DNA of 64,000 nt from Acidobacteriota bacterium. GTDB taxonomy: Bacteria; Acidobacteriota; Terriglobia; Terriglobales; SCQP01. How positions within the stretch are numbered: position 1 is the stretch's first letter; every line of letters starts with the position of its first letter. A model generated the notes under the pieces. That model was not told the DNA's origin and did no database searches. It saw only the letters and a list, made by a program, of their open reading frames with translations. Where the stretch lies: the NCBI GenBank assembly GCA_027314025.1, contig DAHVCP010000044.1, positions 1,684 through 65,683 on the forward strand, in the 5' to 3' direction. Made by a program: the position numbers and the translations under genes. Positions 1-64,000 of the stretch are shown in pieces.

Positions 1-307
1 AGCGGGCCAGTTCCCGCGCCTCCTCGTAATAGCGGGACAACTCCACCGCCCGCTCCCGCGCACGGCGCGCCGGCGAACCGGCGGCGTCGGTGCAAGCCGC
101 TAGAGCCGCTTGCGCCGCCGCTCGCGCCTGCACGCGGGCCGAACCGAAAAACACGATGGTGTCGTGAATGTTCTCCCGCCGCAGGCGATGCAACGGCTCC
201 AGGTACTCGGCCAAGACGCGCAGCGGCCGCGCATCGGGGCTGTTGAGAAAGAGCGGATTGGCATACGCCAGGGGCGGATGCTCGGACAGATCGTCGGTGG
301 GGTCCAT
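1..307 (-). CDS. LOG family (TIGR00730-like Rossmann fold) protein, N-terminal part; runs off the window edge
   Basis: Manual translation from ATG at 307: MDPTDDLSEHPPLAYANPLFLNSPDARPLRVLAEYLEP...DTIVFFGSAR...YYEEARELAR. Not in the ORF track. Confidence 0.8.
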   Translation of the reverse strand, partial: MDPTDDLSEHPPLAYANPLFLNSPDARPLRVLAEYLEPLHRLRRENIHDTIVFFGSARVQARAAAQAALAACTDAAGSPARRARERAVELSRYYEEARELAR

Positions 308-431
308 GGGAAGGCCAGGCCCGGCAGCGAGCCTGCAACTTATAATACTGAGAGGCGGGGAAAGACGGGGATGAGGGGGTCTAACCTCATCGTTTCCCGC
401 AGCCAGCGGATCGCGAGCGGTCCGCCCCATC

Positions 432-2606
432 GTGGCCAAGGCAATCACTTCTTCGGCGGATGGCGTGAGCGCGAATTTCGCCGCGCTGGCGGCGCGCATT
501 GCCACCTTGCGCCCGGGCGCCGACCAGGAGTTGGTGGCGCGCGCCTACGCCTTCTCGCTGCAACATCACCAAAATCAGCGGCGCCGCTCCGGCGAGGCCT
601 ACATTACCCATCCGCTCGAGGTAGCCGCCATCCTGGCGGAAATGCGGATGGACGAAACCTGCATCGCGGCCGCGCTTTTGCACGACGCCTTGGAGGATAC
701 GCCCGCCACGCAGGAGCAGATCGCCGCCGAGTTCGGCCCGGTCGTGGCCCACTTGGTGGCCGGCGTCACCAAGATTGACCATTTGGATTTGGCCGGTTCC
801 GGCCCGGATCGGCCCGGCGCGCGGCAAGCGGAAACCGTGCGCAAGATGCTGCTGGCGATGGTGGATGACCTGCGGGTCATCCTCATCAAGCTGGCGGACC
901 GGCTGCACAACATGCGGACGCTCCGCCATCTGCCGCCGCCGCGGCAGCAGGCGGTGGCGCGGGAAACGATGGAAATCTACGCCCCGCTGGCGCACCGGCT
1001 AGGCATGGGCAAAGTCCGCGGTGAATTGGAGGACCTGGCCTTCAGCTACTTGGAGCCGGAGGCCTACGCCCAGGTGCGCAGCCAGGTGGAGAGCCGGCGC
1101 CAGGTTAGCGAAGACTTCCTCCATCAGGTCAAGGCGCGGATCGAGGCGGCGTTGGCGGATTTGCAGATTCCCTGCCGCGTCGAGGGCCGCATCAAGCGCT
1201 TTTACAGCATCTGGCAAAAGCTGCGGCGGCAGGAAAGCGAGATCGAGCAGGTCTACGATCTGCTGGCAATACGGGTGATCACCGGTTCGGTGCGGGACTG
1301 CTATGCCGCCCTGGGCATCATCCACAATACCTGGCATCCGGTGCCCGGACGCATCAAGGATTTCATCGCCATGCCCCGGCCCAACGGCTATCAAAGCCTG
1401 CACACCTCGGTGATCCACGAATCCGGACAGCCCTTCGAGGCCCAGATCCGCACCGAGGAGATGCACCGCATGGCCGAGGACGGCATCGCGGCGCATTGGA
1501 AATACAAGGACGGCGGCTTGACCGCCGAAGCCGAGGATGAGCGCATCGGCTGGCTGCGCCGCGTGGTGGAGTGGCAGCAGGAAATGCGCGATCCGGGCGA
1601 GTTCCTGGCGACGCTGAAGGTGGACCTGCACCCCGAGGAGGTCTACGCGTTCACGCCCAAGGGCAAGATCATCCGCCTGCCCCGGGACGCGACGCCCGTG
1701 GACTTTGCCTTCGCCATCCACACCGAGGTTGGCCACCATTGCGTGGGCGCCAAGCTGAACGGCCGCATGGCGCCGCTGCGCACGCCCATCCAAAATGGCG
1801 ACATCGTCGAGATCTTGACGCAGCCGGGCCACGCCCCCAGCCGGGACTGGCTGGGCTTTGTCAAGACGGCGCGAGCACGGCAAAAGATCCGCCATTGGGT
1901 GAGCGCGCAAGAGCGGGCGCAGGCGGTGGATATTGGACGGCGCGCCTTGGAGCGCGAAGCGCGCAAGCGGGACGGCGGCCTGCGTCTTTTGCGCGATGCG
2001 GATCTGGCCCAGGCCGGCACGGAATACGGGTACTTGCAAGCGGAAGATGTGCAGGCGGCGATCGGGTACGGCAAAATCTCCGCCCGGCAAATCTTTGGCC
2101 GCCTGGCCGGCGACCGGAGCGGTCCGGCCAAAACGCCGCGCCTCCCCCGGCCGGTGGGCGGCGAGGGCGCGGGGCCGATTCTGGTGCGCGGCTTCCACGA
2201 TTTAATGGTCTATCGCGCCCGCTGTTGCCACCCGCTGCCCGGCGAGCCGATTGTCGGCTACATCACCCGTGGCCGGGGCGTCGCGGTCCATGCCGAGCAC
2301 TGCGCCAACGTGCAGAACCTGATGTACCAGCCCGACCGCCGCATTGACGTCGCGTGGGCGCCGCATGCCGACGCCCCGCAACCGGTGCGCCTGCGCCTGC
2401 ACACCGACGATCGGGCGGGGCTGCTCAACGCCATCACGGCCGTGATCTCCGCCAGCGGCGCCAATATCGGCCATATCGCCGCCCGTACCGGGCAAGGCCG
2501 GGCCACCATTGAGGTCATCCTGGAAGCGCGCGATCTGCCGCAATTGGAGGGGATCCAATCCGGACTCAAGGCCATCGCCGGCGTCCACGGAGTCGAGCGG
2601 CGGTGA
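432..2606 (+). CDS. rel: Bifunctional (p)ppGpp synthetase/hydrolase (Rel/SpoT)
   Basis: HD domain (ITHPLEVA, LLHDALED), synthetase motifs (GRIK..SIWQKL, YDLLAIR, NGYQSLHT, EAQIRT), then TGS and ACT domains. Confidence 0.95.
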   Translation: MAKAITSSADGVSANFAALAARIATLRPGADQELVARAYAFSLQHHQNQRRRSGEAYITHPLEVAAILAEMRMDETCIAAALLHDALEDTPATQEQIAAEFGPVVAHLVAGVTKIDHLDLAGSGPDRPGARQAETVRKMLLAMVDDLRVILIKLADRLHNMRTLRHLPPPRQQAVARETMEIYAPLAHRLGMGKVRGELEDLAFSYLEPEAYAQVRSQVESRRQVSEDFLHQVKARIEAALADLQIPCRVEGRIKRFYSIWQKLRRQESEIEQVYDLLAIRVITGSVRDCYAALGIIHNTWHPVPGRIKDFIAMPRPNGYQSLHTSVIHESGQPFEAQIRTEEMHRMAEDGIAAHWKYKDGGLTAEAEDERIGWLRRVVEWQQEMRDPGEFLATLKVDLHPEEVYAFTPKGKIIRLPRDATPVDFAFAIHTEVGHHCVGAKLNGRMAPLRTPIQNGDIVEILTQPGHAPSRDWLGFVKTARARQKIRHWVSAQERAQAVDIGRRALEREARKRDGGLRLLRDADLAQAGTEYGYLQAEDVQAAIGYGKISARQIFGRLAGDRSGPAKTPRLPRPVGGEGAGPILVRGFHDLMVYRARCCHPLPGEPIVGYITRGRGVAVHAEHCANVQNLMYQPDRRIDVAWAPHADAPQPVRLRLHTDDRAGLLNAITAVISASGANIGHIAARTGQGRATIEVILEARDLPQLEGIQSGLKAIAGVHGVERR

Positions 2607-3211
2607 CCCACCATTCCTCGGCGCGCCGGCGCCCAGCCGGGGGACGGGCGGGCCGGTGCTGGCGCGGCGGATGCGCCCTGGCCGCGGCCGTGTTGTTGGC
2701 CGCCGGCGCGGGAACCGGCTGCGCGAATCCCAATTTCGTCCCTCCCGGCAGCCTGCCGCTGACCGCGGCGGAGCCACGATCGGCCACCGCCACGGCCCAG
2801 TTCCTGCCCGGCCGATGGCAGGTGGAACACGTGCAGCAGGCGCCGCAGGCGACCTTTGGCGCCAATTTGATTCAGCGGGCGGCGGAGGTAGCCGATGTAG
2901 CCAATTGGTCGGAGATGGACTTCCAACCGCTGCCAGCCGACGCCGGCATTTCTCATCCCGGCACGGTGGAACTGAGCAGCGGCGCGCATCACGTACGTCT
3001 CAGCTATTGGTTGGAAGGCAATGTGATGGCCATCGCCTCCCGCGCGGAGCGTTTCCTGAGCCATGAGCACTGGCAAGTGTTGGCCGGCCGCAAGATGCTT
3101 CTGCTGCGCTCGATCAGCGATGGCGAGGTCATTTTATTGCGCCGCTTCGGCCCCACGGCAGCCCCGCCCCGCCCCACCCCGCCGAAGCGCCGGTCGCCGC
3201 GCCGCCGCTAG
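2603..3211 (+). CDS. Hypothetical lipoprotein
   Basis: GTGA overlap with the rel stop; hydrophobic leader followed by AGTGC (lipobox-like). Confidence 0.55.
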   Translation: MTHHSSARRRPAGGRAGRCWRGGCALAAAVLLAAGAGTGCANPNFVPPGSLPLTAAEPRSATATAQFLPGRWQVEHVQQAPQATFGANLIQRAAEVADVANWSEMDFQPLPADAGISHPGTVELSSGAHHVRLSYWLEGNVMAIASRAERFLSHEHWQVLAGRKMLLLRSISDGEVILLRRFGPTAAPPRPTPPKRRSPRRR

Positions 3212-3981
3212 GCTACCGCGGCGTCTCGCGCCGCCGCCCGGCGGTAGCCACCGCGCAGCGCGTACCAGCGGATGCGGACCAGGTCCGCGAACATCCGTCC
3301 GCTGTCGCGGAGCAAGCGAATCTTGGCGCCGGGCGCATGCGCCCATACCACCGGCACCTCTTGCACCTTCCACCCTTGCAGTTTGGCCAAAAACAGCAGT
3401 TCCGGATCGAAGCCCCAGCCCTCAATGCGTTGCAGCGGAAAGATCCGCGCCGCGGCTTCCTGCCGGAAGAGCTTGAACCCGCACTGCGTATCGCGGAATG
3501 GCAAGCCCAGCGTCAGCACCACCAGCCGATTGAAGCACCGGCCGGCGGATTCGCGAAAGCGGCTCTGGTGCGCCTGGATCAACTCCGCCTCCGCCCGGCT
3601 GCCTATGGCGATATCGGCGCCGGCATCCAGTGCCGCTCGCAGCTTGGCGAGTTCGCCGATCGGCGCCGAGAGGTCGGCGTCGGTGAACAGCAGGTAACGG
3701 CCGCGGGCCGCCAGCATGCCGTGGCGCACGCTGTAGCCCTTGCCCCGATTTCCGGGGTTGGCCAGCACCCGCAAGGGAAACGAGGCGCGGAAGGCGCGGA
3801 CGACGGACGCGGTGGCGTCGCTGGAACCGTCATCCACCACGAGCACTTCCACTTCGCCGCGGCGCCGGCCCAACGCCCGCTCCAGCTCCGCCAACGTGCG
3901 CGGCAGGCGCTGCTCCTCGTTGAAGGCAGGGATCACAATACTCAGTTCCGGCGCGGGCGACGGAATGGCGGCGGCAGGCAT
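3208..3981 (-). CDS. Glycosyltransferase family 2 (dolichyl-phosphate glucosyltransferase-like)
   Basis: SIVIPAFNEE, VVDDGSSD, NRGKGYSVR, FTDADLS, DTQCGFKLF. Confidence 0.92.
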   Translation of the reverse strand: MPAAAIPSPAPELSIVIPAFNEEQRLPRTLAELERALGRRRGEVEVLVVDDGSSDATASVVRAFRASFPLRVLANPGNRGKGYSVRHGMLAARGRYLLFTDADLSAPIGELAKLRAALDAGADIAIGSRAEAELIQAHQSRFRESAGRCFNRLVVLTLGLPFRDTQCGFKLFRQEAAARIFPLQRIEGWGFDPELLFLAKLQGWKVQEVPVVWAHAPGAKIRLLRDSGRMFADLVRIRWYALRGGYRRAAARDAAVA

Positions 3982-3985
3982 GTTG

Positions 3986-5005
3986 TCAGGCGGCGGGCGG
4001 CTCAGGCGGCTGTGGTGGTTGCCGCAGCATCGCCAGGTATTCGCCCATGATATGCGGGTCCCACCACCCCTGCTCGGTCTCCGTTGTCAATTGCGCCCGC
4101 GCCCGCTCCTCCGTCCATGCGGGCTTGTAGGGCCGCTCGGTGGTCAGGGCGTCATAGGCGTCCACCACCTGTAAGATGCGGGCGAGCAAAGGAATTTTCT
4201 CCGCCTCCAAGTGGTCAGGGTAGCCACCCCCATTCCAGTGTTCGTGGTGATGCCGGATAATCGGCAGCACCCGGGCGAGCGACCGCAGCGGCCGGCATAT
4301 CTCCTCGCCCGAACCGGGATGCATGCGCATGATCTGCCATTCCGCTTCCGTCAGCCCGGTCGGCTTGCGCAGGATCACATCCGGCACGGCGATCTTGCCG
4401 ATATCGTGCAGCACCCCGCCGCGGCGCAGTGCGACCACGTCTTCCCGCGCCAGCCCCAAGCGCTGGCCCAGGGCCGCGGCTTGCGTCGCCAGCCGTTGGC
4501 AATGTCCTTGGGTATATTTGTCCCGCGCTTCCACCCCAAGCGCCAAGGTAAACAGGACATCCTCGGCGCTTTCCAGCTCATCGGTGTAGCGCTTCAGCTT
4601 AATCAAACTGACCACCCGGGCGAACAGCTCGGGGGGGTCCACCGGCTTGTTGAGGAAGTCGTCGGCGCCGGCCTCGATGCCACGAATCTTCGATTCATGG
4701 TCCGTCAAACCGGTGATCAACATCACCGGCACCAAGCGGGTTCGGCCGTGCTGCTTGATGTGGCGGCACATCTCAATGCCGCTCCCGTCGGGCAGCACCA
4801 CGTCCAGCAGCGCCAGATCCGGCTCCCAGCTTTGGAACAGTTCCATGCCGGCGCGGCAGGTCGGCGCCATCCGCACCTGGAAACCCCGCAGGCGCAGCAT
4901 CTCCGCCGTCAATTCCCGTCCCACGTCATCGTCGTCCACCACCAAAATGCGGGCGCCGGCAATTTCCACGGGCGGGGTCTCGGCGGAAGGAAACGCGGCA
5001 GCCAA
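3986..5005 (-). CDS. Response regulator with HD-GYP c-di-GMP phosphodiesterase domain
   Basis: REC domain (ILVVDDD, LLDVVLP, FLNKP) plus HDIGK and HHEHWNGGGYP. Confidence 0.92.
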   Translation of the reverse strand: MAAAFPSAETPPVEIAGARILVVDDDDVGRELTAEMLRLRGFQVRMAPTCRAGMELFQSWEPDLALLDVVLPDGSGIEMCRHIKQHGRTRLVPVMLITGLTDHESKIRGIEAGADDFLNKPVDPPELFARVVSLIKLKRYTDELESAEDVLFTLALGVEARDKYTQGHCQRLATQAAALGQRLGLAREDVVALRRGGVLHDIGKIAVPDVILRKPTGLTEAEWQIMRMHPGSGEEICRPLRSLARVLPIIRHHHEHWNGGGYPDHLEAEKIPLLARILQVVDAYDALTTERPYKPAWTEERARAQLTTETEQGWWDPHIMGEYLAMLRQPPQPPEPPAA

Positions 5006-5046
5006 AATTAGGGCCTCCGGCGGCTCAGGATCAACCCGGGAAGGAA

Positions 5047-5346
5047 TCAGCTGGCCAGCGTGGTGCGGCCAGAGTCAGTGAGATGCAAAGGGCCGGCGCC
5101 TGGCCCGACGGCCGGACCCGTCCCCGACACCGGACCTGCCTCGCCCTCGCCATTCCGCGCCAACCAACCCCGTTCCAAGGCGGCTTTCAAGGCCGCACGG
5201 ATCTCCGCTTCCGGGTAGCGCTCCTCATAATGGCCGCCGGCCACCGTATTGAGAAACATGAAGACGGATACATAGTCCAGTCCCTGCGGCGCATGCTCGG
5301 CAAACAACGCCAAGATTTCCCGCATGAGTACCGTGGGCGGGGGCAA
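5047..5346 (-). CDS. Hypothetical protein, possibly winged-helix-like
   Basis: Fills the gap between co-oriented genes; C-terminal LHLTDSGR resembles a wing motif. Confidence 0.5.
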   Translation of the reverse strand: MPPPTVLMREILALFAEHAPQGLDYVSVFMFLNTVAGGHYEERYPEAEIRAALKAALERGWLARNGEGEAGPVSGTGPAVGPGAGPLHLTDSGRTTLAS

Positions 5347-5359
5347 ATCGGCCGTGGCG

Positions 5360-5905
5360 CTACTCCCCGATCAGAATGGCACACGAGAGGACTGTGGTCC
5401 AAAGCCCCCGCTTGTCTCCCACCGCCGACTGGGTCACGTTGAGGGTGCGAACAATCTTGTTGGAGATGCGATAAATCTCCTTCTTTTCGTCCCAGGAGCG
5501 GTCGGGGTCGAAGTCCACCGCCAGCGTCGTGGCGAGCATCTCCGCCGCCAATTCCTCGGCGTATTCCCCGGCCTGCTGCTCGGCCTCGCCGAAGGAATGA
5601 TGCTCCGACAAGTAGCCGTAGGCATTACGATCGGCGGGCAACGCCAAGCCAATGGATGCTGCGATCAGGCGGTGCGGCTCGCGGGTGGAGTTTTCGCTCA
5701 GCACGGCGAAAACCACCTCGCCCGGGCTCAGCAGCTTGAGGCCCGCGGAGCGCGGGATCAACTTGCACCGCGGCGGGAAGATACTGGAGACGCGGACGAG
5801 GTTACAGGCGGCAATGCCGGCATCGCGCAGCGCCAACTCGAAGCTGGTCAAGCGCTCGCGGTGCTTCCCCACGCCCTTGGATAGAAAAATCCGTTTTGCA
5901 ATCAT
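5360..5905 (-). CDS. Pyruvoyl-dependent arginine decarboxylase
   Basis: [25 protein letters not shown] (Ser-Ser self-cleavage site) and GYLSEHH; start placed at [11 protein letters not shown]. Confidence 0.88.
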
Positions 5906-6063
5906 TCTCGCTGAGCCTGCTGCACGTCCGCGCCCCACCCGCGGGCCCTGCGAGGCGGCTAAGGCGGCGGAAAATAGGCGGTAACTTGGAAAAGTAGCAA
6001 AAGCCGGCGGCAGCGTCAATGCGAAAACCGGCCACAGCGGCACCTACCCGCACGCCCACGACG

Positions 6064-6339
6064 CTAGGCGCCGCCGGCGATGGAAGGCAGGATGAGGACG
6101 TCGTCGCCCGACCGGAACTGATACTCTGGGCCGCCCAAAAAGCGAATATCCTCGTCATTGACGTAGACGTTGAAGAACCGCCGCGGGCGGCCGTCCGCCT
6201 CGCAAATGCGCTCGCGTAGTTCGGGAAACCGCCCGGCCAATTCCGTGATCAGCGCGGGCAGATTGGCGGCTTGGCAGTCCAGGCTGGCTTGGCCGCCGGT
6301 GAATTTTTGCAACGGGGTGGGGATGCGCAAGGTATACAT
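6064..6339 (-). CDS. MoaD/ThiS-family ubiquitin-like sulfur carrier protein
   Basis: LRIPTPL, FFNVYVNDEDIRFL, C-terminal PSIAGGA. Confidence 0.9.
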   Translation of the reverse strand: MYTLRIPTPLQKFTGGQASLDCQAANLPALITELAGRFPELRERICEADGRPRRFFNVYVNDEDIRFLGGPEYQFRSGDDVLILPSIAGGA

Positions 6340-6360
6340 GGCAAGGTCTCCGGGAGGGGC

Positions 6361-7608
6361 TTAGACGGTGGCTAGAGCGGGCTCGGAATGGGCGGCGAGC
6401 AGCGCCTCCAGATCTTGCACGCGGGGGCGAATGACCGGCGCCGCCGCCTGGTCGGCGACCACGGCATCCAGGGTCTTCAGGCCATTGCCGGTCAGCACCA
6501 GGACAATCGGGCGGTCCGGATCCAGGCGCCCTTGCGCCAGCAGCTTTTGCGCGCAGGCAACCGTTACCCCGCCCGCGGTTTCGGCGAAGATGCCCTCGGT
6601 CTCCGCCAGCAGCCGCATGGCGGCGACGATCTCTCCATCGCTGGCGTCTTCGGCCCACCCGCCGCTTTCGCGTACCAGCTTGGCGGCGTAGAAGCCGTCG
6701 GCGGGGTTGCCGATCGCCAAGCTGCGGGCAATGGTCTGCGGTCGCTGCGGTTCAATTTCCCCGCGGCCGGATTTCACCGCCGTCGAGATGGGCGAACAGC
6801 CGGTAGCCTGGGCGCCGCAAATCGCCGTCTCGCCCCGCGCCCAGCCCAGTTGGCGCAACTCGCGGAAGGCTTTGGCGATTTTGCCGATCAGCGAACCGCC
6901 GGCCATGGGACAGACCAGCGCCGCGGGCAATTCGCCGCCGAGCTGCTCCGCAATTTCAAAACCCACCGTCTTGGAGCCCTCGGCGTAATAGGAGCGCAAA
7001 TTGACGTTGACGATTCCCCAGGGAAAGCGCTGCGCGATCTCAGCGCAGAGCCGGTTCACATGGTCGTAGTTGCCTTCAATCTGGATCAAGTGGGCGCCGT
7101 AAATGAGCGTCGCCGCCACCTTGGCGGGTTCCAGACCGGTGGGAACAAAGATATAGGCGGGCAGGCCCAGCATCGCCGCTTGCGCCGCGACGGCATTGGC
7201 CAGGTTGCCGGTGGACGAGCAGGCGACGGTCGTAAAGCCAAACTCCTGGGCCTTGCGCAACGCCACCGCCACCACCCGGTCCTTGAACGAGAGCGTGGGG
7301 AAATTGACCGCGTCGTTTTTCAGGAACAAGCGCCGCGCGCCCAGCGCGCGTCCCAGCCGTGGCGCGGGTATCAGCGGCGTGCCGCCGGTCGGCAGGTTGG
7401 CGGGCACGGCGTCCAGCGGCAGCAATTCGCGGTAGCGCCACATGTCGCGCGGCCGCGACGCCCATAGCGCCGGACTGGCGGCGCGGCCCACCGCCTCCAG
7501 ATCGTATTCGATCTCCAGCGGCGCGAAGCACTCATCGCACGCGGCAATCGGTTGGGGACGAAATTGTTTGCCGCAATCGCGGCATCGCAAACCGGTTTCA
7601 AACGACAT
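6361..7608 (-). CDS. Threonine synthase-like PLP enzyme (possibly O-phosphohomoserine sulfhydrylase)
   Basis: N-terminal CxxC..CxxC, PTLSFKDR (PLP lysine), SSTGNLANA, YYAEGSKT, TGNGLK. Confidence 0.88.
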   Translation of the reverse strand: MSFETGLRCRDCGKQFRPQPIAACDECFAPLEIEYDLEAVGRAASPALWASRPRDMWRYRELLPLDAVPANLPTGGTPLIPAPRLGRALGARRLFLKNDAVNFPTLSFKDRVVAVALRKAQEFGFTTVACSSTGNLANAVAAQAAMLGLPAYIFVPTGLEPAKVAATLIYGAHLIQIEGNYDHVNRLCAEIAQRFPWGIVNVNLRSYYAEGSKTVGFEIAEQLGGELPAALVCPMAGGSLIGKIAKAFRELRQLGWARGETAICGAQATGCSPISTAVKSGRGEIEPQRPQTIARSLAIGNPADGFYAAKLVRESGGWAEDASDGEIVAAMRLLAETEGIFAETAGGVTVACAQKLLAQGRLDPDRPIVLVLTGNGLKTLDAVVADQAAAPVIRPRVQDLEALLAAHSEPALATV

Positions 7609-7683
7609 AGCAGGCCTCTGGCGAATGCTCCGCGCCCGGGAGATCGAGAGAGGCCGTGCAAAAGAAGGTGGCGATCAATGAAA

Positions 7684-7708
7684 CAGCCCCTTCTGTGAGA
7701 AGAGGCTG
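7684..7708 (-). terminator. Hairpin of the riboswitch expression platform (putative attenuator)
   Basis: CAGCCTCTTCT-CAC-AGAAGGGGCTG followed by TTTCATT on the minus strand, between the aptamer and the start codon. Confidence 0.55.
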
Positions 7709-7731
7709 GAAGGAGAACCGACCGCCCCTTG

Positions 7732-7885
7732 TCTCATCTTTCCCAAGCCAAAACCGCTCGGCGATTTTCTTGGGCAGGAATTGGCACCTTGACGCCCCGC
7801 GGTACGCCGCTGTTTGCGGCGCTCCCAGCGAAACCGGTTGCCGTGGCTTCTACGGGCCTGTTCCCTCAGCCACTCTCGATGATTC
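7732..7885 (-). ncRNA. SAM-I riboswitch
   Basis: Minus strand reads ATCATCGAGAGTGGCTGAGGGAACAGGCCCGTAGAAGCCACGGCAACC...AAGGTGCCAATTCC...GAAAGATGAG; P1 is TCATC/GATGA. Confidence 0.92.
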
Positions 7886-8210
7886 AGGGCAGACTCGGCT
7901 TGCCAGCCGAGTCCGGATATTCAGTTGTCATACCGAATATACGCCAACCGGGCATTGGGCGCAACCCGGCGCAAAGGGGGAAATACAGGACTGCCACGCC
8001 AATTCATGGCTGGCGCGCGCCCCAGCCCCGCCCTGGCGGGGCGTCCCGCTGGTGGGCCGGGTGGGCCCGCGCGGAAACGGCGATTGCGCCCTGTCCCGCG
8101 CGGGTCCCGCGCACTGCGCTCCGGCCCCGGGCTTCCACGGTTCGCCAGGGATGCCTCCTCTTCCGCACGGCCGTCCCGGGCCCATGCCCAGCGCCCTTGC
8201 TATGCTGCCA

Positions 8211-8936
8211 ATGATGACTCTTTCGACTCCCACCGTTCAGGTGGTCGCACCCGAGACGTTCGGCGCCACCGCCGCCGAGCATATCGCCGCCACGCTGCGG
8301 GTCAAACCGGATGCCGTCCTCGGTCTGCCCACGGGCAACACGCCGGTTCCCGTCTATGCAGCACTGCTGGCCCGCCGCGACGTGAATTTCTCCCGCGCCC
8401 GGGTCGCCATGCTGGATGAATATTTGGGGGCCGGCGACCGCCCCATCAGCTTCTATCAATGGCTGCGCTCCCACTTTCTGGCCGCCGCCGCGATCGCTCC
8501 GGAGCGGATCCTGCGCATGCCATCGGATCCCGAAGGCATTGTCGCTGCTTGCGCCGCCTACGACCGCCAACTGGAGCAGTGGGGCGGCTGCGACCTCCAA
8601 CTGCTCGGCCTCGGCCTGAATGGCCATATCGGCTTCAACGAACCCAGTTCTCCGGGCGATTCCGCAACCCGCGTGGTACCGCTGAGCGCGAGCACCCGCG
8701 ATGCCAACGAAGAGTATTGGCAGGGCGAGGAGGTGCCCGAGTTCGGCGTCACTACGGGCATAGGGGTCATTCTCCGCGCCAAACGGATCATCTTGCTGGT
8801 GAATGGTGCGCGCAAAGCGGCCACGCTGCGCCAAGCGCTCGATGGGCCGATCGGCCCAGACTGCCCCGCCAGCTTCCTGCGCCGGCACCGGGATGTGTTG
8901 GTGCTGGCGGACCGCGCGGCCGCCGGCCAAGAGTAG
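8211..8936 (+). CDS. nagB: Glucosamine-6-phosphate deaminase
   Basis: VLGLPTGNTP, LDEYLG, LLGLGLNGHIGFNEP. The upstream part of the 7656 ORF overlaps the riboswitch and is judged spurious. Confidence 0.88.
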   Translation: MMTLSTPTVQVVAPETFGATAAEHIAATLRVKPDAVLGLPTGNTPVPVYAALLARRDVNFSRARVAMLDEYLGAGDRPISFYQWLRSHFLAAAAIAPERILRMPSDPEGIVAACAAYDRQLEQWGGCDLQLLGLGLNGHIGFNEPSSPGDSATRVVPLSASTRDANEEYWQGEEVPEFGVTTGIGVILRAKRIILLVNGARKAATLRQALDGPIGPDCPASFLRRHRDVLVLADRAAAGQE

Positions 8937-9130
8937 GCGGCCCTGCCCCCAAGGATTTGGACGGCCCGCCGCGGGCGCACCGCCGGCTGAGGTTCGGCGG
9001 CGGCCGCCGCGGCGCGCGCGGCCGCTGCAAGTCGCAGCCCGTCGCTGCCAGCCGGCGGCGGCTGCGCCGCAGCCGCTACCTCCCTTGGCTCCCGGCGCCC
9101 GCGCATGCAGGCGCGCGTGGGCAGGCGAGG

Positions 9131-10504
9131 TTACGCGGACTGTGCCGCCGCGGCGAAAAAGCGGATCACCGTGGCGACCGCCTGTTGCAAGTTCGCCAGC
9201 GGCAGCTTCTCGTTCGGCCCGTGGGCGCCGCAATCCGGCGTGGCGAAGCCCATCAGCACCACGGGCGCACCCAGCGTTTGGGCAAACAAAGCGGCAATGG
9301 GAATGGAGCCGCCGGAACGCACCAGCACCGGCGGCCGGCCGTAGGTCTGCTCGAGGGCGTGCGCCGCGGCGCGCAGATAGCGATTTTCGCTTTCCACCAG
9401 CACCGGCTCGGCCGTATGCAGGATTTCGACCTCCAGCGTGAATCCCGCCGGCGTCAACTCCCGCACGCGCCGCTCGAAGGCCGCCGCCATCGCCGCCGGC
9501 GCCTGGGCCGGCGCCAGCCGCATGCTGATTTTGGCCGCTGCTCGCGCGGGGATCACGGTTTTGGCGCCCGCGGCGGTAAACCCGCCGGCGATACCGTGCA
9601 CCTCCAAAGTGGGCCGCGCCCAAACCCGTTCTAACGGCGTATATTCCAGTTCGCCACTCAACGCCGCCGCCCTAACCTCTTCGCTCCGGTAGCGTTCCGC
9701 ATCGAATGGCAACCGCGCCCAATCCGCGGCCTCGGCCGCGCTGGGTGGACGCAGTGCATCATAGAATCCCGGAATCAGGATCTTGCCACTGGCATCCTTT
9801 AGGCCGCAGATGATGCGCGCCAACGCCTCCAGCGGATTCGGCGCCACGCCGCCGTACAAACCGGAGTGCAGATCTGCTTCCGCCCCCCGCAAACGCACCT
9901 CGGCATAGACCATGCCCCGCAAACCAGTGTTGAGCGTGGGCAGGCCGGCCGCAAACTGCGTCGTATCGGTAATCAGCACAGCGTCGCAGCCCAGCGCGGC
10001 GGCATTCCGCCGCACGTAGGCTTCGATGCCTTCGCCGCCGACTTCTTCCTCGCCCTCAATCAAGAACCGGAGGTTGACCGGCAACCGTCCCTCCCCGCGC
10101 AAAAAAGCCTCCGCCGCTTGCATCTGCGCATACAGCTGTCCCTTGTCATCCGCCGCCCCGCGGGCATAAATATTGCCGTCCCGCAAAACCGGCATGAAGG
10201 GAGGGCTTTGCCACTCTTCCAGCGGCTCGGCGGGCTGCACGTCGTAATGGCCATAGCACAAAATCGTCGGCGCGCCGGCCACGTGCAGCCAATCCGCATA
10301 GACCAAAGGGTGACCACCGGTGGGAATCACCACCGCGTGCTCCATCCCCGCCTCGGCCAGATGGCTCCTGACCCATTCCGCCGCGCGCTCCACGTCCGGC
10401 TTGTGCGCGGGCAGCGTGCTGACGCTGGGGATGCGGAGAAATTCCTGCAACTGGTCCCATTGCTGGGCCTGCCGCGCGCTGGCGTATTCCAAGGCCGTGG
10501 CCAT
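9131..10504 (-). CDS. M20 family dipeptidase
   Basis: YGHYDVQP, ARGAADDKGQ, EGEEEVG, DLHSG, GGSIP, HGPNE. Confidence 0.92.
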   Translation of the reverse strand: MATALEYASARQAQQWDQLQEFLRIPSVSTLPAHKPDVERAAEWVRSHLAEAGMEHAVVIPTGGHPLVYADWLHVAGAPTILCYGHYDVQPAEPLEEWQSPPFMPVLRDGNIYARGAADDKGQLYAQMQAAEAFLRGEGRLPVNLRFLIEGEEEVGGEGIEAYVRRNAAALGCDAVLITDTTQFAAGLPTLNTGLRGMVYAEVRLRGAEADLHSGLYGGVAPNPLEALARIICGLKDASGKILIPGFYDALRPPSAAEAADWARLPFDAERYRSEEVRAAALSGELEYTPLERVWARPTLEVHGIAGGFTAAGAKTVIPARAAAKISMRLAPAQAPAAMAAAFERRVRELTPAGFTLEVEILHTAEPVLVESENRYLRAAAHALEQTYGRPPVLVRSGGSIPIAALFAQTLGAPVVLMGFATPDCGAHGPNEKLPLANLQQAVATVIRFFAAAAQSA

Positions 10505-10558
10505 ACCTCGGCGACTATACAGCAGGCGGGCCGCACCGCGCATCTCCCCTGCCAGCGC

Positions 10559-11299
10559 ATGTGCTTGCTCCGCGGCTCCGGCCCGCTTCTCATTCTCGCG
10601 GCCCACCCTGATGATGAAACCGCCGGCGCCGGCGGCATCGCCGCCCACTGCGCCGCACGCGGGCGCCCGGTGCATGTTTTGTTCCTCACGGACGGCGCGC
10701 CGCGCCAGCGCCAGTTTTTCGCCCATGATTTCCGCGGCGGCCGCGCCGCCTACCGCCGCCGGCGCCGGGCCGAAGCCTTGGCCGCCGCCCAGGCCCTGGG
10801 CCTGTCAGCGGTGCGCTTGCACTTCGTTTCCATTCCCGATCTTGAGTTGCGCGAGTATTGGCCCCGGGCCATGGCCCGCCTGCGCGCCGTGGCCCGCGCC
10901 TCCGGCGCGCGCGCTTGGCTGGTTCCGGCCCGCGAAAATGGCCACCCCGATCATGACGCCGCCAACGAAGTGGCGCGCCAGGCTTGCCGGCATTGGGCCC
11001 GCGGCGCCACGGTTTGGGAATATCCGCTTTATGCCCGCCACCGCGGCCAGACCCGCTACGCATGGTTCCCCCCCGGCCCCGGCGTCATCCAGTTAGCGCT
11101 GAATCGCGCGGAGCATGCCGCCAAGGTGCAGGCGCTAACGGCGTACCGCAGCCAAAGGGCAACGCTGGCGCCTTTTCTTCCCGTGCCTTCCGTTGAGCAA
11201 TTTCGCCCCCTGCGCCGCCGTCCGCCACGGCGCCATGCGGTGTGGACCGCTTGGGGTTGGGACCTGCCGCCGGCCACCCGGACATGCGGGCCACCGTGA
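10559..11299 (+). CDS. PIG-L family deacetylase
   Basis: AAHPDDE, VLFLTDG, GHPDHD, YRSQ. Confidence 0.85.
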   Translation: MCLLRGSGPLLILAAHPDDETAGAGGIAAHCAARGRPVHVLFLTDGAPRQRQFFAHDFRGGRAAYRRRRRAEALAAAQALGLSAVRLHFVSIPDLELREYWPRAMARLRAVARASGARAWLVPARENGHPDHDAANEVARQACRHWARGATVWEYPLYARHRGQTRYAWFPPGPGVIQLALNRAEHAAKVQALTAYRSQRATLAPFLPVPSVEQFRPLRRRPPRRHAVWTAWGWDLPPATRTCGPP

Positions 11300-12402
11300 T
11301 CCGGCGCCGCCCGCCGTCGGCGCCGTTGCGGCTGCTCAGCGTCGCCTACGCGCTCACACCGGTTTCTCCCGCTGCTTGCGGCGGCACCGAGCAAGTGGCC
11401 GCCCAATTAGCGGCTCTCCATGTCCAATCCCCCTATGCGGAGCGGCTGCGCCTGGTAACGGTCGCCGCCGCGCCCAGCCAACTGCCCGGCCGCGTGGTCC
11501 GCACCAATGCCGGCTATTGGGCCGCCGGCGCGCCTCCCGCGGATGACGCCGCACAGGCGCGATGGGCCGCCGCGCATGATGCCGTGGCCCTCGCCGAACT
11601 GCGCCGCCGCCGCTACGATCTGGTGCATGTGCAAGGCGCCAGCTTCCACCGCCACGCCGCCGCCGTGGCGCTGCCCTGCCTGTGGACGGTCCATCTGCCC
11701 CTGTCGCAGTACCCGCCAGAGGCGTTCGCAGCCCCGCCGTGCAATCTCTTCTTTCAGGCGGTCAGCCGCACGCAACACCGCAGGCTGCACCGCGCCTTGC
11801 CTCCCCCCGCGCGGCCGCGCCTACGCGGCTACATCGCCAATGGCGTGGACTTGAGCCGCTATCGCCCGGGAGCACCGCCGGGCTCGTATTTGCTGGTGCT
11901 CGGCCGCATCTGCCCGGAGAAAGCCCCCCACCTGGCGATTTCCCTGGCCCGCCGCCTGCATCGGCGCCTGGTGATTGCGGGAACGGTCTATCCCTTTCCG
12001 GCGCATCAGGAATATTTCCGCCGCCGGATTGCCCCATATTTGGGCGGCGACGTGCGGTGGCTGCCGGCGCTGAGCCGGGCGCAGAAGATCACCTGGCTGC
12101 AATCGGCGGCGGCCCTGGTTATTCCCTCCCAGGCGGAAGAAACCAGTTCGCTGGTGGCCATGGAAGCCGCCGCTTGCGGCCGTCCGGTCCTGGCCTGGCG
12201 CAGCGGCGCGTTACCGGAGGTCGTGCGCTCCGGCGTCACCGGCTGGCTGGGCGATTCCCTCGATGCCCTCACCGCCGCCGCCGCCCGGCTCGGCCAAATC
12301 CGCCCCGCGGCGTGCCGCCGCCACGCCGAGCGCCGTTTCGACGCCCGCCGCATGGCGCGGGAATATTTCGCCCTCTATCAGCGGCTCGCCGCTTCCACAT
12401 GA
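11284..12402 (+). CDS. Glycosyltransferase family 4
   Basis: GGTEQV, IANGVD, LGRICPEKAPH, EETSSLVAMEAAACGRPV; start approximate. Confidence 0.88.
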   Translation: MRATVIRRRPPSAPLRLLSVAYALTPVSPAACGGTEQVAAQLAALHVQSPYAERLRLVTVAAAPSQLPGRVVRTNAGYWAAGAPPADDAAQARWAAAHDAVALAELRRRRYDLVHVQGASFHRHAAAVALPCLWTVHLPLSQYPPEAFAAPPCNLFFQAVSRTQHRRLHRALPPPARPRLRGYIANGVDLSRYRPGAPPGSYLLVLGRICPEKAPHLAISLARRLHRRLVIAGTVYPFPAHQEYFRRRIAPYLGGDVRWLPALSRAQKITWLQSAAALVIPSQAEETSSLVAMEAAACGRPVLAWRSGALPEVVRSGVTGWLGDSLDALTAAAARLGQIRPAACRRHAERRFDARRMAREYFALYQRLAAST

Positions 12403-12440
12403 GCCAGCACCGCCCAGGGTGCGGCTGCTAGGCTGGGAGC

Positions 12441-13226
12441 GTGAGATCTTCCTCGCAACCGGAGACGGCGGTTCCGGAGGCGGCGCCGGTTGCGCCCGCT
12501 CGGCCGGCCGGCGGGCGCGGAACACCGATCCGCATCGTATTGGTCGGCGCCCGCAATCCCCTCAATATTGGCGCCGCCGCCCGCGCCATGGCTAACTTCG
12601 GCCTGGCGGACCTGGCCCTGGTGCGCCCCTACGGCGAAGCCTGGCGGCGCGCCCGCTCGGCGCGCGCCGGCGCCGCGGTGCTGGCGCAGGCGCGAGTCTT
12701 CGCCTCCCTGCCCGAAGCCATCGCCGATTGCGGCTACGTTATCGGCACCGCGGGCCTGGCCGGCCGCCATCCGGAGATCCCGGTCGCCGATTGGAGCGAC
12801 CTCGCCCGCCGCCTTCCCGCCACGCGCTGCGCGCTGGTGTTCGGCAGCGAGAAAACCGGCATGACGGTCGCCGACATCGGCTGCTGCCATGTGCTGGCCC
12901 ACATAGATACCGCCCCCGACGCGCCGTCCATGAACCTAGGCCAAGCCGTCGCCGTCTGCGCCTATGAGTTGCAGCGCCGCCGGGCCGCGCCGGCGGCCCC
13001 GGAAGACCCCGCCGCCGACTGGGGCCAACGCGACCTATTGGTCCGGCAAATCACGCCCGTACTGGAGCACATCGGCGTTTTCCGCCCCCAGCATCGTGCC
13101 GGCCAAATGCGCCGGCTCCGTCGCATGCTGTTGGCGTGGCGCTTGCGCCCCGCCGACATTCGCCTGCTGCTCGGCGTGGCCCGGGAGATGAAGCGTGTCC
13201 TCGGCTTGCCCCGTGACCAACCCTAA
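12441..13226 (+). CDS. TrmJ/YjtD family SPOUT RNA methyltransferase
   Basis: NPLNIGAAARAMANFG, LVFGSEKTG, SMNLGQAV. Confidence 0.88.
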   Translation: MRSSSQPETAVPEAAPVAPARPAGGRGTPIRIVLVGARNPLNIGAAARAMANFGLADLALVRPYGEAWRRARSARAGAAVLAQARVFASLPEAIADCGYVIGTAGLAGRHPEIPVADWSDLARRLPATRCALVFGSEKTGMTVADIGCCHVLAHIDTAPDAPSMNLGQAVAVCAYELQRRRAAPAAPEDPAADWGQRDLLVRQITPVLEHIGVFRPQHRAGQMRRLRRMLLAWRLRPADIRLLLGVAREMKRVLGLPRDQP

Positions 13227-13251
13227 AAGTTCCGGCCGCATCTAGCCCGGG

Positions 13252-14268
13252 ATGCTGTCTCACGCCTCAGTTCGCGTCGCCGCGCTAAGCGCCGCCCTCT
13301 GCCTCAGTGCGGCGCTGTGCGCCCAAACCGCAGCCGCTCCGGGACAAACGGGCGCCGCCAACGGGCAAGCCAGCGAGCAACAACGGGTCAACAACCTGGC
13401 CTACCAGGCCGGCTACGCCAGCGGCCGGTATGACGCCCAGCACAAGCTAGCCTATGGCGTCCAAAACCAGCCGCTCTACACGGAAGCCAACCAGGGCTAT
13501 CAGCCGGGCTCCGGGCTCAGCCTGACGCAGTACCAAGCCAACTACCGCCAGGGCTTCCAGGCCGGCTACAACGACGGCTATTACGGCCGGGCGCCGCAGC
13601 CCTCCGCCGCGGCCGCCGCGCCCGCCACCAACGCCGCTGCTCCCGCCGCGCCGCCCGCCCCGGGCGCACCGCAGGGCGCCTCCGCCGGAACGGTGCCCGC
13701 CGGGACCGTTCTCCACTTGCAATTGCAGAATGCGCTCAGCACGCAAAGCACCCAGCCCAACCAGCCCTTCTCCGCCACCGTGACCCAACCGGTGCGGGAC
13801 GCGGCCGGCAATCTGGTCATCCCCGTCAACAGTGAGGTATTGGGGCGCGTCGGCGCGGTGCATGCCGCCACTGGGCTGACCGGCGAATCTACGCTCCAAA
13901 TGCAGTTTCAGCAGATCCGTCTGCCCAACGGCCGTACCGCCGCCTTGGAAGCCACCGTGGCGCAGGTCGGGCCGCAAGGCTCCGGCGTGGGCCAGGCGGT
14001 GGGCGGCGCCGTGGAGGGCAAGCCCTCCACCACCAGCGAAGGCCAGGTACAGCAGAGTCGCACGCGCAGCACCGTGGGCAACGTGGCGGCGGGCGGCGCC
14101 GTCGGCGCGCTGCTCGGCGCCATCTTCGGCGGCGGCAAGGGCGCGGCCATCGGCACGGCCGCCGGCGCGGGGTTGGGCGTACTGCTGGCCAGCAAACGCG
14201 GCCCCCTGAACCTGCCCGCCGGCACCCCAGTCACCATCCGCCTGAACCAGCCGGTCCTTTTGCAGTAG
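13252..14268 (+). CDS. Secreted protein with glycine-zipper C-terminus
   Basis: Signal peptide; YQAGY/YRQGFQAGY repeats; VPAGTVL beta domain; GGAVGALLGAIFGGGKGAAIG. Confidence 0.75.
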   Translation: MLSHASVRVAALSAALCLSAALCAQTAAAPGQTGAANGQASEQQRVNNLAYQAGYASGRYDAQHKLAYGVQNQPLYTEANQGYQPGSGLSLTQYQANYRQGFQAGYNDGYYGRAPQPSAAAAAPATNAAAPAAPPAPGAPQGASAGTVPAGTVLHLQLQNALSTQSTQPNQPFSATVTQPVRDAAGNLVIPVNSEVLGRVGAVHAATGLTGESTLQMQFQQIRLPNGRTAALEATVAQVGPQGSGVGQAVGGAVEGKPSTTSEGQVQQSRTRSTVGNVAAGGAVGALLGAIFGGGKGAAIGTAAGAGLGVLLASKRGPLNLPAGTPVTIRLNQPVLLQ

Positions 14269-14320
14269 CCCCGCCGGCGCCGGCGACCCCGGGCCGGGGA
14301 AGGAGTTTCGCTCTTTTGCT

Positions 14321-14576
14321 CGGCAGGCTGAAGCCTGCCGCACACAGGCTAAAGCCTGTTCCACCTCGCATAGGTCCCCCAGCGAGAGAAGGCGGCGATT
14401 GAAGCCTGCCGCACACAGGCTCAAGCCTGTTCCACCTCGCATAGGTCCCCAGCGAGAGAAGGCGGCGTTTGAAGCCTGCCGCACACAGGCTAAAGCCTGT
14501 TCCACCTCGCATAGGTCCCCCAGCGGGAGAAGCCGGCGATTGAAGGCTGCCGCACACAGGCTAAAGCCTGTTCCAC
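14321..14576. repeat. Tandem array of REP family A (4 REP copies, 70-71 bp period)
   Basis: GAAGCCTGCCGCACACAGGCTAAAGCCTGTTCCAC at 14330, 14401, 14471 and 14542, with near-identical linkers; lies between convergent genes. Confidence 0.9.
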
Positions 14577-14608
14577 GGGAGCGAGATTGGGGAGGCTCGG
14601 AGCGGGCG

Positions 14609-15844
14609 TCACCAGGCCAGGGCCGCGCCGAGCGCCACCAGCCCCGCCGCTGCCATGCCCACCGACAGCAGCGCCACGCGCCGCGTGACCGCCTTCTGCT
14701 GGGATTGCCGATACAGCAACGGCAAATTGACCAGCGCGCTGCTGACCGACGACAGCACCGTCGCCGCCCCGGCAAGTGCAAAGCTGATCCGCCCATGCGC
14801 CGCCAGCACCGCCGCAGCCGCCACCGTGCTGGCGCTGCTCACCAGGCCGCCCAGCAAGCTGACCAGCAAAAACCCGCCCCCTCCCAAGTACCGCTGCGCC
14901 AAGTTCGCCGTCACTTCAATCCCCAAGAACATCACCCCAAACAGCAGCACCCGTCCCAGCGCCACCGGCGAACCCAACTCCACATGGGCGCCCTGCCCGG
15001 CGCCGTGGCGGTGCGCACGCCAGGCAAACATCCCGGCCAGCGCCGCCATTACCGCCATGGGCCCCCAGGCGGTAGCCACGGCGGGCGCGGCGAAAATCGC
15101 CAATATGCCCAGGTTGCGCACGAACATCGCCACCGATGTCAGCAGGATCGCCGCCACCGCCATCGGCGCCATCCCCGTGCCCGTCCCCAACTCCCGTGAC
15201 AACTCCACTACCGTCGCCGTGCTGTTCACCAGGCCGCCCAGCCCGGCGGTGTAATACATGCCGCGGGCGCCGTAGAGCCGCAACAGAATGTAATTCCCAA
15301 AGCCGATGCCCGCAATCACCATCACCGCGACCCAAACGTCTCGCGGGTCCACCAGCCGCCAGGGGTCCACGAATCCCTTGGGCAGCAAAGGATAGATGAC
15401 CAACGTCAGCAGCCCCAGCAACAAAGCGCCGCGAATCTCTTGGATCAGCAGGCGTTCGGCGAATCGCGTCAGTTCGGTCTTCCAGGCCAGCAGCGCCGTC
15501 ATCACGATCGCCGCCGCCACCGGCGCCATCAAGTGTCCCTGGCCGAGGAATACGCCCAAGACATAGGTCACCATCAGCGCCACCGACGTGGTGATCTCCA
15601 GGCCGCGGCTCACCAACAGGCTGCGGGCGTTCACGGCGGCGATCAGCAGAAACACTCCGATCCAGCCGGCGAGCGCGAATCCGGGGCTCAACAGCCAGCA
15701 CAATGCCCCCAACATCGCGGTCAAGGCGAAGGTGCGCACACCGACTTCCTTGTGCGCCCATTCCCTCTCCAGGCCCACCAGCAGCCCTACCCCAAGCGCC
15801 ACCGCCAAGCGCACCGCCGTGGTCACGGGAAAGTTCCAGTCCAT
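14609..15844 (-). CDS. MgtC/SapB family membrane protein with DUF4010
   Basis: GLLVGLERE, GVRTFAL, ITTSVAL, GGLVNSTAT; multiple TM segments. Confidence 0.88.
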   Translation of the reverse strand: MDWNFPVTTAVRLAVALGVGLLVGLEREWAHKEVGVRTFALTAMLGALCWLLSPGFALAGWIGVFLLIAAVNARSLLVSRGLEITTSVALMVTYVLGVFLGQGHLMAPVAAAIVMTALLAWKTELTRFAERLLIQEIRGALLLGLLTLVIYPLLPKGFVDPWRLVDPRDVWVAVMVIAGIGFGNYILLRLYGARGMYYTAGLGGLVNSTATVVELSRELGTGTGMAPMAVAAILLTSVAMFVRNLGILAIFAAPAVATAWGPMAVMAALAGMFAWRAHRHGAGQGAHVELGSPVALGRVLLFGVMFLGIEVTANLAQRYLGGGGFLLVSLLGGLVSSASTVAAAAVLAAHGRISFALAGAATVLSSVSSALVNLPLLYRQSQQKAVTRRVALLSVGMAAAGLVALGAALAW

Positions 15845-15982
15845 AACAGCCCTGGCCTAGCATACTCGGCCCCGGGGCCCGCCCGCAGGGCCAGGGGCCC
15901 GCGCCGGGGCTGCCGCCGGCGCCAGCCCCGGCCGGGCGCCGAACTGCTGCCGTCGCATGCTCCCGCCGGGTATGCTAGGGCC

Positions 15983-16789
15983 ATGGCCGATCGCACCCTG
16001 GGCGCGCCTCCGCCGGATTCGGCGCTGAGCCAAGCGCTGAAGCAGTGGCTGTTTTCCTTCCAGGAATTCTGGCTCCTCACGGCGCAGGCCTTCCGCAACA
16101 TCGCGGCCACCCCGTTTTACGCCGCCGATACATTTTTGCAAATGGACTCCATCGGCGTCGGCTCCCTGCCGATCGTGGTGCTGACCGGTTTTTTCACCGG
16201 CGCGGTGATGGCGCTGCAGCTCTCCGCCACGCTGACCGAATATGGCCAAATTGACCGCCTCGGGCAACTGGTCAGCCTCTCCCTAGTGCTGGAGTTGGGA
16301 CCGGTGCTCAGCGCCCTCATGATTGGCGCCCGCAATGCCAGCGGCATGGCCTCCGAACTCGGGTCCATGGTCGTGACCGAGCAAATTGACGCCATGCGCG
16401 CCCTGGGCACCGACCCGGTCAAGAAGCTGGTCACCCCACGGCTGATCGCGACCATTGTGATGACCTTCTTCCTCACCCTCATCGCCGACATGTGCGGCAT
16501 CGTCGGCGGCTGGGTCTACGCGGTAATGGGCATTCACATGAACGGCGCGCTCTATTGGTTCTCCGCCTTCCGCATATTGGACGCCAGCTCCATGATCCAA
16601 GGGCTGATCAAACCGCTCATCTTTGGCGGCATCATCGCCACCGTCGGCTGTTATTACGGCATGAAGGCAAGGGGCGGGACCCAAGGGGTCGGCCGGGCAA
16701 CCACCCAGGCCGTGGTCTTGGCATCGCTGCTGATCATCATCAGCGACTTTCTCCTCAGCCGCCTTTTGGTCGGGATCCTAGGCACTTGA
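15983..16789 (+). CDS. mlaE: MlaE-type ABC transporter permease
   Basis: IGVGSLPIV, ELGPVLSAL, SELGSMVVTEQIDAMRALG, GVGRATT. Confidence 0.9.
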   Translation: MADRTLGAPPPDSALSQALKQWLFSFQEFWLLTAQAFRNIAATPFYAADTFLQMDSIGVGSLPIVVLTGFFTGAVMALQLSATLTEYGQIDRLGQLVSLSLVLELGPVLSALMIGARNASGMASELGSMVVTEQIDAMRALGTDPVKKLVTPRLIATIVMTFFLTLIADMCGIVGGWVYAVMGIHMNGALYWFSAFRILDASSMIQGLIKPLIFGGIIATVGCYYGMKARGGTQGVGRATTQAVVLASLLIIISDFLLSRLLVGILGT

Positions 16790-17634
16790 GCGGCGCTCCG
16801 GCTCAACCCGCATCCGTGCCGTCCGCGGGCGGCGCCGCCACCCCGCCCGGCGACATCGTGGTGCGCCTGGAGCATGTCGTGCTCTCCTTCGGCGGCGGCC
16901 CGGTGCTGGACGATGTGTCCCTTCAGGTCCGTCGCGGCGAAACCAAGGTGCTGCTGGGCGAGAGCGGCGCCGGCAAGAGCGTGCTGATGAAACTGGTCCT
17001 CGGCCTGCTCCGCCCCGATCGCGGCCGCGTCTGGGTGTTCGACCAGGAAGTCAGCGCAATGAAAGAGCAGGCGCTCTACGACCTGCGCCGCAAGATCGGC
17101 ATGACGTTCCAGGAAAGCGCGCTTTTCGATTCCCTCAGCGTGCGCGACAACGTCGCCTACCGGCTGGAGGAAGATGGCGTCCTAACCCCCGAGGCGATGG
17201 ACGAACGCGTTCGCACCTGCCTCAGCTTCGTCAATCTCGACGCGGTCATGGACAAAATGCCGGCCGAGCTGTCCGGCGGCATGCGCCACCGCGTCTCCAT
17301 CGCCCGCGCCTTGGCCACATCGCCGGAAATCATGCTCTACGACTCCCCCACCGGAGGGCTGGACCCGGAGACCGCCACCACCATCATGGATTTGATCATC
17401 AAGCTGCGGGATTGCAATCACGTCACTGCGTTGCTCGCCACCCACCGGCTTCAGGACGGCTATCTGCTGGCCACGCACGCCTGGGACGATGCGACGCAGA
17501 CCGCCCGCTGGGCCGCGGAAGGCGCCCGTCACACGTCATTCTTGCTGCTGCGCCAGGGCCGCGCCATCTTCGACGGCTCCGCCGCCGAACTGCGCCGGGA
17601 TGCCGATCCCTACGTGCGCGAATTTCTCAGCTAA
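16786..17634 (+). CDS. mlaF: MlaF-type ABC transporter ATP-binding protein
   Basis: Walker A GESGAGKS, FQESALFDS, LSGGM, YDSPTGGLDP; start approximate (TTG overlapping the mlaE stop). Confidence 0.88.
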   Translation: MSGAPAQPASVPSAGGAATPPGDIVVRLEHVVLSFGGGPVLDDVSLQVRRGETKVLLGESGAGKSVLMKLVLGLLRPDRGRVWVFDQEVSAMKEQALYDLRRKIGMTFQESALFDSLSVRDNVAYRLEEDGVLTPEAMDERVRTCLSFVNLDAVMDKMPAELSGGMRHRVSIARALATSPEIMLYDSPTGGLDPETATTIMDLIIKLRDCNHVTALLATHRLQDGYLLATHAWDDATQTARWAAEGARHTSFLLLRQGRAIFDGSAAELRRDADPYVREFLS

Positions 17635-17938
17635 TCGCGGCAGCTCGCGGATGCCCGGAGCGTCGGCATTCCGCCCGGCGGCCCGGGCGACTGCGGGCTG
17701 GCTTCGGCGGAATGGGCCTTTGCCCGCGGGGCGGCGGGGTCGAGCCCGCCGCGTCGGGTGGGGACCCAGCCACCCGCCTTTCCCACCCCGCTCCGGCGCG
17801 TACCATGGCGGCATGAGGAGCTTGGCTTTCGCCGCGACAGCCGCGGTCCTGGCCGCCGCCGCGTTATCGCCTCGCACCGCGCCTGCCGCCGCGGGCGGCG
17901 CAGCCCGCGTGGGCACGCGCGAAGAGGGGTTCTCGAGA

Positions 17939-18006
17939 GGCCGGCAAGACGCCGGCACTCCCCAATAGCGGCGATCCCCGGAGGGCAGTAAGATGCCGGC
18001 CCTCCG
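17939..18006. repeat. REP-like family C palindromes (GGAGCGCCGGCGTCYTCGCCGG-type)
   Basis: GCCGGCAAGACGCCGGCACTCC; related copies at ~50669-50693, 61117-61145 and 63358-63383. Confidence 0.5.
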
Positions 18007-18024
18007 ACTGCCGCAGCCCGTGGC

Positions 18025-19833
18025 CTATGCCGGGCTCTTGACGCCCTCCGCCGGCTTGTGGCCCTGAAAGAACTCTTCGATTTCTTCCAGGCGCTTGCCC
18101 TTGGTCTCCGGCAGCCACAGCCAGGCCACTAGAAAATAGATCACGGTAAACCCGGCGAACATGAAAAACACCGTCGAGTAGCCGTACTCGCCGACCATGG
18201 GCAAAAAGACCGCCGCCAGCGTGGTGGACACGGCTTCGTTCAGCAGCAGCGCGATGCTCATGCCCTGGGAGCGGATCCGCGTCGGCATCATCTCCGACAG
18301 CACCACCCACACCACGCAGCCCGGGCCAATGGCGAAACAAGCCATAAAGAAAAACAGGCTGAGGGCCGCGATCCAGCCGTTGCTCTCCGGCGGCAGCGGC
18401 GTCAGCGTGGCTTGCCGGATCACCAGCGGCGCTTGCCGCGCCTGCCCCAGGTTGCTGAAGGGATCGCTGAAAAACGCCACCACGCCGTTGGCCGGCAGGG
18501 AATCCTGGCGCGTGATCACCACCGGCTTGGACGCCGAATCGCTGCGCAGCACCGGCGTGGCGAACTGGAATCCGCCATAGGCGTAGATCACCGACAAGGA
18601 CGCTGGCCGCCCGGCGAACCGCCGCGCCTGCGCCAGGGTCATCCCCGCCAGCAGCTGCTTCTCCAGCGCCGGCGTGAACTGCAACTGGAGCCCTTGCCGC
18701 GGCGTCACCATTTGCCGCACCGCCGCAACCACGCTCACCGTCTGGCGCTCATTGCGCAGGAACAAAATGCCCGTCCACGCCAGCGACAGCACCACGCCGG
18801 CGGTCCCCAATGTCAGCAGGAACTTCCGCCCGCGCTTGTCCACCAGCATCATGCCCACGGCGGTGGTCAAAAAGTTCACCAGCGTAAAGAGGATGTAGCC
18901 CCAATGCGCCTGCACGTCGGACAACCCGCTTTGGATCAGGATGTTGGTGTTGTAACCGATGATCGAGTTGACGCCGGTCGCGGTGTTCAGCGAGAGCACC
19001 ACGCAGGTCAGCAGGAAGGGAATCACGTACTTGCGCTGCAACAGGCTGTCGCCGCGCTGGCCGCGCCGGGCGCCATCGGCCGCCGCGGCGGCTTCGATCT
19101 CCGCCATCTCGATTTGCGCCGCTTCCGGCGTGCGCGAACGCCGCAGCGCCGCTTCCGCCGACTCGCGCCGGCCCTTCTTGTAAAGCCAGCGAGGCGATTC
19201 GCTGATGCCGAAGCCCCCCAACAGGTACAGTACGCCCGGCGGCAGGCTGACCCAGAAAATGCTCCGCCACGCCTGGTCCTTGAAGGCGAACAGGAGCTTC
19301 GGGTCGCCCAGTTTCGCTACGTCCGCCACGCGCAGGCTGAAATACATGCCCGCCCCGGCCGCAGCCACGATGCCCAGCGTCAGCAGCCATTGGAATGTCG
19401 CCGTGCCTCGCCCCCGGGTCGCCGCCGGCAGGCACTCGGCCAAATACAGCGGCACCACCACCCCAATCAGGCCGGCGCTGACACCCTGGCACAACCGGCC
19501 CAGCACCAGCGGGCCATAGCCATGGGCCAGGGCGATCATCGGGACGCTGATGACGAAGATCGCGCCGCTGGCGATCATCAGCCCCCGCCGACCCATCCAA
19601 TCCGCCAGCCAGCCGGCGAACAGTGTGGAGATGGTGCCGCCCAGCAGCACCGCTGCCACCACCACCGACAACTGTTCCGCGTTTAGGCCCGAGGTCGCCT
19701 GCAAGTAGGGCAGGGCGCTGGCGATGATGCCCACATCCACGCCATACAGCAGGCCCCCCAGCCCAGCCACCAGCAGCAAGAAGCGGTTGTACCGCCGCAA
19801 ACGCGCGTCGCTCATTCGCACCCAAGATACCAT
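18025..19833 (-). CDS. Sugar porter family MFS transporter
   Basis: GGLLYGVDVG, DWMGRR, PLYLAE, ESPRWL, DKRGRK, SEMMP, PETKGKRLEEI. Confidence 0.92.
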   Translation of the reverse strand: MVSWVRMSDARLRRYNRFLLLVAGLGGLLYGVDVGIIASALPYLQATSGLNAEQLSVVVAAVLLGGTISTLFAGWLADWMGRRGLMIASGAIFVISVPMIALAHGYGPLVLGRLCQGVSAGLIGVVVPLYLAECLPAATRGRGTATFQWLLTLGIVAAAGAGMYFSLRVADVAKLGDPKLLFAFKDQAWRSIFWVSLPPGVLYLLGGFGISESPRWLYKKGRRESAEAALRRSRTPEAAQIEMAEIEAAAAADGARRGQRGDSLLQRKYVIPFLLTCVVLSLNTATGVNSIIGYNTNILIQSGLSDVQAHWGYILFTLVNFLTTAVGMMLVDKRGRKFLLTLGTAGVVLSLAWTGILFLRNERQTVSVVAAVRQMVTPRQGLQLQFTPALEKQLLAGMTLAQARRFAGRPASLSVIYAYGGFQFATPVLRSDSASKPVVITRQDSLPANGVVAFFSDPFSNLGQARQAPLVIRQATLTPLPPESNGWIAALSLFFFMACFAIGPGCVVWVVLSEMMPTRIRSQGMSIALLLNEAVSTTLAAVFLPMVGEYGYSTVFFMFAGFTVIYFLVAWLWLPETKGKRLEEIEEFFQGHKPAEGVKSPA

Positions 19834-19844
19834 CCCCGGCGCCG

Positions 19845-20052
19845 GCAGGCTAAAGCCTGCCGCACACAGGCTGAAGCCTATTCCACAAAACCCCAGACGC
19901 CGGCGCCGGCGCCCGCACGCTTTGGCGCCGCCTGGCGCGTGGCGGCGCCGGCGGCCGTCCGGTGGATTCTGCCCGGCGGAACCGGCGCGGTGGAACCGGC
20001 CGTGGTGGAACCGGCTTTAGCCGGTGTGCCGCGGGCTTCAGCCCGCGGCCGC
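19845..20052. repeat. REPIN-like unit (inverted pair of REP A), left of the RAYT gene
   Basis: GGCAGGCTAAAGCCTGCC..CAGGCTGAAGCCTATTCCAC ... GTGGAACCGGCTTTAGCCGG..GCGGGCTTCAGCCCGC. Confidence 0.8.
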
Positions 20053-20106
20053 CCCACCCGCCTGGGGCCTACCGTTCGTCCGAGACACCACCTACAATGC
20101 GTTGCC

Positions 20107-20685
20107 ATGTTTTACCACCGGAACCTTCCGCATTGGCAGCCCCGCGGCCGGCCCCTGTTCCTCACCTTCCGCTTGTTCGGCCTGGCCCCATATCGCCCCG
20201 GCCGCGGCACTCCTGGCTACGAGTTCGCACGGCGCGATCGCTGGGAGGGCCGCGCCGCCTCCGGCCCGCGATGGCTGGCTGACCCCAGGGTGGCCGCCAC
20301 GGTCCGCGGCGTCTTCCATGCCGCCGAAGGCGAGGGCCTGTGCCAATTGCACGCTTGGGTAATCATGCCGAATCACATCCACCTGCTGATGACGCCGCAC
20401 CAGTCCCCAAGCCGCTTGATGCAGCGCATCAAGGGCCAGTCGGCCCGGCGCGCCAACCTGGTGCTCGGCCGCACCGGGCAGCCGGTATGGCAGGCGGAGT
20501 CTTACGACCATTGGGTGCGCTGCCCAGCGGAAGCGGTTCGGATCCGCCGGTATATCGAGCGCAACCCGGTGGCGGCGGGCCTGGCAGCCCGGCCGGAGGA
20601 CTGGCCGTGGAGCAGCGCGTTCCAGGGCAAGCCCGCCCCAACACAGGCTGAAGCCTGTTCCACGAACGGCGGCTGGTCCCGGTGA
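20107..20685 (+). mobile_element. REP-associated tyrosine transposase (RAYT, Y1/HUH family)
   Basis: RNLPHWQ..LFLTFRL, HUH motif VIMPNHIHLL, WQAESYDHWVR, YIERNPVAAGL, WPWSS; flanked by REPs. Confidence 0.9.
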
Positions 20686-20724
20686 GACCGGACCCGCGCG
20701 GAGCCGGTCGGCGGCGCGGGCGCA

Positions 20725-21046
20725 GGCAGGCTAAAGCCTGCCACACACAGGCTGAAGCCTGTTCCACAAAACGCCGACGCCAGCGCCCGCACGCCTTGGC
20801 GCCGCCTGGCGCGTGGCGCACGGGACTGACGGGTTTCGCCGGGGCGCACGGCGCGTGGAAGCGGCCGTGGTGGAACCGGCCGTGGTGGAACCGGCGCGGT
20901 GGAACCGGCGCGGTGGGGCGCGGTGGAACCGGCGCGGTGGAACCGGCTTTAGCCGGTGTGCCGCGGGCTTCAGCCCGCGGCCGCTGATCGTCCCCGAGAA
21001 GGGCAGGCTAAAGCCCGCCCGAACACAGGCTGAAGCCTGTTCCACA
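20725..21046. repeat. REPIN-like unit plus an extra REP A, right of the RAYT gene
   Basis: 20725-20984 is a direct repeat of 19845-20052 with an expanded GTGGAACCGGCGCG tandem; a further REP lies at 21001-21046. Confidence 0.8.
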
Positions 21047-21104
21047 AAACGCCGGCGGTTCCACGCAGGGCTGCGGCCAAGACGGGCGCCGGCGGGCGGG
21101 CGCC

Positions 21105-21144
21105 AAAAAAGCCGCGGCGCCCAGCCATAAGCGGGGCGCCGCGG
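21105..21144 (-). terminator. Rho-independent terminator of the pilin gene
   Basis: Minus strand CCGCGGCGCCC...GGGCGCCGCGG followed by CTTTTTT. Confidence 0.8.
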
Positions 21145-21171
21145 GATGAAGGAGCAGATTGCAGCCAGCGA

Positions 21172-21675
21172 CTAGGTCGCGTTCGTGCCGATCGGCGGGT
21201 CGCTGACCGTAGCCGCCGCGCCGTCGTTCCAGCGGATCACGTCGCTGTCGTCGGTAAAGAAGTAGCGGTTGCCGGAGGCCGTGCTGCTGGGGCTGATCGT
21301 CATGGTGAAGCTGTCGTTGAGCCCGCCGGTGCCCGCAACCGGGGCGTAGGTAAACGTGTAACCCTGGAAGGGCGTCGTCGAGGCGTCAGCCAGGGTGTTA
21401 TCCACCAGCTCGGCCCCGGTTGCGGTCGGCGCCGTACCAGCGGCGCCGCCGAGATCGGTGAGCGCAGCCGGGTATTGGTTGTACTGCGACTGATACGCCG
21501 TTAGGGCCTGTAACAGCGATTTGGTGTTGGCCACGGCGGCCGTGGCGTTGGCGGTTTGCTTCACGGTCAAGAGCTTGGGGATCGCGATGGCGGCGAGGAT
21601 TAGGATGATCGTCACCACGATCAGCAGCTCAATCAGCGAGAAGCCTTGAGTGCGGTGTTTGCGGTTCAACTTCAT
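21172..21675 (-). CDS. Type IV pilin (prepilin N-terminal cleavage/methylation motif)
   Basis: QG^FSLIELLIVVTIILILAAIAIP; RBS AAGGAG upstream of ATG at 21675. Confidence 0.92.
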   Translation of the reverse strand: MKLNRKHRTQGFSLIELLIVVTIILILAAIAIPKLLTVKQTANATAAVANTKSLLQALTAYQSQYNQYPAALTDLGGAAGTAPTATGAELVDNTLADASTTPFQGYTFTYAPVAGTGGLNDSFTMTISPSSTASGNRYFFTDDSDVIRWNDGAAATVSDPPIGTNAT

Positions 21676-21761
21676 TGCCAGAATCTCCTTGAAAGACTGT
21701 CCAGTTCCCCGCGCCGGCCCCAGTTCCAATCCCGCTGCCGCCGGGTGACGCCTTTCCTACG

Positions 21762-21777
21762 TGCAACCCAGCCGCCA
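21762..21777 (-). promoter_or_regulatory. Putative sigma-54 (-24/-12) promoter of the pilin gene
   Basis: TGGCGGCTGGGTTGCA fits TGGC-N7-TTGC with GG-N10-GC spacing. Confidence 0.55.
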
Positions 21778-22016
21778 AACCGGTCGCGCCGGGGGCCGGG
21801 ACAGGGCAAACTTTGCCCACTAGCCGCTTTTCTGTAAGTTAGCAGATCCCCGCCGCCCCGGCGCCTGTCCTTGCGGCCAGGCGCAATCGTCATGCGCCAC
21901 CCCCGAGCGGCCCCATCCCGCCCGTTCGGGTGACCATTGGCGTCTAGGGCTCGCCACGTTCGGACAGGGCTATGGGCATGGCGCTGCGGGAGGATGGGGC
22001 TTGGCGCGTGGCGGGC

Positions 22017-22164
22017 GCCGCGGGCTCAAGCCCGCCGCCACACCGGCTAAAGCCGGTTCCACGAAACGATTCCGGGAGACCGGCGCCAACGCGTGCGGGC
22101 GCCGGCAGCCGGCGCCTGGTGGAACAGGCTTCAGCCTGTGTGGGGGCAGGCTTTAGCCTGCCCC
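22017..22164. repeat. Inverted pair of REP A copies
   Basis: GCGGGCTCAAGCCCGC..CCGGCTAAAGCCGGTTCCAC ... GTGGAACAGGCTTCAGCCTGT..GGCAGGCTTTAGCCTGCC. Confidence 0.8.
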
Positions 22165-22215
22165 AGCTTGCACGCAGCACCACGGTGCCTCCGCCGCCCT
22201 GTTATTCTGGCTCCA

Positions 22216-23433
22216 ATGCCGCCACCGCAAAAGCCGGAAAACGCTTCCGCGGCATCCGAGCCTCCCGCCGGCGACCGGCTGGACGCCCGTTCCCGCCACG
22301 ACCTGCTGCGCCTGATTGAGCAGAATTATCTCGCCGAGCAGGAGGACGCCGCCCTCTACCGCCAAATGGCGGGGCAGGAAACCGACCCCCACCGCCGCGA
22401 GCTGCTGGAGCGTCTGGCCGCGAGTGAGGAACGCCATGCCGCCCGCTGGGCGGAAAAGCTGCGCCAGTTCGCCGGGCCCGGGGCCCAGCCGCCGCAAATG
22501 GGCGCGGCCAGCCGCTGGCGCCTGCGCCTGCTCGGCTGGATGGGCAACACCGCCGCTATTCGCCGCCGCGAAACCGGGGAAGTCTCCACCGCCGAACGCT
22601 ACCGCCAGATGGAGCAGCGCTTCGGGCCCGAGGCCGGCGATATCCTGGGCGAAATCGAGGCCGAGGAGCGCTCCCATGCCCGCAAGCTCCGCACCCTAGC
22701 CCAAACCGAGGGGCCGGCCCATGCCCTGTCGTTCGCCATGGGCCGTGAGCATTGGCACCGCCATGAGCACACCTGGCTCAGCGACGCCATTTATGGGGCC
22801 AACGACGGCCTGGGCGCGGTCTTCGGCATCGTCGCCGGCGTCGCCGGCTATACCCAAACCAGCCGCTATGTGCTCGTCAGCGGCATCGCCGGCATGATCG
22901 CCAGCGCCCTGTCCATGGGCGCCGGCGCCTATTTGGCCGCCAAGAGCGACCGCGAGCTCTACGACGCCGAAATCCATCGCGAAGCCCGCGAGATCGCCGA
23001 ATCGCCGGCCGAGGAACGCGAGGAACTCCAGCTTTTTTATCAGCTCAAGGGATTTAGCGAAGCCGAAGCCACCACCTTGGTCGCGCGCTTGGAGCAGGAT
23101 CCCAAACAGTTCCTGCAAAGCATGGCCTCCGAGGAGCTTGGCTTGGCTACGCCGCCGACGCGCCGTCCCGGCCCCGCCGCCTGGTCGGCGGGCCTGTCCA
23201 CCGCCATGGGCGCCGTCATCCCGGTCATTCCCTTTTTCTTTCTCGGGGGACTGACCGCGGTCGTAGTGGCCTTTATCATCAGCCTGGCGGCGCATTTCGG
23301 CGTCGGCGCCGCCAAAACCCTGTTCACCAACCGCCCCTGGTTCTGGGCCGGCGCGGAAATGACCCTGATCGGCGTGTTGGAAGCCGTGGTCACATTCGGC
23401 GTCGGCCATTTAGCCGCGCTTTATCTGCATTAG
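22216..23433 (+). CDS. Ferritin/rubrerythrin-like N-domain fused to a VIT1/CCC1 iron transporter
   Basis: ExxH motifs (SEERHA, EERSHA); DAIYGANDGL, SMGAGAYLA. Confidence 0.88.
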   Translation: MPPPQKPENASAASEPPAGDRLDARSRHDLLRLIEQNYLAEQEDAALYRQMAGQETDPHRRELLERLAASEERHAARWAEKLRQFAGPGAQPPQMGAASRWRLRLLGWMGNTAAIRRRETGEVSTAERYRQMEQRFGPEAGDILGEIEAEERSHARKLRTLAQTEGPAHALSFAMGREHWHRHEHTWLSDAIYGANDGLGAVFGIVAGVAGYTQTSRYVLVSGIAGMIASALSMGAGAYLAAKSDRELYDAEIHREAREIAESPAEEREELQLFYQLKGFSEAEATTLVARLEQDPKQFLQSMASEELGLATPPTRRPGPAAWSAGLSTAMGAVIPVIPFFFLGGLTAVVVAFIISLAAHFGVGAAKTLFTNRPWFWAGAEMTLIGVLEAVVTFGVGHLAALYLH

Positions 23434-23484
23434 GAAGCGGTCACCGCCAGCTGTGGCAGTTTGGGTGCAGAATAGAGCCGAGTT

Positions 23485-25245
23485 ATGCGCCGCCATGCCT
23501 GCGCCTGCCTGGCGCTCAGCCTATTGATGGGCGCGGGCCCCAGCGCGGCTGCGCCGGGCTGGCTTGCCGCGGCTGCGCCGCGCGTCCCACGCGGCGCGCC
23601 GTCGCCGGCCCCGGTCCAGTTCCGAGTCACCTCGCGGCTCGTCGCGGTCCCGGTCACGGTCCTCAACCGCCATGGGCAGTTCGTACCCGACCTGCGGCGG
23701 CGGGATTTCCAACTGCGCGTGGACGGCCACCGGATGCCCATCGTGGCCATGGACGGGCCCGGACGCGGCCCCTCGGCCATGGTGGCGCTACGGAACCACT
23801 GGCCGTCGTATCTGCCGCGCCATGGCATCAACAATCGCCCCCGCTCCACGATACGCAACCACGTGGTCCTCTTGTTCGATGCCCTCGGCATCCCCCTCAC
23901 CGTCCTGCCGCGCTTGCGGCGCCAATTGACGCAATCGCTGGCCAAGTTGCCCGCGGGCGTGGACGTCGGCATCTTTCGCCTCGGCACTGGCGTGCAGATG
24001 GTGCAGCCATTCAGCACCAGCGGCGGCCGGGTCGCCGCGGTCTTGCAGCGCATGCTGTCCACGCCCCAGGCCTTGGCAACCACCGTAGGCGGCGTCTCCG
24101 AGGCCGTGGGTAACAGCGTCTCGATTCCAGGCGCGCAGGTTCTGCCGGCCCCGCAAGGTGGCGGCCCGCTGAACCAGGCGCTGGCCGCGGCGCTGCGGAG
24201 TTTTCAGCAGGCCCAGGCGAGGATGCTGGGGCCGGCGCAGCGGGCGGGATTTTACCAGCGGATCAACACCCTGCGCCTGCTGAGCCAGGTGCTGGCGGGC
24301 GTGCCCGGCCACAAGGAAGTCCTGTGGTTCTCCACCGACCCCAGCGACGCCGTGGGCGGCCCGCCCCGCCGCGTCAGTTATTTCCTTGCCGACGCCGAGG
24401 CGCTGTTCAATGCCGCCAACGCCTCCTTGTACATCATCAACCCCACCGGGCTCGCGACGTTTGGCCGGGGGGCCGGCCTCCCGGCCAGCGGCCCCCAAAC
24501 CAGCCCGTTGGACGCCGCCGCCCTCCGCGGCAGCCAGACGGCCTTGGCCGCCGCCGAAGAAGTGGCGGAAAGCACCGGCGGCAGCGCCATGGCGCAGCGC
24601 AACGACATCGGCCATCTGGCGCGTCAGGCGCTGGACCGCTTCGACGACCAGTACACGCTGTACTTTGACCCGCATTTTCCCTCTAAAACGCGTGCCCAAT
24701 ACCACCACATTCAAGTCCGCGTCCTGCGCCCCGGCCTCACGATTCGCTACCGCCACGGCTACCGCCAGCGCGCGAAAAACCTGAAGGGCGCCAACCTCCT
24801 CGCCGCCGACCTGAGCGTCCGCCAATGGGCCACCGCGCCGATGGATTTCCGCGGCCTGCCGCTGGCGTTGATTCCCGGCAAGCGCCGCGGCCCCATGCCG
24901 CCCTATTGGCGCGGCGGCGATCCCCATCGTCGCATCGAGGAGCTGCCGTTCACGCTGCTGATCCCCTTGGCTCGGCTGCTCCATCGCACGCCCCATGGCG
25001 ACTATGTGTATGACTTCAGCGTGGTGGTCATGACCACGTCGGCCAAAACCGGCAAAACCAGCCGCCTGCCGACCGATCATTTCCGCAGCCATCTCAGCCC
25101 GTTCCGGGAGATCGCGCTGCAGGATACGCCGCTGCATTACCGCGGCCGCTTCGTGCTGCCGGTGCATGGCCCCGCGCTGGCGCGGGTGGTGGTCCGGGAC
25201 AATGTCAGTGGCGCCCTCGGCTCCGTCACCTTGGTCATTCCCTAA
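23485..25245 (+). CDS. Acidobacterial VWA-domain secreted protein
   Basis: FRVTSRLVAVPVTV..D..G, GVPGHKEVLWFS, AESTGG, YTLYF, HHIQVRV.RPG..RYRHGY. Confidence 0.8.
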   Translation: MRRHACACLALSLLMGAGPSAAAPGWLAAAAPRVPRGAPSPAPVQFRVTSRLVAVPVTVLNRHGQFVPDLRRRDFQLRVDGHRMPIVAMDGPGRGPSAMVALRNHWPSYLPRHGINNRPRSTIRNHVVLLFDALGIPLTVLPRLRRQLTQSLAKLPAGVDVGIFRLGTGVQMVQPFSTSGGRVAAVLQRMLSTPQALATTVGGVSEAVGNSVSIPGAQVLPAPQGGGPLNQALAAALRSFQQAQARMLGPAQRAGFYQRINTLRLLSQVLAGVPGHKEVLWFSTDPSDAVGGPPRRVSYFLADAEALFNAANASLYIINPTGLATFGRGAGLPASGPQTSPLDAAALRGSQTALAAAEEVAESTGGSAMAQRNDIGHLARQALDRFDDQYTLYFDPHFPSKTRAQYHHIQVRVLRPGLTIRYRHGYRQRAKNLKGANLLAADLSVRQWATAPMDFRGLPLALIPGKRRGPMPPYWRGGDPHRRIEELPFTLLIPLARLLHRTPHGDYVYDFSVVVMTTSAKTGKTSRLPTDHFRSHLSPFREIALQDTPLHYRGRFVLPVHGPALARVVVRDNVSGALGSVTLVIP

Positions 25246-25434
25246 TTGCTGGTGGCGGGCCGCTCCCGGCGGGCCCCCGCGGCGGAAGGGGCTGCTGCCG
25301 GATTTGGCCGTCGCGCCGAGCGCAAGCAGGGAGCGCAAGCAGGGAGCGCCGCCATCCTGCCGGCGTGCTCAGCCCTGCCCGCGCAGCGACCGCTGGGCGC
25401 AGGCCCCAGCGCGGCTGCGCCGCGCCGACCGCGT

Positions 25435-26568
25435 CTAGCCCGCCAGTACGCCCGCCAGCACCGCGGCGCGCTCGACCAAGCTGCGCCGCGCCGCCCATTC
25501 CCCTGGCGAGTGCGCCCCGCCCCCCACCACTCCCATTCCGTCCAATGTGGGGATACCCAGCGCGGCGGTGAAATTCCCGTCCGAACCCCCTCCGGTGGCG
25601 CATTCCTCGAGCTCCAACCCCGCCGCCTGCGCCGCCGCCCGCGCCCGGGCAAACAGCGCCATACCCACCGGGCTGCGTTCCATGGGCGGCCGGTTGACCC
25701 CGCCTGTAACGGCCAGCCGTACGCCCGCATCCACCGCCCGCAGGCGCTGTAGGCGCGTCTCGACGGCGGCCAAATCCGCCGCCGTCCAGGCGCGCGCATC
25801 TACCTCCAGTTCCGCCTCGGCGGGCACCACGTTGCTGCGCGTTCCGCCGTGGATGACGCCGCAGTTGACGGTTATCCCTTGGGCCTCGTCGCTCCAGCTT
25901 GCCAACTCCACCGCCTGCCGCGCCAGTTCCACGATGGCGTTGGCCCCGGCGAAATAATCCACCCCGGCATGCGCCGCCCGCCCCTCGGCGCGCAGGGTGA
26001 AATTGGCGATGCCTTTGCGGGCGGTTTTCAGCTTGCCGGTCTCCCCCGCCGCCGGTTCCAGCACCAGCACCGCCCGCGCCTGCCGCGCCAGCCGTTCCGT
26101 CAAGGCCCGCGACCCGCCGCTGCCCGTTTCCTCGTCGCTGACCAGCAGCAGGGTCGCGGCGGGCAGCGCGCCGCCGGCCGCCGTCAGCGCGCGCAGCGCC
26201 AGCCAGGCCACGGCAATCCCCCCCTTCATGTCCATCACCCCCGGCCCATGAGCGCGATCCCCCTCCTCCCGCCAGGGCATCCGCGCCAGCGTGCCGAGCG
26301 GGTACACCGTATCCAAATGGCCGAGCAGCAACGTGCCGCCACCACCGGCGACTTCCGCCGGGGGCCGCAGAATCAGATGGTCGCCTTCGGCGCCGGCCAC
26401 GAACTCCGCCCGCCAGCCGAGCGGGCCATACGCTGCCGCCACCTCCCGCCCGCAGGCGTCAATCGCCGCCTTGTCGCCGCTGGGCGATTCCCGTTCGACC
26501 CATCGCCGCCACCACGCCATCGCCTCGGATTCCCGTGCCGCCACCGCCGCCCGCCATTCGCCGTTCAT
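25435..26568 (-). CDS. M20 family metallopeptidase (carboxypeptidase G2-like)
   Basis: LLGHLDTV, GPGVMDMKGG, SDEETGS, GGGSDGNF, GAHSPGE. Confidence 0.9.
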   Translation of the reverse strand: MNGEWRAAVAARESEAMAWWRRWVERESPSGDKAAIDACGREVAAAYGPLGWRAEFVAGAEGDHLILRPPAEVAGGGGTLLLGHLDTVYPLGTLARMPWREEGDRAHGPGVMDMKGGIAVAWLALRALTAAGGALPAATLLLVSDEETGSGGSRALTERLARQARAVLVLEPAAGETGKLKTARKGIANFTLRAEGRAAHAGVDYFAGANAIVELARQAVELASWSDEAQGITVNCGVIHGGTRSNVVPAEAELEVDARAWTAADLAAVETRLQRLRAVDAGVRLAVTGGVNRPPMERSPVGMALFARARAAAQAAGLELEECATGGGSDGNFTAALGIPTLDGMGVVGGGAHSPGEWAARRSLVERAAVLAGVLAG

Positions 26569-26633
26569 TCGTCCTCCGCGTCTGCCATCCCGGCCCCGCA
26601 GCCGCGCGGGCCAATCTCATATAATTTATCTTC

Positions 26634-27140
26634 GTGACTGATCCCGCTTCGCATTCCGCGCCGTCCGCCGCGCCGTTCGCCGCGCCGCTCGACATTCTCG
26701 CCATTCAGCGGCTGCTGCCGCACCGCTATCCGTTTCTGTTGCTGGACCGTATTACCGCCGTCGAGCCCCGCCGCCATATCACCGCCATCAAGAACGTCAG
26801 CGTCAATGAGCCATTCTTTCAAGGCCATTTCCCGGGCCAGCCGATCATGCCCGGCGTGATGGTCCTGGAGGCGATGGCCCAAGCCGGCGCCCTGCTGATC
26901 ATGTTGGAGGCGGCGGCGCCGGAATCCAAGCTGATCTTTTTCACCGGCGTGGATCAGGGCCGCTTCCGCCGCCCGGTGGTTCCCGGCGATCAGCTGCGCA
27001 TCGAGGTGGAAGTCCTCGCCTGGCGCAGTTCGCACGGCAAGATGCAGGGCCAAGCCTTCGTTGGCGACCGCCTCGCCGCCGAAGCCGTCCTCAGTTGCCA
27101 CGTCGCCGAACGTGCCTCTGCCGCTCCCGCCGGGTCCTAG
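26634..27140 (+). CDS. fabZ: 3-hydroxyacyl-ACP dehydratase
   Basis: [37 protein letters not shown]. Confidence 0.95.
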
Positions 27141-27146
27141 CGCGCT

Positions 27147-27323
27147 TGCCTGGCGCGGGTCCCAGCTCGATTTCGCCGCGCTCGCCTGGGAAGCGAGAGC
27201 GCCCGCGGGCTAAAGGCCGCCGCACACGGGCTGAAGCCCGTTCCACGCTTCTTTCGCGGCCACATGCCAGCTCCGCCCGCGCGGGGGAGCGCCTGGCGCG
27301 GGCCCCAGCGCGGCTGCGCCGCG
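27147..27323. repeat. Intergenic cluster: two family B 5' modules flanking one REP A
   Basis: TTGCCTGGCGCGGGTCCCAG (27147), REP A (27201-27246), GCCTGGCGCGGGCCCCAGCGCGGCTGCGCCGCG (27291). Confidence 0.65.
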
Positions 27324-27454
27324 CTTCAGGCTTGATGCGCGGGCGGGCATGCCCCCGCCCGATGACCCGGCGTACGCTAGCCTCGGCGCGCGGTCCTTTC
27401 GCCGCCGCAGTTTACAATCCTCTTAAGCCGCGCCAGCCGCGCGGCACGCCGCGA

Positions 27455-28246
27455 ATGCCCATCGCCCCCACCGCCACCATCGCCCCCGGCGCCCGCATCC
27501 CGGATTCCTGCACCATCGGCCCGGGCTGCGTCATCGCCGCCGAAGTGGAATTGGGCGAGCACTGCCGGCTGGAGGCGCATGTGGTCGTGCACGGCCCTAC
27601 CCGGCTCGGGGCGCACAACCATGTCTACCCCTTCACCACCGTCGGCCTGGCGCCGCAAGACATCAGCTTTCACGGCGAGCCCACGCGACTGGAGATCGGC
27701 GAACACAACGTCATTCGCGAGTTCTGCAGCCTGCACCGCGGCACCGCCAAGGGCGGCGGCCTGACCCGCATCGGCAGCCGCAACCTGCTGATGGCCTATA
27801 CCCACGTGGCCCATGACTGCGTCGTCGGCGATGACTGCATTCTGGCCAACTGCGCCACCTTGGGCGGCCACGTCCAGGTGGGCGATTTCTCCACGGTCGG
27901 CGCCTTTTCTCCGGTCCACCAGTACGTCCGCATCGGGCGCCACGCCTTCATCGGCGGCGGCACCGTGGTCACCCAGGACGTGCTGCCGTACAGCAAGACC
28001 GTCTGCCGCCGCGAGGCCCGCGCCTACGGCATCAATCGTGTCGGGCTGGAGCGCCGCGGCTTCGAGCCGGAAATCCTGACGGCGCTCCAGCGCGCCTATC
28101 GCCTGCTGCTGAATAGCGGCCTGAACACGACCCAAGCGCTGGAAAAGATCCACGCGCTGATCGCGGAGCAGAACCTTCCCGCCAACCATCCCGTTGCCGA
28201 GCTCGCCGCCTTCATCGCCTCCAGCGAACGCGGGGTCATCAAGTGA
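27455..28246 (+). CDS. lpxA: Acyl-ACP--UDP-N-acetylglucosamine O-acyltransferase
   Basis: Hexapeptide repeats, GLAPQD, HRGT, MAYTHVAHDC, HQYVRIG. Confidence 0.95.
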   Translation: MPIAPTATIAPGARIPDSCTIGPGCVIAAEVELGEHCRLEAHVVVHGPTRLGAHNHVYPFTTVGLAPQDISFHGEPTRLEIGEHNVIREFCSLHRGTAKGGGLTRIGSRNLLMAYTHVAHDCVVGDDCILANCATLGGHVQVGDFSTVGAFSPVHQYVRIGRHAFIGGGTVVTQDVLPYSKTVCRREARAYGINRVGLERRGFEPEILTALQRAYRLLLNSGLNTTQALEKIHALIAEQNLPANHPVAELAAFIASSERGVIK

Positions 28247-29082
28247 CCGCCCCGGCTGCTTCGCCGGCCGCGGCTCCCTATGGCCTGATCGCCGGCAACG
28301 GCCGCTTCCCGTTCTTGATTTTGGAAGCCGCCAAAAGCCGCGGGCTAGACATGATCGTCGCCGCGATCCGCGATGAGACCTTTCCCGAAATCGAGGCGCA
28401 AGGCGCGCCGGTTACCTGGCTCAGCCTCGGCCAGCTGGGCAAGCTGATTGATTTGTTTCACCGCCACGGCGTCGAGCGCGCCATCATGGCTGGCCAGGTC
28501 AAGCACAAGCAAATCTTTTCCTCGCTGCGTCCCGATTGGCGGATGGTGAAGCTGCTGGCCGGACTGGCCAGCAAAAACACCGATTCCCTGCTCGGCGCCG
28601 TCGCCGCCGCCCTGGCCGCCGAAGGCGTCACCCTGGAGAGCTCGACCCAGTTCTTGTCCCCCTTGCTAGCCGCCGAGGGACCCATGACGCCCCGCGCCCC
28701 GGATCCCCGCGAGGAAGCCGACATCGCCTACGGGCTCGGCGTGGCGCGCCATCTGGCAGCGCTGGATATCGGCCAAACGGTCGTGATCGCCGACTGCGCC
28801 TGCGTCGCCGCCGAAGCCATGGAAGGCACCGACGCCGCCATAAGCCGCGCCGCCGGCTTGGCGGCGGGCCGGCCGCTCACCGTGGTCAAGGTAGCCAAGC
28901 CAAAACAAGACCTGCGCTTCGACGTCCCCGTCGTCGGTCCCGCTACCATCGCCACCATGCGTGCCGCCGGCGCCACCTGCCTGGCCGTGGACAGCGGCAT
29001 CACGCTGCTGCTGGACCGCCAGCCGCTGCTCGCCGCCGCCGCCGCGGCGCAAATCGCCGTCACCGGCCTGCCCCGCCCATGA
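28243..29082 (+). CDS. lpxI: UDP-2,3-diacylglucosamine diphosphatase LpxI
   Basis: GLIAGNGRFP, DIGQTVV, EAMEGTD, KPKQDLRFDVP; immediately after lpxA. Confidence 0.9.
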   Translation: MTAPAASPAAAPYGLIAGNGRFPFLILEAAKSRGLDMIVAAIRDETFPEIEAQGAPVTWLSLGQLGKLIDLFHRHGVERAIMAGQVKHKQIFSSLRPDWRMVKLLAGLASKNTDSLLGAVAAALAAEGVTLESSTQFLSPLLAAEGPMTPRAPDPREEADIAYGLGVARHLAALDIGQTVVIADCACVAAEAMEGTDAAISRAAGLAAGRPLTVVKVAKPKQDLRFDVPVVGPATIATMRAAGATCLAVDSGITLLLDRQPLLAAAAAAQIAVTGLPRP

Positions 29083-30101
29083 ATTCCGCGCCCATCATTG
29101 CCGCCCCGCCGCCCTCCGGCTTCGTCCCCGTGCGGGTCGGTGTCTTCGGCTGTGGCAGTTTCGGCCGCCATCACGCCCGCGTCTACGCCCAATCGCCGCG
29201 GGCCCATTTGGTCGGCATTCATGACCGCGATCCCGCCGCCGCCCGCGCCACCGCCGCCGCCCATGGCGTTCCGGTCTTCGATGACCCCGCCCGGCTCGCC
29301 GCCGCCATCGAAGCCGCGAGCGTCGCCGTGCCCACCGCCTTCCACGCCCCCGTGGCCATCGAGTTGCTCGGCCAGGGCAAGGACGTGCTGGTGGAAAAGC
29401 CCATCGCTCCCACCCTCGCCGACGCCGACGCCATGCGCCAGGCCGCCGAACACTCCGGCCGCATTTTGCAGGTCGGCCACCTCGAACGCTTCAATCCCGC
29501 CGTCCGCTTGGTTCGCCCCCGCATCACCCAGCCGCTATTTTTCGAGGTCCATCGCCTCAGCCTGTTCAGCCCGCGCAGCCTGGACGTGGATGTCCTGCTC
29601 GACCTGATGATCCACGATCTCGATATCGTGCTCGCGTTTCTGGCCCTCAACGGCCCGGCGCCGGAGATCGAGGATCTGCGCGCCGTCGGCCTGCCCGTGC
29701 TCAGCGGCAAGGCGGACATCGCCAATGTGCGCGTCGAGTTCACCGGCGGCTGCGTCGCCAACTTCACCGCCAGCCGCGTCAGCACGGAGAAAGTCCGCAA
29801 GCTCCGCCTCTTCCAGCCGGGCGAGTATATTTCCCTGGACTATTCCCGCCAGGACGCGCACGTCTTCCGCCTGGAGGGCCGTGGCCGCGACGCCCCGCCC
29901 GCCGTCCTGCCGGCGCATCTCACCGCCGCTCCCGTCGAGCCCCTGGCGGCGGAACTGGAGGCGTTTCTCGCCAGCGTGCGCAGCCGCCAAGCCCCGGAAT
30001 GCGGCGCCGCCGAGGCCTCCGCCGCCCTGGCCACTGCCCTCCGCGCCGGCCAGGCCGTTGTCCGCCACGCCCGCCGCCTGGGCCTGCGCCAAGGAGCCTA
30101 A
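29079..30101 (+). CDS. Gfo/Idh/MocA oxidoreductase (GnnA-like)
   Basis: GCGSFGRHH, LVEKPIA, QVGHLERFNP, LDLMIHDLD. Confidence 0.88.
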   Translation: MNSAPIIAAPPPSGFVPVRVGVFGCGSFGRHHARVYAQSPRAHLVGIHDRDPAAARATAAAHGVPVFDDPARLAAAIEAASVAVPTAFHAPVAIELLGQGKDVLVEKPIAPTLADADAMRQAAEHSGRILQVGHLERFNPAVRLVRPRITQPLFFEVHRLSLFSPRSLDVDVLLDLMIHDLDIVLAFLALNGPAPEIEDLRAVGLPVLSGKADIANVRVEFTGGCVANFTASRVSTEKVRKLRLFQPGEYISLDYSRQDAHVFRLEGRGRDAPPAVLPAHLTAAPVEPLAAELEAFLASVRSRQAPECGAAEASAALATALRAGQAVVRHARRLGLRQGA

Positions 30102-30405
30102 CGGGACTGGGCCGGCGGGTCGCGCCGCCCGGCCGTTGCCCCGCTTATGCTTGGCGGTGGGCGCGGCTTCGCTAGCGCATCGCCGGGGCCGCGCCTCCCG
30201 GGCGTTGCCGCCCGCCGGGCATGGGCACACAGGGAGTTTTTCGCGGCCTGATCGCGCCCGCTTTGCCCCCTGGCAAATGGCGCTGCCCGGCGATCGGCTT
30301 CTCCTGCCCAGGTAGTAACCGCAATCCGCCGCGGGCGTCCTGATATGATGAAGGAACTACCCGCGTACTGTTTGCCGCCACCACCCGCCCGAGAGGCCCG
30401 CCCGA

Positions 30406-31590
30406 ATGGCTAATGGGGAGATGAATTCCACCCCAACCGGAGAAGCACCTCGTCCGGCGTCCCGCCCCGTCTTGGATCCGTCCGCGTCGCCGCGCTCCAC
30501 CTCTGATCCGGACCATATCGAGACCCTGTTCACCGAACTTGGCCAGCAACTGGAGGATGAGCGCAGCCGCAATCGCCATCGCGAGGCGGTGTTTCTGTCC
30601 GTCATCGTCCACCTCTGCATACTCATTCTCTTTATTCTCAATCCCAAGCTCCCCAACTGGCTCACTTCCACGCCGTCGCCGCTGCTAGTGAATCCGCAGC
30701 AGTTGGTGCATAAGCATCAGCTCACCTATCTGGTGTCGCCGTACCAGCCGCCCAAGCCCAAGCACAAGGTTCACAGCAACGTGCTGAGCGACCGCGACCG
30801 CCTGTACAAGCACCCGCAGCACCGCTTGCTGGATTCCTTCGCCGGCCCCGCCGCGCCGCCCATGCCCCGCCGGCCCGCCGCCCGTCCGCTCCCGCCGCGT
30901 CCCGCCATCCGCCCATCGCCGCCGCGCATGGCTGCCGCCGCGCCGCGCCCGGCCCAACCCGTCGTCAAGGCCCCCAAAGCGCAAACCGCCAGCAAAACCC
31001 CCGGTCCGGGAACCGCCAACGGCGGCTTGCGCCTGGAAAACGTTCCGCGCACCCAGCGCCGCGCCGCTCTCACCGTCCCCATTCCCGGCATGTCCGCCGC
31101 GGACCAGCTGAAACGCGCCATCCAAGCCGCGGCCCGCAGCCAATCCCAAGGCGGTCAAGGCGTGGCGCAGATGGGACAATTGCCCAGCCCCGCCGGCATG
31201 CCCAGCACCCCCAGTCCCGGCGGCAACGGCAACGTCGGCGATGGCGTGCAAATCCTCACCAACACCGAGGGCGTCAACTTCCACTCCTATCTCCAGCAGA
31301 TCTTGGAGATCGTCCGGCAAAACTGGTATGCCGTAATGCCGGAAATGGCCTATCTCGGCCGCAAGGGCCGCACGGTGGTGATCTTTAAGATCAACAGCAA
31401 CGGGCAGGTCGCCGGCCTCAAATTGGTCTCTCCCTCCGGCACGGTTTCCTTCGATCAAGCCGCGATCGCCGGCATCAACGCATCCGATCCCTTCCCGCCC
31501 CTGCCGAGCGCCTTTCACGGCCCTTTCATTGGCCTCAAGTTCTTCTTTTTCTATAACATCAACCCCTATCAATCGCAAGCCGCGCAATAG
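30406..31590 (+). CDS. TonB C-terminal domain membrane protein
   Basis: TM segment with SVIVH, Pro-rich linker, C-terminal ..SGTVSFDQAA..PFPPLP. Confidence 0.8.
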   Translation: MANGEMNSTPTGEAPRPASRPVLDPSASPRSTSDPDHIETLFTELGQQLEDERSRNRHREAVFLSVIVHLCILILFILNPKLPNWLTSTPSPLLVNPQQLVHKHQLTYLVSPYQPPKPKHKVHSNVLSDRDRLYKHPQHRLLDSFAGPAAPPMPRRPAARPLPPRPAIRPSPPRMAAAAPRPAQPVVKAPKAQTASKTPGPGTANGGLRLENVPRTQRRAALTVPIPGMSAADQLKRAIQAAARSQSQGGQGVAQMGQLPSPAGMPSTPSPGGNGNVGDGVQILTNTEGVNFHSYLQQILEIVRQNWYAVMPEMAYLGRKGRTVVIFKINSNGQVAGLKLVSPSGTVSFDQAAIAGINASDPFPPLPSAFHGPFIGLKFFFFYNINPYQSQAAQ

Positions 31591-31679
31591 CCGCGCCGCC
31601 AGCGCCGGCGCCGACCCCGGGGCGGTCATTGATTGACGGGCGGGGAACCCACGAATGGCGCTGCCGGCAGCAGATTTCG

Positions 31680-31943
31680 TTAGTCTTGTTCCGGTCCGGC
31701 AAAGGCGGATAGCGCCGGGCGGCGGCTCAGCCGGCGCCAGCGCGCCATCTCATTGCACCAGCGCGCAAAGCGGAGCATGCGCCTGGGGTGGCCGAGCACA
31801 AACCCCAGCATTGTACCCAGCCCCACCTGTTCGGCGGGCTTGCCGGTGTAGGTTTCGATGCGCCACCGCAGGTACGGGCTGCGCCAGGGCCACAGCCTGT
31901 GACCACGCGCCGCCCGCCAGTAGAATCGAATGCTGCCGCCCAC
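31680..31943 (-). CDS. Small hypothetical protein (WRSPYLRWRIETYTG)
   Basis: GTG lies 6 nt after TACAAT; aromatic-rich, protein-like sequence. Confidence 0.6.
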   Translation of the reverse strand: MGGSIRFYWRAARGHRLWPWRSPYLRWRIETYTGKPAEQVGLGTMLGFVLGHPRRMLRFARWCNEMARWRRLSRRPALSAFAGPEQD

Positions 31944-32082
31944 GGCACCATTGTAGCGGCTCGGCCGCCCAGCTCGCGAGCTCCCGCGGGTCGCCGCGGC
32001 CCGGCCGCGCCAAAATGCCGCGCCATGCACCCAGGCGCGGAAGTATCGTCCTTCCGTTCTGAAGCGGCGATAAAATCGGCCC

Positions 32083-32544
32083 ATGCAGTATTCGGCGCTT
32101 GTCGGGGACCAGGCGTTCGAGTTCAGCCTGCCCGACACTGAAGGCACGGTGCGGCGGCTGGCCGAATTTCACCAGTTGGGGCCCGTGGTGCTGCTCTTCG
32201 TGCCCACGGCCAGCGGCTGGGCTTCGCGTTTCCAGTTCTGGAATTTCCTGCGCCACTATGACGGGTTCGTGCAATTGGCGACCGAAATTGTGGTGATTGC
32301 CGGTGATGGGTCGCCGCAGTTGCGCCGCCTGCAAGCCGCCCTCGGGCTGCCCTTCGTGTTTCTCGCCGACCCGCCCGGCCGCGTGGCCGAGCGTTATCGC
32401 ACCGGCTCGGGCGCTGCGACGCTGCTGCTGGACCGGCAAGGCATCATCCGATTCCGGCGCAATGAAAGCTGGTTTCGCCGTACCCCGGCGCATCGCCTAT
32501 TGCCCATCGCCCAGCAGCTGACCACCCCGCTGGCGGTCCAATAG
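32083..32544 (+). CDS. AhpC/TSA (redoxin)-fold protein lacking cysteine
   Basis: VGDQAFEFSLPD..G, GPVVLLF, LPFVFLADP, TLLLDRQGIIR. Confidence 0.7.
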   Translation: MQYSALVGDQAFEFSLPDTEGTVRRLAEFHQLGPVVLLFVPTASGWASRFQFWNFLRHYDGFVQLATEIVVIAGDGSPQLRRLQAALGLPFVFLADPPGRVAERYRTGSGAATLLLDRQGIIRFRRNESWFRRTPAHRLLPIAQQLTTPLAVQ

Positions 32545-32597
32545 CCGCGCTGGGCCGACAGCCACCACGGACTCGCGCGTCCTCCGCGCCGCCCGCC

Positions 32598-33767
32598 CTA
32601 GGCCTGCTCCCCGGCGGCGAAGCGGCGGAGAATCTTCTTCGTCAGGCCCGTCAGCGCCAGCGCCGCGCATTCCGCCTTGCTGCGCCACTGCCCTGCCGGG
32701 GGCGGCAAGCCGTCCGGCGGCGCATAAACGGAGGCAGCGATCTGGCGGTAGGTAATCGCGTGCCGCACCTGGCCCAAGCGCCGCTCTCCGCTCACCGCCG
32801 CCCGCCGTTGCGGCAGTTCCCACAGGCCGGGCATGATCGCCGCCGTCGCCGGCCGCCGCCGCAGCCGCACGCGCCCGCCGTGGATCGCCAGCCAATAGCT
32901 CTCTTGCCGGCGTTCCGGCGCCCGCCGTGGCCGCGCCGTCAGCGCCGCCCCCGCGCGTCCGCGATCCCGGCAGTAGCGGCGGATGGGGCATTCCCCGCAC
33001 CGTGGCGCCCGCGGCGCGCACACCGTCGCCCCCAGCTCCATTAGCGCCTGATTGCTATCTCCCGGGCGGTGTTCATCCAGCCAGGCGCGATTCGCCGCTT
33101 CCGCCTCGGCATTGGTGAGCGCCCGCCCCGCCAGCCGGGAAAGCACGCGCCGGATGTTGCCGTCCACGGCGGGATGACGCTGCTGCCGGGCGATGCTCAG
33201 CACGGCGCCGGCGGTATACCGCCCAAACCCCGGCAGCGCGAGCAGCTCATTGAACCCTTCTGGAAGCTCTCGCCCCCCGGCGGCCAGCACCGCCCGTGCG
33301 GCGCGTAACATCTGCCTCGGCCGCCGGTAATACCCCAGCCCGCTCCACAGCGCCAGCACTTCCGCTTCCTTGGCCCTGGCCAAATCGGCCAGGCGGGGAT
33401 AGCGCGCCAGAAAACGCAGGTAATAGGCCTCCGCCGCCGCCACGCGCGTCTGTTGCAGCATCACCTCGCTGACCCAAACGGCGTAAGTGTCATTGGCCCG
33501 CTCCGGCCGGCGCCAGGGCAGATCGCGCTGCGCTACCGCGAACCACCGCAGCAGCGACCGCCGGGCCGCGGCGCCGATGCCATTCGGCGCAGCGGCTTTC
33601 CGCCGCTCGCCCGCTCCGGTCGCGCCCGCCGCTCCAGTTTCGCGACGCGTCAACGCCTCCGCCGCGCGCCTTGCGCCTGGCAGCCGTTTCCGCTGGGTTG
33701 GCGTGGTGGATTTCAAGCTGCGCGGCGGCGCCGTCCGCCCAACCGGCGTCTTTGCTGATGCTCTCAC
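32598..33767 (-). CDS. mutY: A/G-specific adenine glycosylase
   Basis: RDLPWR, WVSEVMLQQT, WSGLGYY, LPGFGRYTA, VDGN, Fe-S motif CAPRAPRCGECPIRRYC; start uncertain. Confidence 0.9.
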   Translation of the reverse strand: MRASAKTPVGRTAPPRSLKSTTPTQRKRLPGARRAAEALTRRETGAAGATGAGERRKAAAPNGIGAAARRSLLRWFAVAQRDLPWRRPERANDTYAVWVSEVMLQQTRVAAAEAYYLRFLARYPRLADLARAKEAEVLALWSGLGYYRRPRQMLRAARAVLAAGGRELPEGFNELLALPGFGRYTAGAVLSIARQQRHPAVDGNIRRVLSRLAGRALTNAEAEAANRAWLDEHRPGDSNQALMELGATVCAPRAPRCGECPIRRYCRDRGRAGAALTARPRRAPERRQESYWLAIHGGRVRLRRRPATAAIMPGLWELPQRRAAVSGERRLGQVRHAITYRQIAASVYAPPDGLPPPAGQWRSKAECAALALTGLTKKILRRFAAGEQA

Positions 33768-33882
33768 TCGCCGCCGGCGTTTCGAATGGACCGTCCCCCG
33801 CCGCGCGCCGCAGCCCGCGCCGGCCGGGGCCGGCGCGTCCGCTCACCTGGGAAGCGCGAATTTCCCGGCCCTAGTTCGACGA

Positions 33883-34710
33883 CTAGTGGATGCCGCCGGA
33901 AGCCGCCTTCGCCGCTTCCGCCGCCGCCAGCTTGCGGGCGGTCAGCGACTTCGTCACCCACTCATCCGCCTTGGCCAGATCCGTCTTCCGCGCCGCCTGG
34001 TCGCCGCATTCCATGTCCGCCTTCTGCCGGTACAGGAGGTTGACGTAGGTCATGGCGTTGGCATAGTGCTTGCGCAGCTGCATGGCCTGCTTGAGCTGCG
34101 AGATCCCGTCTTCAATCTCGGGCATGGAGGTCTGCGCCAGCTGCCGGCAAGCCTCGAGGGTCTTGCGCGTGGGCGGAGCGCCGATCAAAGGATCCGACGC
34201 CGTGAGAATCCCCAGTTGCTTGCGCAGGTCCTCGTTGGCCTTGAACGTTCGCGTCCAGTCAATCACGCCGATGAAGTAGTGCGGCGTCGGATTTTGCGGC
34301 TCCAGCGCGATCTGCTTCAGGTTCCAGGTCCGCGCCTGGTCCATGTCCTTCATGTTGAAGTACAGGTGCGCCAGTCCGGCAACCGCGTTCACGTTTTTGG
34401 GATCCTGCCTCAGCACGTCCTGGTACACTTGCACGGCTTGCTGCCCGAGCCGCATGTTATCGGGCGAATCGGCGCCGGGCACGAACTGCGACTGGTAGGC
34501 CGTGGCCAAATACAGCTTGGCGTTGATGAAGGTCGGATCCAGCCGGATGGCCTCCTTGAAGTCCGCCTCGGCCGCCTCGAACTGCGCGGACTTGAAGGCC
34601 TGCACGCCCTTGTTCAGATCGTTGCGGGCCTCCAGCTTGGCGCAGCCGCTCAAGCCCAGCAGCCCGCCTCCCAACGCCGCCACCGCCACAAATTTCCATC
34701 CGCTATGCAT
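33883..34710 (-). CDS. TPR-containing lipoprotein
   Basis: Lipobox LSGC followed by TPR-like helices. Confidence 0.8.
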   Translation of the reverse strand: MHSGWKFVAVAALGGGLLGLSGCAKLEARNDLNKGVQAFKSAQFEAAEADFKEAIRLDPTFINAKLYLATAYQSQFVPGADSPDNMRLGQQAVQVYQDVLRQDPKNVNAVAGLAHLYFNMKDMDQARTWNLKQIALEPQNPTPHYFIGVIDWTRTFKANEDLRKQLGILTASDPLIGAPPTRKTLEACRQLAQTSMPEIEDGISQLKQAMQLRKHYANAMTYVNLLYRQKADMECGDQAARKTDLAKADEWVTKSLTARKLAAAEAAKAASGGIH

Positions 34711-34730
34711 GGTGTTCGCCCCCGGCGCCG

Positions 34731-35177
34731 CTACTGCTGGCCGTTGATGGTCTGTGTCATTAACCCCACTTGAATCGAGGGATCTTCGCCCATGGCGATG
34801 TCAATCGCCCGGGCGACATCGGCGAATTCAATGTTGTTGTCCGCGCGCACGAACATCACCTTCTCCGCCCGCGTCTTGTAGATGTCCTCCAGCTTTGGCC
34901 CCAGCGTGCTCCAACTGACCGTGTCCTGGTTGATCTTCACCACCGGCGGCAGCCCCGGCGACGCGCCGTCCAGGATCTGCACCACGATCGTCCGGTTGTT
35001 CACCGGCGGCGGCTTGTGCTTGTGCTTCGGCTTCTGCGGCACCAGGGCCTTCAGGCCGTGCGGCGTCATCGGCGTGATCACCATGAAAATGATGATCAGC
35101 ACCAGCAGAATGTCAATCATGGGCGTCATGTTGATGTTCGACGTCGGACCGCCCTTGCTGCCCATTGTCATCGCCAT
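34731..35177 (-). CDS. exbD: Biopolymer transport ExbD/TolR
   Basis: INMTPMIDILLVLIIIFM, FVRAD. Confidence 0.9.
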   Translation of the reverse strand: MAMTMGSKGGPTSNINMTPMIDILLVLIIIFMVITPMTPHGLKALVPQKPKHKHKPPPVNNRTIVVQILDGASPGLPPVVKINQDTVSWSTLGPKLEDIYKTRAEKVMFVRADNNIEFADVARAIDIAMGEDPSIQVGLMTQTINGQQ

Positions 35178-35206
35178 AGCGAGTTCCTCCTTGGCCGGCG
35201 CTGCCC

Positions 35207-35647
35207 TTAGCCGCCGGTGACGAGCTGGCCCAGTTGGTTTACTTGCTGCGTGATCATGCCCACTTTATCCACGCCCGCCTCGCGCACCGCCTTCACCACG
35301 TTGACCACGTTGATGTACTGCGCCCGGGCGTCGGCCTTGATGTAGACGGTCTTGTCCAGCCGCTTGCTGATCAGCTTGTTGACCGCGTCCGCCAAATGGC
35401 TCAGCGAGATGATGTTGTTGCCCAGAAAGATCTTGCCGTCATGGCTGACGCCCACGATGATCGCGTTCGTGGCGTTGGCCTTTTTCAGCGGAAAGGCATG
35501 GTGCGTCTGGGCCAATTCGACGTTACGCCCATGCTGAAGCTTGGGAATAACGATCATGAAGATGATCAGCAGCACCAGCATCACGTCCACCAGCGGCGTG
35601 ACGTTGATGTCGGAGGCGACCTCGATTTTCGCGCGCTTCAACGGCAT
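35207..35647 (-). CDS. exbD: Biopolymer transport ExbD/TolR
   Basis: INVTPLVDVMLVLLIIFM, YIKADARA. Confidence 0.9.
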   Translation of the reverse strand: MPLKRAKIEVASDINVTPLVDVMLVLLIIFMIVIPKLQHGRNVELAQTHHAFPLKKANATNAIIVGVSHDGKIFLGNNIISLSHLADAVNKLISKRLDKTVYIKADARAQYINVVNVVKAVREAGVDKVGMITQQVNQLGQLVTGG

Positions 35648-35751
35648 GGCGAAGTTCCTTTTCTTCTCCTCCGGGGCGCCCCGCATGGCGGAGCGCCCCG
35701 GCTAGCGATGCGAACCCCCGCCGCGCGGCGGGGCCTAGCGATACCGCCCGG

Positions 35752-36486
35752 CTACTTGGCCCCGCGCGTGGCGGCGCGGCCGGAGCGCTTCAGGAAGTAA
35801 TCAATCAGCTCACTGGAGGAGTTGTCCATCTCCACGTCGAAGGCCTCCAGCTTGCCGGTGAAATAGTTGTAAAGCCACACCGCGGGCACCGCCACGAACA
35901 GGCCGATGGCGGTGGTCACCAGGGCTTCGGAAATGCCGCCCGCGACCGCGCCCAGGCCGGAGCTGTGCTGCGTGCTGATCTTGGTGAAGGCGTCAATAAT
36001 GCCCAACACGGTGCCGAACAGTCCCACGAACGGGGCCGTGGCGCCGATGGTGGCCAGCGAACCCAGCCCGCGCTTCAGCTCGGCATGCTCAATCGCCTCC
36101 GCCCGGTCGAGGGCGCGGCGCGAGGCTTCGATCTGCTCGCCGGACAGGTCCGGGGAAGCGTCATGCGCCTGAAACTCCGCCAGCCCGGCCGTCACCACCT
36201 TGGCCAGGTGGCTCTTCTTGTTGCGTTCGGCGATCTTGAACGCTTCGTCCAGCTTGCCGTCGCGCAGCGCCCCGGCCACCGCCGGCGCGAACTGCCGGCT
36301 CTGGCTCCGCGCGCCGGAAAAGACCAGCCAGCGGTCCACCATGACGCCGATCGACATGACCGACATGATAAACAGCACCACCACCACCAGCTTCGCCGGG
36401 GTGCCCATCTGGTGCCACAGCGCCACCGGACTCCATCCCACGGCGCCACTGCTCTCCTGTAGCCACAACAAGGTTGCCAAAAGCAT
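35752..36486 (-). CDS. exbB: MotA/TolQ/ExbB proton channel protein
   Basis: LATIGATAPFVGLFGTV, GISEALVTTAIGL. Confidence 0.92.
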   Translation of the reverse strand: MLLATLLWLQESSGAVGWSPVALWHQMGTPAKLVVVVLFIMSVMSIGVMVDRWLVFSGARSQSRQFAPAVAGALRDGKLDEAFKIAERNKKSHLAKVVTAGLAEFQAHDASPDLSGEQIEASRRALDRAEAIEHAELKRGLGSLATIGATAPFVGLFGTVLGIIDAFTKISTQHSSGLGAVAGGISEALVTTAIGLFVAVPAVWLYNYFTGKLEAFDVEMDNSSSELIDYFLKRSGRAATRGAK

Positions 36487-36584
36487 CGCTAGGTCCTCTC
36501 TTGAAAAAAGATTCGGTCGAATTTGCCTACTGAACCGCGGACTCGCATCGCTATCTACGATCTACACGCCACCCCCGCCGGCGC

Positions 36585-37319
36585 TTAACCGCCGGCCAGG
36601 GTGAAGTTGACGGTGATTTCGGTCTCCACTTGCACCGGCTTGCCGTTGAGCAAGGTCGGATGGTAGCGCCAGCTGCGCACGGCTTGCATGGCCGCGCCCA
36701 CCAGCATTGGATGGCCGCTCACCAAAGTCAAATCCTGCACCCGCCCGTTTTTGCCGATGATGGCGTGCAGGATCACGGTGCCGCTGATCCGCGCCTGGCG
36801 CGCCAACGGGGGATACTCTGGCGGCGGGCAGGACATGCAGTTCGCCGCCTCCACATCGCCGCCGACCCGGATCGGCCCGGTGGGGGCCGGAGGCGGAGGC
36901 GGGGGCGGGGGAGCGGTGCTGTTGGCCAAGCCGCCAATCACGCCTCCCACGGCGCCGCCGCTGGAATAGCCACCCACCACGCCGCCGGTCGGCGCCGGCG
37001 GGGGCGCCTGATCCTTCACCATCAAAATCTTTTTGGGAATCTTGGGCGGGGCGACGAGCTGGTTGTTCTGGAACTGGCTCACCATGTGGTGCACCACCAC
37101 CGGCGGCGCCTTCGGCGGCGGGGGAGGCGGCGGCGGGGGAGGCGGCGGCGCGGCCAGGAAGGCCGTCAGCGCTGTCGCCGGCAGCACCGAGTAGTAGATC
37201 AGCGGGATGATGACCATGATCGCCAGCAGCCCCACCTGAAGGATCAGCGAGAGCGCGAAGGTCAACGGCTTCTTGCTCTTCCCGCCCTTTCCCGAAATGA
37301 CTATGCTCTGCTCGAACAT
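36585..37319 (-). CDS. tonB: Energy transducer TonB
   Basis: TM segment, poly-Pro, YPPLARQARISGTV..AIIGKNG..AVRSWRY. Confidence 0.9.
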   Translation of the reverse strand: MFEQSIVISGKGGKSKKPLTFALSLILQVGLLAIMVIIPLIYYSVLPATALTAFLAAPPPPPPPPPPPPKAPPVVVHHMVSQFQNNQLVAPPKIPKKILMVKDQAPPPAPTGGVVGGYSSGGAVGGVIGGLANSTAPPPPPPPPAPTGPIRVGGDVEAANCMSCPPPEYPPLARQARISGTVILHAIIGKNGRVQDLTLVSGHPMLVGAAMQAVRSWRYHPTLLNGKPVQVETEITVNFTLAGG

Positions 37320-37371
37320 AATTCTCTGCCCTCCCAGGCCGGTGCTGCGTGCTGCGGGACCGCGGCCGCCT

Positions 37372-38598
37372 CTACCCGCGGCTGCGCGCCAGCTTCTCGC
37401 CGCTGGCCCGCCCCGCCACCGCGCGCGCCGGACGCTGCTGCCGCCGGTTGCGCCACTCGATGTAGGCCACCATCATCGGGGCTGCCACCGCGATCGAGGA
37501 GTAGGTGCCCACCAAAATACCAAAGGTCATGCAAAAGGAAAAGCCGCGCAACACCGGGCCGCCCAGCGCCAGCAGCGACAGCACCGACAGAAAGGTCAGT
37601 CCTGAAGTTAGCACCGTCCGGCTCAGCGTCTGGTTGATGCTCAAATTCACCAGGTCGGAGAGCTTCTCCCGCCGCAGGATCTTTAAGTTCTCCCGCACCC
37701 GGTCGAAGACCACGATGGTGTCGTTCATCGAATAGCCGACCAGCGTCAGAAACGCGGCGATCACCGTCAGCGAGATCGGCAACTGCACCAGCGCGAACAT
37801 CCCCAGCGTGATCAGCACGTCGTGAAACACCGCCACCACCGCCGCCACGCCGTAAATCCATTCGAAGCGAAAAGCGATGTACACCAGCATCCCAGCCAGC
37901 GCGTACAGCACCGCCAGCACCGCCTGCCGCCGCAGTTGCGAGCCCACCTCGGCGCCAATGATGGAGGCGCTTTGGATGCTGAACCGGCCCACGAAAAACG
38001 CCGGCCGCATCGCCGCCACCAGCGCCGGCGTCACGCCCGGAACCTGCGTCAGCGCCGCGAACGACGGAATCAGCCCGCCCCAGTGGTGATCGCGATACTG
38101 GCTCAAGATCGTCGCCGCCAGCGCCTGGTACCGCGCCTGGCCGTTGCTCGCCGCCGCCCAATGGTTGGGGTCGTTCTGCACCAGCCAGTTGGCCAATTGC
38201 GAGGGGCTGACGTTGTTCAGGTCCAGCTTGCCGCTCTCCGCCGGTCCGGTCTTGTACAAGGCCGCCAGCAGATTGCGCCGGCTCTGCTCCAATTGGCGCT
38301 GGTTCAGCGCCGAAAGGGGCAAGCTGATCAGCACCTCGTCGCTGCCGCTGCCGCCCACCGGCTGGATCACGCCCTGCGTCATGCCCGAGGCGTCCAACGC
38401 CTGCCGGATTTTGCTGATCGGCGCGGCCTGGTCGAACTTGACGTCCACTACGGCGCCGCCGGTAAAGTCGATGCCCATCTTGGGCCCATGGTGAATGGCC
38501 AAGGCGATCATGCCGACCACGAACAGCACCATGGTGAGTGTGAGGAAGTACCATTTCTTCCCAAGAAAATCAATCTTTGTTTCCCGAAACAGTTCCAT
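37372..38598 (-). CDS. secF: Protein translocase subunit SecF with a periplasmic insertion
   Basis: GIDFTGG, HDVLIT, GYSMNDTIVVFDRVREN, GTYSS. Confidence 0.95.
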   Translation of the reverse strand: MELFRETKIDFLGKKWYFLTLTMVLFVVGMIALAIHHGPKMGIDFTGGAVVDVKFDQAAPISKIRQALDASGMTQGVIQPVGGSGSDEVLISLPLSALNQRQLEQSRRNLLAALYKTGPAESGKLDLNNVSPSQLANWLVQNDPNHWAAASNGQARYQALAATILSQYRDHHWGGLIPSFAALTQVPGVTPALVAAMRPAFFVGRFSIQSASIIGAEVGSQLRRQAVLAVLYALAGMLVYIAFRFEWIYGVAAVVAVFHDVLITLGMFALVQLPISLTVIAAFLTLVGYSMNDTIVVFDRVRENLKILRREKLSDLVNLSINQTLSRTVLTSGLTFLSVLSLLALGGPVLRGFSFCMTFGILVGTYSSIAVAAPMMVAYIEWRNRRQQRPARAVAGRASGEKLARSRG

Positions 38599-38738
38599 GC
38601 GAGACGGCCCTTACCCTCCTGCCGGCGCTGCCACTTTCGCCGTCTGTCGGGCAAGCCGGCCCACACCGGTCCCGCTCGACTGTATAGACTCCACGGCGGG
38701 CCGAAATGTTCCCGCCCCTCGATCGGCGTTGGATCGCA

Positions 38739-40349
38739 TTACACGCTCAATTCCGCGCCGCGCGGCATGCGCTGCAACACATAGTCGAAAATGACCCGTG
38801 ACACGAACACCGCGGTAAAGAGATTGGCCAGCAAACCGACGCTGAGGGTGATGGCGAAGCCCTTGATCGCCGCCGTGCCAAATAAGAACAGGATCACCGC
38901 CGAGACGATGGTCGTCACGTGGGTGTCCAAAATCGTCACGAACGCCTGCCGGAAGCCGATATCCACCGCCGCGGGCACGCTCTTCCCATGCCGCAGTTCT
39001 TCGCGTATGCGCTCGAAGATCAGCACGTTGGCGTCCACCGCCATGCCGATGGTCAAAATGATGCCGGCAATGCCCGGCAGCGTGAGCGTGGCCGAAACCC
39101 AGGCCATGTAGGCCATCAGAATGATCAGGTTCAGCACCAAGGCCAGCACCGCGTTGATGCCCGCGCCGCGGTAATAGATGAGCATGGCGAAAGCGACCAC
39201 CAGAAAGCCGGTGATGGCGGCGATGACGCCATCATGAATCGAATCCGCCCCCAGCGACGGCCCCACGGTTTCTTCTTCCAGATAGCTAAACGAAGCCGGC
39301 AGCGCGCCGGAGCGCAGAATCAGCGCTAGGTCGTGCGCCGACCGGGCGGTGAAGTTGCCCGTGATCCGCCCCTGCGAGCCGATGGCGGCGTCTATGGTCG
39401 CCGCTTCCGCCACGCGTCCGTTCAGCAGCACCGCCAGTTGCTTGCCGATGTTGGCGCCGGTAAAGGCGCGGAAGCGCTGCCCGGCGGCTTGCGTCAGGGT
39501 GAAATCCACCTCCATCTGCCCGCCGGCGCCCAGGTTCGGCTGGGCGTCGCGCAGTTCGGTGCCGTTCACCACGCCGGTGCTGTCCAGCAGATACCATTGC
39601 TCGCCGCTGCCCTGCCCTTCCACGTTGGAGCCCTTCACCAGTTCGCTGTTGGCCGGCAGCACGCCGTCATATTGCGACAGCGCCTGGGCCTGGCTGGCGA
39701 ACGGCCCGCCCTTGACCAAGTGGATCGAGAGCTGCCCGGACTCCTGCATCACCTGCTTGACGTGCGCCGGGTCGCTGATACCGGGCAGCTGCACCAGAAT
39801 CTGATCGGCCCCCAGCCCGTGCTGCTGCACCGTCGGCTCGGTCACGCCCAGCTGGTTGATGCGGTTGCCGATGGTCTCGATTTCCTGCGTCAGCGCCCGC
39901 GATTCCACCGCCTGCACCGCCAGCGGCTGCATCACCACCTGATAGTTGCCGCCGGGCAGCGTGTTGAGCTGGTAATCCGAGCCCAGATCGTTCTGCACGA
40001 TATTGCTCAGGTCGCCGGCCCGCGCCTCGGGCACGCCCTGCACCAAAATCGTCTCCGGATGCTGCTTGCCGCCGGGCTTGCTGACCGTCGCCGGAATACC
40101 CGCCTTGTTCAGCGCCGTTTGCAGCTGCGCCATCGCCGCGTCGGTCTGGGCGTTCACCGCGTCCTTGACGTGCACTTGCAGGATCATGTGCGTCCCGCCC
40201 TGCAAATCCAGGCCCAGGTGAATGCGGGAGATGGTGGACTGCTCGATCGCCCGCCAGCTCAGGCCCTTTGGAAAGCCAGTGATGCCCAAGATGCAGGCCA
40301 CCACCACGACGATAATGAACAGCGTTTTCCAGCGCAGATTGCGTTGCAT
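38739..40349 (-). CDS. secD: Protein translocase subunit SecD
   Basis: LGLDLQGG, LRSGALP, VGPSLG, GMAVDANVLIFERIREE. Confidence 0.96.
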   Translation of the reverse strand: MQRNLRWKTLFIIVVVVACILGITGFPKGLSWRAIEQSTISRIHLGLDLQGGTHMILQVHVKDAVNAQTDAAMAQLQTALNKAGIPATVSKPGGKQHPETILVQGVPEARAGDLSNIVQNDLGSDYQLNTLPGGNYQVVMQPLAVQAVESRALTQEIETIGNRINQLGVTEPTVQQHGLGADQILVQLPGISDPAHVKQVMQESGQLSIHLVKGGPFASQAQALSQYDGVLPANSELVKGSNVEGQGSGEQWYLLDSTGVVNGTELRDAQPNLGAGGQMEVDFTLTQAAGQRFRAFTGANIGKQLAVLLNGRVAEAATIDAAIGSQGRITGNFTARSAHDLALILRSGALPASFSYLEEETVGPSLGADSIHDGVIAAITGFLVVAFAMLIYYRGAGINAVLALVLNLIILMAYMAWVSATLTLPGIAGIILTIGMAVDANVLIFERIREELRHGKSVPAAVDIGFRQAFVTILDTHVTTIVSAVILFLFGTAAIKGFAITLSVGLLANLFTAVFVSRVIFDYVLQRMPRGAELSV

Positions 40350-40391
40350 GCGGATGGTTCCAAACGCGGGCGGCGCCGCCGCGGCGCGCTC

Positions 40392-40769
40392 CTAGGTTTT
40401 CGCCTCGTCGGCGGCGGCGCCTTCCGGCTCGACCTGCGCCACCGCGCTGCGCAGCACCTCCAGCTTGAGCTGATCCGGGGGCACGCGCAGATGAATGAAG
40501 TTGTCCCGCACGCTGACCACCGTGCCGTGAATGCCGCCGGTAGTGATCACCCGGTCGCCGGCTTTCAGCGCCTGGTGCATCTGGCGGATTTTCTTTTGCC
40601 GGCGCTGGGTGGGGAGGATGAGCAGGAAATAGAAGATCGCGAAGACCGCGACGATCATCAGCAGCCCCACCGAATTGCCTTCGGCGGCGCTGGGCGCGGC
40701 GAACAAGACACTAGACAAAGAGGGCAACAAGGTACAACTCCCGTAATCTGGCACGGAGCCTAGCGCCAC
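40392..40769 (-). CDS. yajC: Preprotein translocase subunit YajC
   Basis: FYFLLILPTQRRQK, GDRVITTGGIHG; start uncertain. Confidence 0.9.
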   Translation of the reverse strand: MALGSVPDYGSCTLLPSLSSVLFAAPSAAEGNSVGLLMIVAVFAIFYFLLILPTQRRQKKIRQMHQALKAGDRVITTGGIHGTVVSVRDNFIHLRVPPDQLKLEVLRSAVAQVEPEGAAADEAKT

Positions 40770-40819
40770 CGCCTGCTGGATCCGGCGGCGCGTCGGCGGC
40801 CGGCTTCCGCTCTCCTTGC

Positions 40820-41989
40820 TTAGGTGGATTCCGGCGGCGTGGCGCGGCCCGCGGGGCGATGGGGACTCGCGCCCCCAAGCTCCACAGCATGACGGAGTTG
40901 CCGCATCCTGTCAAGATAATGGAACAGGTTGTGCTCAGTATTCAGCATCGCCGCCAGCACTTCCCCGCTCTGGTATAAATGCCGCAGGTACGCGCGGCTG
41001 AAACGGCGGCAAACGCGGCAGCCACATGCCGCGTCCAGCGGGCCGGGGTCGCGGGCATAGCGGGCGTTCTTGATGGCGATTTTGCCCGCCGAGGTGAACA
41101 GCACGCCGTTGCGGGCGTTGCGCGTGGGCAGCACGCAGTCGAATAAATCCACGCCCATTCGCACGTACCGCTCCAAATCCTCCGGCGTGCCCACGCCCAT
41201 CAAGTACCGCGGCTTGTCCTCCGGCAGCCGCGGCGCCGTCGCCCCCACCACGGCGGAAGCGGTCTCCACCGGCTCGCCCACCGACACCCCGCCGATGGCG
41301 TAGCCCGGCAGATCCAGCGCCGTCAGCCGCTCGGCGCACTCGGCGCGCAGGTCCAGGTGGGCGCCGCCTTGCACGATGCCGAACAGCGCCTGGGAAAACG
41401 GCTCGGCCTTACCCCGCCGCACCGCCGCGCCCCGCTCGGCCCCCTCCCATTCCCGCCGGCAGCGCTCCGCCCAGCGCAGCGTCCGTTCCATCGCCTGCCG
41501 CGCCTCCGCCGCCTCCGCCGCCGCCGGATAGCCCAGGCACTGGTCGAAGGCCATGATAATGTCCGCCCCCAACTGCATCTGCGCCGCCGTCGCCACCTCG
41601 GGCGTAAAGCGGTGCGCCGCGCCGTCCAGGTGCGAGCGGAACCGTACCCCGTCGTCGTCCACCATCGCCAGCGCCGCCAGGCTGAAAACCTGAAAGCCGC
41701 CGCTGTCGGTCAGCATCGGCCGCCGCCAGGTGGTGAAGCCATGCAGCCCGCCCAGCTCCGCCACCGTCGCCGTGCCGGGGCGCAGATAGAGATGATAGGT
41801 GTTTGCCAGGATGATCTCCGCCCCCAGCGCCTCCAGCGCCTCCGGCCCGATCGCCTTCACCGTCGCCCGCGTCCCCACCGGCATGAACGCCGGCGTCTCG
41901 ATGACCCCGTGCGGCGTGTGCAGCCGCCCGCGCCGCGCCTGGCTGCGCGCATCCCGCGCCAGCACCTCGAACTGGAATCCCGCCATCAC
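40820..41989 (-). CDS. tgt: Queuine tRNA-ribosyltransferase
   Basis: TPAFMPVGT, ANTYHL, DSGGFQVFSL, GIVQGG, CGCRVC, HNL. Confidence 0.96.
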   Translation of the reverse strand: MMAGFQFEVLARDARSQARRGRLHTPHGVIETPAFMPVGTRATVKAIGPEALEALGAEIILANTYHLYLRPGTATVAELGGLHGFTTWRRPMLTDSGGFQVFSLAALAMVDDDGVRFRSHLDGAAHRFTPEVATAAQMQLGADIIMAFDQCLGYPAAAEAAEARQAMERTLRWAERCRREWEGAERGAAVRRGKAEPFSQALFGIVQGGAHLDLRAECAERLTALDLPGYAIGGVSVGEPVETASAVVGATAPRLPEDKPRYLMGVGTPEDLERYVRMGVDLFDCVLPTRNARNGVLFTSAGKIAIKNARYARDPGPLDAACGCRVCRRFSRAYLRHLYQSGEVLAAMLNTEHNLFHYLDRMRQLRHAVELGGASPHRPAGRATPPEST

Positions 41990-42152
41990 CCTGCGAGAAT
42001 AGCAAGCCGCCGCCGCGCTTACCCTAGCGGCCCGCAGGCGCCGGGGCGCGCCCGTTGCAGGGCCGCCGGCGCGGGGATACCCGGGGCGGAACGGCTGCTC
42101 AGCGCACTTTCTTCTAGGATGCCGCCGCCAGCGGGCGGGAACACAAGCGGGC

Positions 42153-42575
42153 CTAGTTGCTCGCCGACTCTTTCTTGATGAGGTTCATGATCTTCGAGCC
42201 CTTGGTCACGGGCTCGATCAAGATGATCTGGCTGGCGTTCAGTACGGTGCGGTCGGGCGCATCCCATTCCTTGCCGCGCTTGATCAGCACCGGCGCCGAC
42301 GTCTTCGTCCTGGGGTTGACGACGGTCTGCACGTAATACACGTCCGTCAGCACCGGAAACGGCGTGCCCAAGCCGTGCAGCTTGCCGAACAACACCATGC
42401 CGTCGCTCATCAGCACGGCGCGGTAGGCGGTCTCGGTCGCCTTGCGCCCGAAGGCGGGAAGGCCGCCGGCACGCGCCGCCGTCCGGCCCGGCCCCGAGCC
42501 GCGCACAATGCCGCATCCGGCCAACCCCAGCGCCAGTCCGCCGGCCAGCCAAGCGCTTTGCTTCATGGCGCCCAT
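42153..42575 (-). CDS. Hypothetical lipoprotein
   Basis: Lipobox LAGC; YRAVLMSDG.VLFGKL, LTDVYY, LIKRGKEW. Confidence 0.65.
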   Translation of the reverse strand: MGAMKQSAWLAGGLALGLAGCGIVRGSGPGRTAARAGGLPAFGRKATETAYRAVLMSDGMVLFGKLHGLGTPFPVLTDVYYVQTVVNPRTKTSAPVLIKRGKEWDAPDRTVLNASQIILIEPVTKGSKIMNLIKKESASN

Positions 42576-42582
42576 GTTGCCT

Positions 42583-44046
42583 TCAAACGCACTGGCTCGC
42601 GCGGCGACCGCCGTTCCGCCGCCGCGACCATAGGCCGGCCATCAGCAGCAGCAACCCCGCCGCCAGCAGCAGCAGAGTGCGCGGTTCGGGCGCCCCGACG
42701 GTACCCGCGTAAATGGTAAAGGTGTTGCCCTGAAAGGTGTTCCAGCCCCCGAGATTGTAACTGTAATCCGGCAGGTAGGCCGTTGGCCCCAGGCCGGTCG
42801 TGAACGTCTTGTTCACGAGGTTCCCGGTGGAGATCGGCCCCAGCCCGACGCTGAGGGCGCTAACGTTCAGGCTGACATCCGCGGAAAAACCGGTCTGGTT
42901 TATGAACGGCGACAACATCGAGTACGTCGGCGTCACCTCAACCGCGCTGTACCCGTTCGGGATCGTCACCGAAAAAGGCGTGCCCACGTCCACAGGCCCG
43001 TTGAGCACGTTGGAGTTCTGGCCGTTGTCGCCAATGAAGACGAGATTGTAGGCCACCTGGGGCGTCGGCGTGAGGTAGAAATTCTGCACCGTGCCGAGGC
43101 CCCCTCCAAGGTTGAGGCTGAAGATGTTGTAGCTCAAGGTGGTGCCCCCCACCCCGACCTGGCCGGCCAAGGCGGGAAGACCGATGATCGCAGCGACGGC
43201 GTTGCTCAAATTTGCGCTGACATTCAAAAGGGGATCAATCGGCACGGTGGACGTGACTGATGTGCTGCTGAGCGTCAGGGGCGTCGCCACCGACTGGCTC
43301 GAGCTGGTCACCTCGCTGTTTGTCGGAATAAACGGCGTTCCCACCGTAATCGAGCCTATGTTGGCCCCATCCGCGGGATCGGTCACCGGAATAGTTTTGT
43401 TCCCGGTAAGATTCGTGCTTATCACCTTGATCTGCTGAGGGGGGCTAGGGGTGCTTAACGTCGGTCCGACCGTCCCGGTGCAGGTTACAACGCATGCCTG
43501 CGCCGTCACGCCGCCGGAGAGGTCGCCATAGACGCTGGTCTGCAAGTTCACCCCCGGCGAAAAGGTGCTCAGCGAGGCCCCGGGCTGAAACGTCCCGGAG
43601 GAGGTGATGTTGAAGGCGCTGCCCGCCGCGGCGCTGCTGGGAAATCCCAGGGTAACGTCAACCGGCACCTGCGCGGTCACCGCGCCGGCGGAAAGCGTCA
43701 CGGAAGAGTTCACGCCGATGTACCCGTTTAGGTCGGCGTTGACGGCATAGCCGTAGGTTCCAGTGCTGTAGCAGCTGCTGAAAAAGCAGATACTCGTGTT
43801 CGCTTCATTGTTGACGGAATAATTGGTGTCGAACGGATTGTCTTGGTTGCTGACGTTGAATAGCGGCTGGGTAACGCCGTTGGTCACGCCCGGCTGCCAC
43901 ATGCTCTGGTCCGTCGTCGCGAAATTCATGACGCCGGTGTTCACGCCGGTCAGCGGACCGGCCCAACCGGCAGTCACGGTGGCGATCAAGGTGAGCCCCA
44001 GCATAGGAAGAAATCGCGTCCAGGTGCGCCGTTTGGATCGGGTCAT
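42583..44046 (-). CDS. PEP-CTERM sorting domain surface protein
   Basis: Signal peptide; Thr/Ser/Gly/Asn-rich body; C-terminal APEPRTLLLLAAGLLLLMAGLWSRRR. Confidence 0.85.
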   Translation of the reverse strand: MTRSKRRTWTRFLPMLGLTLIATVTAGWAGPLTGVNTGVMNFATTDQSMWQPGVTNGVTQPLFNVSNQDNPFDTNYSVNNEANTSICFFSSCYSTGTYGYAVNADLNGYIGVNSSVTLSAGAVTAQVPVDVTLGFPSSAAAGSAFNITSSGTFQPGASLSTFSPGVNLQTSVYGDLSGGVTAQACVVTCTGTVGPTLSTPSPPQQIKVISTNLTGNKTIPVTDPADGANIGSITVGTPFIPTNSEVTSSSQSVATPLTLSSTSVTSTVPIDPLLNVSANLSNAVAAIIGLPALAGQVGVGGTTLSYNIFSLNLGGGLGTVQNFYLTPTPQVAYNLVFIGDNGQNSNVLNGPVDVGTPFSVTIPNGYSAVEVTPTYSMLSPFINQTGFSADVSLNVSALSVGLGPISTGNLVNKTFTTGLGPTAYLPDYSYNLGGWNTFQGNTFTIYAGTVGAPEPRTLLLLAAGLLLLMAGLWSRRRNGGRRASQCV

Positions 44047-44259
44047 CTCCAACTCCTCGGGATCAAGCTGAATTTCGCCCCAGAGTATATACGCAGCGCC
44101 GCTCCCCGGTGCTGTCTCCGGCGTTAAATGAAGCTCCAGGCGCAGATGGTTGACAGGAGCCCATTTGCACCGCACAATCACGCGGGAGCCGGCGCCCGAC
44201 CGGCGCCCGTTGCGGCGGTGCTATAGTTTCTGCCCATAACGAGTGTCGGAAAGCCCCGC

Positions 44260-44622
44260 ATGTCTGGACCGGCCCATTACTGTTTCAGCGTCTTCGAGGC
44301 CTGCGCCGAAACCGGTGAGTTGCGCCGGCAAGGCCTGCGCGTCAAGCTGCACTCCAAGCCGTTCACGGCGCTGCTGGCGCTGCTGGAGCGGCCGGGGGCG
44401 ATCATCACCCGGCAGGAGCTGCAACAGCGCCTTTGGCCGGACCATTCCTTTGTGGATTACGACAACAGCCTAAACAACGTGATCGGCCGGCTGCGGCAGG
44501 CGCTGCGCGACTCGCCCTACGCGCCGCGTTTCGTTGAGACCGTACCCCACCGTGGCTATCGCTTCCTCGCGCCGGTCAGGGCGCAAACCGGCGCCGCAGC
44601 GGCGGCCGGGGCGGCGCGCTGA
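44260..44622 (+). CDS. OmpR/CadC-type winged-helix DNA-binding protein (stand-alone or truncated)
   Basis: GELRRQG.RVKL, LLERPG.IITR.EL..RLW, LRQALRDS...PRFVETVPHRGYRF. Confidence 0.8.
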   Translation: MSGPAHYCFSVFEACAETGELRRQGLRVKLHSKPFTALLALLERPGAIITRQELQQRLWPDHSFVDYDNSLNNVIGRLRQALRDSPYAPRFVETVPHRGYRFLAPVRAQTGAAAAAGAAR

Positions 44623-44768
44623 ACCGGGTCCTGCGGCGGCGGCGGGCGCATGCTGTGATTCCCACACCCGGGCGTAGTACTCTCTTTGTGCGGAGTCGGG
44701 CACCGGTCACAAGGACCGGCCATGACACCCGCCGTCCGCGGGAACGAAACAATCGGAGGGGCATAGCC

Positions 44769-45869
44769 ATGCCACGTGGGTTCAGGTCCAAGACATTTCT
44801 CGGCGGGATGATTCTTGCCGGCATTTCGATGGCCGGCCTCGCCGCCTGTTCCAGCACGAAAACCGCGGCCACGCCCGCGCCGGCCCATTCCCTCACCGCA
44901 AGCACCGCGGGCCCGTCCGGGTATCACCTGCTCAAGACGATTCCCATACCTGGCAACAGCTTCTGGGACTATCTGACCTTCGAGCAGGGCACCAACCGCC
45001 TGTTCATCACCCACGGCAATGAGGTCGTCGTGGTCAACGTGGCCACCGATAAAATCATCGGCACCATCGGCGGCATGACGGCGATTCATGGCGTCGTCTT
45101 CGCGCCGGAGTTCAACCGCGGGTTCGTCACCGATGGCGGCGCGGCCAAGCTGCGCATCTTCAATCTCAAAACCCTGAAGCTGATCGGCTCCGCGCCGACC
45201 GATCCCGATTCCGACGGCGACGTCTACGATCCGTATTCCCAGCGCGTCTTCACCTTCAACGGCCGTTCCCACACCTCGACCGTGGTGGACGCCAAGACGG
45301 GCAAGGTGGTGGGCCGCATCCAGCTGGGCGGCGACCCGGAATTCCCCGTCACCGACGGCCAAGGCCACGTCTACGACAACATCACCTCGCTCAGCCAAGT
45401 CATCGAAATCAACCCGCGCACCCTGAAGATCACGCACCGCTGGCCGCTGGCCCCGGGCCAGCATCCCAGCGGCCTGGCGATTGACGCCAAGCACCACATC
45501 CTGTTTTCCGGCTGCCACAACGGCATGATGGTCATCATGAACGCCGACACCGGCAAGGTGATCACCACCGAACCGATCGGCCGGGGCGTGGACGCGGTGC
45601 GCTTTGACCCGGGCACCGGCTATGCCTTCGCTTCCAACGGGCAGAGCGCGGATCTGACGGTGATCCACGAGGATTCGCCGACGCAATTCCACGTCGTCGA
45701 GAACGTGAAGACCGAACGGGGGGCGCGGACGATGGCGCTGGATTTGGCCAACCACGAGGTGTTCCTGGTCACCGCGAAAATCACCCGGTTGGCGCATGTG
45801 CCGCCCCATGTCCCCTTCTATCGCCGCTTTCGCGTCAGCGACTTCCATCTGCTGATCTACGGCCGCTAG
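44769..45869 (+). CDS. YncE-family beta-propeller lipoprotein
   Basis: Lipobox LAAC; WDYLTF, IHGV, repeated DAKTGK/ADTGK, GARTMALD. Confidence 0.85.
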   Translation: MPRGFRSKTFLGGMILAGISMAGLAACSSTKTAATPAPAHSLTASTAGPSGYHLLKTIPIPGNSFWDYLTFEQGTNRLFITHGNEVVVVNVATDKIIGTIGGMTAIHGVVFAPEFNRGFVTDGGAAKLRIFNLKTLKLIGSAPTDPDSDGDVYDPYSQRVFTFNGRSHTSTVVDAKTGKVVGRIQLGGDPEFPVTDGQGHVYDNITSLSQVIEINPRTLKITHRWPLAPGQHPSGLAIDAKHHILFSGCHNGMMVIMNADTGKVITTEPIGRGVDAVRFDPGTGYAFASNGQSADLTVIHEDSPTQFHVVENVKTERGARTMALDLANHEVFLVTAKITRLAHVPPHVPFYRRFRVSDFHLLIYGR

Positions 45870-45936
45870 GCGGGAGCGATTGCCGGGCGCCGCAGCCGCG
45901 CGGGACGCCCCGCGCCGGGCAAGGATACACTCGGGT

Positions 45937-46578
45937 ATGCCATCGCCCACGTCCCGCACGCAACTTCGCCGCTATCCGGTCCGCGGCAACCATGACCGGG
46001 ACGTGGTCAACGCCATCCTGGACGAGGGCATGGTCTGCCATGTCGGCTTCGTGGCCGACGGACAGCCCTACGTCATTCCCACCGGCTATGGGCGCAGCGG
46101 CGACCGGCTCTTTCTGCACGGCTCCGCCGCCAGCCGCATGCTGCTGCACCTGGGCGGCGGGCTGCCGGTTTGCGTCACCGTCACGCTGGTGGACGGATTG
46201 GTCTTGGCCCGCTCCAGCTTTCACAATTCAATGAACTACCGCTCGGCGGTGATTTTGGGCGTGGCGCATGCCGTTGCTGAACCCGGCACTAAGCTTGCCG
46301 CGCTGCGCGTGATCAGCGAGCACCTCGCGCCTGGACGCTGGGAAGCCGAGCGGGAGCCCAGCGCGCAGGAGATGGCCGGAACGCTGGTGTTGGAGCTGCC
46401 CATCGCCGAATTTTCGGTGAAGCGTCGCAGCGGCCCGCCCCTCGACGATCCTGCCGACCGCGATCGCCCCATCTGGGCGGGTGTCGTGCCGGTGGCGCTG
46501 CAGCCTGGCGCGCCCGTGGCCGATGAGCGCACGCCGCCCGGCCTCCAACCCTGGACCTGGCCCGCGCGCCGTGGCTAG
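45937..46578 (+). CDS. Pyridoxamine 5'-phosphate oxidase-family flavin-binding protein
   Basis: ILDEGMVCHVGF, LHGSAASRM, DGLVLARSSFHNSMNYRS, WAGVVP. Confidence 0.88.
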   Translation: MPSPTSRTQLRRYPVRGNHDRDVVNAILDEGMVCHVGFVADGQPYVIPTGYGRSGDRLFLHGSAASRMLLHLGGGLPVCVTVTLVDGLVLARSSFHNSMNYRSAVILGVAHAVAEPGTKLAALRVISEHLAPGRWEAEREPSAQEMAGTLVLELPIAEFSVKRRSGPPLDDPADRDRPIWAGVVPVALQPGAPVADERTPPGLQPWTWPARRG

Positions 46579-46780
46579 CCACGCGCGGACCAGGCGTTGG
46601 CGGGACGCCTCCGGAATGCCGGGGCGAACCTTGGGAGGGCGGACAGGCAAAGGCGGGGAGTGCCAGGCTGGGCGCCTGCGCGGGCCGCTGGGCGGCCGGA
46701 TGGGTGTACATTGCACTCGTTTGCCAATTTCGGCGCGGCCGCGTCCGGGCGCGCCCATTCCCAACCGAAAGAGTTCTGCC

Positions 46781-48223
46781 ATGAACCGACGTGAATTCTG
46801 CCGCCTCGCCGCGCTGACCCCTATTGCCGCCGCCGCGCCCGCCGCCTGGGCCGGCTCCGGCCCGTTGCTGGACCGGCCGCCGCTGGAGGTAACGGTGGAT
46901 GCCCGCCGCACGGCACAGGAGATCGCCGGCTTCGGCGCGTCCGGAGCGTTCCACATGGCGGACATCTTGCGCCGCTATCCGCACGGCGAACGGGCCCGTA
47001 TCTTGGATCTGCTGTTTTCGCCGACGCGCGGCGCGGGGCTAACCATCGTCCGCAACATCATTCCGCCGGAGGATGGCAAGCAGCCGCCGATTCTTTCCGC
47101 CTCCGGCGTTCCGGATTGGTCCGGCGACGCGGGGCAGGTGTGGCTGATGCGGGAAGCGGCGCAGCGCGGCTGCACGCGCTTCATCAGCAGCGCTTGGACG
47201 CCACCCCCGCGGATGAAAACGAACCACTCAATCATCGGCGGACGGCTGCGGCCCGATGCCTATGAAGCCTACGCGGAATATCTAGCGGCCTACGTCGAGG
47301 GCTACCGGCGGCGGCACGGATTGGAAATCTATGCCATCTCGCCACAGAACGAGCCGGACGTGACGGTGAAGTACGCCTCCTGCTTCTGGAACGGCGAGGA
47401 CTACCGGCGGTTCATGGCCGGGCATTTGGGGCCGGTATGGCGGCGGCGAAAAATCGCGGCGCAGATCTTTCTCGGCGAGAACAGCGAATGGACGGAGGCG
47501 CCGGCGCTGCCGTCGCTGGAAGACGCGGCGGCGCGGGAGGCGGTCGGGGTCGTGGCCTCGCACGCCTACTTCGGCGACAACCATGTGCCGGAAGTGGGGC
47601 TGGCGCCGCGCACCGGCGTCTTCACCGCGGCGCAGCGGTACGGGAAGCCGGTGTGGCAGACCGAGGTCAGCGCCTTTAACCGCAACGACCCGGGCATGGA
47701 CGACGCGCTGTACTGGGCCAAGCTGGTGCACTTCCATTTGGCCCAGGACAACGTCGCGGCATGGGTGTATTGGTGGTTGATTTCGCCGGGGCCGAACCGC
47801 GAGGCGCTAATCTCGCTGGATCCGGGAGACGGCGGCTGGATGGGCAACAAGCGGCTATTCGCGCTGGGGCAGTTCAGCCGCTTCGTGCGGCCGGGGGCGG
47901 TGCGCATCGCCGCCACGGCCAACCCGGCGCCGCAGATCTACTGCTCCGCCTACCGTGCTGGGAAGCAAACCGTGATCGTCGCCATCAATGCGCAGCCGTG
48001 GTTTCGGCCGGGAACGCGACCGGGCCCCGGCGGCGGGCCCGCGCTTGCGGCGGCTGTATTTCGCCTGCCGGGGGTATCGGCGAGCGTGGTTCACGCCTGG
48101 CGCACCAGCATCTTCGAGGATTTGGCGCCGGCGCAGGCGCCGCAGCTGGAGCACGCGTCGTCCGGCACGAACTTTCAGGCCACGCTGCTGCCCAGTTCGG
48201 TGACGACGTTCGTGGTGGAATGA
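46781..48223 (+). CDS. Glycoside hydrolase family 30, Tat-exported
   Basis: MNRREF Tat motif; QEIAGFGAS, SAWTPP.RMKTN, ISPQNEPD, VWQTE, QFSRFVRPG. Confidence 0.85.
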   Translation: MNRREFCRLAALTPIAAAAPAAWAGSGPLLDRPPLEVTVDARRTAQEIAGFGASGAFHMADILRRYPHGERARILDLLFSPTRGAGLTIVRNIIPPEDGKQPPILSASGVPDWSGDAGQVWLMREAAQRGCTRFISSAWTPPPRMKTNHSIIGGRLRPDAYEAYAEYLAAYVEGYRRRHGLEIYAISPQNEPDVTVKYASCFWNGEDYRRFMAGHLGPVWRRRKIAAQIFLGENSEWTEAPALPSLEDAAAREAVGVVASHAYFGDNHVPEVGLAPRTGVFTAAQRYGKPVWQTEVSAFNRNDPGMDDALYWAKLVHFHLAQDNVAAWVYWWLISPGPNREALISLDPGDGGWMGNKRLFALGQFSRFVRPGAVRIAATANPAPQIYCSAYRAGKQTVIVAINAQPWFRPGTRPGPGGGPALAAAVFRLPGVSASVVHAWRTSIFEDLAPAQAPQLEHASSGTNFQATLLPSSVTTFVVE

Positions 48224-48276
48224 GCGCCTGGCGGCGCGGAGCTGGCTCACAGCACAGACCCGGCCGCCCGCCGGGT

Positions 48277-48486
48277 CTATGCCCAGCGGATTCCGCGGTC
48301 GGCCAATATCTCCTCGGCGATCGCGACGCGCCGACCCCAGGCGTCCTGGTCCTGGGCGTTGGTCGCGTGCAGGCATTCCAGGGCATGCTGCCTGAGCCTC
48401 CGGGCCTCCTCGGGCGGGGCGTTGCGAAGAATCTGCCCCCAGTCTCTCTGCGAGGGTGGGTTCCTAAGGCCCTCGACGGTAACCAT
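48277..48486 (-). CDS. Small hypothetical protein
   Basis: ATG lies 6 nt after TACACT; helical, protein-like sequence. Confidence 0.45.
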   Translation of the reverse strand: MVTVEGLRNPPSQRDWGQILRNAPPEEARRLRQHALECLHATNAQDQDAWGRRVAIAEEILADRGIRWA

Positions 48487-48527
48487 ACCAGCAGTGTAGC
48501 GCAGCCCGCCCGCGTCTACGCCCCCGT

Positions 48528-50135
48528 CTACTCGGGTTGCAAACCCGGCTGCGGCAGGTCGGCGCGAGCGGCGGAGGCGGGGATATGCCGCATCCCGCGG
48601 TCAAACTCCAGCACCGCGTCGGCCGGCGCTGAACCGCGCCAGTTCCGCAGGCTGGCCCAGACGGTGCGCAGGATCGCGGTGCGGTATTCCAGTAGCGCCC
48701 GGGTCCAGGCCCACGCGGTCCGCTGGGGGAAATAGATCCCGCGAAAGCACAGACGGGCAACGAGATGGCTGATTTGGTACGGGGCCGGGGCGGCGGCGAG
48801 CTTCTTCAGGGCCGCCCGCGTCGTCGCCGCTGAATAGGACGCCGCCCAGGCGTGATCCACCTCCCGGTGCACCTCGGCGATGCTCATGTGGAGCGGCGTG
48901 TGCGCCATGCGGAAGGGGGCGAAGTCGAGCCAGTGGGTGGGCCGGGTGAGCCGGCCTTCGGCGGCAAGCCGGCGGTAGAGCGGCGTGGAGGGAAATGGGG
49001 TGATCTGGCCAAACACCGGCAGCCCCGGCGGCCACTGGCGGATTTGCGCCAAGGTCCTGTCCGCGACGCCAGCTGTATCGTGGTCCAGGCCGAAGATGAA
49101 CGAGGTGATGGCGTAGACATTGCGGCGCGCCAGCCGCTCCAGCACGGCGGCGTATTCGCTGGGTTTGTTGAAGCTCTTATTCACCGCCTTCAAGTTGGCT
49201 GGGTCCAGCGATTCCATGCCAATAAAGACCCACTTGCCGCCGGAGGCAGCGATCAGGTCCACCAACTCCTCGTCGCGCAGCAGGTTGGCGCTGATCTGCG
49301 CCACCCAGGCGAGCTGGGCGCCGGCGGCGATGATGTCGCGGAGCAGTGACTTTGTGCGCTTGACGTTGATGGCGAAGTTGTCGTCCACGAAGAAGACGGC
49401 GATCTTCCCCTGCTCGCGGCGCGCGCGGGCCTTCAGGCGCAAGAGTTCGTCCACCACGCTTTCATTGGAGCGAAAGCGGATGGAATCGCCAAAAAACCCG
49501 GTCACGGTGCAGAACTCGCAACCGTAAGGACAGCCGCGGCCGGATTCGATGGGAATGAGGTGGAAGCTCCGCCACGGAACGCGCAACCGGGCGAAGAGCG
49601 GGCGGAGGGTTTTTGGGATCTTGTTGAACTGGGCAAGGTCGAGGGCCTCCCAGGCGATGCGGGGATAGTTCGCGAGGTCGGGCTTGCGCTCGCTCCCGGC
49701 GGCGTCGAGCGGCGCGTACACCTCCCGCAAACGGCCCTGGGCCGCATCCTCCACGATGCAGGGCCAGGTTTCATCCGCTTCCCCCAGCGCCACGGCGTCC
49801 GCGTGCCGCGGGCCGCCACTCCGGCCCAGGGCTTCGTCGGGCAGTTCGGTCACATGCGGGCCGCCCATGACGACCGGCACGCCGACGGCGCGGATGGCGT
49901 CGCCCGCACGATAGGCGCGGGCAATCATGCGGGTCATCGCCCCGATGCCGACCAGACCGACGCGATGCTCCTGAACAAAGCGCACCAACTGGGCATCGGT
50001 CAGGGGCGTGGCGTTGCCGTCCAGCAGCAGCACCTCATGGGGCGGCGGCGTCAGCGCCTGGAGCAAGAACATCCATAGGTGCGGCATGAAGTTGCCGCTG
50101 ATCCCATTGTCCGGGTTGTAGAGAAGGATTTTCAT
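48528..50135 (-). CDS. B12-binding-domain radical SAM protein
   Basis: N-terminal MKILLYNP..MGGPHVT, ESGRGCPYGCEFC (CxxxCxxC), FFVDDNF, FIGMES; ATG overlaps the upstream stop (ATGA). Confidence 0.9.
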   Translation of the reverse strand: MKILLYNPDNGISGNFMPHLWMFLLQALTPPPHEVLLLDGNATPLTDAQLVRFVQEHRVGLVGIGAMTRMIARAYRAGDAIRAVGVPVVMGGPHVTELPDEALGRSGGPRHADAVALGEADETWPCIVEDAAQGRLREVYAPLDAAGSERKPDLANYPRIAWEALDLAQFNKIPKTLRPLFARLRVPWRSFHLIPIESGRGCPYGCEFCTVTGFFGDSIRFRSNESVVDELLRLKARARREQGKIAVFFVDDNFAINVKRTKSLLRDIIAAGAQLAWVAQISANLLRDEELVDLIAASGGKWVFIGMESLDPANLKAVNKSFNKPSEYAAVLERLARRNVYAITSFIFGLDHDTAGVADRTLAQIRQWPPGLPVFGQITPFPSTPLYRRLAAEGRLTRPTHWLDFAPFRMAHTPLHMSIAEVHREVDHAWAASYSAATTRAALKKLAAAPAPYQISHLVARLCFRGIYFPQRTAWAWTRALLEYRTAILRTVWASLRNWRGSAPADAVLEFDRGMRHIPASAARADLPQPGLQPE

Positions 50136-50404
50136 GCTTGAACGGAGCCGATTCGCCGGCTGACGGCTCCCCTGGAAGGGCGGCGGGCAGCGACGGCCGG
50201 CACGTTGGATGCCGTCGCGCGCTGGTTGGCGTCGAGTCCAAAGAGTACCACGCCTGCGTCCAACACGGCGCCGCAATGGGGACAGAACTGACCGGGCGCC
50301 ACGCGCAGCAACGCGCGGCCGACACTCATCTGGAGAACCGCCCGGCCAGCCACCGTGTGGACACAAATTGGGCAACAGATCTCCGTTGTCCCCGCTTCCG
50401 CCAT
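50132..50404 (-). CDS. Small CxxC...CxxC (zinc-ribbon/rubredoxin-like) protein
   Basis: CPIC..LRVAPGQFCPHC...LDAG; RBS CAGGAG; translationally coupled to the radical SAM gene; paralog at 55648-56013. Confidence 0.75.
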   Translation of the reverse strand: MAEAGTTEICCPICVHTVAGRAVLQMSVGRALLRVAPGQFCPHCGAVLDAGVVLFGLDANQRATASNVPAVAARRPSRGAVSRRIGSVQA

Positions 50405-50472
50405 CAGCGTCTCCTGCCGCCTTTTCACGCGGCCTTCACTGCTTCAGCATAGGCAGGGGTTAGATGAGGCAC

Positions 50473-50488
50473 TGTTCACTCTTGCACA
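50473..50488 (-). promoter_or_regulatory. Crp/Fnr-like site at -41.5
   Basis: TGTTC-ACTCTT-GCACA; -10 TATGCT at 50451-50446. Confidence 0.7.
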
Positions 50489-50500
50489 CGCCGGGAGACC

Positions 50501-50772
50501 GCCTGGCGCGGGCCCCGGTGCGGCGGCGGGCTGCAGGCCCGCCGCATCCGGGCTGAAGCCCGTTCCGCGCTCCAAGCGAAGCGGTATGCGAGCCCCGGCC
50601 GCACGTCTACTGCTTGGCGCGGGCCCCGCGCGGCCGCGCCGCCGGCCCGCGCGCGGCGTCCGAACGCTGCCGACGAAGACACCGGCGCTCCAGGCCAGCC
50701 AGCGCGATGTCGCGGCCTTCTCAAGCCGGCTTCGCCCCCAATGCAAACAGCGCGACCCCGGCGATCGGCTGG
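50501..50772. repeat. Family B module, degenerate REP A and shortened family B element
   Basis: GCCTGGCGCGGGCCCC (50501); REP A-like 50525-50567; family B 50611-50772 ending GCCCCCAATGCAAACAGCGCGACCCCGGCGATCGGC. Confidence 0.6.
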
Positions 50773-50788
50773 TGTGCACAACGGAACC
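50773..50788 (+). promoter_or_regulatory. Crp/Fnr-like site at -41.5
   Basis: TGTGC-ACAACG-GAACC; -10 TACTGT at 50810-50815. Confidence 0.6.
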
Positions 50789-51203
50789 GCCGGCAAGGGC
50801 GGGGCCGTTTACTGTTTCCAATACGAGCGGCCTCCGCCGCGCCCGCGCGCCAAACGCGGGAGCGGACACGTGGCGGACCGTGCGTAGATTATGAGGTTTC
50901 CGATGCGAATGCGGATGGTCGTTGGGAGAGGGAAACGGCCGCTGACGCCATTACGGCGACCGGCTGGCACTTTGGATGGCCCGGGGGCGAGCAGCACCAG
51001 TGCGGGGCCGGCCGCACCGGGGGTGCGCCGCGGCGCCGGGTGCGAGCGTTACCTCGGCGCGCCTGGCTTTCTCCTACCCTATCCGTTGTTGCTAGCGCTG
51101 GGCGGCACGGCCGACGGCAGGGCCGCCAAGCGACGCGAAGATGCAAGACCTGATCCAAAGGTGGGCTGACGGCTGGCCAAGGCGCCGCGGAGGGGCCGGT
51201 GGT

Positions 51204-51821
51204 TCATCGCGGGGGCGAGCCCGGCGGCGCCAGGCGGCGAGCGCGCACGATGAACCGACGAGGCGCGGGCCCAATATAGTAGAACGGGTAACAGGTCACT
51301 AGCGTCAAAATGTCGCGGCGCGATGGAGCGAGGACGGCGAGGTCGGCGGGACTGACGATGGCTGTGGTCTGGACGCGATAACGGAACGACGCCGTGGACG
51401 TTTGCAGGGTGATGACCTGGCCCTCCCGAATGTTGCGCAGGGGACGGAAAAACGTGTCGCGGTGCCCCGCCAGGACGACGTTGCCGGGCTGGCCGGGAAG
51501 GGCGCTCCCGTCCCAATGCCCGACAGCATGGCGCAGTGCGCCGGCGCCCGTCCCTTGAACGATGACGGCGGCGACACCGAGCGAAGGAATCACGATCCGG
51601 CCCAACTCGGCGCCGGCCGCTGGCGGCAAGGCGAGGAATGCGGCGGAGGCGGCCCGCGCCGGGGCGGCGGCGCGGGCGGCACGCAACTGATCGAGCCGCC
51701 GATTGCCCGCGCGCTGGAACCTTGCCGCGCCCCAATACGAGAACCCCACCCAAAGCAGTGCGGCCGAGCCTGCAGCCACGGCGATCCGGCCCATCCAAGA
51801 CAGAACCATTCTGCGGGACAA
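51204..51821 (-). CDS. Class D sortase
   Basis: N-terminal TM; GNVVLAGHRDTFF (His), LTLVTCYPF (Cys), RFIVRA (Arg); start (TTG after AGGAG) approximate. Confidence 0.92.
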   Translation of the reverse strand: MSRRMVLSWMGRIAVAAGSAALLWVGFSYWGAARFQRAGNRRLDQLRAARAAAPARAASAAFLALPPAAGAELGRIVIPSLGVAAVIVQGTGAGALRHAVGHWDGSALPGQPGNVVLAGHRDTFFRPLRNIREGQVITLQTSTASFRYRVQTTAIVSPADLAVLAPSRRDILTLVTCYPFYYIGPAPRRFIVRARRLAPPGSPPR

Positions 51822-52047
51822 ACGATGACTCCTTTCCTGCAAAGCTCCGTCGCCGTTGGGAGTAGGGCGGGCGTTCCACCGTCCCGACGCGCCGCGCATG
51901 AGGGGTCTGGGCCGCAGGGCTGCGCCCGGCTCGGACCTTACGCTCACACCTAGACCGCCAAGCGGCGGCATCTCGGACGAGGGATGCCACCTCCCTCCCT
52001 GAGCCGCCCCGGCCGCCAGCCGGGCCGGGGTAGCGGCATCGCCCGGG

Positions 52048-52761
52048 CTAGGCGACCATGCGACGAGTGAAGGCGAGCATGCCCAGCCCCGCCGTGAGCA
52101 GCAGCGTGCCCAACAGCGCTATCAGCGGCAGCTCGCTGGCTGTCTTGGGCAGCGCCGGGGGCGGCGCCGCCGCGGCGACTTCCGCGGGGGCGGGGGCCGC
52201 GGGCTGGGGTGCGACGACGGTTTCAGCCGGAACCTCCTGGCCGCTGGGCTCGACGGCGGCGATCGGCGCCTGCCGGAGCGTTTTATCCGCGGCGGCAGGG
52301 GGAGCGGTGATCGCCGCAGCGAACTCCCGGGGCATCGTCAGCACGGGCGCCTGATTCGCCTTGGCCAACGCGAGCGCCTCCGCCTTGGGATAGACGAATT
52401 CCTGGCCGAAGTTGTCGCCAGGATAGAACCATGCGTGCAGAGCAATCGGAGTGTTCAGGGGCCGCTCGGAGAACGTGATTACGGTCCTATTGGTCGTGGT
52501 CATCCGGAAATTGCTGATCGCCAGAATGGTGGCGAACAGATGCGTCCCCTTCGCGTTAAAGATCTGAACGATGTTCCGGTCCCCCAGTGAGTCCATCAGC
52601 TTGAACATATAGGTTCCGGCGGGCAACACCATGCCGGGGATCTCGACGGGACCGCTAAAGGTAATGACGGTTTTCTTGTTCCAATTGTCCGCCCGAGCCC
52701 TGGGCAGGAACATGGACCCCATCATCGCCAAACAAATAACGAGAACGTGCAATCTGCGCAT
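52048..52761 (-). CDS. Secreted protein with LPxTA sortase signal
   Basis: Signal peptide; C-terminal LPKTAS-ELPLIALLGTLLLTAGLGMLAF-TRR; RBS GGAGG. Confidence 0.88.
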   Translation of the reverse strand: MRRLHVLVICLAMMGSMFLPRARADNWNKKTVITFSGPVEIPGMVLPAGTYMFKLMDSLGDRNIVQIFNAKGTHLFATILAISNFRMTTTNRTVITFSERPLNTPIALHAWFYPGDNFGQEFVYPKAEALALAKANQAPVLTMPREFAAAITAPPAAADKTLRQAPIAAVEPSGQEVPAETVVAPQPAAPAPAEVAAAAPPPALPKTASELPLIALLGTLLLTAGLGMLAFTRRMVA

Positions 52762-52858
52762 GGAACTAACCTCCAACACTCGCGCCCTGGGCCGGCCACG
52801 TGCGGGCGGCCCTGAGGGGGCTACCCTTGTTACGTTAGCGGGGACGGGGTGCGCGCGC

Positions 52859-52874
52859 TGTGCAATTGTGAGCC
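52859..52874 (-). promoter_or_regulatory. Crp/Fnr-like site at -41.5
   Basis: TGTGC-AATTGT-GAGCC; -10 TAACGT at 52837-52832. Confidence 0.6.
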
Positions 52875-52937
52875 CGACGGTACGGTGCACCCGACGCCGC
52901 GCACTTCACGCACTGCGCGGCGGGAGACCAGCGAGGC

Positions 52938-52953
52938 AGTGCAGTTGTGCGCA
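52938..52953 (+). promoter_or_regulatory. Crp/Fnr-like site at -41.5
   Basis: AGTGC-AGTTGT-GCGCA; -10 TACGGT at 52975-52980. Confidence 0.6.
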
Positions 52954-53080
52954 GACCGGCGAAGGCGGAAGGGATACGGTCAAGGCTTGATCGGTGCGCG
53001 GGCGTTGCGGCGGAGCAGTTCCCCCGGTCGGGAGCGAACCGACTCCGGCCGCACGCTGTTCCCGCGGCGAGGACAGCTCC

Positions 53081-53185
53081 ATGCTTCGGGTAATTTTCAT
53101 CACGATGTGGGTGTTTTGGCTGGCGGGCATCGCCGCGGCAGTGAATCTAGCGGGCGTCTGCTTCTTCGGCCGCTGGCGCGGTTAG
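53081..53185 (+). CDS. Putative 34-aa single-TM peptide
   Basis: MLRVIFITMWVFWLAGIAAAVNLAGVCFFGRWRG; GAGGA upstream; lies downstream of a predicted promoter. Confidence 0.45.
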   Translation: MLRVIFITMWVFWLAGIAAAVNLAGVCFFGRWRG

Positions 53186-53301
53186 CGGGCGCGACGTTCG
53201 GAAGGCGCCACAGGCAGGGTGCAGCGCGGGCGTCCTCAGCGGCTGCTGGGCAGGGGTTGGGACAGGCAAATGTGCGGACCTGAGGTAGATGAGGTGACCG
53301 T

Positions 53302-54285
53302 ATGAACTGCGGGTTGAGGCCACCAACGGCGGCCCATGCTGGGGTGCTTGCGCTGGTGTTTGCCTGCGGCCTGCCGGCGGCGTCGCAGACCGCGGCGCGC
53401 CTGCGCACTCGGTTTCAGTTCTCGACGACCTCGGCCTTAGTGGTACTGCCCGTTGTGGTGACGGGCCCGCATGGGCGCTTCGTCTCCGGGCTGCCCGCGA
53501 AGGATTTCCAGGTCTACGAGGATGGGCGGAGGCAAAAGCTGACGCTGTTCGAGGAGGGCAACGCGCCGATCAGCGTGGCGATCGTGGTGGACCGCAGCGG
53601 GAGCATGGCGGGCAAATCCGAGGAGGCGGCCGGCGCCATCGCCGCCTTCGCGCGGGCCAGTGATCCGCAAGATCAGATCTTGATGGTTGAGTTCAACGAC
53701 CATCCCGCATATTTGGGCACGCACCATAGCCCGTTCTGGCGAAGCCGGCAGCGGGTGCTCGCGGCCGCCGAGGCGCTGCCGGTGGGCGGGGAGACGGCGC
53801 TGTATGACGCGGTGGACTTAGGGCTGCGGCGGCTGCGGCGGAGCCAGTGGCGGCGCCGCGCGCTGGTGATCCTGAGCGACGGCGGCAACAATGCCGGCCG
53901 GCTGCGCTTTCGGCAAGTGCTGGCGCGGGCGCGACGGTCCTCGGTCACGATTTACGCCATTGGCTTGCTCGGCGCTCAGGACGAGGAGGAGAATCCGGGG
54001 CTGCTGAAGCGACTCTGCTGGGCGACCGGCGGCGTTGCGTACTTTCCGCACGCCGCCGGCGCGGCGGTGGCGGCGGCCACCGCGGCGATCGCCGGCGAGC
54101 TTCGCCAACAATACACGCTGGGCTACGTGCCGGGAGCCTTGCACGGAAGCGGGCGCTTCCGCCGTATCCAAGTGCGCCTGGTCGGCCCAGGAAGCGGCAA
54201 GCTGCGGGCACGCACGCGGCCAGGCTATGAGGCGGCGCCGCTGGGACCCTCGGCCCGTGGCGACCACCCGCCGCCAGGGGTATAA
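53302..54285 (+). CDS. Acidobacterial VWA-domain protein
   Basis: MIDAS DRSGSM, GETALYDAV, ILSDGG, ATGG, LRQQYTLGY. Confidence 0.88.
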   Translation: MNCGLRPPTAAHAGVLALVFACGLPAASQTAARLRTRFQFSTTSALVVLPVVVTGPHGRFVSGLPAKDFQVYEDGRRQKLTLFEEGNAPISVAIVVDRSGSMAGKSEEAAGAIAAFARASDPQDQILMVEFNDHPAYLGTHHSPFWRSRQRVLAAAEALPVGGETALYDAVDLGLRRLRRSQWRRRALVILSDGGNNAGRLRFRQVLARARRSSVTIYAIGLLGAQDEEENPGLLKRLCWATGGVAYFPHAAGAAVAAATAAIAGELRQQYTLGYVPGALHGSGRFRRIQVRLVGPGSGKLRARTRPGYEAAPLGPSARGDHPPPGV

Positions 54286-54495
54286 GCACGGGCAGGGCCC
54301 GCTTCCGCGCCGCACGGCGCAGGCGCGGTTGGCGCGGCCCCAGCCATTTCATCGCCGAGGGCCCGGCGGGCCGCGCGGCGGCGGCGCCAGGCGCGGGCGA
54401 GAACCAGGCGTAGCCGCCCCCAAGCCGGCAGCCGGGAGCGCCGCGGGCGCCGGCGCCCGGAGGCGGGCACGGAATCCGGGCGCGGCGGTTGCGCT

Positions 54496-55494
54496 CTACA
54501 GCCCGTCATGCGCCCCTCCCGCCGGGAGAGCGGCCGAACGGTTGTTCGCCGCCGCACCGGCCCGTTCTGGGACGGGGACCGCAGCGGCGGCGTCCAGTGT
54601 CGCCCGGTTGCCGCGGTCACGCTCCAAGCCCATGCTCAGCGCCGTCAGGCCCGTCAGGCCGCCGAGCTGCATGGTTTCAATCGCCGAACTGGGCGCCATG
54701 ACGATGGTGGAATTTTGCTTGAGCGCCTCATACAGCATGTTCATGCCGCGGAGATGGAACGCGACGGGGTCGCCGGCGTAGGTTCGCGCCGCCGCGACGA
54801 ACTTTTCCGCCACCTGGCGCTCGGAATCTCCCAAGATTACCCGCGCCTGGCGTTCCCGTTCCGCTTGCGCCTGCATGGACATGGCATTCTCCAGCGCCGG
54901 GGGAATCAGCACGTCCTTGACCTCCACCGAGATCACCCGAATGCCCCATGGCTCGGTGCGCTCATCAATGATCGTCCGCAGGATGCCGCTGATCTTGTCC
55001 CTGCCTTCCAGGAGTTCCGCCAGCATGGATTTGCCGATGACGTCGCGCAGGGCCGTCTGCGACGCCCAACTGATCGCACTCGGATAGTCGGCGACATCCA
55101 GGGCCGCCTTTCTGGGATCCACGATTTTCCAAAAGAGAACGGCATCCACGTCCACGGGGACGGTATCCTTGCTCAGCGTTTTCTCCGCCTTGAACGAGCT
55201 GGTGAGGATCCGCGTGTCAATCCAGTAAGGGATGGTTTCAATCAGCGGCATTAGCGCGAACAACCCCGGCCCGCGCAATGCGCGGAACTTGCCGAGACGC
55301 AGGACGACGGCCTTGTTCCATTGGTCCGCGATCTGCACCGACGACGCCACGCTGAGCGCAACCAAGAAGGCGGCGCCGAGCACGGCGACCGCGGCCAGAT
55401 TGTCGGAGGCCCGGTGCTGGGCGTAGGCAACCGCCGCGCCGAGGCCGAGGATGACGACGAACAGCAGGAGTGGGAATGAGCTGGCTTTCCGCAT
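54496..55494 (-). CDS. SPFH/slipin (stomatin-like) membrane protein
   Basis: AVVLRLGK, LSKDTVPVDVDAV, QTALRDVIG, EPWGIRV.SVEVKDV, QAQAERERQA. Confidence 0.92.
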   Translation of the reverse strand: MRKASSFPLLLFVVILGLGAAVAYAQHRASDNLAAVAVLGAAFLVALSVASSVQIADQWNKAVVLRLGKFRALRGPGLFALMPLIETIPYWIDTRILTSSFKAEKTLSKDTVPVDVDAVLFWKIVDPRKAALDVADYPSAISWASQTALRDVIGKSMLAELLEGRDKISGILRTIIDERTEPWGIRVISVEVKDVLIPPALENAMSMQAQAERERQARVILGDSERQVAEKFVAAARTYAGDPVAFHLRGMNMLYEALKQNSTIVMAPSSAIETMQLGGLTGLTALSMGLERDRGNRATLDAAAAVPVPERAGAAANNRSAALPAGGAHDGL

Positions 55495-55647
55495 TTCGAA
55501 TTACCTCATTACCGCCGCACCGCGCCGCCGTTCCGCTCGCGAGGAACAGCTCCCGCGCCGGGCGTCCTGGGCAGTGGACGCCTGTTGCGCTCAACCCGTG
55601 CGGCCCGTCGCGTCGGCCGCCGCGTCCTTGCGCGGCCCCCGGGGTGA

Positions 55648-56013
55648 TCACGCGCTGCGTTCGTTGGCGGCCGCGTGGTGCAGCGTTCGGGTTTCACGCG
55701 GCGGAAGCCGACGCGCGAATCCTGTCCGCGGATCAGACGGCTGGATTCGCCCCGCCGGGTGCACCCCTGCCCGTGCCGGCGCCACAAGGCACCGCAGCAA
55801 CAGCGGCGCCGACACGGATCCAGTCCACGCGCCAGTCAGACCCTCGAATGCCGAGCCGGCGTCCAGCGGCCCCAGGCAATGGCGGCAGCGCTGACCGGGC
55901 AACACCCGCAGGCGAAACCGACCGCAACGCACGACGGGAAGCGCAAGCCCCTCCACTTCCCGCGTGCACGTCGGGCAGGTAATGCGTGCTTTCGATACCA
56001 GCTTCATGGGCAT
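55648..56013 (-). CDS. Small CxxC...CxxC protein, paralog of 50132-50404
   Basis: CPTC..LRVLPGQRCRHC...LDAG; RBS GAGAGG; the C-terminal tail may be read-through. Confidence 0.65.
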   Translation of the reverse strand: MPMKLVSKARITCPTCTREVEGLALPVVRCGRFRLRVLPGQRCRHCLGPLDAGSAFEGLTGAWTGSVSAPLLLRCLVAPARAGVHPAGRIQPSDPRTGFARRLPPRETRTLHHAAANERSA

Positions 56014-56104
56014 ATGGACCTCTCTTTGATCTGACCGACTGGCGCCGCGGCATGCCGGCGCCGGCCTCGACTGCCGGCGCACCGAACCGCGGCAACGGCG
56101 CAGG

Positions 56105-56395
56105 CTACGGCTTCGCCGCAGGCCGCTCCGGTCCGGCAGGGCGGGCCTCCCCGGCGGCGGCGACGGGGCGGTCCGCAGCGGGCCGCTGGCGCACCTCACG
56201 TTCCGCCTGAAGCCAGTTCTGCATGTCGGAGCCCCCGTGCTTACCACGCGACAACTCGTACGCGCGGCGGCTAATCTGCTCTCGCGCCGCGTTGGCCACG
56301 GTCTCCGAGCCGTTCGGAGCAGTGGCGGCGTCGTGGCGCTCGGTTCCCTGGTCGTGGCGCTCGGTTCCCTGATGGTTGTGTTTGTTGTGTCCCAT
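56105..56395 (-). CDS. DUF2934-like small protein
   Basis: EQISRRAYEL..G..G.DMQNWLQAERE; internal 21-bp tandem duplication at 56331-56372 (QGTERHD x2). Confidence 0.8.
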   Translation of the reverse strand: MGHNKHNHQGTERHDQGTERHDAATAPNGSETVANAAREQISRRAYELSRGKHGGSDMQNWLQAEREVRQRPAADRPVAAAGEARPAGPERPAAKP

Positions 56396-56492
56396 GCTGT
56401 AATCCGTATCCTTCTCCCGTGGTCGGGTATTGTTAGCCAAGCGTGCGCCGGGCGTGGCCGTCCGCGCCAACCGCGGCGCGTGAGTGAACCTC

Positions 56493-57053
56493 CTACGCGG
56501 CGGTGCGAGCGGCGGGGTGCTCCGAGTTTCCGTAGTCGCCCCGGGATTCCGCCACGACGCCAATGTCTTCAGCGCCGGTCCGTCGCAGGCGCGCCTTGGC
56601 CCGCGTGGTCCAGCTCGGATCATCACAATGGATGGACAGCAGGAGTCCGGCACTTTTGGTGCGGCCGGTGTAGCGCTTGGCCTCATAACGAGGGATGGCT
56701 GAGCCGAAGATCGCCCCAACCAAGGCGCCGATCACGCCACCTACGCCCACGCCGCTGAGCAACACCAACACAGGACCGGCAAGGATGACTGCTTGCAGCG
56801 CGGGCGTCTGCCAGTACCCCATGCCGAGCACCCAGCCGGCCGCACCGCCAACAATGCCGCCGAGGAAGCCGCCCCAGGCCGCTCCATCCAGCATCTTGGA
56901 GTGCTTTCGCACGGACAGATCCTTGGTGCCCACGCCCGCCGCCGACAAGACGGCCAGATCCGCGCTCCGAAAGCCGTCCTGTTCCAATTCGTAAAGCGCC
57001 GCCGCAACCTGCTCGCGGTTGGCGTAAATTCCGAATGCCGCCGTGTTTGCCAT
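56493..57053 (-). CDS. General-stress/DUF3341-like glycine-zipper membrane protein
   Basis: AAFGIY..L...GF...D.AVL, Gly-rich hairpin, IPRYEAKRY, LLSIHCD, TGAEDI. Confidence 0.75.
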   Translation of the reverse strand: MANTAAFGIYANREQVAAALYELEQDGFRSADLAVLSAAGVGTKDLSVRKHSKMLDGAAWGGFLGGIVGGAAGWVLGMGYWQTPALQAVILAGPVLVLLSGVGVGGVIGALVGAIFGSAIPRYEAKRYTGRTKSAGLLLSIHCDDPSWTTRAKARLRRTGAEDIGVVAESRGDYGNSEHPAARTAA

Positions 57054-57081
57054 ATCGCCTCTGCCTTGTATTGATCCAACC

Positions 57082-58539
57082 TCAGCTTGCGCCGCTTGGC
57101 GGAGCGGCGCTGTTCCGTTGTGCACCCTGGGCACGCGCGCCGGCGCCGACGCGATGATGCGACGAAGGGTTGTGCCAGCTTGCGCCGGGAGCGAGAATCG
57201 CGCCGGCGGCTTTCGGCCCCCAACCGCGGCGCCGGTACGGGAGAGCGGCGCGGTGGTGCTTCAGGACGGGCGCAACCACCGCCCAGGCGGCTTCGACCGC
57301 GTCCTCCCGGGTGAACAGCGCGGTGTCGCCGTTCATTGCCGCCGTTAACAGCCGCTCGTACGGCGCCTCCTGTCCCGGACGCTCTGCGGACAGGTAGAGT
57401 TCCCGCTGCTCTCCGGCAAAGACTTTGCCGGCCATCTTGACGCGCGCCGCCAGCGCGATGGCGGAATCGGGCGAAAGCCGGAAGCGCAGGTAGTTGGCGG
57501 GCCCGGCGGCCAATCCGGCATCGGGGAATAGTTTCCAGGACGGCGGCTTCAGCGCCACCAGGACCTCGGTCGCGGTTGCGGCCAGATATTTGCCGGAGCG
57601 CAGATACCAGGGCACGCCCCGCCAGCGCCGGGAGTTGATCAAAAGCCGCAGCGCGCAGAAGGTCTCGACGTCGGAGTTCTTCGCCACCGCTTTTTCCTCG
57701 CGGTAGCCATGGTATTGTCCGCGGACCATGTCGCCCGGCGCGAGGGGGCGCATGGCCCGAAACACCTTGGTCTTCTCAGCGTGCATGGCAGCCGGCTCCC
57801 GGCTGGCCGGCGGCTCCATGGCCAGCAGGGCGACGATTTGGAACAGGTGGTTCTGGACCACGTCGCGCAGGCAGCCGGCAGTCTCATAGAACGCGCCGCG
57901 GCCATTCACGCCGAAGGCTTCGGCCAGCGTGATCTGGACGCTGGCCACGTAGCGGTGGTTCCAGAACGATTCGAGGAAGGAATTGGCGAAGCGGAAGTAG
58001 AGGATATTCATGATCGCCTCCTTGGCCAGGAAGTGATCAATGCGGAAAATCGCGTTTTCGGGAAACACGGAGTGAGCGACACGGTTGAGTTGCCGCGCGG
58101 AGGCAAGATCACGCCCGAACGGCTTCTCGACGATGACACGCGCGTTCCGCCCCAAGCCGGCGGCGCCCAGGCCGCGCACGACCGTCGGGAAGAGAGCGGG
58201 CGGAATCGCGAGGTAGTGCGCCGGGCGCCGGGCGCGGCCCAGCGCCCGTTTGATTGCGGCATACGTGGCGGGGTCGTTGTAGTCTCCGCTGACGTACCGG
58301 AACAGGGCGAGAAAACGCCGGAAGGCGCGCGGATCGTCAATACCACCGGATCGCGTGACGCTGGCGGTGATCCGCTTGTGGAGACGCTCCAGGCTCCACT
58401 TCGGGAGGGCGACGCCGATGACCGGGACGTTGAGCGTGCCGCGTTTCACCATGGCGTACAGAGCCGGAAAGGTCATTTTCCGGGCGAGGTCTCCAGTGGC
58501 CCCAAACAGCACCAACGCATCCGAGCGGCGAGCCGGCAT
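57082..58539 (-). CDS. zwf: Glucose-6-phosphate 1-dehydrogenase
   Basis: FGATGDLA, IVEKPFG, FRIDHFLAKE, RDVVQNHL, WRGVPWYLRSGK. Confidence 0.92.
   Translation of the reverse strand: MPARRSDALVLFGATGDLARKMTFPALYAMVKRGTLNVPVIGVALPKWSLERLHKRITASVTRSGGIDDPRAFRRFLALFRYVSGDYNDPATYAAIKRALGRARRPAHYLAIPPALFPTVVRGLGAAGLGRNARVIVEKPFGRDLASARQLNRVAHSVFPENAIFRIDHFLAKEAIMNILYFRFANSFLESFWNHRYVASVQITLAEAFGVNGRGAFYETAGCLRDVVQNHLFQIVALLAMEPPASREPAAMHAEKTKVFRAMRPLAPGDMVRGQYHGYREEKAVAKNSDVETFCALRLLINSRRWRGVPWYLRSGKYLAATATEVLVALKPPSWKLFPDAGLAAGPANYLRFRLSPDSAIALAARVKMAGKVFAGEQRELYLSAERPGQEAPYERLLTAAMNGDTALFTREDAVEAAWAVVAPVLKHHRAALPYRRRGWGPKAAGAILAPGASWHNPSSHHRVGAGARAQGAQRNSAAPPSGAS
57111..57126 (-). promoter_or_regulatory. 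Crp/Fnr-like site at -41.5 (within the zwf 3' end)
   Basis: TGTTC-CGTTGT-GCACC; -10 CAAGCT at 57089-57084. Confidence 0.6.
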
Positions 58540-58835
58540 CGCGCCTCCTTTCTTGTGGCCGTGATGTTTTGTTCCTAGCGGCGCGCCGCCAGTTGGGGAG
58601 CCCCAGGAAGCGGGCCGGACGCGTGCCGATTAGCGGCGGGCGCGCGCCCGGGGCCGGCGCTGCGGGAAGACCTCAAAGGCCGGGCGGCGGGCCGCCCGGC
58701 GGAATGTTGCGGCCTTTTCGCGCCGACTTTGCCCCCAGGTGCAAATGGCGGGACCCCCGCGATCGGCAGCTGCCGAGCCGACGGGGGCGACAACGGGAAC
58801 AGAAAGGAGCCACAGCTCCGCAGGGGAGGCACCCG

Positions 58836-58994
58836 CTACCCCTTGAGCTTTTCACCCTGGCAGCCGGGGTGCTGGCATTGGCAGGTGATTTCCGTGACGC
58901 GCTTGGCGTCGGCGCAGGTATCACTGCAATACTTTTTGCCCTCTTTGGGAACACAGTTGCACGCCCGATGGGCGCATTTCGCGGTGTTTTTCAT
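58836..58994 (-). CDS. Metallothionein-like Cys-rich peptide (52 aa)
   Basis: MKNTAKCAHRACNCVPKEGKKYCSDTCADAKRVTEITCQCQHPGCQGEKLKG; RBS AAGGAG; short hairpin plus T-run at 58801-58819. Not in the ORF track. Confidence 0.8.
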   Translation of the reverse strand: MKNTAKCAHRACNCVPKEGKKYCSDTCADAKRVTEITCQCQHPGCQGEKLKG

Positions 58995-59106
58995 GGAATC
59001 TCCTTGCAATGGAACGTTCTTCCGACCCTAGCCATCATTGCCTGGCGCGGGCCCCAGCGCGGCTGCGCCGCGCGTCCCGCGTTGCCGGGCGCGGGCAAGT
59101 GCTGCG

Positions 59107-59772
59107 TCACTGAAGGACGACGATGGACACGCAAGGGCCACGGTGATACCAGTCGCACAAGATGTATCCGGCGCCCGTGTCCTGGATGTAGAACTGGTCG
59201 GTGTCGTACCACTCGCCCGGCCAGGGCTGAAGAAAACCGAACCAGTAGCCGCCGCCTTGAAACGCCGAATAGCCGCCGCGCATCCGCAGGCCATCCAAGC
59301 GAAACCGGTGCTGATCGCCAAAATAGGCGCGATAGTGCTGATCGGGAATACGCCGGTCATTGCGGCGGGCCAGGCGGATTTGCGGCCGCTGGCGCCCGCG
59401 GAAGCCCTGCCGTTGCTCGGCCGGTGCTCCACGCCGGTTCGCTGGAGCCGATTGGCCTCGCCGTTGGTACTGATTTTGCCACTGCGTCTGCTGGCCGGGC
59501 CGCTGAGGCTGCCGCGGCGCGGGACGGGCCTGGCGGCCTTGGCGCGGCGCAAAGCGCTGGCCTTGCTTCGCCGGCTGGCGCTGCCGCGCTTTGGCCGCTT
59601 GGGGCTGGCGCGCCGCTGGGGCGCGCTGCTGACTCGGCTTCTCCTTACGGGGTTTTGCCTCCTGGGCTTGTGCCTTGCTCAGCGGCGGGCGGGCCTCTCC
59701 TGCCAGGCCCAGCGCGCCGACAACGGAAAGCATCAGCAGAGAGAGAACCCCAGCCCTTGCCATGCGTCGCAT
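59107..59772 (-). CDS. Secreted protein: Q/R/P-rich disordered N-half, aromatic C-domain
   Basis: RBS GGAGG; signal peptide; RIPDQHYRAYFG..HRF..GGYWF..PWP..WYDTD. Confidence 0.75.
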   Translation of the reverse strand: MRRMARAGVLSLLMLSVVGALGLAGEARPPLSKAQAQEAKPRKEKPSQQRAPAARQPQAAKARQRQPAKQGQRFAPRQGRQARPAPRQPQRPGQQTQWQNQYQRRGQSAPANRRGAPAEQRQGFRGRQRPQIRLARRNDRRIPDQHYRAYFGDQHRFRLDGLRMRGGYSAFQGGGYWFGFLQPWPGEWYDTDQFYIQDTGAGYILCDWYHRGPCVSIVVLQ

Positions 59773-59840
59773 ACCAGCCTCCATCGCAGGCGGCTTGCAT
59801 CGACCAGCCGCCGCATTGCGGTCATTATGTTGGTTCAGCC

Positions 59841-60764
59841 CTAACGATGAGGCTCAACCCGCGCGGCGGCTGCCCTGTTGTGCACAGCCGCGCTCCGCGT
59901 GACAGGCCGCTTGACCCGGTCCGCCAATCCCACCGCCTCCAGGGCGCAAATCAGGTACCATCCGATGTCCACCTGCCACCAGCGCCGCGCGAAGGGGGCG
60001 ACGCCGGCGGCGGCGTGATGATTGGCGTGCCAGTTTTCTCCCCAGGCGCCGAGTTGCAGTGGGCCGAGCCACCAAACGTTCTGACTGCGGTCGCGTCCGG
60101 CCGCGGGACCCAGATGGGTAAGGCTGTTGACGAAGCATTGGAGGTGCAAGCAATAGACCAGACGGATGGCCCCAATCCAGAAAAACCCCGCCCAGCCCAA
60201 CGCCAAGCCGCAACCCAGGGAAAGCAGCAGGACGGGCACTTCCGCCCGTCCCCAGACCCGGTAGCGTCCGTGGTCCAGGTCGGGACACCAACGTTGCGAT
60301 TCCGCCCGCGGCGACTGATAGAGCCAGCGCAGATGCGCCCACCAAAAACCGCCCTGCGAAGGGCTGGAAATATCCTGCTCGGTGTCGGCGCAAGCGTGAT
60401 GCAAGCGATGATAGGCGACCCAACTGGCGGGGGCGCCAGAGCCGTTGAACATGGCAGCGAAGATCAGCACCTGCTCGACGACCGGGTTGAGCCGCAGGGT
60501 GCGATGAGCCAGCAGGCGGTGGTAGCCGATGGTGGTTCCAAGGCCCCCGGCGGTGGCCAGCAGCGCGGCTATGCCGAACACTCGCCAACCCGGCAGCGGA
60601 AAGAGGATCAAGCCGGTAATCGCCAAGACATGAATCAACAGCAGATAAACAAAAACGCCGGATTTGCCCGGGGCGGGCCGCCACCAGGGCTGATTCCACG
60701 GCCAGGGGCCGCGGGCCAGGCCGCCGCGTCGCACCAGGGCGGAATGAAGATGGGATTGCGGCAT
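59841..60764 (-). CDS. Membrane fatty-acid desaturase (delta-9-like)
   Basis: His boxes GYHRLLAH, HRLHH, ENWHANHH; RBS GGGGAGG before ATG at 60764. Confidence 0.9.
   Translation of the reverse strand: MPQSHLHSALVRRGGLARGPWPWNQPWWRPAPGKSGVFVYLLLIHVLAITGLILFPLPGWRVFGIAALLATAGGLGTTIGYHRLLAHRTLRLNPVVEQVLIFAAMFNGSGAPASWVAYHRLHHACADTEQDISSPSQGGFWWAHLRWLYQSPRAESQRWCPDLDHGRYRVWGRAEVPVLLLSLGCGLALGWAGFFWIGAIRLVYCLHLQCFVNSLTHLGPAAGRDRSQNVWWLGPLQLGAWGENWHANHHAAAGVAPFARRWWQVDIGWYLICALEAVGLADRVKRPVTRSAAVHNRAAAARVEPHR
59871..59886 (-). promoter_or_regulatory. Crp/Fnr-like site at -61.5 (within the desaturase 3' end)
   Basis: TGCCC-TGTTGT-GCACA; -10 CATAAT at 59829-59824. Confidence 0.55.
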
Positions 60765-60878
60765 GAAACGCCTCCCCACGGGGACGAAGCCGACGGGCGG
60801 CAGCGCGGTCTTGGCGCGCCGACGTCCGCGCCCGTCCATAACGTCTCGTTTAGGATCCTGCGCGGCGGCCCGCCCGGC

Positions 60879-60894
60879 TGCCCAATTTGCAACA
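60879..60894 (-). promoter_or_regulatory. Weak Crp/Fnr-like site at -41.5
   Basis: TGCCC-AATTTG-CAACA; -10 GATCCT at 60857-60852. Confidence 0.4.
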
Positions 60895-60981
60895 TTGCTC
60901 GGCGCGGGCCCCAGCGCGGCTCCCACCCCAGCGCGCGCCGGTGCGCGCCGGGGGCCCCGGGTCTGCGCCGCGCGTCCCGCT

Positions 60982-61222
60982 TTGCTTGGCGCGGGCCCCA
61001 GCGCGGCTGCGCCGCGCGTCCCGCTGGACGCGGGGGCGATGCTGGGGGCCCCGTTGGCCCCAGTTCCCGCCCGCGCTTCGCGGGTACCACGCCGCTGGCG
61101 GGGCGCGGTTTCTCAATCCCGGCGGCAAGGACGCCGGCGCTCCAGCCCGCCCGGCAGAATGGCGCGGCCGTTTCCCGGCAACGTTGCCCCCCAGTGCAAA
61201 CGGCCACACCCCACGCAAGGGA
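60982..61222 (+). repeat. Full-length family B structured repeat (~240 bp)
   Basis: Aligns along its length with 63217-63460; a partial copy lies just upstream at 60895. Confidence 0.75.
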
Positions 61223-61361
61223 TGCGAGATTTCCGGCGCCGCGCCGGAACCGACAGGTGTTAAATAGAAGATGATTTTTCGCACGGACGCCGCGGCTTGC
61301 GACTGCTCGGCTCCTGCCCGAGGAGCAGTGCCCGGCCTGGCGCCCGCGTTGGAGCACCGCG

Positions 61362-62969
61362 ATGCGCGTTCTGTTGATTTACCCGCGCCGCGACCCCGGA
61401 TCCCCGGTTCGCACGCAATTCAGCCTCGAGAAGCTCCATGAACTGCCGCTTTGGCCGCTGCGGGCGCGAAGTTACGGTTTCCAGTTCAACGGGCTGGAGA
61501 CGCTCGCGGCCATGACCCCGCGCTGGGTCAAGCTCACGGTGGTGAATGAAAACCTGAGGGACATCCACTTCGACGCGCGCGTGGATCTGGTGGCCATAAC
61601 GGTCATGGTGACCAACGCGACGCGGGCGTACCAAATCTCTGACGCATTCCGCAAGCGGGGCGTGAAGGTGGTGCTGGGCGGCTATCACCCGTTCATGGTG
61701 CCGGACCACGCCTTGCAGCATGCGGACGCCATCTGCGCGAGCGAGGCGGAGATGGTATGGGAGCGGATCTTGGAAGATGCGCGGGACGGCAAGCTGCGCC
61801 CCACCTACGTTCAGGAGGGCAAGACCGACATGGCCGCGCTGTGCCAGCCGCCGCGGGTACGGCGGCGGGAGTGGATGCGCCACGTGGTGCTGACGCTGCA
61901 AGCCAGCCGCGGCTGCCCGTTCGACTGCGATTTCTGCTCGATCATCCAAATGCTGGGCCACGACATGCGGTACAAGACCCCGGAGCACCTCTGCGCCGAG
62001 CTGGAGACGATCTACCGCAATGACCTGGTGGGACGCTGGTACTGCCGGCCGATCTTTTTCGTGGACGACAACATCTTCGGGCGGCCGCGCGAGCTCAAAT
62101 CCCTGCTGCGCGGCATCATCGCTCTCAACCGCCGGCATCCCCGCTTCCGCGCGGTATTCGGCTCGCAGATGACGATCAATGCCTACAAAGACAAGGAGGC
62201 GCTGGAGCTGCTCCAGGAAGCTGGTTTTTACTACATCTTCATGGGTCTGGAGAGCCAGGATCCAGCGACCCTGCGAGCCTATAACAAGCTGCACAATATC
62301 GCCTTCAACTACGACGACGCGGTTGCGGCCCTGCGCGCGCACGACATGGAGGTCATCGCGAGCTTCATCTTTGGCACCGACACCGACACCGAAGCTTGCT
62401 TTGAGGCGGCGTACGACTTTTTCGACCGCACCAACGTCCTGTACCCGTATTTCAACATCCTGACGCCCACGGCCAAGCAGTGGTTTCGCTTTTTGGACGA
62501 GGGCCGCCTGATCACCGCCAAGGCGAAGCTCTACGACGCCCACCACACGGTATTCGTGCCCATGCTGATGACGCCGCGGCGGCTCCAGGAGGGGTTCATC
62601 GCGCTGGTGAACCGCACGTTCGATTATGGCAACGTCGCCAAGCGGCTATTGGCGGCGCGGCCGGCGCGGCGGCAGCGGCACCGTTTGGCCCTCCCTCTGC
62701 CGCTGGAAAAGCTGACCTACGCCAAAATCCACTGGACGCTGGGGCGGACGGGCGACCAGGCCAGCCAGCGCTTTCTGGAAGCGCTGCGGCCGCCCGTTTG
62801 GTCGGGCCGCATTCCAATGGCGGAGGCGCTGCTGCAAATTGACCAGCATGACTGGGCGGTGCGCAATCAAGCCACGCTGCGCGAGTGCCACTCGTTGGAC
62901 GTCCCGGCATGGAGCGCGCGCGGCGCAGCCGCGGGCCGAGAGCGCACCGCCACGAGCGCCGCCAGCTAG
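61362..62969 (+). CDS. B12-binding-domain radical SAM protein
   Basis: MRVLLIYP, VLGGYHP, QASRGCPFDCDFC, FFVDDNIF, FMGLES. Confidence 0.9.
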   Translation: MRVLLIYPRRDPGSPVRTQFSLEKLHELPLWPLRARSYGFQFNGLETLAAMTPRWVKLTVVNENLRDIHFDARVDLVAITVMVTNATRAYQISDAFRKRGVKVVLGGYHPFMVPDHALQHADAICASEAEMVWERILEDARDGKLRPTYVQEGKTDMAALCQPPRVRRREWMRHVVLTLQASRGCPFDCDFCSIIQMLGHDMRYKTPEHLCAELETIYRNDLVGRWYCRPIFFVDDNIFGRPRELKSLLRGIIALNRRHPRFRAVFGSQMTINAYKDKEALELLQEAGFYYIFMGLESQDPATLRAYNKLHNIAFNYDDAVAALRAHDMEVIASFIFGTDTDTEACFEAAYDFFDRTNVLYPYFNILTPTAKQWFRFLDEGRLITAKAKLYDAHHTVFVPMLMTPRRLQEGFIALVNRTFDYGNVAKRLLAARPARRQRHRLALPLPLEKLTYAKIHWTLGRTGDQASQRFLEALRPPVWSGRIPMAEALLQIDQHDWAVRNQATLRECHSLDVPAWSARGAAAGRERTATSAAS

Positions 62970-62970
62970 C

Positions 62971-63460
62971 CATTGACGGGCGCGGGCCCCCAGCCCCGCC
63001 TGCGGCGGGGCGTCCCGCTTCGGCGCCAGGCTGGGCCGGGGGCCCCGCTCGCCCCAGCCCAGCCGGCGCGGCGATGGGGCTGCGCCGCTTCGCTGGCCGG
63101 GGGCGGGCCGCCGTGCGGAATTTCGCGGCCTTTTCGCGCCGACTTTGCCCCGGGTGCAGACGGCGCGTCCCCCGCGAGAGGCCCAGCCGGCGCGGCGATG
63201 GCGGGCGCCGCACCACATTGCCTAGCGCGGGTCCCAGCCCTGCCTGCGGCAGGGCGTCGCGCTTGGCGCGCAAGCGGGCTTGGGGGCCGCGTGCGCCCCA
63301 GCCCCTGCCCGCGCGTCGCTGGGGCCGCGCCGCTGGCCCGCACGCGGTGTCCCAATACCCCGGCGAGGACGCCGGCGCTCCAGCCCGCGCGGCGGATTGG
63401 CGCAGCCTTTTGGCGCCGTTTTTGCCCCATGTGCAAACGGCGCGACCCGTGACCTGGGGG
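62971..63460 (+). repeat. Tandem pair of family B repeats (~246 bp period)
   Basis: CATTG..GCGCGGGYCCCAG-hairpin-GTCSCGC ... TTTGCCCCNNGTGCARACGGCGCG, starting at 62971 and 63216. Confidence 0.75.
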
Positions 63461-63544
63461 CAGCTGGCGCGCGCGGCCGGACGGAGGGTCGGCGGGGCCG
63501 GCGGGGCGAGCGGTTCGAGGCGCGAGATGCTCCACGCGGCTAGC

Positions 63545-63560
63545 TGTTCAATTCTGGATA
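63545..63560 (+). promoter_or_regulatory. Crp/Fnr-like site at -41.5
   Basis: TGTTC-AATTCT-GGATA; -10 TAGCTT at 63582-63587. Confidence 0.55.
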
Positions 63561-63660
63561 GTGAGCCCGGCGGGGGGCGGGTAGCTTGAGAGAGCAAGAC
63601 GCTTACAAGGTCAGCTCCGGGATTGCCCTGGGAGCTTGCTTGAGGGCAAGGAGAACAGCC

Positions 63661-64000
63661 ATGAAAACTCGCTACCTCAGTTTCCTTCTTTTGTTCGGCC
63701 TGGCGGCGATGTCGCCGGGCGTGGCAATGGCCGGGCCCATCCTCGGCCCCGCGTTATCCACGTTCGCGGTGCTGGGCGGGTCAGCGGTGACCAACACCGG
63801 GACCACCACCATCGGCGGCAACATCGGCGTATATCCGGGCACCTCGATCAGCGGAATCAGCGGCGGCGCCGCGACCGCGGATCTGGCGCAGAGCCAACTC
63901 TCGACGGCGATGTCGGAGCTGGCCGGGGTCACGCCCGTGACCACGCTGGCGTCCTCGGACCTGACGTTGGCGGGGACGCTTGGGCCGGGCTTCTATAGCG
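63661..64000 (+). CDS. Ice-binding family (DUF3494) secreted protein, truncated by the window end
   Basis: RBS AAGGAG; MKTRYLSFLLLFGLAAM..AGPIL..FAVLGGSAVTNTGTTTIGGNIGVYPGTSISG..TLGPGFY. Not in the ORF track. Confidence 0.8.
   Translation, partial: MKTRYLSFLLLFGLAAMSPGVAMAGPILGPALSTFAVLGGSAVTNTGTTTIGGNIGVYPGTSISGISGGAATADLAQSQLSTAMSELAGVTPVTTLASSDLTLAGTLGPGFYS

Follow-up and report, generated by a model that had tools for sequence, protein, structure and literature searches.

Most of eight 16-mers lying between positions 50300 and 63700 of the window (the whole 64,000-nt stretch of acidobacterial DNA analyzed here) are genuine predicted sites of a Crp-type regulator, and their spacing from the -10-like hexamers is the one typical of Crp-type activators. 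The regulator behind them is unstudied and common across soil Acidobacteria, and we found no paper in the literature on such Crp-type boxes in acidobacterial DNA. An earlier note had listed the 16-mers (here sites 1 to 8), each with a downstream hexamer, as Crp/Fnr-like sites centered at -41.5 or, in one case, -61.5. Both the 16-mers and the hexamers were found at the stated positions in all eight cases, and seven sites lie exactly 21 nt from the hexamer, so the -41.5 arithmetic is correct. Overall, the observation of eight sites was partly confirmed and the Crp/Fnr class II interpretation was supported, in that dyad-symmetric 16-mers positioned 21 to 22 nt upstream of TAnnnT or CAnnnT form a family-wide peak. 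The note's "hidden regulon" needs correction in its extent: in this genome it amounts to little more than a local gene cluster and a single paralogous cluster on contig C71 and is not genome-wide.

A matrix built from the eight sites themselves was discarded because it would be circular. We instead used M2, an oriented matrix made from 56 unique sites in other Acidobacteriota genomes, for which orthologues of sites 3, 5, and 6 had served as the seed. Its consensus is TGTkCA-N4-TGaACAg, with both dyad halves equally conserved in the 56-site alignment; as the note had said, this is unlike the CRP and FNR consensus sequences, with C5/G12 in place of CRP's A5/T12. When the 3.81-Mb genome was scanned with M2, 22 positions scored at least 14 bits, and 5 of these fell within the 13.4-kb region under test (50300-63700), compared to 0.077 expected (Poisson P of 2e-8). 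Enrichment over background, named beforehand as the test, was thus found. Dinucleotide shuffles of the region (n = 200) gave a mean of 0.045 matches and a maximum of 1 at 14 bits, and the remainder of the window (1-50299) held no match of at least 14 bits. At a threshold of at least 10 bits, the region contained 9 positions (0.28 expected); 7 are sites from the note, and the other two (55126 and 56980) are inside genes. The note's own caveat that its sites were picked by eye applies only to site 4, which scored 7.3 bits with this independent matrix. Neither site 3 (12.0 bits) nor site 6 (10.4 bits) would be convincing apart from its orthologues. The window's sites score below autoregulatory sites elsewhere.

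The distance between site and hexamer peaked sharply across the family. At 80 foreign loci containing 140 matrix matches, TAnnnT followed 58 matches at +21 and a further 17 at +22, with no other offset exceeding 5; for matches of at least 16 bits, the counts were 70 at +21 and 17 at +22 against a background of ~2. CAnnnT was likewise enriched at +21 (23 versus a background of ~3), and GAnnnT showed no family-wide enrichment. Within this genome, 5 of 34 oriented matches of at least 14 bits had TAnnnT at +21, compared to a mean of 0.11 at other offsets. A gap of 21 to 22 nt puts the center of the site at -41.5, provided that the hexamer occupies -12 to -7 relative to the predicted start, and class II spacing across the family is, on these counts of predicted promoters, strongly supported. 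No -35 consensus was seen in columns 17 to 37 of the 56 aligned promoters, as expected because activator-dependent promoters have a weak or absent -35 element, and a sigma-70 consensus scan of positions 48000 to 64000 returned 0 promoters. The hexamers are taken as -10 boxes by inference only; none of the sequencing runs listed as RNA contained this DNA. Transcription starts would then fall at approximately 50439, 50822, 52825, 57077, 60845, and 63594 and, for site 8, at about 59837 rather than 59817.

Site 1 (50473-50488, minus strand; TGTGCAAGAGTGAACA read toward the -10) scored 21.6 bits, the third-best M2 position in the genome, and lies 21 nt from TATGCT (50446-50451, minus strand), upstream of a gene for a B12-binding radical SAM protein (48528-50375, minus strand). 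In congener G003, 5 of its positions are changed and the flanks have diverged, but the fit to the motif is retained. Site 2 (50773-50788, plus strand; TGTGCACAACGGAACC; 15.3 bits), with TACTGT at +21 (50810-50815, plus strand), is unchanged in G002 and has one change in G003. It faces a 380-nt stretch (50822-51203) with no recognizable gene; this stretch matches no Rfam family, shows substitutions without codon periodicity, and was found within the genus only. Site 3 (52859-52874, minus strand), with TAACGT 21 nt away (52832-52837, minus strand), gave 12.0 bits toward the gene and 13.2 bits on the opposite strand and is upstream of a sortase-substrate-like gene (52048-52761, minus strand) and a class D sortase gene (51204-51971, minus strand). 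Site 4 (52938-52953, plus strand) has TACGGT at +21 and faces a small conserved open reading frame (53081-53185) and a VWA gene (53302-54285). It is doubtful: it mismatches the near-invariant motif positions 1 and 14 and is kept only in G002 and G003, both of the same genus, and its predicted membership in the site set is unsupported.

Site 5 (57111-57126, minus strand; 16.6 bits) is 21 nt from the -10-like hexamer CAAGCT (57084-57089, minus strand) and 65 nt upstream of an ActD-like/glycine-zipper gene (56493-57053, minus strand), within the final codons of the G6PD gene. Site 6 (60879-60894, minus strand), upstream of a DesA-like desaturase gene (59841-60764, minus strand), lies 21 nt from GATCCT, a hexamer of the GAnnnT class that lacks family-wide enrichment. 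Site 7 (63545-63560, plus strand; 17.3 bits), with TAGCTT at +21 (63582-63587), precedes a gene for an ice-binding-like secreted protein that starts at 63661 (plus strand); in G003 the site is kept, its central spacer differs at two positions, and the hexamer reads TAACTT. Site 8 (59871-59886, minus strand; 14.8 bits) is upstream of a hypothetical gene (59107-59784, minus strand) and within the desaturase-like gene at its 3' end, and its conservation in G003 carries little information because the site is within coding DNA. Sites 5 and 8 are thus both located within the 3' ends of upstream genes. The note had assigned site 8 to class I at -61.5 from CATAAT (59824-59829), and the 41-nt gap and its arithmetic are right. 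However, there was no excess of hexamers at +41 or +42 among 252 oriented matches (TAnnnT, 3 and 2; CAnnnT, 6 and 0; all at background), and the class I assignment was not supported; site 8 is better read as a class II site with CATCGT (59844-59849) at +21.

Conservation beyond the genus was seen for sites 3, 5, and 6, which are kept in other genera with an equal gap of 21 to 22 nt to the -10 hexamer, in intergenic DNA that is otherwise unalignable by eye. Orthologues of site 3 occur in three other genera (G007, 22.5 bits; G024, 16.2 bits; G009, 10.5 bits), followed 21 to 22 nt on by TAnnnT, and those of site 5 (G009, 19.1 bits; G010, 19.8 bits; G011, 17.5 bits) are followed at the same distance by CATGCT or CATATT. 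Site 6 is present in G003 and G002, and its G009 version reads TGTTCAAAATTGGACA; the latter is 49 nt from a divergent radical SAM gene, closer than to the desaturase gene. A syntenic 11.45-kb contig of G009 has 5 matches, all intergenic and each 21 to 22 nt from a -10. In G005 (98% complete), the regulator described below was not found, and no site accompanies the orthologues of the site 3 and site 5 genes, where the best scores are 3.6 and -0.7 bits. Counts of the strict pattern (with a -10) in family f1 were 24 in the 12 genomes with the regulator and 4 in the 13 in which it was not found, with the reversed-pattern control giving 2 in each group, although these co-occurrence counts are overstated because related genomes are not independent. 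Sister family f2 showed no excess (16 strict patterns versus 18 for the reversed control). Several f2 genomes carry homologues of the regulator at roughly 50% identity.

The window itself contains no Crp/Fnr gene, as the note had observed; the genome's six HTH_Crp_2 genes above the Pfam cutoff are all on other contigs. The likely reader of the sites, judging from its genomic context, is a 232-amino-acid (aa) Crp/Fnr-family protein encoded on contig C59 (2975-3670), a gene that by synteny with G003 very probably lies ~3.8 kb beyond the right end of the window. The C59 protein is a member of the Crp/Fnr superfamily, with both an N-terminal PF00027 cNMP_binding domain (residues 39 to 122; 64.4 bits; cutoff, 27.5) and a C-terminal PF13545 HTH_Crp_2 domain (50 bits; cutoff, 27; 52.1 bits in the genome search). 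Its recognition helix (TTRSRVNFFMNKF) is found in just one of the genome's six Crp-family genes, is invariant in 8 orthologues, and is 95% or more conserved over 81 homologues. The region upstream of the C59 gene has matches of 17.6 and 16.9 bits, and when 80 homologue loci were selected solely by homology to this regulator, 30 had a match of at least 14 bits no more than 450 nt upstream of the regulator gene; the bin from -250 to 0 held 27 matches, with no more than 8 in each other 250-nt bin. In G009 and G007, the regulator and sortase-substrate genes are arranged divergently and share one site; in G011, the regulator gene adjoins the ActD-like gene.

At galP1 and other class II promoters, E. 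coli CRP (CAP; Busby and Ebright) is a dimeric protein with a cNMP domain and a helix-turn-helix that binds a 16-bp TGT...ACA dyad centered ~41.5 bp upstream of the start, at promoters with no usable -35 element, and is autoregulatory. The C59 system resembles it in domains, TGT...ACA arms, a predicted center at about -41.5, the lack of a -35 consensus, and a site at its own gene. It differs in its half-site (TGTkC versus TGTGA), its recognition helix (R-S-R-V-N-F versus the R-E-x-x-x-R type), and its regulon (a local cluster versus a global one). Identity with E. coli-type CRP was rejected on the basis of the helix, the half-site, and a score of 47.5 bits for NCBIfam NF008732 (cutoff, 266). 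Cyanobacterial NtcA recognizes GTA-N8-TAC, located some 22 nt ahead of a TAN3T -10. The promoter geometry here (site, 21 to 22 nt, TAnnnT) is like that of NtcA, and some orthologous sites (G010 and G011) have NtcA-like GTACA ends, but the motif has C5/G12 versus A4/T13 of NtcA, the targets are not nitrogen genes, and the equivalog TIGR03697 scored 44.3 bits (cutoff, 244.95), excluding NtcA identity. With FNR, the likeness is limited to superfamily and class II geometry; FNR identity was rejected (27.7 bits for NCBIfam Fnr; cutoff, 228), and the motif is not TTGAT-N4-ATCAA. Residues C86 and C147 of the C59 protein are invariant in close orthologues, but most of the 81 homologues have Phe and Val at these positions, and the family therefore lacks a conserved Fe-S cysteine set. 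The nearest solved structure is M. tuberculosis CRP (Rv3676; PDB 3h3u, 3mzh, 3d0s, and 3i54; E = 2e-21 over residues 28 to 217), whose nucleotide-pocket Gly-Glu and Arg have aligned counterparts in the C59 protein; overall identity is low, the helix is RETVNK rather than RSRVNF, and the Thr following the pocket Arg is Met in the C59 protein. Sinorhizobium meliloti Clr, an alphaproteobacterial, Crp-like activator with cAMP and cGMP as ligands, binds a Clr-box, TGTTN8AACA (relaxed form, HGTYHCNNNNGRWACA) (PMC5498481). Clr is like the present system in having a 16-bp TGT...ACA box with an inner half-site off the CRP consensus and few direct targets, among them several whose function is unknown. 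When the two proteins are compared by box and description only, the conserved C and G are at positions 6 and 11 in the Clr-box versus 5 and 12 here.

We hypothesize, with a probability of roughly 80%, that the seven 16-mers other than the one at 52938 are bound by one factor, the dimeric C59 Crp/Fnr protein, acting as a class II activator of the cluster and of its own gene. The factor would sit at the -35 position and recruit RNA polymerase once its N-terminal cyclic-nucleotide-type domain had bound a ligand, and would thereby induce both the gene that encodes it and a compact set of clustered envelope and stress genes. Its targets would include two B12-radical-SAM enzymes, the sortase and its substrate, a glycine-zipper/DUF2934/SPFH operon, the desaturase, the secreted ice-binding-like protein, and a DUF5670 membrane peptide. 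Activation, as against repression, is what we infer from the promoter architecture. The same protein at the same sites could instead be a repressor that covers the -35 and keeps the cluster silent until the ligand releases it: a site centered at -41.5 encroaches on the polymerase-binding region, autoregulation is common in repressors too, and sequence alone cannot tell occupancy-dependent activation from repression. We consider this unlikely, given that known Crp/Fnr sites at -41.5 are activating, that no -35 consensus emerges from the 56 aligned promoters, which hence would be weak unaided, and that helix-face contacts with polymerase demand a spacing exact to one base (70 at +21 versus 17 at +22), which a roadblock does not need. 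Less probable still is that the motif is real but is read by another DNA-binding protein, its proximity to the Crp gene reflecting a shared stress island. Such islands do hold other regulators, with predicted targets that include response regulators and DksA/TraR-type proteins. Against this, the 80 loci were chosen by homology to the Crp protein alone and yet their matches cluster directly upstream of that gene; moreover, the dyad symmetry, 16-bp length, and TGT...ACA arms follow the Crp-family pattern, and the motif is absent in G005, the complete relative in which the regulator was not found.

That the eight sites are chance look-alikes, chosen by eye near AT-rich -10-like hexamers, was the note's own worry, and both the circularity of a matrix drawn from those sites and the low score of site 4 with the independent one would fit it. 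The independent-matrix enrichment, the shuffles, the cross-genus conservation, and the spacing peaks refute chance for the set as a whole and leave it very little probability, applying at most to site 4. Scarcely any weight attaches, either, to the idea that the 16-mer is an upstream element of an alternative-sigma promoter or the end of a GC-rich mobile repeat. The promoter-proximal half, TGaACA, does resemble TTGACA, but at 21 nt from the -10 the site lies too far upstream to be a -35 element, and both dyad halves are equally conserved. Sites 1, 2, and 6 and both C59 sites have a repeat copy within 60 nt, but the sites persist without repeats in the desaturase region of G002 and the ice-binding region of G003, and the genome has repeats at ~128 loci versus 22 strong motif positions.

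Beyond activation of the local cluster by the C59 protein, a broader and distinctly tentative possibility is that a Crp-type protein of this kind runs a stress or dormancy program across soil Acidobacteriota, possibly extending to other soil phyla, with repeats rewiring its targets. If so, a small-molecule signal in the nucleotide-type pocket would induce the regulator itself together with response-regulator-PAS-GGDEF diguanylate cyclases, DUF5670 and other tiny membrane proteins, cold-shock proteins, and envelope-remodeling enzymes, and, in this genus, GC-rich mobile repeats would preferentially insert beside the sites and so reshuffle gene control. One such GC-rich dispersed repeat (50497-50770) lies between sites 1 and 2, outside both. 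Further copies are located at 58683-58767 (partial), 59036-59096, 60893-61210, 62971-63182, and 63216-63460. Which copies occur varies among G000, G002, and G003, and the sites stay put.

All eight 16-mers listed in the earlier note were found where it had placed them, at 50473, 50773, 52859, 52938, 57111, 60879, 63545, and 59871 (sites 1 to 8, respectively). Read from the sequence, the -10-like hexamer starts exactly 21 nt past the 16-mer at seven sites, and site 8 is separated from CATAAT by 41 nt; the centers of -41.5 and -61.5 calculated from these distances are arithmetically correct, provided that the hexamers occupy -12 to -7. When a matrix was built from the eight sites themselves, 7 of its 18 genome matches of at least 16 bits were its own training sites; because this is circular, the matrix was not used as evidence and independent evidence was sought. 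Counting exact occurrences of the core words TGTGCACA and GTGCACAAC was uninformative, since these words are rare and lie mostly within coding DNA. A first outside matrix, made from only seven sites, all from other genera, gave scores of 17.9, 9.5, 15.0, and 10.9 bits for sites 1 to 4 and of 9.5, 14.5, 17.8, and 11.4 bits for sites 5 to 8. Refinement gave an oriented matrix (M2), trained on 56 unique sites that lie in 80 loci from Acidobacteriota other than the source genome; its consensus is T1 G2 T3 k C5 A m w w k T G12 a A14 C15 A16 g. Orthologues of sites 3, 5, and 6 had served as its seeds; the fully independent confirmations are sites 1, 2, 7, and 8.

Across the whole source genome (3.81 Mb in 75 contigs; 68% G+C), 22 positions scored at least 14 bits with M2, and 5 of these lay in 50300-63700, where 0.077 were expected (Poisson P, 2e-8). 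The proposed enrichment of the motif over background is thus borne out with an outside matrix. In 200 dinucleotide-preserving shuffles of the same region, the mean number of 14-bit matches was 0.045 and the maximum was 1. At a threshold of 10 bits, the region had nine positions (0.28 expected), comprising seven of the eight sites and two positions inside genes, and the remaining 50.3 kb of the window had none. Support was strong for sites 1 (21.6 bits), 5 (16.6 bits, kept across genera), and 7 (17.3 bits), good for sites 2 (15.3 bits) and 8 (14.8 bits), and moderate for sites 3 (12.0 bits) and 6 (10.4 bits), both of which are kept across genera. Site 4, with 7.3 bits and conservation within the genus only, is unsupported. 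An extra candidate at ~50359-50378, in or beside the start of a radical SAM gene, scored below 10 bits and was rejected.

The distance between box and hexamer is nearly fixed. Among 140 matches in the 80 foreign loci, TAnnnT was found at +21 (a gap of 21 nt between 16-mer and hexamer) in 58 and at +22 in 17, with no more than 5 at any other offset. For 252 oriented M2 matches of at least 16 bits, TAnnnT was counted 70 times at +21, 17 times at +22, and 5 times at +23 (background, ~2); CAnnnT occurred 23 times at +21 (background, ~3), and GAnnnT was not enriched. In the source genome, TAnnnT stood at +21 in 5 of 34 oriented matches of at least 14 bits, with a mean of 0.11 per other offset. No -35 consensus was seen in columns 17 to 37 of the 56 aligned promoters. 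As read from sequence, this spacing without a -35 element is class II Crp/Fnr promoter geometry, as known from CRP and FNR and shared by NtcA promoters. The earlier note had assigned site 8 to class I; neither TAnnnT nor CAnnnT peaks at +41/42 among the 252 matches, and site 8 has CATCGT at +21, so a class II reading suits it better. The most enriched 8-mers of intergenic DNA in the source genome have the form (G)CTAnnnT (e.g., GCTACCCT, GCTAGACT, and GCTATACT), which suggests a housekeeping -10 with a preferred C or GC directly upstream.

The gene map is based on Pfam and NCBIfam matches; intergenic and coding labels come from our own crude codon-usage caller (79.5% coding) and are approximate. 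From left to right, the genes encode a GH30 glycosidase (46481-48223, +), a B12-binding radical SAM protein (48528-50375, -), a class D sortase (51204-51971, -; NF058671, 148.6 bits; cut-off, 140), a secreted sortase-substrate-like protein ending in LPKTAS and a hydrophobic membrane anchor (52048-52761, -), a VWA protein (53302-54285, +), an SPFH protein (54496-55494, -), overlapping hypothetical and DUF2934 open reading frames (ORFs) with approximate limits (55648-56719, -), an ActD-like/glycine-zipper protein (56493-57053, -), G6PD (57082-58539, -), a hypothetical protein (59107-59784, -), a DesA-like desaturase (59841-60764, -), a second B12-radical SAM protein (61362-62969, +), and an ice-binding-like secreted protein (from 63661, +). 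A small conserved ORF of 34 codons (MLRVIFITMWVFWLAG...; 53081-53185, +) has no family in Pfam or NCBIfam and probably encodes a small membrane protein; it is kept in both congeners, G002 and G003, despite a deletion directly upstream of it in G002. The hypothetical gene at 59107-59784, the target of site 8, is absent from G002, where the G6PD gene directly follows the desaturase gene, and is 66% identical in G003, compared with 90 to 97% for the neighboring genes. Elsewhere in the window, a SAM riboswitch (RF00162) lies at 7731-7885 (-) and, at 73.2 bits, is above the gathering score.

Seven of the eight sites lie upstream of genes in the orientation that the earlier note had given them. Site 2 is the exception, being followed by 380 nt without a recognizable gene (50822-51203, +). 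This stretch is 88 to 91% identical in two congeners, has no ORF signal, and carries substitutions without codon periodicity (29, 20, and 19 by position modulo 3); an Rfam scan gave no family at or near threshold, and a homologue search found none outside the genus. It may be a regulator-dependent noncoding RNA or a very small gene.

Conservation extends beyond the genus. The sortase-substrate gene has orthologues with 62 to 65% protein identity in other genera, and the upstream regions in three of them (G007, G024, and G009) have a similar 16-mer followed after 21 to 22 nt by TAnnnT; these regions are unalignable by eye, and the 16-mer is still kept. Upstream of the ActD-like gene in G009, G010, and G011, a similar 16-mer stands 21 to 22 nt before a -10-like hexamer, and the 16-mer of the desaturase/radical SAM intergenic region is likewise kept, with this spacing, in G009; here too the surrounding DNA could not be aligned by eye. 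An 11.45-kb contig of G009, syntenic with 51 to 63 kb of the window, has five matrix matches, all intergenic and all 21 to 22 nt from a -10-like hexamer; two of the five were not used as seeds.

The motif, with its fixed -10 distance and no -35, is linked to an apparently autoregulated Crp-family gene. The source genome has six genes with a Crp-type helix-turn-helix domain above the Pfam cut-off, none of them on the window's contig (C65, of which the window is 1684-65683), in agreement with the earlier statement that the window holds no such regulator gene. One of the six, at 2975-3670 of contig C59, encodes a 232-amino-acid (aa) protein and has two strong upstream matches (17.6 and 16.9 bits), the former followed after 23 nt by TATAGT. 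Its orthologue is divergent from the sortase-substrate gene in G009 and G007, adjoins the ActD-like gene in G011, and in the congener G003 shares a contig with the ice-binding, radical SAM, and desaturase genes. The G003 contig aligns first to the end of C65 and then to C59, which would place the regulator gene of the source genome most probably ~3.8 kb beyond the window's right end, on the + strand. The 80 foreign loci, retrieved from named public Acidobacteriota metagenome-assembled genomes (MAGs) with an alignment of eight regulator orthologues, come from Terriglobales, Acidoferrales, Vicinamibacterales, and other groups. Relatives of the regulator are encoded at no fewer than 487 loci in species-representative genomes. 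In 30 of the 80 loci, the 450 nt preceding the regulator gene contain a match of at least 14 bits, and the 250-nt bin from -250 to 0 holds 27 matches, compared with 8 or fewer in each other bin.

The candidate regulator combines a cNMP_binding domain (64.4 bits) with an HTH_Crp_2 domain (50 bits), and its closest solved structure is Mycobacterium tuberculosis CRP (E, 2e-21). It falls below every NCBIfam equivalog cut-off (CRP, 47.5 against 266; NtcA, 44.3 against 245; Fnr, 27.7 against 228). Its recognition helix, TTRSRVNFFMNKF, is found in one of the six Crp-type paralogues, is invariant among close orthologues, and is at least 95% conserved across 81 homologues. Where M. tuberculosis CRP has the Glu of its RETVNK helix, the residue that reads the fourth base of TGTGA, the aligned residue here is Ser; such a change would be consistent with a degenerate position 4 and with C at position 5 of the box. 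The Gly-Glu and Arg of the nucleotide pocket align with those of the mycobacterial protein, and the residue after Arg is Met. Three cysteines invariant among close orthologues had raised the idea of redox or Fe-S sensing; it was dropped because Phe replaces C86 in 64% of the 81 homologues and Val replaces C147 in 65%. In the mechanism that we propose, a regulator dimer would bind at -41.5 and activate by contact with RNA polymerase, as at class II promoters, and activation would follow occupancy of the nucleotide-type pocket. That the protein instead represses from these same sites is improbable.

An origin of the sites in repeated DNA was also considered. GC-rich repeats of ~170 to 320 nt, which start ...TTGC(C/T)TGGCGCGGGCCCC, have copies at 50497-50770, 58683-58767, 59036-59096, 60893-61210, 62971-63182, and 63216-63460 of the window and at 2655-2850 of contig C59. 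Merged repeat loci number ~128 in the genome, are spread over 40 contigs, and are almost all intergenic; the repeats appear mobile because copies are present or absent among the source genome and its two congeners. Motif matches of at least 12 bits lay within 60 nt of a repeat in 5 of 39 cases, compared with 1.4% of random intergenic positions, and two repeat copies have motif sites on both flanks. The sites remain in place where repeats are missing, and the view that the sites are repeat ends was rejected.

Co-occurrence of regulator and box was counted with a strict pattern (TGTNC-N6-GNACA, 21 to 22 nt, TANNNT) and the reversed pattern as a control; these counts are descriptive and not a test, because the genomes are related. 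In family f1, the strict pattern occurred 24 times in 12 genomes with the regulator and 4 times in 13 in which it was not found, and the control occurred twice in each set. Leaving out four unpublished genomes (G001, G012, G013, and G015), the count was 3 in nine regulator-negative f1 genomes. In G005, a 98% complete relative, the regulator was not found, and both orthologous genes lack a site. The strict pattern was no commoner than the control in family f2 (16 versus 18).

Acidobacteriota rank among the most abundant bacteria of soil, and to our knowledge almost nothing is known of their gene regulation. A literature search, with supplementary tables outside its scope, found neither this box nor any Crp/Fnr regulon described for Acidobacteriota. 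The box resembles the Clr-box of Sinorhizobium meliloti, given in PMC5498481 as TGTTN8AACA or HGTYHCNNNNGRWACA; the conserved C and G lie one position further out here. The 232-aa candidate regulator with its recognition helix and the box TGTkCA-N4-TGaACA, 21 nt upstream of the -10, form a testable pairing that is open to a binding assay in days, not years, and that could be used to annotate promoters and coregulated genes in uncultured Acidobacteria from sequence alone.

Matches with a proper -10 in the source genome are almost all on contigs C65, C59, and C71. Given this confinement to three contigs, the regulon in this genome amounts to a compact island. On C59, such matches are at the regulator gene and at a gene for a DUF5670 peptide (50.9 bits). 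The genome's best motif match belongs to a paralogous cluster of sortase and substrate at 54019-55850 of C71, where a GC-rich repeat copy interrupts the substrate-like gene. Foreign targets were taken as the first ORF downstream of each of 127 oriented sites in the 80 loci, regulator genes excluded, and scanned with Pfam. They include 13 response-regulator-PAS-GGDEF proteins, 8 DUF5670 proteins, 3 cold-shock domain proteins, 3 DUF202 proteins, and 2 each of KaiC, DksA/TraR, and PEP-CTERM proteins; most of the rest are small proteins without a Pfam family. A first list of likely targets would hold c-di-GMP cyclases, DUF5670 peptides, cold-shock proteins, the sortase system, the desaturase, and B12-radical-SAM enzymes, and the predicted set is suggestive of a program for stress or dormancy. 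In public MAGs of Vicinamibacterales and other Acidobacteriota, some regulator loci (among L128, L115, L117, and L145) hold 6 to 10 oriented sites within 12.6 kb, many of them upstream of ORFs of 50 to 90 aa, and these islands are much denser than that of the window.
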